From: Balanoglossus misakiensis
Taxonomy: Eukaryota > Animalia > Hemichordata
Direction of reading: 5' to 3'
Length of the DNA: 64,000 nucleotides
Assembly (NCBI GenBank): GCA_040954595.2
Contig: CM082597.2
Location: 7,093,849-7,157,848, forward strand
Of the stretch, positions 1 to 64,000 are shown piece after piece. Both the position numbers and the translations under genes were made by a program. The notes under the pieces were generated by a model. The model did no database searches and was not told the DNA's origin. It saw nothing but the letters and a program-made list of their open reading frames with translations. The first letter of the stretch is position 1. Every line of letters begins with the position of its first letter.

Positions 1-1034
1 GTGTTAGAAACAACAACCTGGCTTGTCCTGCATTATAGTCACGGTCAACTGTAGCCATGTCGCGGTTCTGATTTTCAATCACCTAGGACAAACTTGCAGC
101 ATTCATCGCGGATGTGACTTTTGTGTCAGGCAGTAATAGATATGAAAGAATATCTCTAGACGGCTTGAATTCTAAAAATAAATTGTATCAATATCAAACA
201 CCTATTCATCACAGATCGCTATCAAATCAACAACATACATCACCCAGATTGGTAAATAATGCTTGTTTTATTAATAACACGCCTGTGTCCAAAAAAAGCT
301 CAGCATCACAAAGGTCAGACAAATAATCACACACTCTCGAGATGTCAAAGATACTGAGTATGGGGTGAGATCCCCGCCTGAAAGATGGCGACCTAGATAG
401 AGCATGTAGATCGAAGGTGTTCATCGAGAGCCAAGGTTTCTCAGTGACGGTGATCACCTGACTTGTCTAGATCACAGCGACACGCACCCCCAAAAGACAT
501 ACATGTACTAGTATACTGTTAGACAGTTACATGTAAACAACGCCGTTGAAATATGATGCGGACGCCCGGGAAGTATACAGGCACTTGAAATGGATGCTGC
601 CCGCCCATGTCCTCGCCCCTCGCCGCTCCTAGCAGATCCCCCCATTTCGCTCTCCCCTGTGACAGCACAAGTCCACGAGCACCTGTGCCCTCGCTATGCT
701 ATCCTAGCAGGCGAAATCCTCAAAAATAGCGTAGACGCCAAAATCAAAATTAAAAATTTCACAAAAGCACTGGTGAAACATTTTCTTGTTGACCCGGTAG
801 CAAGTTTGACTCGTACTTTCTTGTTTTCAATTGACGGGATATCCCCAAACAGCCTATTTGACCCCAAAATTTACATTTGAAAAGAAAAGGTCGTGTCAAA
901 AGGCCGGGAAATGGTGAGTGGCGCGGCTTTCCGGGCGCGTCACTGGTCAGATCGCGTTCTACATATTAAGGATATGTTAATTTTTATGCTAATAAGCAAC
1001 TCCTAATATAGGTAATCGATGCGACTGAATAATT

Positions 1035-1240
1035 TAGCAACTAATCATAGAGCTGCTAATAATTCAGCACCAAATTTTTCACCTACTAAGAATGCGGCAC
1101 CTAATCATAACGCTGCTAATAATTCAGCATCAAATATTTTACCTACTAATAATTCGGCACCTAATTATAAAGCTCTGAAAAATTCAGCGCTAAATCGTTT
1201 ACCAGCTTATAATTGAGCACATAATTGCTAATAATCAGCA
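1035..1240. repeat. AT-rich minisatellite (~15/30-bp unit, ctaataattc(a/g)gcacc)
   Basis: Tandem degenerate units; shorter than the paralogous arrays in units 2 and 3. Confidence 0.85.
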
Positions 1241-2301
1241 CATATCTATGCAAATAATGATATAAATGGTCAATAAAACTAAATAGCAAAAAGCATTAAT
1301 CGAATTATTTAGTTTTGGCGGGAATCTCACCCCATAACTGAGAAGCTAAGAATGGATGGTGGCCATAGAAACTTGCATTGTTGACAGACTGATATTGATA
1401 AACAAGTATGCGCAAAACAAAAAGATGGTAAACCTGTGTTCAGGTATTGTAAATAAACATATTTACGTCAAATTGGATCATGTAAGCTTTGTCTCCAAAT
1501 TCAGTCAAACTATTATTAAACAATAGTGTATGGAGTTGCATGCAGAGAAATTTATTGGACTATGTACCGGCTTAAACTGTCCAAAGAAGTTGTTTGATGA
1601 ACAATATTTCCATAATCCCTGTGAGAATCATGACAGCTGGGGTAAAAAATAAAATACTGAAAATTTCTTCTTTTTTATTAATATTTTATTTACAATTTTC
1701 CAAATAATATACAATGAAATCTGACAGTTATATGTAAAATTCAAGCAACAATTGTATTCAAAATTTTGTACATTAAAAGAAAAATTGCATGACAGTGATT
1801 TATGAAACATGACAATCTTTTCACAACATATATAAAAATAACAGATTAGGAAATTAGTTCCGGAAAACAATCTTACATTGACAAAAATAATAAACATACA
1901 TTATAGAAAATACAAGAAATTATGAAATACTAGTATGGCAATGATTTGAATACTTGTGCTGAAATCCTTGAAATATTATAATAATTGCTAGTTCATTATA
2001 AAATGTCAAATAACATTGATAAAACCTTGAGTGATCCAGGGCATGGCAGTTTACATGTAAAACAATAAAAAAACATTGTTCAACGGTAGATATATATACT
2101 TGTACCTACTTGTGGTAAAAATGTGACTAAAGTTATACAATACCAGGGTATACAGGAATGGTTAGATTTCTAACACGAAACTTGGACACTGTCTCTCTAT
2201 GGCTGTATGTGAGCCAACATGAACTTTTACAATATAGAAAAAGTCAAACTACTTTCTCACACTCTCATCACTATATACACATTCGTGCACATAAGTGCGT
2301 T

Positions 2302-2308
2302 CACACAC

Positions 2309-2356
<48 letters not shown>
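2302..2356. repeat. (CA)n microsatellite in the NLR1 3' region (paralogs ~16615-16692 and ~31638-31660)
   Basis: Direct reading. Confidence 0.95.
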
Positions 2357-2360
<4 letters not shown>

Positions 2361-2602
2361 CATACATATGAATTCTTATGTACACAATCTTTATATAATA
2401 CAAAAATATAGTATACAGTCTGAATATAAACATTTATACACATGAAGGTTTTTGGCAACTTTTGCTCCACCTCCTAACATAAATGAAAATACAAATTAAA
2501 TGGTTTTGATAATGAAGACTTATTCATTATCTGAAACCAGTAGTTTTGCTGAAAGGGTGTTTCTTTTCTGTTTGGTTATTATTTGATATTACAGGTCAGA
2601 GT

Positions 2603-5600
2603 TCAGGTTGCAGTCAGGACTTTCTGGCCACAAGAGGTCACAGTAACTGTGATATGGTCACCTTTCAAACACAGAATGCGTTCATCATCTGAGGATGAGC
2701 AACTATCATCCACGACAAAACCACCTTCCATCAATGCATCTTTCAAGATGTCTACATTCCCTGGTTGCAATGCATCACAGAGTTCAATCTGAAGTTGACT
2801 TTGTCGATATTTATCAGATTCTGGGATGCTGTCAATCAAAGCCTGAGTACTGCCATTCAGATCACAACCTTTGAACTCTATGTCTTCCAATGACTCTTTG
2901 CTGATCAACTCTTTCCACTTATCTATGCAAGTGTCATGTGATGGTGTTTTCCCATCAATGATGCTGACTTTGGACAGACATGGCAGAGCTCGAACACATC
3001 TACACACATTCTCTATTGAGAAAACTCTTGAATAGGATTGTGTTTCAGAGAACAGATAACCAGGGTGTTGAATTGTCAGTGACTTCAGTTCAGATGTGTC
3101 TGACAGACCCCTACATAGTCGTCTGTGCAATTCAGTCAAACCCTTGTTGTCTTCTAGTAAGATAGATTCCACCTCAGTGACATCACTCTGTTCAATGAAA
3201 TGGTTGGATTTAGTCTTGGTGTCGACTCTGACAAAATTCAAGGTACGTTCACTGTCTAAATTCTGATGATAATAGGCTAAATCTGAAGCATGACGCAGTG
3301 TATATTGAAGTTTGATGATTTTGGATGAGTTGTGTCTGCCATACACAGTTAAGTAATGACCTTCAAATTCCAATTGACCAACAACCATGCCAGCAACCAC
3401 AAACCTATCAATTGCCTCTAATATTCTATTAGCACCACATAACCAGCCATATAACAAGACAAATGTTTCAACATGTTGACATTCTTGAACAATATTGCAA
3501 AAGGCCTTTGCAAAACTATAATTGCCAATGCACCCTGAAACGTAGGTAAATGTCTGGGCATTCACCAGAGCCAAACTATGTAATATTTGTTGGTTGCGAG
3601 GCCAGTACAATTTCAACCAATTATCACTCAATCTGATGTTGTTGAACCTAAGTAAATCCGAAAAGGCCAATATGAATTGTGTCACAACACCAAAGTTCCC
3701 CCAACAGAATTTGCAGGAACAATGAGATATATCTGCATCTAAGGAAATGCTCCCCTCGTCTGTCGACAGACAATCAGAAAGTACTTGATGAAGACTGATA
3801 GGGTCACAACTTGATTTGCAAATGTCAATTAAAAATTCATGATTTCCAATCTTGGCGATAATCTTGCAGTGAGATGTTGAGCAGAGTTGACAGTTCCCAG
3901 GGCAACTAGGTTGAAAGTGCACTCGTTTTGGCGTACTTGGTTGGTATTTCTTTAACGCATTATGTATAGTTTTGATGAAATCTAACTTGACATATCCTAC
4001 TACCAAACTAACTTCTTTGGCTCTAAATTTGAGCAAGTCTGCGATTATGCCAGTGATACGACAAATACGTTCATGAATGGAAATGGTGTAACCCGTATAA
4101 CCATCAATTACCAAGGACAGCTTATTAAAATTGACTACAACATTTTTAAGCATTGCTTTTACATCAGACTCAAGGTTCTTGTCTCCTAAGTCACATCTGA
4201 TATCCATGTCCAGTGAAACTCTATCACTATCAATGGATGGATTCTGTGAAAACAACAGAAACTGGTCAAGGAAATCTAAACTGTGTCCATACATCTTGTA
4301 ACACCTGCTAGAAAACTCGTCAAGTTGAAACCTGGCAGTGAGATTCAGAGTACTCTTTTGCATTCTCATGTATTCCTCCAAAGAAAATAAACCAAGTGAT
4401 TTATTCTCACACAATGATGAATGCAATGTGTTTAAGAATGCTATGCTGCAGCGAGGTGGCAATTTAATGTGAAGTTGTTTGGCAGTAATCTGTGATACAC
4501 ATTGGACCAGACCAATGTTGTACATCAAGTCATCTTTCAAGCTACAGTAATGTATGTAACTGACATCAGATAAGTCTATTGACAACCTACAAAACTTTAC
4601 CAGGGCCACTCTTCTGTGCATGTCCTTTATGCCAGAAATGTACTTGTCTTCCAAATGACCTAAACACATGTCCCTGCACATGATTCTCATGTCTAGAGTA
4701 ACTTGATCATTATTTATAGATGCATACTCTGAAAGTGCCTGATAAACACTCACAAAATCAAAAGTCTTGCCATCTGGAAAGAAGTGGATTTTAAACCGTC
4801 CTAACTTGGCAGTATATTTCTGTATATGTACATGTCTGTCCCACTGCCTCTGGTTACCATCACAATAGAATTCTACATCAACTGACCTGATCGACCTACT
4901 CTCACACAAAACTGCATATGCAGTTTTTATGAATTCTATACTGTCTATAGGTAACCTCCCTATGACAAGATTGTTGGCAGTAATCTGTGACAGACATTGG
5001 ACTAGGCCAGAAAGATGAGTCAATAAGTCAGGACTTTGTTGTACATGTTTAGCAGACATGCCAAAATAATTGTTGTCAGTTTGATCAAAGTATTTCAGTG
5101 ATAAAATGTTGAAACCAACTGATTTTACTCTTTGCAGCACAGCCTGTACACAAGCTGCATACTTGCAGTTGTCCTTGAAATAACACTCAATATCCATGTC
5201 TAGTTTAAGTCTATCATTATTCACAGATGCATTCTCTGAAAGACACTGATGTAAACTCACAATATCAAAATTCATGTTACATGTCACATAACTGAAATTA
5301 AAATGTGCAAACTTTGCCTTAATAACCAGTTGGCCTATCTTCGACAATTCCACACCTGAATCATAAAATTTAACATCAACTGATCCAAGAGACTTATTCT
5401 TACATAACTGTGTATGTACACCTTTTATGAATTCCATGTCACACCCAGGGAGCCCTGTAATCTCAAGCTTGTTGGCAGTAATCTGTGACAGACATTGGAT
5501 GGCATCTGTTGTGGCAACAAAAAAATCAGTTTCTGCAGCTCTTGAAACATAAAATTCCAATGACAGGTATTCATAATTAACAGAAGTCACTTCTGCCAGC

Positions 5601-8600
5601 AAAGACTGTATATCAGCTTCTATGTTCTCATTATTGGAATCACAACTGATTTTAATTTCCCGTCTAATTCCGTTTCTGTTAATCTTACCATATTGAGAAA
5701 GCAATTCGCACAGATCTGAAAAATAAAAATCCCTGGTATTCACAGTGTAACTGCCATTAAAGCAACTGTGCTTCCCCTCAACATCAAATGTACTTCTGTC
5801 AAAGGATCTGAAACTAGTTTGCCCTGACCTGAACTTAGATTCGACTTCAATGTTGACTGATCCAAGAGACTGATTTCTACACAATGATTCATGTACAGCT
5901 TTTATGAATTCCATATCTCCGAACGGTAATCCATAAATACAAAGATTGTTGGCAGTAATCTGTGACAGACATTGGACTACACCAGTAAGGCCAAGATGAC
6001 TGGACTCTTCATCAGTATAATAATTGAATCTCAATGATAAATTATCAAAATCAACTGATGTCACTCCTCTCAACAAAGTCTCCATGACAGAATCACTGTT
6101 CTCATCTTTACTATCGCACACTATTTTCACCTCTAGTATAAGTTTCTCATTACGAACAGATGCATACTGTGAAAACATCTCACATAAACTTGATAAATCA
6201 AAATGTATGGTATCTATCGCGTAATAGCTTTGAAACTGTCCAAACCTAGCTCTGACGCTCAGTTTGTAAGAGTCTTGAATCTCTCTGTAGCTTTTCATAC
6301 TGATATAACCCTGAACTGATTTGAAACTAGCATTCACATCAACTGACCCAAGCGACTTATTCCCACATACTGATGCATGTACAGTTTTTATGAACTCAAT
6401 ATCACCTACAGGTAACCCTTCAATGACAAGCTTGTTGGCAGTAATCTGTGACAAACATTTGACCATACTTGTCAAAGTGTTTATGTCTATGTCAGTACTT
6501 TTAGAATCAGAATATTTCAAGAATAGCTTATAATGGTCACAATCAGCATTGATATAAAGTAATGTTTGTTGGTATTGTTGACATTTAGCAAAATTGACTG
6601 ACACATGGTTTATCAGGTTGGAAACTTTCTCAATGCGTACAAGTTTCATAACTTCACAATACTCAACAGGTAATCCATTGATATCAAATCGTTTAGTCAA
6701 CTTTGACAAACCTTGTACTATACACTTCATATTATTCAGATGCATGCTTTTCATGTTTGAATTATCATAATTCAAAACCCTCACTTTAATCCCCACATAT
6801 TTTCGATATTTCAACTCTTCATCTCTGGCAGTAGTGACACTTGCTTCTCTCAATATGTCAGAGGATATTTCATTTATAAAATCAAAATTGCACGCAAAAT
6901 TTTTGTCATTGCATTCTTTTATATCATATTCTATATTTATAATCAATTTCCGGCGTATGTCCTCATTATGCTTAGTTTTGAATGAGTCTAAACATTTTCT
7001 GAATATATCTGGTGTAGTAGAATTTGATGCAGACATCTCCAATGCGATGATTTCAGAACAAATACTTGGGCATTTCAGAAGCACTGTGTTTACATGTACC
7101 ATGTATTTGTCAGAATGGTTATCCATGGTGTTAATTAGGTCTATCTTCAGATCTTTGGGTAAAAACCTTGCACAGTGAACAATTGTTTCCTCAGATTCAC
7201 AACCACTTTCATATAACATTGGCCTTGCATCAAAGGATTTATCTGAAAAAGGCCTACTCTCCCAAACCTTAAATACTTCACCAACATTGTCTTGCAAGTG
7301 ACCACCAAGAAACTTCAACATTGCATCATTCCTATGTAAATAATCTCCATCACTTAAAAATGCAACAGAATCTTCAAAATCTTTGTGGTTACTATTGCAT
7401 AGATTGGAAATGTGCAATGAAGCAAAGTATTCCTGAAATGAGAAATGATAAAAGTTGTAGCTTGGAGGTCGAGAGGTTTTTGTCAGAAGTCCCAATTTCT
7501 GTAAGTGTTGATGACCTGAAATTTCTTTCTCACTGAAAGAATATTTACCAGACTTCAAAGCAGTATATGAGAGTTTACTTAAGTAGAGAATTTCATCCCT
7601 GATTTCATCACTATTTGGATCAATAATGTTATCTTGTTTTTCACAGTATCGTTTTACAACATAATCAATTAACTCTTCATAAAGTTCTGTGATTGTGTGT
7701 GGTAGTTTCTTTGTTTCCATCCAAATATCACACAACATCAAAGTATTCAAAGGACTCTGCAAAAATCCATACAAAATGCTGTAATGGGTGGGTGTGTTCA
7801 ATTCATTGATAAAACTCTCAACTGTTTCTGGTGTTATAGTTTCATCCATTGAAGACATTGCATTTAAATGCTTTTTAATGAAAGCTTCTGCATTCTCTGT
7901 ATCAAAACCCTTATTTAATAATTGTCTCTCATACATCTGTTTGGAGTTCTTGTCCCTAATTTTCCGAGATGTTACAATTACTGGGCAGTCAGGCAGCAAT
8001 GGTCGTTTTTCTCGGATCATTTGCTTAAAGTACACTGGGAGATCATCAGTACTGACTTCATCAAGTCCATCAAAGACAAAACACACTTGTGATTGATTGC
8101 TTTCAACAAAACTCCATATCTCATCTGCTCCTTCGACATTTTGTAACAAACAATCAAAAACTACATCTTTAAGACTTTGTTTCTGATTATTTTCTGAATG
8201 GTATTCATGTAAATCTTTCAATTCAAAATGAAAAAGAAGTTTGAAACAATTGAGAAAGTTTACATTGCCGTTTGCCCAATCATATGCCAACTTTTTACAA
8301 AGAGTTGACTTACCATACCCTGGATCACCTTCTATTAAAATTCGTCTTGGATTTTGACAATCATCAGTTCCTGTGAATAATTCTTGTATTGCAAAATCTC
8401 TTAAATGTCTATCTTTGGTTTGTAATTCTAACTCAATGTAGATATCGTCGAGTTTCAATCTCTCTGTTCCATCCCACCATGGTAAGGGGAGAATGTTGGA
8501 TTGTCTCTTGTAGTATTCTTGCAACTTTTGCTGGCACTCAATGACAACATCTGAAATTATTATCATTGAATATATATCTGTATTACCACTCACAAGAACC

Positions 8601-10717
8601 AAAGTATCATGGTGCACCAGCTAGCATTTCATCAAATGTGATTTTTGAGCATTTTATTTGGATGAAATGGCCCCTCAACATCTTTGAACATCATTGAAGT
8701 GATACCTGATTAAAATTTTTCAAGCACTGATAACAAAATGATGGATGGGCTCAGATGTCTTTTTTGTGGTTAAAACCAGGAAATCTAATTCTCTCACCCA
8801 CTTGGACCAAACCATAGTGGTGAAAGGGTTCAACCAATTCATGGTGAGAAACGTACCTGGTGTAGTTTTCATGGTTGGCATATTCATGGTTGGTGTATAA
8901 TCAGAAGTGCTTGGTTGGTCATCCTGTTGAGAATCTATCAAAATAAAAAAAATAATGTATAATCATTTCTCTTCTTTGACACAAATTAATCCATTCATTG
9001 CAGCTGTTGTAAATAAAAAAACATTGATACATTCATAAGCAGTAGTTACAGGTAAAACTAAATTATAATATAGAATTTATTATCTAACATTAAAATACGT
9101 ACTATTCAAATCTTGTGTCTTTTTGGACTATAATTTCTGCACATCTTTTCCACTGATGATTTCTAAAGTAAGTTTACCTGCGGTTGTAGTGTCCTCAACA
9201 GCTGGATCAGTTTGTTGCCTAGGTGAAGGTGACTGTTGTCTTGATGTCAAGGGATAATGTGCATGTTTGTCTATGTGGTGTTGTACACTTGTGGTTTCAC
9301 CTTCTGGATCTTTCATCATTGTCTTCATCTCTATCTGTGTTGCAGCTGAACTAACTGCACTGCTAGCAGCAACATCACCGACATATGAGATACCTGAAGC
9401 ATGTGAAAAATCACATTGGGGCATTAATTGTGTCTGGAATTTTTTTAAAGTATATTTCAATTTAATACTTTATTAAAGCACTTTCTTTGACCACTATTTC
9501 TTTTCAAAATTAAGTTTTCATTTCACCTCCATATGTTTGGCCACCAGGTCTTAAAATTAAATGATTGCATTCAAAACCTTATGAAGGATAATAAAACATT
9601 TCTGATGTTATGTTAATGAGGACATCATCTAAACATGACCCTTTGCTTTGTGAATGACACTTTTTTTATAAAGGGTCAGATGAACTCAAAATGCATGCAG
9701 TGTGTTTCAGTAACTTTGACAGAGCTAAAGGTATAGACTGCCTACATCACTTCATCTATTTTCGCACTGAAACTTGTGTTAGTGGCCACCTCTATATAGT
9801 GGCCACTTTGTCCCTGAGCAAAGAACATTTGTCCATAAAGGCCAAGAAAGCCTTGATTGGCCTCTATAAATTTAATTCTGGTTGAACATTAAGGGTGATT
9901 ACGGTATTAAATGCAAATGTACACTTGTTACCTAGTAAATTCTGCAAGTCCTTACCATAAGATTCTATGGTGGATACTTGAGTCTTGGACTCTGCTTCTC
10001 TTGTCACTTCATCATATGGATAGTCTTTGTCAAACTTTTTCTCATATCGAACTTCCACATGCTTCGCTAACATGTGAAGTCCAGCATTTTTCAAGAGCTG
10101 AATAAGAGTTTCAGGTTCATCCCTTGATAAATGTCCAAATTTTAACAACGTTTCAAACAAAAGAAATGCACGTTTCTCTCTCAGAATTTCTTCCCTTTTA
10201 ACTGCAGGTATTGAAGGATCCAATAAAGCACCCAGTCCATCAACCAATTTAATCAGGTCATCTTTAATGCATAAGAGAAAAGAGTATACATTAAACATTT
10301 TCCCGAAATAATGCTCTCCTGAAATACAATGTAACAGTTGCAATCACTGTCCAAAATTCAATAATATTGAAACTTTAAGACATGAAAAAGTTTCTTGACA
10401 AAATATCTCTTGTTAGCCGTATGGGATAATATCATGAAACAAAATGACTTGGATACATGTATTAGTACAAGAAGTATGAGTGATTCTGTATGCGACCATG
10501 TATGCATACGCTATCCTTGTGCCAAGTTTGCATAAAAATTAGTTCAGGCTTCTGTGAGTTATAATGTCTGTGGTCACAGCCCTGCATGTTGAAAGATAGA
10601 TATCCATGAGTGTCTTCAAGTGTCACTGGAGTAAAAACATTCAAATGTACACTCACCATCTACAATATCATCTGCCAGCCTTATTAGATACACCTTAAAC
10701 AGATCAAATCCTGCCAT
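2603..10717 (-). CDS. NLR-like protein copy 1: DED - S/T/P linker - NACHT - ~160-aa super-repeats (about 2202 aa, 5 coding exons)
   Basis: Coding exons 10657-10717 (MAGFDLFKVYLIRLADDIVD), 9956-10261, 9178-9393, 8857-8934 and 2603-8550, all with GT-AG phase-1 introns that join in frame. Exons 1-2 fit the DED pattern (F..L..L..DI..DDL..L; IP..KREEI; LFETL..GHLS.D.PE.L.QLL). NACHT motifs: Walker A GDPGYGKS, Walker B FVFDGLDEV, sensor-1 VIVTSR, SPL, winged-helix FYHFSFQEYFAS. Confidence 0.88.
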
Positions 10718-10922
10718 CTTTGGTTATATTTCCAACTCACTTCAGTGTGTGGAGTTGATCTTCAAACAATTAACAACAGAACGCAATACATCTGTCACAC
10801 CTATCAAAGAACATATAAGTGTCAAGTTTAAAAAATAGCAGTATCAAGTAGGCATGTATTGTTTACTTTTGCTTTGATTTCATAAGTTACACATCTATAC
10901 ATATGTTTTCTTCTCCAAATAA

Positions 10923-11767
10923 GGGACCGTTCAGTTTTGACGGCTGGGAGGGGCCGGCAAAATCCAGGGGGGGGGGGGTCACTAAAATTTTGAAGTCCAA
11001 AAAGGAGGGGGGTCATCTTTTTTTTTAAAACGTTAAGGGGGGGGGGTCACATACTTTTGCCACAGAACTTTTGCTTTTTAGTCCACAAAATTGCAGTTTC
11101 GCGCCTTTATTTTACAAAATTTTCTAAAAAATTTCCCGCCCCCTCCATTCTTTGCCACATTTCATTTATTGGTTGGTTTAGCTAGTGTACCAGGGCAGAC
11201 AACTTGCCATCCCACCCCAACATTTAGTTAATTTGCTTTTGAGTTTCTTAAATTGCAAATTCGAGCACTGTATTTTACAAAATTTTCTTATATGAGAGGG
11301 GGTGTCCCCCTTCATTCTTCGCCACATTTCATTTATTGGCTGGTTTGTCTATAGTGTACCAGGGCAGACTACTTGCCACCCCACCCCACCGATGCTTACT
11401 TTAAGTGGAGTGGCAAAAGTAAAATTGGTCCTCCCCAACATTGAGTTATTTTGCTTTAGAGTTCATTAAAATTCAACTTTGAGCTACATATTTTACAAAA
11501 TTTTCTTATCTGGAAGGGGGACACCCCCTCCCACACCCACCCCTTCATATACTTCAATTACTTTAAGAAATTTATAATTGAGGTGTTAGGAGCCTCATTC
11601 ACTTTATTGCATACAGTGTACATAGGATCAGGACGGCCAATGTTTTCAGCGTGGGGGGGGGGGTCATCATACTATTGGGCCTGGGTGAAGGGGGGGTCGG
11701 CCTGATTTTGAAAACCGATGACACAAACTTGCACCCCCCCCCTCAGCCGTAAAAACTGAACGGTCCC
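10923..11767. mobile_element. PIF/Harbinger-type MITE (TAA TSD)
   Basis: TAA|GGGACCGTTCAGTTTT ... AAAACTGAACGGTCCC|TAA, with poly-G/poly-C subterminal tracts; absent from units 2 and 3. Confidence 0.8.
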
Positions 11768-12223
11768 TAATGTCTTATCAACAATGTCACATTATGGTAA
11801 ATACATGTGAATCGATTATGTGAATCTAACAGCATTCAGATAATATTGTTGAAAGTTGAAATCGTTTGTCAACAATAACAGTGGCCCCATCACGCACAAA
11901 CATACACACTGCATTAACTCTGGTTTATTTGCATTTTCACCCTGACAAATTTCACCCAACAATGTTCTTGTAAGCTTCTATTCACCCGCGAATTCCCTGT
12001 GACACTGTAGACCAATCACAGTCTGTCTACTTTACCAAATGATCGCGGACCAATCAAATGTTTTGTTTCCAGTACCTTTAGGTGCAGTACAGCTCTATCT
12101 GTCCACACCAATATGTTTCACGAGAACTGACTAGACTTTCAACACAAATATATGAGACTTCCAGATTTCTGAGCGAGGCCTGCATAGTCTGTGAATTTTC
12201 TTCAACAACCATTAATACAAGTT

Positions 12224-12815
12224 TGTGAAACACACCACGCTGGATTGAGGTAGAAGTAAGGCTTTTAATACCCGAACAAGAAACTCGCTTAACAAAACTT
12301 AATAAATTACAGAGAAAAACACAAGTGTCAATAAATGAACAATCAAACTAAAATACACTAGTCTAGCTATTCAAATAAAAAACGCTAATCTAAAATTGGG
12401 AGGGGGCCCCTTCAGTCAAGCGGTCGAACCTGGCCCTGTGGGTGGATCCATCCTGACAGGCCGAAATGTGAGGGAGGTTGTGCACTTCCCGAGAGATGGG
12501 GGTCAGGATGAAATCCAAGGCAGACCGCTGGAATGAAGGGGAGAAAGGAAAGGTGGAAGAACGGGGTGGAGGTGGGAAAGACGACGTGACCTGGCTCAAG
12601 CAGAGAACTGAATGAAAGAATGAATGAATGGGGAAACAAAGGACGGCCAGTCTGACGCTAAGGGCCGTGTGCACAGGCCAAGCTGATTGGTCAGAAACGA
12701 AGCAGTAAAGGTCAGCACCAACGGCGCTGATTGGTCGAGGAAATGGAGGTGGGGCTAGTGAAGACCACCTCGGTGTGTTCACAAAAAGCATCTGTGACAC
12801 AACACAGATTTTACA
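12224..12815 (-). mobile_element. Candidate solo LTR (~590 bp)
   Basis: Insertion relative to units 2 and 3 (caagatttgataatg). TGTGAAA...TTTTACA ends; two CCAAT boxes and an ATTAAA near the 3' end on the minus strand. TSD not clean. Confidence 0.5.
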
Positions 12816-13447
12816 TTTGATAATGATTTCCCTCTAACAACACACATTTCTTCGTAATTTAGAATTTAGTACAAGGAAATAGAAATTCCATAAGTAACCT
12901 CAGATGACCTCTGCAATACCTCTGTATACTTTATCACACAGGTGAACAATTACAAAAAATCATAATTTTGGTTCTCTTTTCAATTATATCCTAACCTCAT
13001 GCACTTATTTACACTGTCCTTTCTAAAATTTATAGCATTTATACAAAAAATACCATAATAATCGCTTACTTTTAGTGTGTGACGACTTGCAACTGCAACA
13101 CGAACCACCTCCCTAGTGTAATGAGTTACTAGTAGTGAATTAATTATTAACATTAATAGTTTAAGATTTGCTATGATGCCCTCTACAGTTGGCACTGCAC
13201 GCTACTTGCTCACCAAAAACTTTGTCAACGCTCAGCTGTTTCAACAGATCATTAAAAGACAGAAAGAAAGTATTGTTGAAGTCACAATAGAAACGAAGAA
13301 ATTCTGTGGAAAGATATAATGGAAACCAACGATCTTCAGTGAATTCTACAAATTAATATAAACAATCAACTGACTCATTCTTCATGTAAAACTACAGCAT
13401 TGACCCACATGTTACTGTCCCTTGACTGGCCACTTTAATTATATATA

Positions 13448-13608
13448 CAGTAAAACGTGTCTATAGTGGCCAGTCAAGGGATTTTCCTAAACTGGCCTTT
13501 ATAGACAGGTTGCCTTTATAGACAGGTCAATTAATGTGCATGTAAATTGCAAAGGGACTGCAATAAACTGGCCACTATATAGAGGTGGCCACTAACACAG
13601 GTTTTACT
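13448..13608. mobile_element. Tc1/mariner-type MITE (copy at 25670-25831; fragments near 9770-9880, 39980-40040, 45500-45650)
   Basis: TA|CAGTAAAACGTGTCT ... ACAGGTTTTACT ends; internal ggcc(t/a)..tatagac/gaggtgg subrepeats. Confidence 0.6.
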
Positions 13609-15079
13609 TAAAGTTAATTTGTGATCAGGCTTTGAGATTTTGCTGACAAATTTTTTGGTATCTGGTTGCAGGTACAGTAAACAAAGCGTTCAACTTCAAT
13701 TCTCAACAGGAATTGGGCAACGTATGCTGATACCGCAATGTAAGACTGAAATTGTTATTGCTGAACACACTCCAGTCCTGGGACCATGGTTAATACAAGT
13801 CTTGGCTCATTGATGGTTGAATAGAGTAACATTTGACAACGGCTTTATAGACCCAGTAACCATGGTAAGTGTATGTATTAGATAAAGCCACTTCTATAGG
13901 GACAACGTCTCAGTTTGGTGGTGCTTTTTTTTCCATGGCCAACCCCTGAAAATCTGTGATTGGCCGGATCTCGGAATTCCATGTTAAGAGATAGTGGTTA
14001 ACTTAAATTTGCATTGTATGACCGTCTACCTTTAAGTTGTTTTTCATCTAGTGATCATGCGCAGGATTTTTTCAAACACACATGCAATTTTACGTCAGAA
14101 ACAACAGAAACAACAGCCTGGCTTGTCCTGCATAGTCACGGTCAACTGTAGCCATGTCGCGGTTCTGATTTTCAATCACCTAGGACAAACTTGCAGCATT
14201 CATCGCGGATGTGACTTTTGTGTCAGGCAGTAATAGATATGAAAGAATATCACTAGACGGCTTGAATTCTAAAAATAAATTGTATCAATATCAAACACCT
14301 ATTCATCACAGATCGCTATCAAACCAACAACATACATCTCACAGATTGGTAAATAATGCTTGTTTTATTAATAACACGCCTGTGTCCAAAAAAAGCTCAG
14401 CATCACAAAGGTCAGACAAATAATCACACACTGTCTAGATGTCAAAGATACTGAGTATGGGGTGAGATCCCCGCCTGAAAGATGGCGACCAAGATAGAGC
14501 ATGTAGATCGAAGGTGTTCATCGAGAGCCAAGGTTTCTCAGTGACGGTGATCACCTGACTTGTCTAGATCACGGCGTACAGCAACCACAGCGACACGCAC
14601 CCCCAAAAGACATACATGTACTAGTATACTGTTGGACAGTAACATGTAAACAACGCCGTTGAAATATGATGCGGACGCCCGGGGAAGTATACAGGCACTT
14701 GAAATGGATGCGGACCGCCCATGTCCTCGCCCCTCGCTATGCTATCCTAGCAGGCGAAATCCTCAAAAATAGCATAGACGCCAAAATCAAAATTAAATAT
14801 TTCACAAAAGCACTGGTGAAAAATTTTCTTGTTGACCCGGTAGCAAGTTTGACTCGTACTTTCTTGTTTTCAATTGACGGGATATCCCCAAACAGCGTAT
14901 TTGACCCCAAAAATTGAAAAGAAAAGGTCGTTCATTTTCTTAACAAAAGGCAGGGAAAAGGTGAGTGGCGCGGCTTTCCGGGCGCGTCACTGGTCAGATC
15001 GCGTTCTACATATTAGTGATATGTTAATTTTTATGTTAATAAGCAACTCCTAATATAGGTCATCGATGCGACTGAATAA

Positions 15080-15510
15080 TTTAGCAACTAATCATAAAGC
15101 TGCTAATAATTCAGCACCAAATTTTTCACCTACTAATAATGCGGCACCTAATCATAACGCTGCTAATAATTTAGCACCAAATTTTTCACCTACTAATAAT
15201 TCGGCACCTAATCATAACGCTGCTAATAATTCAGCACCAAATTTTTCACCAAATTTTTCACCTACTAATAATTCGGCACCTAATCATAACGCTGCTAATA
15301 ATTCAGCATCAAATATTTTACCTACTAATAATTCGGCATCAAATATTTTACCTACTTATAATGCGGCACCTAATTATAAAGCTACTAATAATTCAGCATC
15401 AAATATTTTACCTACTAATAATTCGTCACCTAATTATAAAGCTTTGAAAAATTCAGCGCTAAATCGTTTACCAGCATATAATTGAGCACATAATTGCTAA
15501 TAATCAGCAC
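15080..15510. repeat. AT-rich minisatellite, expanded copy
   Basis: Same unit, ~220 bp longer than in unit 1. Confidence 0.85.
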
Positions 15511-16604
15511 ATATCTATGTAAATATAAAATGTTTAGCAAATAATGATATAAATGGTCAATAATACTAAATAGCAAAAAGCATTAATCGAATTATTTAGT
15601 TTTGGCGGGGATCTCACCCCATAACTGAGAAGCTAAGAATGGATGGTGGCCATAGAAACTTGCATTGTTGACAGACTGATAAATAAGTATGCGCAAAACA
15701 AAAATATGGTAAACCTGTGTTCAGGTATTTTAAATAAACATATTTACGTCAAATTGGATCATGTAAGCTTTGTCTCCAAATTCAGTCAAACTATTATTAA
15801 ACAATAGTGTATAGAGTTGCATGCAGAGAAATTTATTGGACTATGTACCTGCTTAAACTGTCCAAAGAAGTTGTTTGATAAACAATATTTCCATTATTCC
15901 TGTGAGAATTATGACAGCTGGGGTAAAAAATAAAATACTGAAAATTTCTTCTTTTTTATTAATATTTTATTTACAATTTTCCAAATAACATACAGTGAAA
16001 TCTGACTGTTACATGTAAAATTCAAGCAACAATTGTATTCAAAATTTTGTACATTAAAAGAAAAATTGCATGACAGTGATTTATGAAACATGACAATCTT
16101 TTTACAACATGCATACAAATTTACAGATTTAGAAATTAGTTTCAGGAAACAATCTTACATTGACAAAAATAATAAACATACATTATAGAAAATACAAGTA
16201 ATTGTGAAATACTAGTATGGCAATGATTTGAATACTTGTGCTGAAATCCTTGAAATATTACAATAATTGCTTGTTCATTATGAAATGTCAAATATCATTG
16301 ATAACAACCTGAGTGATCCCGGGCATGGCAGTTTACATGTAAAAGAATAAAAAAACATTGTTCAACGGTAGATATATACTTGTACCTACTTGTGGTAAAA
16401 ATGTGACTAAAGTTATACAATATACCAGGGTATACAGGAATGGTTAGATTTCTAACACGAAACTTGGACACTGTCTCTCTATGGCTGTATGTGAGCCAAC
16501 ATGAACTTTTACCAATGTAGAAAAAGTCAAACTACTTTCTCAAACTCTCTTACACATTCTCACTATATACCCATTCATGCACACAAGTGTGTGCACCCAT
16601 ACAC

Positions 16605-16674
<70 letters not shown>

Positions 16675-16946
16675 ACACACACACACACACACAAAACATA
16701 CATATATGAATTCTTATGTACACATTCTTTATATACATGTAATACAAAAAATATAGTATACTGTCTGAATTAGAAATTTATACACATGAAGGTTTTTGGC
16801 AACTTTTGCTCCACCTCCTAACATAAATGAAAATACAAATTGAATGGTTTTGATAATGAAGACTTATTCATTATCTGAAACCAGTAGTTTTGCGAAAAGG
16901 ATGTTTCTTTTCTGTTTGGTCATTATTTGATATTTCAGGTCATAGT

Positions 16947-19900
16947 TCAGGTTGCGGTCAGGACTTTCTGGCCACAAGAGGTCACAGTAACTTTGATATG
17001 GTCACCTTTCAAACACAGACTATGTTCATCATCTGAGGATGAGCAACTATCATCCACAACAAAACCACCTTCCATCAATGCATCTTTCAAGATGTCTACA
17101 TTCCCTGGTTGCAATGCATCACATAGTTTAATCTGAAGTTGACTTTGTCGACATTTATCAGATTCTGGGATGCTGTCAATCAAAGCCTGAGTACTGCCAT
17201 TCAAATCACAACCTTTGAACTCTACGTCTTCCAATGACTCTTTGCTGATCAACTCTTTCCACTTATCTATGCAAGTGTCATGTGATGGTGTTTTCCCATC
17301 AATGATGCTGACTTTGGACAGACATGGCAGAGCTCGAACACATCTACACACATTCTCTATTGAGAAAACTCTTGAATAGGATTGTGTTTCAGACAATAGA
17401 TAACCTGGGTGTTGAATTGTCAGTGACTTCAGTTCAGATGTGTCTGACAGACCACAACATAATCGGCTCTGCAATTCAGTCAAACCCTTGTTCTCTTCTA
17501 GCAAGATAGATTCCACCTCAGTGACATCACACGTCTGTTCAATATAACGGTACAGTTTAGTGTCTGTTTTGACATTGACAAACTTTAATTTACATTCACT
17601 CTTAGTTTTGGTGTTGTCGTTGGCAGTCATGAAAGGGAAAAATGTAGTCTTTAAATTGTCAGGATAGGATAAATCTAAATCATATTCCAATGCAAATAGA
17701 AGTTTGATGATTTTGGATGAGTTGCTGCATCTTCCATATGCAGTTAAGTGATCACCTACAAACTCCAATTGATGAATAACCATGCCAGCAACCACAAATC
17801 TATTAATTGCTGCTGATATTCTATGAGCACCAGATGTCATACGATATGGCAGGACAAATGTTTCAACATGTCGATAGTCTTGAACAATATTGCAAAAAAC
17901 CTTTGCAAAGCCATAATTGTCAATGAACTTGAATGAAACATAGGTAAAAGTCTGGGCATTCACTGGAGCCAAACTATGTAATATTTGTTGACTGCGAGGC
18001 CAGGACAATTCCTGCCCATTATCACAAAATCTGACATTGTTGAACCTATATAAATCTGAACAAGCCAATATGAATTGTGTCACAACACCAAAGTTCTCCC
18101 GGCAGAATTTGCAGGAACAATGAGATATCTTTGCATCTATGGAAATGCTCTCCTCGTCTGTCGACAGACAATCTGAAAGTACTTGATGAAGTCCGACAGG
18201 GTAACAACATAATTTACATGTACAAATATCAATTACAATTTCACGATTTTCAATCTTGGTAATAATCTGGCAGTTAGGTTGTGAGTGGATCGGTCTACAG
18301 CACCCACGGCAACTAGATTTAAAGTGCACATGTTTTGGTGTACTGGGTTGATATTTCTTCATCAAACCATGTATAGTTTTGATGAAATCTAACTTGACAT
18401 ATCGTACTACCAAACTATATTCTTTGGCTCTAAATTTGAGCAAGTCTGAGATTATGCCAGTGATACGACAATCATTTTTATGAATGAAACCGGTGTGACC
18501 ATATGAAAATGGCAACGACAGCTTATTAAATTTGACTGATATTGCATCTTTCACCATTGCTTTTACATCAGACTCAAGGTTCTCATCATCTAAATCACAT
18601 GTGATATCCATGTCCACTGTAACTCTGTCACTATCAATAGACGCATTCTGTGAAAACAACTGAAACTGATTAAGGAAATCTGCATTCTGTTTATACATCT
18701 TGTAACACAAGCTAGAAAACTTTTCAAGTTGAAACCTGGCAATGAGCTCTTGTTTACCAGCAAAGCTACTATTCTTACCAACTTCCAAAGAAAACGAACC
18801 GATTGATTTACTCTCACAAAGTGCTGTATGTAATGTGTTCAAGAATGCTGCCGGTACATTGCAGTAAGGTAATTTAATGTCAAGTTGTTTGGCTGTAATC
18901 TGTGATATGCATTGGACTATACCAGTGGTGTACATTATGTCATCCTTATGGCGGAGCTCTGAATGCACATCAGAGAAGTCCATTGACAACTTACAAAACT
19001 TTACCAGGGCCACTCTTCTGTGCATGTCCTGTATGTTACAAATGTTCATGTCTTCCAAACTACCAGAATATGTGATGTTCATGTCTAGAGTAACTTCATC
19101 ATTATTTATAGATGCATACTCTGAAAGTGCTTGATGAACACTCACAAAATCAAAACTCTTGCCATCTTGAAAGAAATGGATTTTAAACTTTCCAAACTTG
19201 GCAGTGACAGTATCATCAATCTTTACATCTTTTTCTCTCTTGGTACCATCACAGCTGAATCCTACATCAACTGACCTTATTGACCTACACTCACACAACA
19301 CTGCATATGTAGTTTTCATGAATTCTATACTGTCTATTGGTAATCTTTCAATGACCAGATTGTTGGCAGTAGTCTGTGACAGACATTGGACTATACCTGC
19401 AAGACCCTTGATACTAGCAGAATCAGAACCTAATTGTCTTTCGGAGGTAGCAAAAATGCCAGTGAGATCAAATAAGTTCAGTGACAAAGTGTTAAACTTA
19501 AAACCAACTAAATTCACTCTTCCAAGCATAGCCTGTACATCACCTGCAGACTTGTCCCTGAAATCACACTTAATTTCCATGTCTAGTTCAAGTTTATCAT
19601 TACTCACATATGCATACACTAAAAGACAGTAATATAGTCTCACAATATTAAACTTCATGTTATGTGTCTTGTAACTGAAATTAAAATGTGCAAACCTTGC
19701 CTTAATACAAAGTTCCTGGTTAAGAAAATTTAGCCCCATTGCATGATGATATAGGATTTCATGCAACATGGGACCCCTGTTCCATTTCATACCTGCATCA
19801 TCATAAAATTCAACATCAACTGACCCAAGAGACTTATTCTTACATAACTGAGTATGTACATCTTTTATAAATTCCATGTCGCACAAATACACCGGCGGTC

Positions 19901-22900
19901 CTCCAATTACAACTTTAAGCTCGTTGGCAGTAATCTGTGATAGACACTGGATTATGGAATCAAGAAAATAAAATGTTACGGTCTCCAAAACATTGAATGT
20001 CAATGACAGATATTCAAAATCAAAAAAAGAAACTTCTGCCAGCAAAGACTGTATATCAGACTTAATGTTCTTATTATTGAAATTATAACTGACTTTAATT
20101 TCCCGCCTAACTCTGTTAATCTTACTATATTGAGAAAGAAACTTGCACAGATCTGAAAAATCAAAATCCCTGGTATCCACAGTGTATTTACCATTAAAGC
20201 AACCATGCTTCCCCTCAACATCAAATGTACTTCTGTCAAAGGATCTGAAACTAGTTTGCCTTGACTGCTGGAAAGATTTGACTTCAATGGCAACTGATCC
20301 TAGAGACCGATTTCTACACAATGATTCATGTACAGCTTTTATAAATTCCATATCTCCGAAAGGTAACCCATTAATCACAAGATTGTTGGCAGTAATTTGT
20401 GACAGACATTGGACTACACCTCTAAGACCATGATGACTGAGCTCTTCATCAGTATAATTCTTGAATTCCAATGCTAAATTATCAAATTCAACTGATGTCA
20501 CTCCTCTCAACAAAGTCTCCATGTCAGTATCATTATTTTCATCTTTTAAATCACATTTGATACCCACATCTAGAATAAGATTCTCATTATGAACAGATGC
20601 GTACTGTGAAAACATCTTACACAAACAGGATAAATCAAAATTTAAGGAACATATGAGGTAAAAGCTTTGAAAATGTCCAAATTTAGCTTTGATGTTTAGT
20701 TTACTCTGCGATTCCAAACCAGCATTCACATCAACTGACCCAAGAGACTTATTCCCACATAATGATGCATGTACATTTTTTATGAACTCAATATCACCTG
20801 CAGGTAACCCTTCAATGACAAGCTTGTTGGCAGTAATCTGCGACAGACATTGGACCATACTTGTCAAAGAGTTGATGTCTGTAGTTTCAGAATCAGAAGA
20901 TTTCAAAAACAGATTATAACAATTATAATCAGCCATGATATCAATTTGTGTTTTCCTGTGTTGTGGGGAATAAAAACTGACTAACACACTATTTGTCAGG
21001 TTACTGCCTTCGTTAATGTTTACAAGTTTTAAAACCTCAGAATGCTCAACAGGTAACCTATAAATGTGAAATCGTTCAGTGATCTTTGACAAACCTTCGA
21101 CTAGACACTTGACATTATGCAAATGAAAGCTTTTCATGTTTGAATTATCATAATTCAAAACCTCCACTTTAATCTCCACATGTTTTGGATATTTCAACTC
21201 TTCATCTCTAGCAGTAGTGGCATTTGTTTCAGAACATATTTCATTTATAAAATCAAAATTGGACACATTCTTCAAAGTGACATCGGATTGACTTATATCA
21301 TATTTCAAATTTATAGTCCATCTCCGGCGTATATCCCCTCTGTGTTCAGTTTTGAATGAGTCAACAATATTTCTGAATGTATCTGCTGTCAAAGAATTGG
21401 ATGCAGACATCTCCAATGTGATGATTTCAAACTGATATTTGGGCATTTCAAAAGCACTGTGTTGACATGTAGCATGTATTTGTCAGAATGGTCATCCATG
21501 ATGTCATTAAGGTCTATTGTCAGATATTTGGGTAAAAACTTAGAACAGTAAAATATTGTTTCCTCAGATTCACAACCACTTTCATACAACATTGGCCTTG
21601 CATCAAAGGATTCATCTGAAAAAGACTTTCTCTCCCAAACCTTGAATACTTCACCAACATTGTCTCGCAAGTGACCACCAAGAAACTTCAACATTGCATC
21701 ATTCCTAAGTAAATAATCTCCAATAACTGAAAATGCAACAGAATCTTCAAATTCTTTATGGTTACTAGTGCATAGATTGGAAATGTACAATGAAGCAAAA
21801 TATTCCTGAAATGTGAAATGATAAAAGTTATAGCTTGGAGGGCGAGAGGTTTTTGTTAGAAGTCCCAACTTCTGTAAGTGTGGATGATCTGAAATTTCTT
21901 TTTCACTGAAAGAATATTTACCAGACTTCAAAGCAGTATATGAGAGTTTACTTAAGTAGAGAATTTCATCTCTGATTTCATCACCCTTTGGATCAATAAT
22001 GTTATCTTGTTTTTCACAGTATCGGTTTACAACATGATCAATTAACTTTTCATAAAGTCCTGTGATTGTGTGTGGTAGTTTCTTTGTTTTCATCCAAATA
22101 TCACATAACATTAAAGTATTCAAAGGACTCTGCAAAAATCCATACAAAATGCTGTCGTGGATGGATGTCTTCAATTCATTGATAAAACTCTCAACTGTTT
22201 CTGGTGTTACAGTTTTATCCTTTGAAGACATTGCATTTATATGCCTTTTAATAAAAGCTTCTGCATTCTCTGTATCAAAACCCTTAATCAACAATTGTCT
22301 CTCATACATCTGTTTGGAGTTCTTGTCCCTGATTTTCCGAGATGTTACAATTACTGGGCAGTCAGGCAGCAGTTGTCGTTTTTCTCGGATCATTTCCTTA
22401 AAGTACACTGGGAGATCATCAATACTGACTTCATCAAGTCCATCAAAGACAAAACACACTTGTGATTGATTGCTTTCAACAAAACTCCATATCTCATCTG
22501 CTCCTTCAACATTTTGTAACAAGCAATCTAAAACTGCATCTTTAAGACCTTTTTTCTGATTATTTTCTGAATGGTATTCATGTAGATCTTTCAATTCAAA
22601 ATGAAAAAGAAGTTTGAAACAATTGAGAAAGTTTACATTACCTTTTGCCCAATCATATGCCAACTTTTTACAAAGAGTTGACTTACCATACCCTGGATCA
22701 CCTTCTATTAAAATTCGTCTTGGATTTTCACATTCATTACATGGTGAGAATAATTCTTTGATTGCAAAATCTCTCAAATGTCCATCTTTGGTTTGTAATT
22801 CTAATTCAATGTAGATATCTTCAAGTTTCAATCTCTCTGTTCCATCCCACCATGGTAAGGGGAGAATGTTGGACTGTCTCTTGTAGTATTCTTGCAACTT

Positions 22901-24631
22901 TTGTTGGCACTTGATGACAACATCTGAAATTATTATCATTGAATATTTCTGTATTACTGATCACATTAACCAAAGTATAATGGAGCAACAGCCAACAATT
23001 CATCACATGTGATTTTTGAGCGTTTTATTTGGATGAAATGGCCCCTCAACATCTTTGAACATCATTAAAGTGATTCCTGATAAACATTTTCAAGCACTGA
23101 TAACAAAATGATGGATGGGCTCAAATGACTTTTTGTGATTGAGACCAGAAAATCTAATTCTCTCACCCACTTCATTTTATGAAGGACCAATTCACCATGG
23201 AAAACAATAGTTTCGGATCAAACCATAGTGGTGAAAAGGTTCAACCAATTCATGGTGAGAAACGTACCTGGTGTAGTTTTCATGATTGGCATATCCACGG
23301 TTGGCATATTTATGGTTGGTGTATAATCAGAAGTGCTTGGTTGGTCATCCTGTTGAGAATCTATCAAAATAAAAAAAATAATGTATAATAACAAATCTTT
23401 AATAATCATTTTTCCCCTTCTTTGACGCAAATTAATATAATCATTGCAGGTGTTGTAAAGTAAAAAGTATTGATATATTTATAAGAAGAGGTTACAAGTA
23501 TATTTGTAAGCACTATAAAACCAAATGTATAATTTATTTTCAAACATTGCAATCTGTATTCAAATCGAAGTAGAATATTACTGGTACAAATACACAAGTA
23601 CTCTAAGTGTTCAACTGCTCAAAATGCTTAACCACCATTTCCTTTTCAAAATTAAATTTTCATTTTACTGCCATACATTTGGCTCATTAGCTCACAAAGG
23701 CGAGCATTCAAACCATTATGTAGGAATTGGTCTGTGGTTGGTGACGACAACATCAAACCATGACCATTTGAACTGCACAGATGACTTTATAATGCCATTT
23801 GTTTCTATCACTTTGACCAGCTGAAGATAGACTATTTTTTTTCATCATTTCATCTCTTTCAAAATCACAATTTTGGGTGAACATGGTATTTGCATAATAC
23901 AAATGCATACTTGTATTGTAAAATTCTGCAAGTCCTTACCATAAGATTCTGTGGTGGATACTGGAATCTTGGACTCTGCTTCTATTGTCACTTCATCATA
24001 TGGATAGTCTTCGTCGAATCCTTTCTCATATCGAACTTCTACATGCTTCGCTAACAGGTAAAGTCTGGCAATTTCCAACAGATGAATAAGTGTCAAAGGT
24101 TTGTCCCTTGATAAATGTCCAAATTTTAACAACTTGTCAAATAAAACGTATGCCCGTTTCTCTGTCCGAATTTCTTCCCTTACAACTGTAGGTATTGAAG
24201 GTTTCTTTAAGGCACCCAGCCCATCTACCAATTTAATCAGGTCATCTTTAATGGAAAAAAAAGATAAAGTTATAGTACTCTACACATCTTTCTGGAAATA
24301 AATCCCTTGAGAAAAATTTTAAAAGTACAGAAGATCACTGTCTTAAGTTTCAAATTGAAAATGGGATAATCATGTATTGTCTTTGTGCCAAGTTTTTAAT
24401 AAAATCAGCCCTGTTGTATGTGAGATGACTGTGGATGCAACAACTGCATCATTAATATAGACGTTCCCTGAACAACCAGGACATGCACACTGATGGGTAG
24501 ACATCCAGGAGTGTCCCAGAGCATCACTCTCTCAGGGATAAAAACATTCAAATATTAAATGTACACTCACCTTTTCCAATATCATCTGCCAGCCTTATAA
24601 GATACACCGTGAACGGATCAAAATCTGCCAT
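16947..24631 (-). pseudogene. NLR-like copy 2 (DED-NACHT-super-repeat), frameshifted after the NACHT helical region
   Basis: Exons 24571-24631, 23940-24245, 23268-23360 and 16947-22923. Relative to copy 3 (tgatttcaGaacta) one base is missing at ~21429-21430 (tgatttcaaactg), splitting the ORF into 21389-22939 and 16947-21446. The ~216-bp linker exon present in the other copies is absent. Confidence 0.8.
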
Positions 24632-27087
24632 CTTTGGTTATTTTTCCAGCTCACTCTAGTGTATAGAGTTCTTCCAACGATTAACAACAGAACGCAATAC
24701 ATCTAGCTGTCACACCTATCAAAGAACATATTAGTGTCAGTGCCAACAATGTTCTTGTTAGCTTGTAAGCTTGTATTCACCCAGGAATGCCCTGTGACAC
24801 TGTAGTCCTGTCCAATCACAGCCTGTCTACTTTACCAAATGATCGCCGACCAATCAAATGTTTTGTTGCCAGTACCTTTAGGTGGAGTTCACCTATATCT
24901 GCCAACACCAATATATTTGACAAGAAATGACTAGACTTTCAACACAAATATATGAGACTTCCAGATTTCTGAGCGAGGCCTGTATAGTCTGTGAATTTTC
25001 TTTAACAACCATTAATACAAGATTTGATAATGATTTCCCTCTAACAACACACATTTCTTCGTAATTTAGAATTTAGTACAAGGAAATAGAAATTCCATAA
25101 GTAACCTCAGATGACCTCTGCAATACCTCTGTTTACTTTATCACACAGGTGAACAATTACAAAAAAATCATAATTTTGCAGTGATTTTGATTCTATTTTC
25201 AATTATATCCTAACCTCATGCACTTATTTACACTGTCCTTTCTAAAATTTATAGCATTTATACAAAAAATAACATAATAATCGCTTACTTTTAGTGAGTG
25301 ACGACTTGCAACTGCAACACAAACCACCTCCCTAGTATAATGAGTTACTAGTAGTGAATTAATTATTAACATTAATAGTTTAAGATTTGCTATGATGCCC
25401 TCTACAGTTGGCAGTGCACGCTACTTGCTCACCAAAAACTTTGTCAAAGCTCAGCTGTTTCAACAGATCATTAAAAGACAGAAAGAAAGTATTGTTGAAG
25501 TCACAATAGAAAGGAAGAAATTCTGTGGAAAGATATAATGGAAACCAACGATCTTCAGTGAATTCTACAAATCAATATAAACAATCAACTGACTCATTCT
25601 TCATGTAAAACTACAGCATTGACCCACATGTTACTGTCCCTTGACTGGCCACTTATATAATTATATATACAGTCAAACGTGTCTATAGTGGCCAGTAAAG
25701 GGACTTTCCTAAACTGGCCTTTATAGACAGGTTGCCTTTATAGACAGGTCAATTAATGCACTTGTAAATTGCACAGGGACTGCAATAAACTGGCCACTAT
25801 ATAGAGGTGGCCATTAACACAGGTTTGACTGCATACAGGTTTGACTTAAAGTTAATTTGTGATCAGGCTTTGAGATTTCGCTGACAAGTTTTTTGGTATC
25901 TGGTTGCAGCTACAGTAAAAAAGTGTTCAACTTCAATTCTCAACAGGAATTGGGCACCGTATGCTGATACCAAAATGTACATGTAAGACTGAAATTGTTA
26001 TTGCTGAACACACTCCAGTCCTGGGAACATAAATACCAGTCTTGGCTCATTGATGGTTGAATAGAGAAACATTTGACACCGACTTTATTGACCCAGCAAC
26101 CATGGTAAGTGTATGTATTAGATAAAGCCACTTCTATAGGGACAACGTCTCAGTTTGGTGGTGCTCTTTTTTCCATGGCCAACCCCTGAAAATCTGTCAT
26201 TGGCCGGATTTCGGAATTCCATGTTAAGAGATAGTGGTTAACTTAAATTTGCATTGTTGACCGTCTACCTTTAAGTTGTTTTCCATCTAGTGATGGCCGG
26301 ATTTCGGAATTCCATGTTAAGAGATAGTGGTTAACTTAAATTTGCATTGTATGACCGTCTACCTTTAAGTTGTTTTTCATCTAGTGATCATGCGCAGGAT
26401 TTTTTCAAACACACAATCATGCAGTTTTGTGTCAGAAACAACAACCTGACTTGTCCTGCATTATAGTCACGGTCAACTGTAGCCATGTCGCGGTTCTGAT
26501 TTTCAATCACCTAGGACAAACTTGCAGCATTCATCGCGGATGTGACTTATATGTCAGGCAATAATAGATATGAAAGAATATCTCTAGATATTATTCATCA
26601 CAGATCGCTATCAAACCAACAACATACATCACCCAGATTGGTAAATAATGCTTGTTTTATTAATAACACGCCTGTGTCCAAAAAAAGCTCAGCATCACAA
26701 AGGTCAGACAAATAATCACACACTCTCGAGATGTCAAAGATACTGAGTATGGGGTGAGATCCCCGCCTGAAAGAAGGCGACCTAGATAGAGCATGTAGAT
26801 CGAAGGTGTTCATCGAGAGCCAAGGTTTCTCAGTGACGGTGATCACCTGACTTGTCTAGATCACGGCGTACAGCAACCACAGCGACACGCACCGCCAAAA
26901 GACATACATGTACTAGTATACTGTTAGACAGTTACATGTAAACAACGCCGTTGAAATATGATGCGGACGCCCGGGGAAGTATACAGGCACTTGAAATGGA
27001 TGCGGACCGCCCATGTCCTCGCCCCTCGCTATGCTATCCTAGCAGGCGAAATCCTCAAAAATAGCGTAGACGCCAAAATCAAAATTA

Positions 27088-29852
27088 ATTAAAGCTGCAA
27101 GCAGCGTTGGGGGGGCACAAGCGGTTCCCATGGTGACCAGCAAATGCCACGGCTGTATCTGCTGAGGATACCAAGATATGGGAAAGTAGGTCAGAGGTCA
27201 ACTGAGGTCACCCCAAATTTGGGCAAAGAAATTGCACCCCATACTAGTCTAGATCCAACAAAAAACCAGACCCCTAGCCCTATTGGTTCGCCTGCAATTA
27301 GTTATGCACATAATTAATGAGGTCTTGTGTAAGACTCCATTATGTGCTCAATCCCCATAAAAGCCAGGGCTCTAACTGCTCTGGATGCTGAGATATGGGA
27401 AAGTAGATCAAAGGTCACCCAAGGTCACCCAAAATTAGGGCATAAAATTTTGACCCCAGAGTGGGCCATGTCCAACCAATACCAGACCTCTAGCCCTATT
27501 GGGTAGCATGGAATTAGATATGCAGAAAAATGATGTTTCAGAAATAGGTCAAAGGTCATTGTCAAAATTACCAAAATATTTGTGTCATGTCCTGGCAGCA
27601 TTGGTACCCATGTCCACAAAATTCATGACTGTGGTGCTTTGACAAGAGGAGGTATGGGGAATATGCATATATAATTAGTTGTTTTAAAACTGGGTCAAAG
27701 GTCATGTGAAAATTGCCCTGAAAAATTGTGACAACTTCCGGTCAGATGATGACTCATATCCAAAAAAAGAATGTCCATGCTGTCAACATTTTGGCTACAA
27801 AACGGAATTATCACTTTTCAATGGTTTTCCGAAAATCCAACATGGCCGCCATAATGATTGACCAATCACAGTGCGCTTCGCAAACTTGATAGACATAGGT
27901 TAGGTGACCACATATCCCAAATCCCGAGACTCGGTAACCGCTGGTTCTGGAGAAGAAGATTTTTAAAGTTTTAAGTAGTTTTTCAGAAAAACAATTGTAG
28001 CAAAAAAACTTTATGTATGACGTCATGATTTCAATAGGGTAAAATGATGGACAGAAGGTAGGCTACCTGCACACCAAATGTGAACTCGATCGGCCCAGTA
28101 GTTTTTGAGAAGGACTCATTTAACGATTTTCAGGAAATCCAATATGGCCGCCAGGTCACGTGACTAATTAAATATTCACGGGCCACTGCACGTCTACTCA
28201 TTAGCCCCTATCACCCTACCAAGTTTCAGCCCCCTAGGTGCTGCGGTTTTCCAGATCTACCTGGCCGAATTTTGGGGAAGAAGAAGAAGAAGAAGAAGAA
28301 TAATAAAGAATTAAAGCTGCAAGCAGCATTGTCCGGGCCCAAGCTCTATTATCTGATCTGATTATTAGTTATGCACATTATTAATGAGTAGAAACATAAT
28401 GCTGTGTTTTATCCCATGAAATATCAAGGTTATATCTAGGTTTGGTGTTGACATAGTGTTAAGTAGGTCAAAGGTCACCCAGAGGTCACCCAAAATTTGG
28501 GCAGAATATTTTGACCCATAGTGGTCCATGTCCAACAAAAACCAGATCTCTAGCCCTTTTGGTTAGCCCGGAATTAGGTATGCACATAAATAATGAGTTA
28601 AGCAGGTGTCACAGGTGACCCAAAACTTTGGCTTTTCATTATGGCCCTATACCTCCAAACGCCAAGGCTGTATCTGCTGTGGATGTCAAGATATGCCAAA
28701 GTAGGTCAAAGGTCATCCGAGGTCACCCAACATTTGGGCAAAATATTTTGACCCCATACTGGTCCATGTATAACCAAAACAAAATCTCTAGGTCTATTGG
28801 TTCATCTGTAATTAGGTATGTGCATATTTAATGAGGTCAGCAGGTGTCACAGGTGACCCAAAAATGGGTCATGAAAAGTAGCAACATTTTTTGATCACAC
28901 ACAAATCCACATACATCAAAAACCAAACTTATAGCCCTATTGATTAGCCTGGAATTAGATATGCAGAAAATTGATGCGTCAAAAATAGGTCAAAGGTCAT
29001 TGCCAAAATTACCAAAATATTTATAGCTTATTCTTGTTATATGATGATTCATATCCATAAAAAGAATTTCTGCGCTATCAATTTTTAGGCTAGAAAGGGA
29101 ATTTTTACTTTTTAATCGTTTTTCACAAAATCCAATATGGCCGCCATAATCTTCGACCAATCACATTCCTCTTCGCAAACTTGATAGACATCTGTTGAAT
29201 GACCACACACACCAAATCTTGTGACTCGGTTATCGCCGGTTCTCGAGAAGAAGATTTTTGAAATTTTACTAGGGTTTTTCGAAAATCCAATATGGCCGCC
29301 ATAATCTTCGACCAATCACAATGATCTTCGCAAACTTGATAGACATCAGTTAGGTGACCACATACCCCAAACCCTGTGTCTCGGTTATCACCGGTTCTGG
29401 AGAAGAAGATTTTTGAAATTTAAGCCAGATTTCAGAAAAAAAATTGTAGCAAAAAAACTGCAACATTGACAGCATAATTTCCAATTACAAAAATGATTGC
29501 CAGAAGGTAGTCTACCTGCACGCCAAATTTGAAGTTGATCTGACTTGTAGTTTCTGAGATCTGAGATTTGCATTTTTTCAGAAAATCCAAGATGGCCGCC
29601 AGGTCATGTGACTAATTAAAAATTCATGGGTTCAATGCACTACTACTCATTGACCTTGACCACTGTAGCAAGTTTGAGAACTGTACCTGCAGTGGTGTCT
29701 GAGATCTAGAGCGACAAAGAAGTGAGCCAAGAATAAAGAAAGAAAAACCCCAACGAAACCAATACGGGCCCAAGCCTGGCTTGGCTTGGGCCCGTAAATA
29801 TTCCAACAATAACAATGGGGGCACAAGCCGCCTGAGGGCGCTTGTGCCCCCA
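27088..29852 (-). mobile_element. Non-autonomous Helentron/HINE (DINE-1-like) element, outer copy, containing a nested relative
   Basis: Absent at the paralogous site in units 1 and 2 (aaaattaaatatttcac, ~14790). Terminal hairpin GCTGCAAGCAGC at 27094-27105; subterminal IR GGGGGCACAAGC (27111) matching hairpin GGGGGCACAAGC...GCTTGTGCCCCC (29817-29851); (GAA)n tract; A/T-rich target without a clear TSD. Confidence 0.68.
28309..29796 (-). mobile_element. Nested Helentron/HINE-like element, inner copy
   Basis: Begins AATTAAAGCTGCAAGCAGC..GGGCCCAAGC and ends with hairpin GGGCCCAAGC..GCTTGGGCCC (29766-29793). Internal tandem subrepeats (aaaatccaatatggccgcc; ggtcaaaggtca) are shared with the outer element. 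Confidence 0.66.
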
Positions 29853-30136
29853 AATATTTCACAAAAGCACTGGTGAAAAATTTTCTTGTTGACCCGGTAG
29901 CAAGTTTGACTCGTACTTTCTTGTTTTCAATTGACGGGATATCCCCAAACACCGTATTTGACCCCAAAAATTGAAAAGAAAAGGTCGTTCATTTTCTTAA
30001 CAAAAGGCAGGGAAATGGTGAGTGGCGCGGCTTTCCGGGCGCGTCATTGGTCAGATCGCGTTCTACATATTAGTGATATGTTAATTTTTATGTTAATAAG
30101 CAACTCCTAATATAGGTCATCGATGCGACTGAATAA

Positions 30137-30568
30137 TTTAGCAACTAATCATAAAGTTGCTAATAATTCAGCACCAAATTTTTCACCTACTAATAATGCG
30201 GCACCTAATCATAACGCTGCTAATAATTCAGCACCAAATTTTTCACCTACTAATAATTCGGCACCTAATCATAACGCTGCTAATAATTCAGCACCAAATT
30301 TTTCACCAAATTTTTCACCTACTAATAATTCGGCACCTAATCATAACGCTGCTAATAATTCAGCATCAAATATTTTACCTACTAATAATTCGGCATCAAA
30401 TATTTTACCTACTTATAATGCGGCACCTAATTATAAAGCTCCTAATAATTCAGCATCAAATATTTTACCTACTAATAATTCGTCACCTAATTATAAAGCT
30501 TTGAAAAATTCAGCGCTAAATCGTTTACCAGCATATAATTGAGCACATAATTGCTAATAATCAGCACA
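30137..30568. repeat. AT-rich minisatellite, expanded copy
   Basis: Nearly identical in organisation to the unit-2 array. Confidence 0.85.
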
Positions 30569-31921
30569 TATCTATGTAAACATAAAATGTTTAGCAAATA
30601 ATGATATAAATGGTCAATAATACTAAATAGCAAAAAGCATTAATCGAATTATTTAGTTTTGGCGGAAATCTCACCCCATAATTGAGTAGCTAAGAATGGA
30701 TGGTGGCCATAGAAACTTGCATTGTTGACAGACTGATAAACAAGTATGCGCAAAACAAAAAGATGGTAAACCTGTGTTCAGGTATTCTAAATAAACAGAT
30801 TTACGTCAAATTGGATCATGTAAGCTTTGTCTCCAAATTCAGTCAAACTATTATTAAACAATAGTGTATGGAGTTGCATGCAGAGAAATTTATTGGACTA
30901 TGTACCGGCTTAAACTGTCCAAAGAAGTTGTTTGATAAACAATATTTCCATAATCCCTGTGAGAATTATGACAGCTGGGGTAAAAAATAAAATACTGAAA
31001 ATTTCTTCTTTTTTATTAATATTTTATTTACAATTTTCCAAATAACATACAGTGAAATCTGACTGTTACATGTAAAATTCAAGCAACAATTGTATTCAAA
31101 ATTTTGTACATTAAAAGAAAAATTGCATGACAGTGATTTATGAAATATGACAATCTTTTTACAACATGCATAAAAATTTACAGATTTAGAAATTAGTTTC
31201 AGGAAACAATCTTACATTGACAAAAATGATAAACATACATTATAGAAAATACGAGTAATTGTGAAATACTAGTATGGTAATGATTTGAATACTTGTGCTG
31301 AAATACTTGAAATATTACAATAATTTCTAGGTTCATTATGAAATGTCAAATAACATTGATAAAAACCCGAGTAATCCAGGGCATGGCAGTTTACATGTAA
31401 AACAACAAAAAAACATTGTTCAACGGTAGATATATACTTGCACCTACTTGTGGTAAAAATGTGACTAAAGTTATACAATATCAGGGTATACAGGAATGGT
31501 TAGATTTCTAACATGAAACTTGGACACTGTCTCTCTATGGCTGTATGTGAGCCAACATGAACTTTTACAATATAGAAAAAGTCAAACTACTTTCTCACAC
31601 TCTCATCACTATACACATTTGTGCACACAGGTGCGTGCACACACACACACACATACACAAACAACAACAATAACACATAAATATAAATGAATTCTTATGT
31701 ACACATTCTTTATATAATACTAGAAATATAGTATACTGTCTGAATAAGAAATTTATACACATGAAGGTTTTTGGCAACTTTTGCTCCACCTCCTTACATT
31801 TATGAAAATACAAATTGAATGGTTTTGATAATGAAGACTTATTCATTATCTGAAACCAGTAGTTTTGCGAAAAGGGTGTTTCTTTTCTGTTTGGTTCTTA
31901 TTTGATATTTCAGGTCATAGT

Positions 31922-34900
31922 TCAGGTTGCGGTCAGGACTTTCTGGCCACAAGAGGTAAAAGTAACTTTGATATGGTCACCTTTCAGACACAGACTATGT
32001 TCATCATCTGAGGATGAGCAACTATCATCCACGACAAAACCACCTTCCATCAATGCATCTTTCAAGATGTCTACATTCCCTGGTTGCAATGCATCACAGA
32101 GTTCAATCTGAAGTTGACTTTGTCGACATTTATCAGATTCTGGGATGCTGTCAATCAAAGCCTGAGTACTGCCATTCAGATCACAACCTTTGAACTCTAT
32201 GTCTTCCAATGACTCTTTGCTGATCAACTCTTTCCACTGATCTCTGCAAGTGTCATGTGATGGTGTTTTCCCATCAATGATGCTGACTTTGGACAAACAT
32301 GGCAGAGCTCGAACGCATCTACACACATTCTCTATTGAGAAAACTCTTGAATAGGATTGTGTTTCAGAGAACAGATAACCAGGGTGTTGAATTGTCAGTG
32401 ACTTCAGTTCAGATGTGTCTGACAGACCACAACATAGTTGTCTGTGCAATTCAGTCATAGCATTGTTCTCTTCTAGTAAGATAGATTCCACCTCAGTGAC
32501 ATCACACGTCTGTTCAATATAACGGTACAGTTTAGTGTCTGTTTTGACATTGACAAACTTTAATTTACATTCACTCTTAGTTTTGGTGTTGTTGTTGGCA
32601 GTCATGAAAGGGAAAAATGTAGTCTTTAAATTGTCAGGATAGGCTAAATCTAAATCATATTCCGATGCAAATAGAAGTTTGATGATTTTGGATGAGTTGC
32701 TGCATCTTCCACATGCAGTAAAGTGATCACCCACAAACTCCAATTGATCAATAACCATGCCAGCAACCACAACCCTATCAATTGCCTCTGATATTCTATC
32801 AGCACCAGATGTCATACGATATGGCAGGACAAATGTTTCAACATGTCGATAATCTTGAACAATATTGCAAAAAACCTTTGCAAAGCCACAATTGTCAATG
32901 AACCTGAATGAAACATAGGTAAAAGTCTGGGCATTCACTGGAGCCAAAGTATGTAATATTTGTTGACTGCGAGGCCAGGACAATTCCCGCCGATTATCAC
33001 AAAATCTGACATTGTTGAACCTATATAAATCTGAATAAGCCAATATGAATTGTGTCACAACACCAAAGTTCTCCCGGCAGAATTTGCAGGAACAATGAGA
33101 TATCTTTGCATCTATGGAAATGCTCTCCTCGTCTGTCGACAGACAATCAGAAAGTACTTGATGAAGTCCGACAGGGTCACAACATAATTTACATGTACAA
33201 ATATCAATTACAATTTCACGATTTTCAATCTTGGCAATAATCTGGCAGTTAGGTTGTGAGTGGATCGGTCTACAGCACCCACGGCAACTAGATTTAAAGT
33301 GCACATGTTTTGGTGTACTGGGTTGATATTTCTTCAACAAACCATGTATAGTTTTGATGAAATCTAACTTGACATATCGTACTACCAAACTAACTTCTTT
33401 GGCTCTAAATTTGAGCAAGTCTGAGATTATGCCAGTGATACGACAATCATTTTTATGAATGAAACCGGTGTGACCATATGAAAATGGCAACGACAGCTTA
33501 TTAAATTTGACTGATATTGCATTTTTCACCATTGCTTTTACATCAGACTCAAGGTTCTCATCATCTAAATCACATGTGATATCCATGTCCACTGTAACTC
33601 TGTCACTATCAATAGACGCATTCTGTGAAAACAACTGAAACTGATTAAGGAAATCTGCATTCTGTTTATACATCTTGTAACACAAGCTAGAAAACTTTTC
33701 AAGTTGAAACCTGGCAATGAGCTCTTGTTTACCAGCAAACCAGCTACTATTCTTACAAACTTCCAACGAAAACGAACCAATTGATTTACTCTCACAAAGT
33801 GCTGTATGTAATGTGTTCAAGAATGCTGCCGGTACATTGCAGTAAGGTAATTTAATGTCAAGTTGTTTGGCTGTAATCTGTGATATGCATTGGACTATAC
33901 CAGTGGTGTACATTATGTCATCCTTATGGCGGAACTGTGAACTCACACTGGAGAAGTCCATTGATAACCTACACAACTTTACATGGGCCACTCTTCTGTG
34001 CATGTCCTGTATGTTACAAATGTTCATGTCTTCCGAACTACCAGAATATGTGATGTTCATGTCTAGAGTAACTTCATCATTATTTATAGATGCATACTCT
34101 GAAAGTGTTTGATAAACGGTCACAAAATCAAAACTCTTGCCTTGTTGAAAGAAATGGATTTTAAACTTTCCAAACTTGGCAGTGACAGTATCATCAATCT
34201 TTACATCTTTTTCTCTCTTGGTACCATCACAGCTGAATCCTACATCAACTGACCTAATTGACCTACACTCACACAACACTGCATATGTAGTTTTCATGAA
34301 TTCTATACTGTCCATTGGTAATCTTTCAATGACCAGATTGTTGGCAGTTGTCTGTGACAGACATTGGACTATACCTGCAAGACCCTTGATACTAGCAGAA
34401 TCAGAACCTTGTCTTTCGGAGGTAGCAAAAATGCCAGTGAGATCAAATACGTTCAGTGACAAAGTGTTAAACTTAAAACCAACTAAATTCACTCTTTCAA
34501 GCATAGACTGTACATCAGCTGCAGACTTGTCCCTGAAATCACACTTAAATTCCATGTCTAGTTCAAGTTTATCATTACTCACAGATGCATACTCTGAAAG
34601 ACACTGATGTAGACTCACAATATCAAAATTCATGTTACGTGTCACATAACAGAAATTCAAATGTGCAAACTTTGCCTTAATATCCAGTTGACCTATGTTC
34701 GACAATTCCGCGCCTGGATCATAAAATTCAACATCAACTGACCCAAAAGACTTATTCTTACATAACTGAGTAAGTACAGCTGTTAAAAAGTCCATGTCGG
34801 GAATCAGCAATCCTTCAATCACAATTTTTAGTTTGTTGGCAGTAATTTGTGATAGACATTGGATTATGGCAAAACAAAAAAATATAGCTACGGTCTGCAA

Positions 34901-37900
34901 AACATTGAATGTCAATGACAGGTATTCAAAATCAACCAAAGAAACTTCTGCCAGTAAAGACTGTACATCAGACTTAATGTTCATATTATTGGAATCATAA
35001 CTGACTCCAATTTCCCGACTAACTCTGTTTATCTTACCATACTGAGATAGCAACTTGCACAGATCTGAAAAATCAAAATCCCTGGTATTTACAGTGTACC
35101 TGCCATTAAAGCAACTGTGCTTCCCCTCAATGTAAAGTGTACTTCTGTCAAAGGATCTAAAACTAGTTTGCCTTGACTGCTTGAAAGACTCAACGTGAAC
35201 AGCAACTGATCCAAGAGACTGATTTCCACATAACGATTCATGTATAGATTTTATGAATTCCATATCTCCAAAAGGTAATCCAGAAATGTCAAGGTTTTTG
35301 GCAGTAATCTGTGACAGACTTTGGACTATACCAGAAAGACCAAGATGACTTTGTTCTTCATCAGTATAATTCCTGAATACCAATGATAAATTATCAAATT
35401 CAACTGATGTCACTCCTCTCAACAAAGTCTCCATGTCAGAATCAGTGTTCTTATCTTTAAAATCACACATTACTTCCACATCTAGAATAAGTTTCTCATT
35501 ATGAACAGATGCATACTGTGAAAACATCTCACACAAACTGGATAAATCAAAATTTAAGGTATCTATGTGGTAAAAGCTTTGAAAATGTCCAAATGTAGCT
35601 TTGATGTTTGGTTTATTCTGTGATTCCAAACCAGCATGCACATCAACTGACCCAAGATAATTATTCCCACATAATGATGCATGTACAGTTTTTATGAACT
35701 CAATATCACCTACAGGTAACCCTTCAATGACAAGCTTGTTGGCAGTAATCTGTGATAGACATTGGACCATACTTGTCAAAGAGTTGATGTCTGTAGTTTC
35801 AGAATCAGAAGATTTCAAAAACAGATTATAACAATTATAATCAGCCATGATATCAATTTGTGTTTTCCTGTGTTGTGGGGAATAAAAACTGACTAACACA
35901 CTATTTGTCAGGTTACTGCCTTCGTTAATGTTTACAAGTTTTAAAACCTCAGAATGCTCAACCGGTAAATGATAAATGTGAAATCGTTCAGTGATCTTTG
36001 ACAAACCTTCGACTAGACACTTAATATTATGCAGATCACAGCTTTTCATGTTTGTATTATCATTCAAAACCTCGACTTTAATCTCCACATGTTTTGGATA
36101 GTTCAACTCGTCATCTCTAGCAGTAGTGGCATTTGTTTCAGAACATATTTCATTTATAAAATCAAAATCAGACACATTCTTCATAGTGACATCGCATTGA
36201 CTTATTTCATAATTTAAATTTATAGTCCATTTCCGGCATATATCCCCCCTATGTTCAGTTTTGAATGAGTCAACAATATTTCTGAATGTATCTGCTGTCA
36301 AAGAATTGGATGCAGACATCTCCAATGTGATGATTTCAGAACTAATATTTGGGCATTTCAAAAGCACTGTGTTGACATGTAGCATGTATTTGTCAGAATG
36401 GTTATCTATGATGTCATTAAGGTCTATTGTCAGATTTTTGGGTAAAAACTTAGCACAGTAAAATATTGTTTCCTCAGAATCACAACCACTTTCATACAAC
36501 ATTGGCCTTGCATCAAATGATTTATCTGGAAAAGGCCTACTCTCCCAAACCTTGAATACTTCACCAACATTGTCTTGCAAGTGACCACCAAGAAACTTCA
36601 ACATTGCATCATTCCTAAGTAAATAATCTCCAATAACTGAAAATGCAACAGAATCTTTAAATTCTGTATGGTTACTAGTGCATAGATTGGAAATGTACAA
36701 TGAAGCAAAATATTCCTGAAATGTGAAATGATAAAAGTTATAGCTTGGAGGTCGAGAGGTTTTTGTCAGAAGTCCCAACTTCTGTAAGTGTGGATGACCT
36801 GAAATTTCTTTCTCACTGAAAGAAAATTTACCAGACTTCAAAGCAGTATGTGAGAGTTTACTTAAGTAGAGAATTTCATCTCTGATTTCATCACCCTTTG
36901 GATCAATAATGTTATCTTGTTTTTCACAGTATCGCTTTACAACATAATCAATTAACTCTTTATAAAGTCCTGTGATTGTGTGTGGTAGTTTCTTTGTTTC
37001 CATCCAAATATCACACAACATCAAAGTATTCAAAGGACTCTGCAAAAATCCATACAAAATGCTGTAATGGGTGGATGTGTTCAATTCATTGATAAAACCC
37101 TCAACTGTTTCTGGTGTTACAGTTTCATCCATTGAAGACATTGCATTTATATGCTTTGTAATAAAAGCTTCTGCATTCTTTCTGTCAAAACCCTTAATCA
37201 ATAATTGTCTCTCATACATCTGTTTGGAGTTCTTATCCCTGATTTTGCGAGACGTTACAATTACTGGGCAGTCAGTCAGCAATGGTCGTTTTTCTCGGAT
37301 CATTTGCTTAAAGTACACTGGGAGATCATCAGTACTGACTTCATCAAGTCCATCAAAGACAAAACACACTTGTGATTGATTGCTTTCAACAAAACTCCAT
37401 ATCTCATCTGCTCCTTCGACATTTTGTAACAGGCAATCAAAAACTGCATCTTTAAGACCTTTTTTCTGATTATTTTCTGAATGGTATTCATGTAGATCTT
37501 TCAATTCAAAATGAAAAAGAAGTTTGAAACAATTGAGAAAGTTTACATTGCCTTTGGCCCAATCATATGCCAACTTTTTACAAAGAGTTGACTTACCATA
37601 CCCTGGATCACCTTCTATTAAAATTCGTCTCGGATTTTCACAATCATAAGTTCCTGTGAATAAATCTTGTATTGCAAAATCTCTGAAATGTCCATCTTTG
37701 GTTTGTAATTCTAATTCAATGAAGATATCTTCGAGTTTCAGTCTGTCTGTTCCATCCCACCATGGTAAGGGGAGAATGTTGGACTGTCTCTTGTAGTATT
37801 CTTGCAACTTTTGCTGGCACTTGATGACAACATCTGAAATTATTATCATCGAATATTTCTGTATTACTGATCACAAGAACCAAAGTATCATGGTGCACCA

Positions 37901-40900
37901 GCTAGCATTTCATCAATTGTGATTTTTTTAGCAGGGAGCCGTCATTATTTACGGCCTGGGGGGGGGGGGGGTCGGAGGAATTACACTAGAAACTCCAACA
38001 TTTTGAGAAACCCCCCTGCCAAGCATGCAGATTTTGAGAAACCCCCCCCTTCCAACACATAAATTTCGACTGCCCCCCCCCCCTAAAACCGGAACAACTA
38101 CATATCAATACATGTATCTGTATTGAACACCTATTGCCTGGCCATGAGGGCCATAGCGGCCGTTTATTACACCCGAGGGGCTGTGAGTTATCAGAATCAT
38201 ATGCTATTTCCCTGAGGCCGCAGGCCGAGGGAAATAGCATATGATTCTGGTAACTCACAGTCACGAGGGGGTAAAAACGGCTGCTATGGCCCAAATATAG
38301 GCCAGGCTATAGGTGTTTTATAATAAACCTCATGCTAACAGCTGGGAAAATCTTGCAATTTTCTCTTGAGGTTGGCAGACGACACCCTCCGCGGTGGCCA
38401 TTGTGTCAGACGACGTGACGCTGATTGACGTGACCGAGTCTGCGCACTCACGCTGGTCACGTGACCGGTTTATATTTTTTCTGCTATTTCCCTAGAGAGA
38501 TTCATAGTCGATTCTATTTTCCTATCACGTGACGGATTCTGGCGAATCACGACACAGTATTAGCATGAGGTATATTATAAAAATCACTATTACAGTAGTG
38601 TAGTAAAAGACCTTTCAACTCCAGGTTCACCCTGCTACATTGTAGGTGATCATCAGTTGCATCATGATGGATTGAAAAGGGTGAAACAACAAAACAATCT
38701 CAAAGTCACAACTAAATAATGATTACCGTAAAAGCTCACCCATAACCAGTAACCATCAAGTAGCATTGTGTAATTTGGAAAGGCATCGTTAAAAGTCAAA
38801 ATGATTATCAAACTTTGTTGATATAATAAGGAGTAATGTTTTTTATGCATGATCAGGCAAGCATGCCAATCCTTTATCAGCAAATTTTGGGAAAAATACT
38901 TTGATAGTGCAGTGTGGACACTCTGGTGTTCCGCGACCAGAGGTCGCGGAGCGCTGCAGCACTTGCACAGCACACAACTAAATCTTTCAGTTGAAAAACT
39001 TTGATACATTTCCCAAAAATGAGTGACCCCCCCTCTTCATCTACAATTTTTGAGAAACCCCCCCTGCAGCCTTCCAATTTTTGAGAACCCCCCCCCCCCC
39101 CCTTGATTCCTCCGACCTCCCAGGCCATAAACAATGACGGCTCCCTTAGGCCTCACAACATCTTTGAACATCACTGAAGTGATTCCTGTTTATAAATTTT
39201 CAAGCACTGATAACAAAATGATGGATGGGCTCAGATGTCTTTTTTTGTGATTGAGACCAGAAAATCTAATTCTCAAACCCACTTCATTTTATGAAGGACC
39301 AATTTCACCATGGAAAACAATAGTTTTGGATCAAACCATTGGGGTGAAAGGGTTCAACCAATTCATGGTGAGAAACGTACCTGGTGTAGTTTTAATGGTT
39401 GCCATATCCACGGTTGGCATATTCATGGTTGGTTTATAATCAGTAGTGCTTGGTTGGTCATCCTGTTGAGAATCTATCAAAATAAAATCTTTAATAATTA
39501 TTTTCCCCCTTTTTTGACATAAATTAATATAATCATTGCAGATGTTGTAAACTAAAAAGTATTGATTCATTTATAAGAAGAGGTTACACTTGTTACTACT
39601 ATAAAACCAAATGTAGCATTTATTTCTGAACATTGAAATCTGTATTCAAATCAAATTAAAATATTACTGGTGCAAATACAAGAATAAGTGTACCTGCGGT
39701 TGTAGTGTCCTTAACAGCTGAATCAGTTTGTTGCCTAGGTGATAGAGACTGCAGTCTTGCTACCAGTGGATAAAGTGCACGACGTAAATCATGTCTGTCT
39801 ATGTGGTGTTGTACACTTGTGGTTTCACCTTCTGGATCTTTCATCATTGTCATCATTTCAATCTGTGTTGCAGCTGAACTAACTGCACTGCTAGCAGCAA
39901 CAACGCCCACATCTGAAATACCTGAAATATGTGAAAGATAAACATGGATGGGTGAATTAATTGATCTGTCTGTAAAGATCACCTAGCCATAAGGCCAGTT
40001 TAGGAAAGCTGTGATTAGCGGCTATGAACAGGTTTGACTGGATTTTCTGGTTGAACATTTTGGGTGATTACGGTATTAAATACATAGGTACTAGTATAGA
40101 TATACTTGCTGGAAGTGCTTACCGTAAGATTCTGTTGTGTATTGAGTCTGGGAATGAGTGGCTGTCACTGCTGGAATCTTGGGACGTGTTGATGTCATTG
40201 ACTGCACTTCTCCGGTGACTGGATTTGGATGCTGTGAGGGAGATGGTAACTGTGGTCCTGCTGAGGTCCTCTCAGTTGGAAATGTTGGCAAATTTTCTCC
40301 ACTTCTGTCACTTATCTGTTTCTGGCTATCAGCTTCCATCCTAGACTCTGCTTCTCTTGTCACTTCCTCATATTTATATTCATCGTCAAGGTTCTTCTCA
40401 TATCGAACTTCTACATGCTTCGCTAACAAGTAAAGTTTGGCAGTTTTCAACAGTTGAATAAGTGTCTCAGGTTTGTCCCTTGACAAAAGTCCATATGCAC
40501 GAAGTGTTCCAAATAAATCGTATGGTTGTTTACTTTTCAGAATTTCTTCCCTTCTTCTTTTAGGTATCGAAGGATTCCTTAAAGCTGCCAGTCCATTGAC
40601 CAATTTAATCAGGTCATCTTTTTTTTGTAAAAAAAAAGAAATAATTAAACATTTTTCTGGAAATACAGTATATCTCATTTAATACTTTAATATTTTAGAT
40701 CACTGTCCAAATGAAAATGGGATGAAATTAATATGCTGCAAGGGTCATGATATGTACAAGTCATTGTATAGGCCCTGTGGCAAGTACTGGGTATGCTTTA
40801 TACTGCACATGATGTGCATGGCTGTCCTAAGCCCCCCCCCCCCCCCACCCCATGCTAACTTTGAGCGGGGAAGGTTAAATTTGTTCTCCCCAACATACCG

Positions 40901-41751
40901 GTAGTTGAGTTAAATTTGCTTTTGGGTTCATTAAAATGCACCTTTGAGCTCAGTATTTTATAAAATTTTCTTACGTGGGAGGGGGACACCCCCTCCCAAA
41001 CCCACCCCATTCACTTCATGGTTTACAATGTCTGCCCACACAGAATACAAATACTTAACAAATATAAACAATGTTCAGTTTTAATACCCACTGATGAGGG
41101 GAAACATCAGTTTCAAATTCTTTTCATGGGAGCGCTGTTTTTCTTTTTTACAAGATAGATAGGTGATGTGTTTTGCCGCGTGAAAGAAATTGAGGGGGTG
41201 GATTTCAAATTTTTAGCAGTTCGGAAGGGGGGGATTTGAAAATATTTCGGGTTGTTGAGGGGGGCATGTGAAAATTAACGGTAAAAAAAATTGAATTCTC
41301 CCGCCCCCCCCCCTCCAGAGGTGTTTGTGAATGCAGCCTAACAACCCTAAATTAATGACACACAGTTAGGTTACAGCATCTGTATGTCGTGTGTTAAATG
41401 ACATGAAAAATTTCTTTAAAAATGGCCTTTGCAGCCTAAGGATTATATCATGAAACAAACTGACAGCATGTAAGTGCTTGGATAGGAATGATTCTGATGT
41501 ATGAGATTGTCCTTGTGCAAATTAAGTTTGAATAAAAACAGTTCAGGTGTGCGTGAGTCATATCTCATGCACGTGTAAACTGATTGATGCAAGCACTGCA
41601 TCTCTGACAGAGAGCCTAGCTTGCTTGCACTTTATAGGTAGATGTCAATGAGGGTGCCCTTGATTAAAAAACATTCAAATTTTATACACTCACCATCTCC
41701 AATGTCCTGTGCCAGTTCATTGAGATATATCTCAAATTGATCAAAGAACAT
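31922..41751 (-). CDS. NLR-like protein copy 3: DED - extended linker - NACHT - super-repeats (about 2261 aa)
   Basis: Exons 41694-41751 (MFFDQFEIYLNELAQDIGD), 40123-40617, 39694-39921, 39381-39473 and 31922-37833, all phase 1 and in frame. Same NACHT motifs as copy 1; the terminal exon is uninterrupted. Confidence 0.87.
37933..39146. mobile_element. Harbinger-like MITE in the last intron of NLR copy 3
   Basis: TIRs AGGGAGCCGTCATTATTTACGGCCTGGG ... CCCAGGCCATAAACAATGACGGCTCCCT. Absent from the paralogous introns (~8640, ~23010). TSD unclear; ~20 bp of flank is lost. Confidence 0.7.
38121..38580. mobile_element. Bipartite inverted-repeat element nested in the MITE (possibly non-autonomous Crypton-like)
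   Basis: Module A (38121-38317) has IR ends aacacctattgcctggcc / ggccaggctataggtgtt and a perfect 22-bp central hairpin (38192-38213 / 38228-38249). Module B (38318-38580) has IR ends ttataataaacctcatgctaa / ttagcatgaggtatattataa. Confidence 0.55.
40800..41338. mobile_element. Truncated Harbinger-like MITE fragment
   Basis: 40920-41010 resembles 11450-11545 of the 10923-11767 MITE. One terminus, ccctccagaggtgtttgtgaatgcagcc|taa; the other end was not found, so the left boundary is approximate. Confidence 0.45.
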
Positions 41752-42234
41752 CTTTTGGTTCCCTTCAGTTTGAGATTAAGTTCTTTATTCAGGGATGAAC
41801 GACATCTGTCGTGCACCTATAAAGGAAGACATACCAGTGTCAAGTAAATAAAAAAAACACCAGTATCAAATAGACTTGTACTGTTTACTTTTGGTTTGAT
41901 GATTCATTAAGTTACACATCTTAATATATTTTTTAAAATTGATATAAAAAAAGCTTGCATATTAGGATTCTGAAACAAATCTCTCTTTAACAATATCACG
42001 TAATTGTTACATACATTCACTGGAATGCCCTGTGACACTGTAGACCAATCACAGCCTGTCTACTTTACCAAATGATCGCGGACCAATCAAATGTTTTGTT
42101 GCCAGTATACCTTTACGTACAGTACAGCTCAATCTGCCAACACCAATATGTTTGACGAGAACTGACTAGACTTTCAACACAAATATATGAGACTTCCAGA
42201 TTTCTGAGCGAGGCCTGTATAGTCTGTGAATTTT

Positions 42235-43445
42235 CTTCAACAACCATTAATACAAGATTTGATAATGACTTCCCTCTAACAACACACATTTCTTCGTAAT
42301 TTAGAATTTAGTACAAGGAAACAGAAATTCCATAATTAACCTCAGATGACCTCTGCAATACCTCTGTATACTTTATCACACAGGTGAACAATTACAAATA
42401 ATCATAATTTTGCAGTGATTTTGATTCTCTTTTCAATTATATCCTAACCTCATGCACTTATTTACACTGTCCTTTCTAAAGTTTATAGCATTTATACAAA
42501 AAATACCATAATAATCGCTTACTTTTAGTGTGTGACGACTTGCAACTGCAACACGAACCACCTCCCTAGTATAATGAGTTACTAGTAGTGAATTAATTAT
42601 TAACATTAATAGTTTAAGATTAGCTATGATGCCCTCTACAGTTGGCACTGCACATTACTTGCTCGTCAAAAACTTTGAAAACTTCCCTTTCCCGTTTCCT
42701 GACTTTTTCTTTCCCAGCTGTTTCCCAATTTAGGCCAGCTTGATTACACTCCCACATGTGAATAGTGATTACACCTGTCCTATCTTCCCTCCAACAACTA
42801 GAGAAGCCAAAAAGTCTTTTATTACCAAGAAGGATCTTTAAATGTATCTATTACCAGTTTCAGCTAAATAACTAACCACATCAAAGTAAAGTCTAAACAC
42901 TCAGGTTTATGAAAATGTGTGGTCTGTTATGTTCCCTGAGCTTTTGCCTGCGTTGTATTTTAATTATTATGTGCTGTTAAAACTGCTGAGTTTTGACAGA
43001 GTGTTTAACAAGGAACAGGCAGTGCCAACTGTAGAGGGCGTCTCAGAAATCATTAACTATTGATGTTAACAATTAATAATTCACTAACTCCTTATACTGG
43101 GCAGGTGGTTGGTGTTGCAGTTGCAAGTTGTCACTCACTAAAAGTAAGCAATTTTTTGCAGTATTTCTGTGTGTACTTAAGGGCTATAATTTTAGATAGG
43201 TAGTGTAATAAGTGCATGGGGATGCGGTATAACTGAAAATAACATCATAATCAATGAAACAATTTTGATGTAAAGATTTTTTTTTACCAGTGTGAGAAAG
43301 TACTCCATAGGTATTCCAGAGGTCATCTGAGGTTACTCATGGTATTTCTACTTTCTTGTATTAAATTCTAAATTGTGAAGATATATGTCTTTTTTGAAGA
43401 ATTTTTTTACCAAATCTAATGTTAATAGTTGTTGACAAAAATTCA
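42235..43445. repeat. Diverged inverted duplication (arms ~42235-42650 and ~43020-43445) centred on a ~370-bp spacer; candidate bidirectional promoter region
   Basis: gccctctacagttggcactg (~42631) vs cagtgccaactgtagagggc (~43020); aacctcagatgacctctg (~42338) vs cagaggtcatctgaggtt (~43317). The two genes diverge from here. Confidence 0.8.
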
Positions 43446-46400
43446 TTTTTATGGTTCAGTCAGTGTTTTCCCTTTGATCTTTGTCTGTCTCTCTGTATGC
43501 ATGTCTGTATGTATTCTGGTGTAAACCTTTTCCTGTGTTTTTTCATGTACATGTAGCTACGGTCAAGGCAATGGCAGATAATTATAGGGATCTCACGCTG
43601 ATGTGTTTATGAATGGAACTTGCGTTGATAGTAATTACGCACATAGCAATGAGAATGGAAATGCGTACCAATGACCGTATTTGGGCAACCAGGCCAGGGC
43701 ATGAGACTGAAAAAACTGCCCAGTTGTGAGGGCACTTTCCCCCATAGAATTACACAGCACTCGAATCATTAATGTGTTTGTTGTTTTTTCATTACAGAAA
43801 GTTTTACCTCCAAACTGCCACAGTTGACATTATTGGAATTAAAATGTTCTGAAATAGATGGTGGCACAGATTGTTATCTAACAGCTACACTCAAGCCACT
43901 CAAACACTGGTATGTAGACCAGATTTATAGTCGTGTTGTTCATGTATAACCGTTATTTATTTGCCATAAATTTACTGTGGTACTGGCAGTAAAACAGTGC
44001 TCCTTTGTCATTTGGCAACTGACCCACAGAACATTCTTTTGAAAACAAGCTGGCAAGAACATTGTAGGATAAATTTTGCTACGAAAAAAACTTCAAATTC
44101 AAAGTGCAATCAGAATTCAGTTAATGCAAAAATTCAAATTCAAATTCAACAATATATTAGCTGATTGTTCATCAAACTGCAGTTGACACAAAAAATGTCA
44201 GAATTATTCATTTACTTTTATTGCAGAAATTATTTACCCCCAAAGTGCCATAGTTGGCATTTTGAACATAATTAAAGGAAATGTTCTGAAATAGATGGTA
44301 ACACAGAGTTTTCTTCTAACAACTAATCTCCAGCCACTCAAATACCGGTATGTAGACCATTTTAATTTTAGAGTGTGTTGTATATCTATTAATCTTACAT
44401 ATATTTACCATAATGCAACAATGACATTGTTGGAAAGAAAGATTTTTTCAGAATATTTCACAAAAAATAAAATCTTTTTTTGATATTAATTTGAAAAAAA
44501 CATATGCACCGGTATACTTGTAGATGTTGCTAAAGGCAAACAATACAAGTCTACTTCATACTTATGTGCATTCCTTGATAGGTGTGACACATGAATTGAC
44601 TTACAAAGTGAAGTGAGCCAGATGAATAACCAAAGATGGCAGATTTAGATTTGGATCCATTCAGGGTGTATCTTATAAGGCTAGCAGGTGACATCGGAAA
44701 TGGTGAGTGTACATTTGAATGTTTTTACTCACTCATGGATATCCATCTATCAATATGCAGGGCTGCGACCACAGACATTATAACTCACACAAGCCTGGAC
44801 TAATTTTTATGCAAACTTGGCATAAGAATACAGTACCATGCATGGTCTTTAATATACAGAATCATTCATATACTCCTAGTTGTACTACCGTAATATGCAT
44901 GCCATTTTGTTTCTTGATATTGTCCCATATGGCTACCAAGGGACATTTGTCAAAAAACTTTTTTGTGTCTTAAGATGTATACCAAATGAATGTCTTTCAA
45001 TGTGGAATTTTGGACAGTGTTTAATGGTAACACTGAAGTATTTCATGAGAGATTTGTTCCAGAAAATGTTTATGTGTATAATCCTTTCTTTTATGCATTA
45101 AAGATGACCTGATTAAATTGGTAGATGGACTGGGAGCTATAATGAAACCGTCAATACCAACGGTTGTGAGGGAAGAAATCCTGAGAGAGAAACGGGCATA
45201 TGTTTTGTTTGAAACATTGTTAAAATTTGGACATTTATCAAGGGACAGACCTGAGACACTTATTCAGCTGTTGAAAACTGCCGGACTTTACATGTTAGCG
45301 AAGCACGTAGAAGTTCGATATGAGAAAAAGTTTGGCAAAGACTATCCATATGATGAAGTGACAAGAGAAGCAGAGTCTAAGACTCAAGTATCCACCACGG
45401 AATCTTATGGTAAGGACTTGCAGAATTTTACTAAGTAACAACAAGTGTACATTTGTATTTAATACCGTAATCACCCTGAATGTTCCACCGGAATTAAATC
45501 TAGTCAACCTGTATATAGCTGCCAATCACGGATTTCCTAAACTGGCCTTATGGAAAGGTGATTTGATCTGTATAGGCAGGTCAATGAACACACATGTTAA
45601 TTGCTCAGGGACAAAGTGGCCACTATATAGGGGTGGTCAAGTTTCTGTGCTGTTTTGAAAAAGATTATGGGGATACCAGTAGTCTACGCTTAATGCCAAA
45701 GTGACTGAAACACACAGCATTTTGAGGTGATCTGACCTTTGAAAAAGTGTCATTAATAAATCAAATGATCATGGTTAGAGGCTGTTCTCGACAATAGAAA
45801 TGCTTCATTACCATTCTTCATGAGGTTTTGAACGCAATATTATTATTTAAGAAAATTCAATTTTGAAAAATAAATGTTTGAATATTTGGAGTAGCAGTTG
45901 AACATTTAAAGTACCTTCGGTAATTGAAATATTTTTACAAGGAATTCTACACACACAAGTAATTAACCCTTTAATGTTTATCTTTCACATGCTTCAGGTA
46001 TTTCAGATGTTGGTGATGTTGCTGCTAGCAGTGCAGTTAGTTCACCTGCAACACAGATAGAGATGACGACAATGATGAACGATCCAGAAGGTGAAACCAC
46101 AAGTGTACAACACCACATAGACAAACATGATTTTAATCAACTATATTCTTTGATGACAAGACTGCAGTTACAATCATCTAGTTCTAGGCAGCAAACTGAT
46201 TCACCTGTTGAGGACACTACAACCACAGGTAAACTTGTTTTTAAAATCATAATTTTTGATCAACTCCTGTACCTCAATCGAGTCAATGAATCAACATGCC
46301 AAAATAATCAGTCACATATGTGAGGACATTCAGTCATATCTGGTTATAATTGGTAGATGAACATTTGGTGCAGTCTAACACTTAGAGTGCTTGGAACTGA

Positions 46401-46661
46401 AATATATACATGTACATGTGTACTACAACATTTGAATACGTACCGGTACTTCAATATTTGATAATAAATTCTACATTCGATTTTACTTGTATTTCTAATA
46501 AATATATCAGTGCTTTTTAGTTTACAACATCATGTCAGTGTTAATATATTGGATTCATTAATGACTTTTAGGAGAGAGAAAACATTTATTATTTAAGTTT
46601 TGTTTTATATTATTTTATTTTGATAGTTTCACAAGTGAATGAGCTTCAGGTTACTTCAACT

Positions 46662-48486
46662 CAGTCAGATCGCACGGCATTCATTAACATATGCAAATGA
46701 AGAAAGTACTTCAAACCATGTAGCCGTTAGAGTGGGCCCCGCTGAAGGGTCGCGAAATAGGCCATTTTTTTACTCGATATTATAGAGCTGTTTTCAGGCG
46801 ATGTGGATTATTTTAAGACAAAACCGTGGATTCACTTGAAGGTAGGTATACTGGATTGTTACTGAATGATTTTTTGGCAACTTCTGTCGAGTAGTTTCTT
46901 TGTAATCACGAAATTTCTGACGACTGTGAAAAAACACATAGCGTTGACATCCTCTCGATTATTTTTAAGCTGACCGTTACACATGGATTTTACCACGAAA
47001 TTTCAAACTTTTATCAAAATATAGACATCAAACTCCCTCTCTTTGAGTTTTCATTCACTTCCAAGCTTTGATAGTGACGATATGACCAGTTCAATTTTGT
47101 TTACCTTTCAACCTGTGAGCGCCATTTTGTTTACTTTTCAACCCGTGAGCGCCACTTCTTCTGCAAAATGGCGGGAGAAGACAGCATGCATGTGTACGTA
47201 TATACGCTGGCGCAGGCTTGATCCTGGGTTGTACCAGCTGCGTAGTTTTCCCTCCTCTCTCGTGCGAAGAAATTTTGATTGCTGATATGTAATCCCGAGT
47301 TTTACTAAACCCTAACAATTATTTTATGAAGGTTTGCCCGTCAAGGAAGCTCACTTTTTTAATTTTATTGTTCTTTCAGATTGATGAAGACTGATTTTTG
47401 TGGTGGTGGTGTTGCAGTTGACTTTTATTTTAGCTGTCTGAGTTGACAATTTATTCTGTATTTTATTGTATTTTTAACTCTTTATCCTGTATTTTGTAGT
47501 AGTATTTTGAACACTGTTTAATAAATAAATTACTATTATTATTATTTATCGACCCAATGCAGTGATGACAAATCGCTCGCCTTCAGACACAAATGTTGTA
47601 TTTATTGCATATATCATCGGCGAATAAAGGGAAGTGGTTTCGAAGTTACACTTGGCATTTTCGAAAAGTCTACTTATATCCCACGATGCGGAGAAAAAAA
47701 TATATACAAAATACGTCAGCTGAGCTCCTCACGTACGGTAAACCTGGCATTCTGTGCATGGGTAATCAAATATTTGTTTGTAGCCCAATGTAGGCGAACG
47801 GCGTGGATGGAGCACCCGGGCGCGGCACTCGTGCGATTGATCGATGTTGTGTCGAAATCAGGCCAGTAATTAAGTTAAAACTTGGCTGATATGTTACCTT
47901 AGAGTGTTATACACTATCCAGTAACTTTTACTTGACAAGTGTCTTTTAGAAACTGTTTTCCCCACGATAAACGTGTCGTTTCACGAGCAACGCAACACTT
48001 CCGTATTTACAAGCCTAACATGGAGAGGTCAACGTAGGGCCTATACTTCCGGGTCATATCGTCGAACTACATCGATTATTTTTAAGCTGACCGTTACACA
48101 AGCATTTCGAGTTAATTTCTTTTCACGGATGTTGGGACCGATATTAGACCTATCTGTCACGAAAACTTGGTTAACTTCCGAGGTCGTCTTCAAATGATTT
48201 TTGGCACGTTTGTGGACGTCTTTTCCGAGGTCACCAACATACCACCGAAAACACGCTAAAAACTACTACTATTACCGACAGATTCTCATAAAATTTACGT
48301 CTGCAGTGCAAAATAGGAATCACTTTCGAAATTTATCGAGCTAGCATGGTATTTTATTGTACCACGGAGTGTAAAAATCAAGTTGAAAATCACCTTGAAA
48401 ACTGGCCTATTGCCGTCTGTTTGAAAATTAACGGTCGCTGGCTTGACGAACTTTCATATGCAAATGAGCGCCGTGCGATCTGACTG
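46662..48486. mobile_element. Non-autonomous DNA transposon (1825 bp) with 17-bp perfect TIRs and a 4-bp TSD, inserted in ROCO exon 4
   Basis: AACT|CAGTCAGATCGCACGGC ... GCCGTGCGATCTGACTG|AACT. Internal 29-bp direct repeat tcgattatttttaagctgaccgttacaca at ~46955 and ~48072. No transposase ORF. Removing it restores an open exon homologous to the NLR PTMNMPTM exon. Confidence 0.88.
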
Positions 48487-50196
48487 AACTGACCCACCAC
48501 GCACTTCTGATACACCTGCACCAACCATGAATATGCCAACCATGCTGGTTGCAAATAGGGTAAGTAATTCTTGATATACTTTCTGTATGCCTCATAATTC
48601 GAAAGTGTTTCCACCATCACACACAGATATGATAAATTTGTCATCTGTCTGTGCGTATCTTGTGGTTGGCTGCATTTTCTATCAACTGGCCTATATAATA
48701 AAGGCGGTGAATTAATTATATGCTGATATTGATCTTTATGTCCATCTCTGCTTAATTCATAAATGTAAGAATTTCCAAGGCAATCTTGAACAATGTGATC
48801 TGGACTAATGGCTAGCAATAACACAAAGCAAAACCTATACATATGGTTCTAATATATAGTTGGCAATTTAATAATAGACCAATTGCAAATCTGGAGTTAC
48901 CAGAAGCTAACCATAGATTGGAATTCATCTGATTCGCTTGTATATAGCTCTTTCTTGTTTGTGGGGATCAATTTGCGGCACTTAGAGATATCATAATTTC
49001 AATCAGCACGTGCACGAAAGTGCACAACATAATAAGTTAAATTACCAGTACTGTTTATTTTAATTCCAACATTGCATTTCTCCATTTCAGTCTCAATCCA
49101 CAGCATTGCATGATGCAGTTCGCGAAGATAAACTGGAAGAGGCTCAAAAATTGATTAAGCGTGGAGTTTATGTCAGTGCTAGGGATGAGGTAAGTGATGT
49201 ACATGCTTACTTACTACTAGAATGACTTACCAAATGATTACATGCAAACAAATGATGACATGAAAGAATCTAATTTTGCACAAGCTTGTATTGTTATCTG
49301 TAGGTTGAGATCTGTAAATGTAAATTCCATGCCTAAGGAGCATCCTAAAGTTTGATACTGGATGATCTATTAATTGTGATCAGGCTAATAAAATACTCAA
49401 GCGTGATGTGATTCTATTGTGATGTTGTGATGTTGATGATGGATTTGAACTACTTATGCACTCCTAATGCTATGGTTTTCCTATGGTGAAAATATCTAAA
49501 GAGAACGTTCTATCAAAAACTATAGCACGGTGACATATTGTTAAATTCTTTATATCATTTAATGATACTCCTTTGGCACCTTTTGTGAAAATGCAAGGAA
49601 ATGACAAAACACTGTTTTCTTAAAATTATACATGGAAGGTTATGGAACTGACAATCATGCATTGCATCTGGGTCCTCATCCCTAAGTCTCTAATTCTATG
49701 GTTGTTTTCCCTCAGTTTGATACAACACCATTACACTGGGCAGCCAAAAATGCCTGTAGTGATGACATGGTAAGACTTTTACTGCAATCCAATGCCAGCG
49801 TCAATGTGAAGGACAAAGTAAGTTTGTAATTAGAATTATTGTAATGTCTATCTGAGAAACTCAACATTTGAAACGTACATCATTATCACTGTCCGATATT
49901 GTTGTATCCTGGTGTCCATTAACAATTGAATAATTGACATCTCTGAAATCGCTGGTCCAATTGCTTTGAAGTTGAATATTATTTGATCAATTAAGGTGAA
50001 ATTGGCTGTGGATTCTGCATGCATGTGTCCACTAACATTATGTCACTATTCATTTTTGACAGGATGGTAACACACCTTTACATTATGCAGTAAGGACTGG
50101 CCAAGTGAATATGGTGAGATTATTATGGGAATACAAGGCTGATATCAGCATACAAAACAAGGCAAGTATTGTGAATGGTTTAACAGAAATCGCATG

Positions 50197-50545
50197 TAAA
50201 GAAACAAAGTCTCTCTCTCGCTGCCCTTTTTTCCATTAATTATATTTGATAAGAGACAACGTTTGTTATTCTACATGTGGATATATAGTGAATGAACATT
50301 CAACCACACACAACTTCCATTCCTCTTATAGACAGGGGAGTGAAAAAAACTCGTCAAAATGAATAATCGTTCTTTACCATTTATTCATTTTGGGCAAGTT
50401 TACTCTCATATCATACAAGTGGGAAGGAAGTTTTGTGTGGTTGAACGTTGATTCACTATATATCCACATGTACAACATAAACAGTGTCTTGTATCAAACA
50501 TAATTAATGGGAAAAGGCCAGTGAGAGAGAGACTCTGTCCCTTTA
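50197..50545. mobile_element. Foldback MITE (long imperfect palindrome) in a ROCO intron
   Basis: Arms ~130 bp, e.g. tacatgtggatatatagtgaat / attcactatatatccacatgta; agtctctctctc / gagagagagact. Confidence 0.65.
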
Positions 50546-53500
50546 ATTGTGGTTCAAAATCATGATTGCTGATACAGATATACACCGTAGTACAAAATCC
50601 ACAGGAAGTACTTCAGGTAAATATCGCCAAATGTTGAACTTTTAAATATGGTAGGTAAAGCTTGAACAAGAAATACAAATACTCTGTTTAGGTTCTATAT
50701 TTATCATACCTTATAGAAAAAGCTTGTCTACTATGATGACCAGCGTTGGGCTCTATAGATCTGGCTGATGTAGATCTACTGAAGTTCTACTCTAGACCTT
50801 GATCTAATGTAGAAATTCAGTTTCCGTAAGGAAGAAAATTAACTAAACACTATAATCCATCTTCTTATATCGTAGGATGGCTATACCCCTTTGGATTTTG
50901 CAGTAAATGAGTTGAAGGTATGTATTAGAGGCACTATAGTCCAGACAAGACTATCATGTTAGTTTCTGTCACTTGAGCAAGACACTTTACTTATCATTGC
51001 TTCTAAATGCGCATGAGCCAGTGCCAGAGATCCTTAATTCTCTCGATCAAGCAAGTGTAATTGTAAATCGCCTTGAGCACATTAATCCTGTCTATAATTA
51101 TACATTGTATACTTATCATATTTACTAATTTAAAATTATTTTTTCAAAAGTGAATTTCTTGTACAAATGTAACCAATCTGAAGAAAGTGTTCGTATTACA
51201 TCGGTAGTTTAGACATTGATGTTTTTCATTAAAATCAATGTATACTCTTACTTCAATCCTTAGGGTTACAACACAAGAGAGAAATTATGTACCATATTGA
51301 CATTGCTCTTATGTTCCCGTATATCATCAACCAAGGTAAATTCTTATTTATATTTTAATTGGTACTTGGTCTTGCAACATTTTCATCTCTAGTGCCCACA
51401 ATATTATCCTTGTAAATTTAACAGTAAAGTAAATGATGTGAAATATTCATAACCTCAGACATGCAAGAATATTAGTGCAGAAATCCAAAAAAGTGGAGTG
51501 ACATCTTATGAGTTTAGTCTACAGAGTGATAGAATAAGTTGTATAAGGGAATTGTATGAACTTTCTTGGAGTATGTGTGTTACTTATTACTAATGTATGG
51601 TAAGGTAATTTGAATGGCACATGGTAAAATGCATTCATGAAATTAATTTGATTTGTATAAAAATACAAACGCAGAATATAATAGTCTTTCCTGCACTTAA
51701 TATACTTTTGATGGATTCATTTTTTTAGAAACTATTTCGCAAAGCTGGAAAAATCGCAATCATTGTAATCGAAAAATCTGATTTGCCGAGTGAAGTCCTT
51801 GACTTATCAGACGATGCTTTGAATGAGAAGTTGACAGCAGTTTACAACAGTGGCGAGAAAGCAAGTGCGGTTATACTTGGTGACAGCAATGCATTATCAA
51901 GGTTAGATGTATTATTGAAAGGTCGAGAATTAAGTTCATTGGTGTTATGTAATGTCGATATCAAGGAGATGAGAAACATAAAGGTATCGGAAAGTCTCAC
52001 TTTAATAAATGTTAAGTCTTTTGATCCCGAGAAAGTGATTGGATGGCTTTTGCCCTCAGCTAGGTATTTCACCTGTATTGATACTAAGATCCCTGTACCA
52101 TGGTCTATCCAACATCCTGGGTCATTTGAAATACTGAATGTAAGTCACTGTACTCTCCAAGTGAAAAAATCACCTCAAACAGACAGCAAAATGAAAGTAA
52201 ACAAATTACACGTAGCTTGTGGGAGCGTTAAACAGTTGTTCTTAACTAACAATGGTTTGACTGATCTGCAAGAGGACATCGGTTCAATTCCTGGTTTATC
52301 AAGATTGGATGTGAGTAACAATTCAATTAAGAGAATACCACCATCGCTGAACAAACTTGTTGATTGTGAATGCATCAGCATAGAAGGAAATCCAGCCATT
52401 TTAAGGTGCACAGAAGCTGGCTCCTCGTACTTGAAGGAATTTCTGAACACAAATACGTTGTCTAATAGGAATGTCAAGGTAGTTCTTGTTGGTCATGAAG
52501 GTGTAGGAAAAACAACTCTAGTGCAAGCACTGAAGAGAGAATCGTCAGATGTGCAGAAAACTGATGGCATAGATATCTCTGAAATAAATCTGAAAGAGAG
52601 AGATATAAAAATGACCGTGTTTGATTTTGCTGGGGATGTAGATTTTCTGGAATCACATTCACTGTTTATTACAGATGACAGTGTCTTTTTGGTCACCTTT
52701 GACCTCAGCAAATTTGCCATTAGTTCAACAACGAACAAGATGTCATCCGCACATCAAATAGGGAGAGTGAAATTGTGGTTGCAGACTGTTTTTGCATATG
52801 CTCCAAATTCTCCAGTTATTCTGGTGGGTACCCATGCTGATGCGCCAATGTTAAACAGGGATGTACTCGACTTCATTTGGCAGACGGTTCATGATACACT
52901 TGTTGAAATGAGAGACACACATCGCAAGCAATACCGGCAAAATATGCGCAGAGATTGCTTGGTGTGTCAGAACCAAGATGTGCTGAAAAGAAAGAGTATG
53001 TTTAAGGGATTAGCTGGATATGTGAGTATTGATGGTGATGAGGAAGTGGTTGATGAAAGTCAAATACCTTCTTCAGAAGGAAGAGCTCTGCAGACTTCTT
53101 GCCCACACATTGTTGGGTATTTTGAGGTTTGCAGCACAGAAAAATTCCCAAATTGGATATTATACAAGGGAAATAAGAGCATTGCACAGTTGCAAAAAGC
53201 ACTAACAAAGGTTTGTGACATTCTCTTGGAATCAACAAACCCAGAAATCCCTGAAAAGTGGAATCTTTAGCGAGAGAACTTAAAATCAGAACGACTGAAA
53301 CGTCCAAGCCCAGTAATGACCTACAAGGAATACCAGGCGATTGCTGGTAACATTGGAATTGAAAAGGGTGTGACATTAGATAATGCAACCAGTTTTCTGT
53401 GTAGTCAGGGTGACATAGTGGTTGATCCATCCAGATCTACAACTGGAGACAAGGGTCTGCAAGTGCTAAATGTAGTACTCGATCCTCAGTGGCTTGCTAA

Positions 53501-56500
53501 TAAATTGAAGACACTGATATCTTATGCAAGGGAAGATGGGTCTGGGGAATTCATTGATAACAATGGCATACTGTCAATGGAGAACATGGGAAAAGCCTGG
53601 GCAGACATCAAAAGTGAAGATCGTGGCTCACTTTTAGATCTTTTTACATCATTGCGTATCTGTTTTGCATTAGGTGATGAACAAACATCAGTTGAAGGGA
53701 AGAAGGGTTTTCTGTTTCCTTGTAAGTTACCCGTTGGTCAACCATCACAAGATAGTTGGTATCCCTATCCCAAAGACAAGGACAGACAGGCTAGTCACCT
53801 TTATCGATTTGGCTTTCTACCTCCACTGTTTTTCTGTGATCTAATAGTAGCAGTCAATGAGAAGGCCATCTTTGCAAAGTCAAGTCATCCCACATACACA
53901 CGAAATAACATTGTGTTTTGGTGCAGTGAGAAGCTGGAACCATGCGGTGAATGTGTCAAGTCAGGTGGTTTTGATAGCAGTGTTAATGCTGCACACCATG
54001 TGCGTTTTGAGTTGCTTTACCATAGCAACAGTATCCTTGTCAGTGCTAGAGGACCACATGCTTGCTGCCTCCTGCAACAACTCCAAGGTATCATGAAGGA
54101 TGTTCTCAACACCCCTCAGTACATAAATGTTGATATGAAGGTACCAGAGTCCCTATCATGCCCACATTGCATTGTTCAGGGTGAACCCTTCATTGGAGAA
54201 ATGACACAGAGTGGAAGCAGTCTAATATGTTCCATCCCCACATCACGGGGTCACACATTTGACAGCAGATTAGACCTACTACAGTGGCATGGTGTAGAAA
54301 GACCAATTTCTACCCAGACTAGATTAGACATGTCCAAAGACATGCGCTGCCCAAGTCACTTTGTTATGCTGTCGGTTAACGCAGGCAGCCTATCAGTTGT
54401 GGGTCAACTGAGACGGTATGTGTTTTCCCACTTCTCTGATGGTTATGCAGTTCACTTGCTTTGTGAAAACCCACAACAGTTGCATTTCATTGATTCCCCA
54501 GGATATCGAGTTAGAAATGTGAATGGTTTTCTCAAGAAGTATGGCACACATATGTGTAGAATTCTGAAGTTCATCGAGCTAGCAGGTGGTCTTCTGAAGT
54601 TCATTCCAGATCCAACCGGTACTGCTGCTGCAGCAGCAACTGATCAAACAGGTAACTTACTGTCAGAAGTCTTGGATGATTTCGGAAGCAAGTATCCAGA
54701 ATTGAATGACATATCCAGAGAGCCACTACAAAAGTCAATGGAGGAGATAGAAAAGATGAAATCATCACCACACCGCAGAGATTTCCAACGCTTTCTCGGT
54801 AAAGTTGATGAAGATGGACAGTTTGGGGGCCTACAGCCAATAGCATATGGCAAGGGTGTAATTTGGGTTTGTGAAACTCACTTTCGTGAGCTGGCAAGTA
54901 CACACTGCCCTTACTAAGCAGCTACCAATACCGATGAATTGATCAAAAAGCTCATAATAGTGTTATGTCAATGTTCAACAAGGACCTGAATCATCGGCCC
55001 TTTACCGGTATTTGTCCAGTTTCGCATTCAGTCGGTTTCAACCATGACCTCATGCAGAATTGATTGGTGTAATTAACCAACAGATGCACTTGTTGTATGC
55101 AAACACCTCCCACCTGTTGAATTCTCCCACCAATTAATGTGTCTGTCATTCACCCAATTGAATTCAAAATTCAAATACATCACTGACAAGCTACAAACCA
55201 GTGATCAGTGACCACCAAACGTAAATCATATATTCACACACTGTTATGTTTAATTTTCATCATGGCAGTTTCCTACCACACATTATGTGGCTTAGCTGCG
55301 AATAAACCGATATTCATCCAGAATGTCTTCTGGTTTTAACAATGTCTGTGTGATCGAGTACACTGGATTAAGTTGTACCCTACAGAAACGTTTGAATATG
55401 GAACATACTATTCAGAGATTGCAATCTTGTGACACAGGATTCACAGTAGATGCTATAACATACCAGTATATAGGTCTTCTACTGTGGTGTCATATTTGCT
55501 ACATTTATTAATCAAATGACCCAGGTTATCTTGATAGACAAGTTCATGAAATTTAGGTATCATGGTTATTAAGGATGTTTATTTTAACAACTATCTCATA
55601 GTTAAAAAACTTGATTGATGTGGGGAAATTCACATATTAATGAACAAAGTATTTGTGATCCATGAATGTACATCAAGTACTGTAATTTTGATATCTTCAG
55701 AGCTGGATTGAGTTTTGGGGTTAGTGGTATAGGGGTCACGATAATTTTGAGTGGGACAGATTTGCTGACCCACCCCAGCTGTAACAAATGAATGCTCCCT
55801 AAGCCAATGTTCCACTCAGAGCTATATTATTCCAATAAGTCCATTTCAGTCACCAGTTCCAACTGATATACAGTATGTTGCTTGGTGCTTAATGATTTAA
55901 TCGTCAGTTCTTGTAAATTTCATGAAATAATATTGACTTAGTGCTTCACACATTTAATGTATTTCTAAAGATATTAATTCCTCTTAAAGTATACTGTAAG
56001 TTAAAGTTATGTAAAATATTGTGGAATATTCCACAATTGCCTACTTATCTTTTGAAAAGTACAAGTGATTGTTACAGATATAACACCTTTAGCAAAGGGA
56101 GGTGATTTATATTCATACAAGATATAATTGTCCTCAGTGAAGTTTTATATCCACTACAACCATTTATAATCCTTATAATTTGGTAATTTACATTTGATAA
56201 ATTAAATAAAGTTTCTATTTCAAATGTGATTTTTGGCTTTGGGTAAATTATGCTAGTTCAAAGGCCTCATCATGTTCCAGCATTGCCAGACATGGTCATA
56301 CCAACATGTTCTAGAATTTCTGAATAGCACAACTTACCGGTAGTAGCTGCAAACGACAATTACTACCTCATTTTTGATTTCATTTTTTTAAAATCATTTA
56401 CTGTTCAAGGCCTACGTCTTCTAGTTTGAAACATTATCTGGCTTTTTGGCATACAAAGCTATTAATTGTAACCTGTTATGAAAGATTCTGTTATGACTGA

Positions 56501-56506
56501 TTGGCA

Positions 56507-56558
56507 ATTGATTGATTGTTTGGGTGATTGATTGATTGATTGATTGATTAATTGATTG
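56507..56558. repeat. (GATT)n microsatellite
   Basis: Direct reading. Confidence 0.85.
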
Positions 56559-57143
56559 GTTTAATTACTTGCCACATATTCCAGGAAAGGGCACCCGGCA
56601 CTTGAAATTTGGTACAAGATGTAACACCAACCAAAATCAACGTTTATAGGCGATGTGGAAAAGAAGAATGACAAGGTAAATTAGGGCTTAGATTTTAGAG
56701 TGTATTTCATGACATTTCACGCCATGCCAATTTTCATGTCACTTGTAGTGAGTCAGGGGGTACTTTCGCATGTTGAAAAAGTGTGTGTGAGCTTGGTAGT
56801 CTAGCCATGCAGTTTCATTATTGGTCATTGACAATATACTGTACGTGGTATAGTGATGATTGAATTGTCTATTTATACAGACTTAAAACTGAATCACCAC
56901 ACACTGCACATTACATGTGATTATTGTAAATCCGTTCAGTATTTTGCAACTCTCCATGCAGTACTTTGCAATGTCTGAAAAATTGGACGAATTTCGGAAT
57001 ACCTAAAAATGATGTGATAATATTTCAAGTTAAACAAAATTTTTTATAAGGCTTTACAATGCCTTTATTATACCTCGAATCGAGCACACGTAAAACACGT
57101 CAAACTGTAACTAAATGTGTAAGTATAGAAGTCAGAAGCGTAC

Positions 57144-57362
57144 TTACAGAACAGAACTGCTAACAATGATGTAATGTGTGACTGGCATCAATAACATTAC
57201 CAATTTGAAAAATTTGTTGGCAGTCATACTGTTATCTAGGTAATAATACCGTGCACGGGTAACCCTCTTCGTTTTACTCGTTGTGTCCCCAGTTATAAAA
57301 GCACTGACTACAAAAAGTCCGGACACGCACAAAAGTATCAAAGTCAGTTGCATGTTTCGCAT
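57144..57362 (-). CDS. Possible small secreted peptide ORF (72 aa)
   Basis: MRNMQLTLILLCVSGLFVVSA looks like a signal peptide, followed by a KR dibasic site. A degenerate paralogous segment lies at ~57630-57900. No recognised family. Confidence 0.25.
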   Translation of the reverse strand: MRNMQLTLILLCVSGLFVVSAFITGDTTSKTKRVTRARYYYLDNSMTANKFFKLVMLLMPVTHYIIVSSSVL

Positions 57363-59625
57363 GCTGATCGATGGTTTGGTGCGACTGCCTTGTAGACTGA
57401 CAATGCTGTTTGTGTTTGGATAATATTTTATCAGTAAAGAACTCCTAACTTCAAGAATATTACTCGACATGTGATAGCTGGATTGAGGTCCAGGACGTAT
57501 ATCCGTTTCAAGTGACAGCAAAAAAACGAATGTAAGATTTCACGACATACCTGTGACATATTGCATTGAGAAACAATGTCTGAAAAAATTGGACGAATTT
57601 CAGAGCTGTATTGGCAGGCCTGAATCAGGTATTACAGAACAGGACTGCACACACTGATGAAATGTCTGACGCGTCAATAACATCACCATTCACCAATTTT
57701 GAAAATAAGTTGGCAGCCATATTGTTGCATAAGTGATAATAATACTGAGAGGGTCAACTTCAGAGGGTGTCAATCTAGTGCATGTTCTTGCCAAACCATT
57801 TGTTTCCGAATCAATGGTCAAACTATCCAGTATACATACTCTGTGCTGCTTCTGCACTAAGCCAAATCGCGACCACACCGCATGTGATAGATACTTTCAA
57901 TGAGTTGATATCGCATATAAACACAAGATTCAGTCCTCAACAAACACTGGCACTGAAGTCATGGACTTTATCTATTGATGACTGATCTATACTTTGTGAC
58001 ATGGTAAACTGTTCATTCATCCCTCCTTAACATTTTCTGCCTCTCTGTCAATTGTTTGTAGGTGTAAAGGTCAAAAAGGCGAAATTGTAACAAACTCAAA
58101 CCCCTCATTTGATAAAACAGCATGACTTTTATTGAAATCTATCATTTGTGTACTAGATGTGTGTGTCAAAATTGTTTATGGCAATAGGTTACATAATTGA
58201 TAAAATATATCTTGTATATTCTTCCTCAATGTCAATCGGATATCCTGGATTAGGAACAATGACCAATCAAGATGACTTGCAAGAATAATCTGTGGGTGAT
58301 TTTATTCTCAAGATTGTGAATACTATGAGTTCCTGTTCATCTGTTTGTTTTTGCCATAGAAAATGTCAGTAGCAGTAAGGTCTGAATACATGTATCTAAA
58401 TTACAAATAAGTAAGGTAAAAATTGGGACTCTTTAGGTAACAAGGCTCTTACAATGCAAGCTACAAAACTGCAGTTGATTGGTGACTACTTTTGATATCA
58501 CGTGACGTAAACAGCAGGTCATTGACCATTACATCTTCCATAGTACATCGAACATTGTTAGAGAAAAAAAATTCATAAGTTTAAAAGTATTACTAAGGTA
58601 TTATGTTTTACTATAATGACGTGGGTTTTCGGTAAGTAAATTGTTCCAAATAAACTATACTGAGTAATATTTTTAAAAGTTCTGAAGAGTATCTTGTTAT
58701 AGCGTAGTTTTTTTGTTTCAGTGTTATGCAGTTTAAGAGAACTACCAAATGCTAACGTCAACGGTGATTATTCAATTCAATTTTTTCACAGTACTTTTGT
58801 ACTGAGGCAAATGTGGCATAAGTAAGGTCTTCGTTTGATTAGAGTAGCTAGAAATAACAACAGGTAAGATTAGACTTCAGTGGTTAGAGAGTGTTAGTTT
58901 GAGGTCGATCATACCCAGCGGTGTATTTTGTTTTCTTTACGTTTAAAGTATAAACTGATGGATATTAATTTTCTTGGTGGTTCAGTTATTTACCAGAGGA
59001 TGGACATTGAGACACCGAGTGCATAATCGTTCTTTCTGGTACATATTAATTATCTTTCAATCAACATTATTTTACTCATTTGCGAGGCCACAAAAAACCT
59101 GTCTTGTATGTTTGCCGTGGTTTCCAACTTTAAAATGTAGGAGTGTAAGCCAGAGTTCAAGTACATTTTATCATGCGCGTGTTTAGCTATTAGTAGTAGC
59201 TGAGATATACAATGTTTTAAACAATAAGCAATATTCATGTGGTTGGTATATGTATTACATAGCAGACATCTTTCTAAACTCCAACGATGTTTCAGCCCGA
59301 GACTTTTCACACAGACTTGGTGGTGCCATTGATGTGGATAGAATGTGAATCAAACCTGTTTTAATACAATGAAAAAAATTAGAACTTTAAAAGGCATATG
59401 CCACTGGTTCTTGACTCACATTCACTTAGAGTTAAAACAAGCTAAATCATCGCACAGTTCGCACGATTGCACAGTTCACACCAAACAGATCGAGCAAAAC
59501 CACTAGGCTTTATAATCCGCAGACGTTTCAAAAGGTTGCCTCTTAAAGCTTATGTTATCCAGTTGAGTTTCACTGCTTTAGAACAATGACAGATATATCA
59601 TTATAGACAAGAACTGACTTACATC

Positions 59626-63754
<4,129 letters not shown>

Positions 63755-64000
63755 CTATTAAACATAGAAAAATACAGATTTACAGCAAATGCCTTTTCGA
63801 TTCCTGGAAATAAATTGACGACATAAACAATCCGATTTTAAATCAATTTAAGGTGGCATTGCATGAAAAGTTGTGATTTTTGCCAAATTTTACTTTTTTA
63901 CAAAAATCGGTAGGTCTAATACTGATCCACATTCTGACAAATGTGTCTTGGCAGAAATGGTGCATAATCACCCAAAATTTACTCAAATTTTAACAGGGGA

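Follow-up and report, generated by a model that had tools for sequence, protein, structure and literature searches.

An NLR head in inverted copy before an ankyrin-ROC-COR gene of Balanoglossus misakiensis: a probable graft, since broken

NACHT and ROCO genes of the locus

The window analyzed here, 64,000 nucleotides of Balanoglossus misakiensis contig CM082597.2 (positions 7,093,849 to 7,157,848, forward strand), contains three tandem DED-NACHT genes on the - strand and, on the + strand, a ROCO gene that bears their head in mirror image. NLR A (2600..10717) has an open model of 2,202 aa; NLR B (16944..24631) has no linker exon and is frameshifted by 1 nt near 21429; NLR C (31919..41751) has an open model of 2,261 aa in which DED, linker, and NACHT are followed by five repeats of ~155 aa. 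The exons of NLR C lie at 41751-41694, 40617-40123, 39921-39694, and 39473-39381, with the last running from 37833 to a stop near 31922. The NACHT of these genes matches PF05729 (E 7e-24), with Walker A GDPGYGKS and Walker B FVFDGLDE in genes A and C. Pfam gave no match, LRR included, on the C-terminal 1,392 aa. One ~155-aa repeat unit models as alternating helix and strand (pLDDT 72), and Foldseek with this model gave no match at E<=0.001, the weak rows including tropomodulin and TLR4.

The ROCO gene model has ten coding exons and 1,436 codons, with AG acceptors, GT donors, and one GC donor (after 50161); its splice junctions are predicted from sequence, and the exon phases are 1,1,1,0,0,0,0,0,0. 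Coding exon 1 (44636..44702, phase 1) encodes DED helix 1 and has a predicted acceptor at 44582, 5' of the ATG; exon 2 (45104..45409, 306 nt) encodes the DED body, and exon 3 (45998..46228) an S/T-rich linker with a motif common to Ptychodera and Glandiceps DED-NACHT proteins. Exon 4 is in two parts, 46627..46661 and 48491..48559, the latter followed by a phase-0 donor. Four ankyrin exons, all of phase 0 (49091-49189, 49716-49817, 50063-50161, and 50876-50917), and a connecting exon of 72 nt (51264..51335) lead to the last exon (51729..54917), which holds an LRR-like region, ROC, COR, and a C-terminal region. The ROC motifs are G1 GHEGVGKT, G3 DFAG, and G4 THAD. No TRADD-N and no C-terminal death domain were detected in this gene.

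The order DED-ANK-LRR-ROC-COR given in the initial annotation is confirmed at the level of the predicted exons. Pfam Ank matches three exons (E 2e-3, 4.5e-9, and 3.2e-10), and ROC is followed directly by COR, both above the cut-off (Roc E 1.7e-16, COR-A E 3.6e-13); the LRR match is weak (E 1.6e-4) and below the cut-off, and COR lies behind an in-frame TAG.

Identity of the DED and selection on it

Exon 2 alone, without helix 1, scores 17.6-21.4 bits with Pfam DED, and full-domain homologs of the window DED score 21-32 bits, against a cut-off of 35.9. The fold was predicted for one homolog, P0158, which is 39% identical to the window DED, and the spliced DED of the window is judged through it. 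The P0158 model (pLDDT 83) folds like FADD-DED (TM 0.84-0.90 by target, Z 13.4, rmsd 1.6); in VIA-align its best 10 rows are all DED proteins (Z 11.6-13.9), with pyrin domains lower, and the Foldseek E is 0.035. The original reading of the N-terminal domain as a DED is supported, indirectly, by this predicted fold.

The DEDs of the NLR relatives in Ptychodera and Glandiceps are 19-25% identical to the window DED and of a different subtype. The window subtype is carried as well by P0162, a different ROCO, and by P0163, a GT4 protein. Two of the seven HMMER matches to the DED exon, P0159 (TPR kinase) and P0161 (amidase), were set aside, since repeats had made them match by chance. A word-indexed search of the DED exon against longer proteins passed 0 of 154 candidates, a PDB sequence search gave one match by chance, and the 326 pattern matches in metagenome contigs included 0 relatives.

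Over exons 1-2, the ROCO DED is 83, 81, and 65% identical in amino acids to those of NLR A, B, and C, with pairwise dS of 0.27-0.34. It groups with NLR A and B in the DED tree (92/84 and 93/92, below the starred threshold), while a nucleotide tree of exon 2 has no resolved branching. Changes private to ROCO in 90 DED codons are 6 synonymous and 3 non-synonymous (pN/pS 0.15, Fisher p=0.005); those private to the NLR C DED are 5 synonymous and 27 non-synonymous, with no sign of constraint. As judged from these counts, the DED on the ROCO branch was under purifying selection, and the chimera therefore probably worked until recently. Part of the signal could stem from earlier membership of the exons in another NLR copy.

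Mirror copy, breakpoint, and direction of the probable graft

The first four coding exons of the NACHT genes, with intron and upstream DNA, had been described as inverted at 43-48.6 kb, and self-BLAST agrees: 44603-46250 (+) matches 10750-9156 (-) at 75% in inverted orientation, with further inverted blocks against NLR B and C in the upstream DNA, the DED exon, the linker, and exon 4. The mirrored part extends from the upstream DNA to coding exon 4, with introns 1-3 included, around a center at ~42835. Introns 1-3 are 80-89% identical over 112-493 nt in local alignments, and intron 4 lies outside the inverted homology. The upstream block of the ROCO gene (42954..43445, +) is a mirror copy of the block 5' of each NLR, which for NLR C lies at 42227..42651 (-). 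The mirror symmetry, the common introns, and the common upstream block are in keeping with grafting via inverted duplication, as first proposed, and the graft was likely made in this way.

NLR homology in ROCO exon 4 stops at about 48544, the graft breakpoint, and there, in place of the phase-1 donor of the NLRs, stands a strong donor of phase 0, in register with the ankyrin exons. With the transposon removed, the head had been predicted to read in frame into the ankyrin exons (1,1,1 then 0), and the phases and AG/GT sites of the predicted splicing agree. Among 163 proteins, the linker exon has just two matches, Ptychodera P0037 (E 7e-13) and Glandiceps P0038 (E 6e-5), both DED-NACHT. Because the linker exon is common to DED-NACHT proteins of these two genera, the direction of the graft, as read from the sequence, is from NLR to ROCO. 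The reverse graft, of a ROCO head onto the NLRs, was rejected, since the linker exon is present in NLRs of two other genera and in none of the ROCO relatives.

The + strand head might instead be left over from a fourth NLR copy, in inverted orientation, that never gave a useful fusion, with the ankyrin-ROCO gene starting on its own, for example at the three in-frame ATGs within 48491-48559. The close ROCO relatives P0002 and P0004 do start with ankyrin repeats, and the junction from exon 4 to the ankyrin exons is a prediction. Such a relic nevertheless seems unlikely: it does not account for the exchange of the exon 4 donor for one that fits the ankyrin exons, tblastn with a Ptychodera NLR found NACHT sequence at the three - strand genes only, and exons 1-4 are still open, and constrained, despite 22% divergence of the upstream block.

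Lesions in the ROCO copy

Exon 4 is interrupted by a DNA transposon of 1,825 bp (46662..48486), bounded by terminal inverted repeats (identical over 17 nt, 83% over 41 nt) and by a duplicated 4-bp target site, AACT. Pfam gave no match on two inner ORFs, and the element is likely non-autonomous. The second lesion is the in-frame TAG at 53268..53270 (+), codon 888 of 1,436, at the start of COR; it cuts off COR, so that ROC and COR are not in one uninterrupted frame, and 10 of 10 homologs aligned there have a sense codon. Along the 1,062 codons of the last exon, this is the single stop, and the frame is never shifted; for every 0.01 neutral substitutions per site, 1.5 nonsense changes would be expected there. 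The breakage by transposon and stop is likely recent. In contigs of one DNA sample, the 18 of 108 loose ends and 24 of 289 pieces listed included no transposon-free junction, and the 40 listed differences, out of 733, did not include the TAG; these rows neither confirm the two lesions nor show them to vary. Neither lesion, the transposon within coding exon 4 or the TAG, had been described as such in the initial annotation, nor had the missing linker exon and the frameshift of NLR B.

If the transposon is retained, the frame stops after 225 codons, 23 codons into exon 4, with the DED exons intact. The insertion might thus have made a DED-only product of ~225 aa, a decoy or adaptor for the neighboring NLRs like short DED or CARD-only regulators, and P0158 and P0160 are short proteins that carry this DED subtype by itself, though they may be fragments. 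This is very improbable. Since the lesions look recent, the selection on the DED is mostly older than they are; in addition, a premature stop with introns downstream would likely trigger nonsense-mediated decay.

The account that we consider probable is that an inverted duplication put the NLR head on an ANK-LRR-ROC-COR gene, giving a GTPase receptor with DED output that worked until the transposon and the stop codon arrived. Exons 1-4 of a DED-NACHT gene, introns 1-3, and upstream DNA would have been copied mirror-wise and in frame before the ROCO gene, and the chimera would have been a GTPase-switched receptor whose DED output is that of the NACHT proteins. From what is generally known of such domains, the ankyrin/LRR part would do the sensing, the ROC-COR nucleotide switch would cluster the DEDs, and the clustered DEDs would recruit FADD- or caspase-8-like DED partners, in parallel to the NACHT proteins and not in dependence on them.

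Head-to-head arrangement

Plant paired NLRs (RRS1/RPS4, RGA4/RGA5, and Pik-1/Pik-2) are divergent and closely spaced, and both members are NB-ARC NLRs with divided labor. NLR C and the ROCO gene share the head-to-head adjacency with these pairs and could likewise be an obligate or co-regulated pair, with one short divergent promoter region and co-assembly through DED-DED contacts, one protein sensing and the other executing. Their start codons, on opposite strands, are separated by 2,884 bp, and the donor-like sites of the upstream blocks, a conserved one after 43143 in the ROCO block (predicted non-coding first exon) and one after 42523 in the NLR C block, are 620 bp apart. The ROCO DED was constrained, the DEDs of the two families are 65-83% identical, and homotypic DED polymerization is known from FADD-DED filament entries.

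However, the head-to-head layout is what the inversion by itself would produce, and an upstream block of its own precedes each gene, NLR A and B included. Because the inversion yields this layout and two of the three NLRs (A and B) are without an adjacent ROCO partner within the window, an obligate pair is unsupported, and we regard it as unlikely. Of the three NLR DEDs, that of the adjacent NLR C is also the least similar, and it shows no sign of being constrained; NLR A and C are open, but the ROCO copy is broken. Unlike in the plant pairs, one partner is a ROC-COR GTPase and the effector head is on both genes, which does not fit a sensor/helper division. The working paired immune or cell-death system first proposed for this locus is not borne out in the window copy, because exon 4 carries a transposon and a nonsense codon precedes COR. 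There is a slim chance that, where an allele or paralog is free of the transposon, NLR C and DED-ROCO are divergently transcribed and co-induced, and that their near-identical DEDs co-polymerize. If so, the unit would be the first immune pair of animals in which a NACHT ATPase is coupled with a GTPase of ROC-COR type, and direct evidence for kinase-less ROCO proteins as NLR-like receptors.

Relatives and known systems

The closest relatives are from acorn worms. In a quick ROC-COR tree, the acorn-worm ROCO clade has six members (support 99), and its heads differ: ANK only in P0002 and P0004, Rho-ANK in P0003, and DEDx3-FN3-coil-ANK in P0005. The last, Saccoglossus kowalevskii LOC102801580 (a RefSeq prediction of 2,253 aa), continues with an LRR-like region, ROC, and COR. 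Like the window ROCO, it has DEDs at its N terminus and, behind them, ankyrin repeats, an LRR-like region, and ROC-COR (identity 39% over 986 aa), but its three DEDs are of another subtype (16-27% identity), it has FN3 and a long coiled coil, and it is without the NLR linker motif. Because of the missing linker motif and the other DED subtype, its head is likely an independent graft. A sponge protein, Amphimedon XP_019861208.1, has the order DED+TRADDN+Ankyrin+APGTPase+COR+Death (PMC8195603, supplement file 4), and Trichoplax ROCOs with CARD or death domains are among those in PMC4104024. The initial annotation had suggested that the domain mix might be new, but DED, ANK, ROC, and COR already occur together in Saccoglossus and in the sponge, and the mix itself is not new. 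The death-fold ROCOs of marine invertebrates share with the window gene a kinase-less ROC-COR switch, a repeat region, a death-fold domain, and lineage-specific shuffling; unlike in the others, the window DNA itself shows the donor gene (an adjacent NACHT gene), the breakpoint, and which way the graft went.

Among the NLR relatives, Ptychodera P0037 and Glandiceps P0038 and P0039 have the same DED-linker-NACHT order with intact Walker A and B, while the window NLRs differ in DED subtype and in their C-terminal ~155-aa repeats without Pfam LRR match. Tandem duplication and swapped N-termini (HEPN on P0040) are common to the window NLRs and the invertebrate DED-NACHT group, for which N-terminal shuffling is among the findings of PMC3879445. 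In bacterial EAD/bDLD conflict systems, one adaptor domain occurs on STAND ATPases and AP-GTPases (PMC8195603, section 7), and one signaling head on two switch types thus has a precedent. As in the window, one homotypic adaptor domain in multiple copies is fused to different NTPase switches; unlike the window genes, these systems are prokaryotic, with other adaptor families and lectin-type sensors.

The window copy is broken, the domain mix is on record, and function is inferred, all of which limits the value of the locus. The proposal that ROCO proteins without a kinase are NLR-like immune receptors has come mainly from lists of domains. Here an NLR effector head appears, at the nucleotide level, to have been copied onto a ROCO gene and then held under purifying selection, which suggests that NACHT and ROC-COR switches can drive the same output. 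The locus thereby poses the concrete questions of whether both DEDs have a common partner and whether GTP binding clusters the DED.

Gene organization of the window

The window carries three tandem NACHT genes on the minus strand, NLR A (10717-2600), NLR B (24631-16944), and NLR C (41751-31919), and a ROC-COR (ROCO) gene on the plus strand (44636-54917). The best protein relatives of both kinds of gene are from the enteropneust hemichordates Ptychodera flava, Glandiceps, and Saccoglossus, with identity to Ptychodera flava of 53% for ROC and 51% for NACHT, which makes an acorn worm the likely source. Pfam recognizes NACHT in NLR A and NLR C, and Ank, a weak LRR, Roc, and COR-A in the ROCO gene. 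NLR A and NLR C have open frames of 2,202 and 2,261 amino acids; NLR B is missing the S/T-rich linker exon and carries a frameshift of 1 nt.

The three NLR paralogs are mosaic, with a dS of ~0.11 for NACHT, upstream blocks 94-95% identical, and a dS of 0.24-0.40 for the DED exon, a pattern of sequence divergence that points to gene conversion or an exchange of heads between them. Exon 2 of NLR C (40123-40617, minus strand) exceeds its counterparts by 189 nt and has a Pro/Ser/Thr-rich extension. The C-terminal region of the NLRs contains five repeats of ~155 amino acids (33677-35998, minus strand; also 4289-6694 and 18699-21086) that have no Pfam match; one modelled unit has four helix-strand pairs, and the repeats are possibly a divergent LRR-like solenoid. 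NLR A and NLR C are 56-77% identical in this region compared to 85-96% in the NACHT region. An Asn-rich, ORF-like tandem-repeat stretch on the plus strand, probably a non-coding repeat, is duplicated downstream of NLR B and NLR C (15054-15485 and 30111-30542). Exons of an unrelated neighboring gene lie at 63228-63779 and 62220-62400 (minus strand); a 100-amino acid part had no Pfam match, and by eye the exon at 63228-63779 resembles fibronectin III.

Identity of the head domain

Exon 2 alone has a DED score below the Pfam cut-off. Searched with HMMER, 1.84 billion representatives yielded seven matches to the DED exon, two of which were dropped as chance; the remaining five contain the entire domain, with the segment from exon 1, and four of these score weakly as DED. 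A profile built from the five homologs gives the window DEDs 98-106 bits, versus 12-33 bits for six canonical DEDs. One homolog, P0158, was modelled (pLDDT 83) as six helices with a tail; the model resembles FADD-DED with a TM of 0.84-0.90 depending on target length, though with a Foldseek E of only 0.035, and in VIA (Z 13.4, rmsd 1.6 against FADD-DED) the ten best rows all belong to DED proteins. The domain of another homolog, P0162, lies alongside pyrin (0.92) and DED (0.91) clusters in the atlas. By way of a homolog, the head is thus identified as a divergent subtype of DED, the domain that the initial annotation had named.

Inverted homology and predicted splicing

The proposal that NLR exons 1-4, with introns and upstream DNA, recur inverted at the ROCO gene holds. 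The upstream blocks (43019-43445 versus 42651-42227) are 78% identical, those of ROCO and NLR C are mirror images about position 42835, and homology continues through introns 1-3 and exons 1-4 to ~48544; intron 4 of the ROCO gene has no homology to the NLR genes. Without the insert at 46662-48486 and with a single copy of its 4-bp target duplication, the ROCO exons (44636-54917) are bounded by AG acceptors and by GT donors, one of which is GC instead, and run in phases 1,1,1,0 followed by phase-0 exons, so the claimed in-frame joining of DED exons to ROCO exons fits as predicted splicing. In each of the four genes the upstream block has a donor-like site and an acceptor directly precedes the ATG, so that a non-coding first exon is predicted; 620 bp separate the ROCO donor from that of NLR C. 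NLR C alone has a 29-nt insertion upstream, within the divergent gap, and this contains a kappa-B-like 11-mer (42687-42677, minus strand), a weak observation, as the pattern was chosen after sight and has two matches in the window.

Direction and history of the graft

Three of the four best NACHT relatives have an N-terminal DED and the fourth carries HEPN. Of 163 compared proteins, only two match the linker exon, one DED-NACHT protein each from Ptychodera and Glandiceps (E 7e-13 and 6e-5), and in the protein tree the ROCO DED falls with those of NLR A and NLR B inside the window clade (92/84 and 93/92, not starred); the nucleotide tree of exon 2 gives no resolved placement. Taken together, the DED-headed relatives, linker matches, and DED tree make movement of the four-exon block from NLR to ROCO the most likely direction. 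This simple graft is complicated by the DED itself, since the window DEDs are 19-25% identical to those of the Ptychodera and Glandiceps NLR relatives and form a separate group (95/98), from which an earlier swap of the DED is likely. A motif of ~45 amino acids in the linker exon (45998-46228, plus strand; 39694-39921 and 9178-9393, minus strand) is conserved in the Ptychodera and Glandiceps proteins, which carry DEDs of another subtype.

The synonymous distance between ROCO and NLR DED exons is 0.27-0.34. Private changes in the ROCO DED are six synonymous and three non-synonymous (pN/pS 0.15, p=0.005), evidence that the chimera was once under selection; the corresponding counts are 6/7, 3/9, and 5/27 for NLR A, B, and C. 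That the plus-strand head is a relic that never functioned is improbable.

Lesions of the ROCO gene

Two lesions affect the ROCO frame. The initial annotation had mentioned a transposon, but neither its place within a coding exon, nor the stop codon, nor the NLR B defects. Codon 888 of the 1,436 is a TAG, placed where COR begins; the ten homologs aligned at this position all encode an amino acid there, which is Leu in the four nearest. The transposon at 46662-48486, which ends in terminal inverted repeats, sits within coding exon 4; two of its inner ORFs have no Pfam match, and a simple pattern scan found no donor-like or acceptor-like sites near its ends. Read-through into the transposon reaches a stop after 225 codons; a DED-only decoy product is very unlikely. 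The last ROCO exon has one stop and no frameshifts in 1,062 codons, and compared to an expectation of 1.5 nonsense changes per 0.01 neutral substitutions per site, this indicates decay that is recent relative to the graft. At present the copy in the window is probably a pseudogene. In contigs from a single DNA sample, intron 4 has at least three versions around 48810-48911 (0, 10, and 13 differences), which hints weakly at a second locus; contig depth is not a copy number. One ROCO intron holds, at 50197-50550, a small element that has inverted ends and occurs in very high copy number, likely a MITE.

Comparison with known systems and proposed function

In a quick tree of 24 rows, the window ROCO belongs, with a support of 99, to a six-member acorn-worm clade with varied heads. 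The combination of DED, ANK, ROC, and COR has precedents: Saccoglossus LOC102801580, from the same clade, has three DEDs, FN3, a coiled coil, ANK, ROC, and COR, and PMC8195603 lists an Amphimedon protein with DED+TRADDN+Ankyrin+APGTPase+COR+Death. The window's DED subtype also occurs on a distant ROC-COR (P0162) and on GT4 (P0163), and DED+GT4 proteins appear in PMC8195603, as do bacterial adaptor domains common to STAND ATPases and AP-GTPases. Trichoplax ROCOs bear CARD and death domains (PMC4104024), death folds are shuffled at the N-termini of invertebrate NLRs (PMC3879445), RLRs can be headed by DED (PMC8662601), and TIR- and death-domain ROCOs have examples or background in PMC5094078, PMC9334734, and PMC6337361. 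Two relatives could be annotation fusions: in Glandiceps P0003 the same ANK-LRR-ROC-COR body is preceded by a Rho-type GTPase, and in Ptychodera P0040 HEPN takes the place of DED on a related NACHT. The literature search, of a library with few subscription papers, found no account of a head grafted from NLR to ROCO or of a pairing between the two.

A working NLR/ROCO pair, as originally suggested, is not borne out. The small distance between the divergent genes and the likeness of their DEDs would suit an obligate pairing of NLR C with the ROCO gene, but NLR A and NLR B have no adjacent partner, the DED of the adjoining NLR C is the one least like that of ROCO and shows no constraint, and the ROCO gene is broken while NLR A and NLR C are open; such a pair is unlikely. 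The exon-shuffling event between two receptor families is real and well resolved. Its probable outcome was a kinase-less ROCO receptor with an NLR DED head, the head-to-head layout being due to the inversion. In such a receptor the ankyrin/LRR part would do the sensing, a ROC-COR switch driven by GTP would bring the DEDs together, and the clustered DED would recruit the FADD- or caspase-8-like partners of the NACHT proteins, so that the ROCO receptor would provide DED output in parallel with them.
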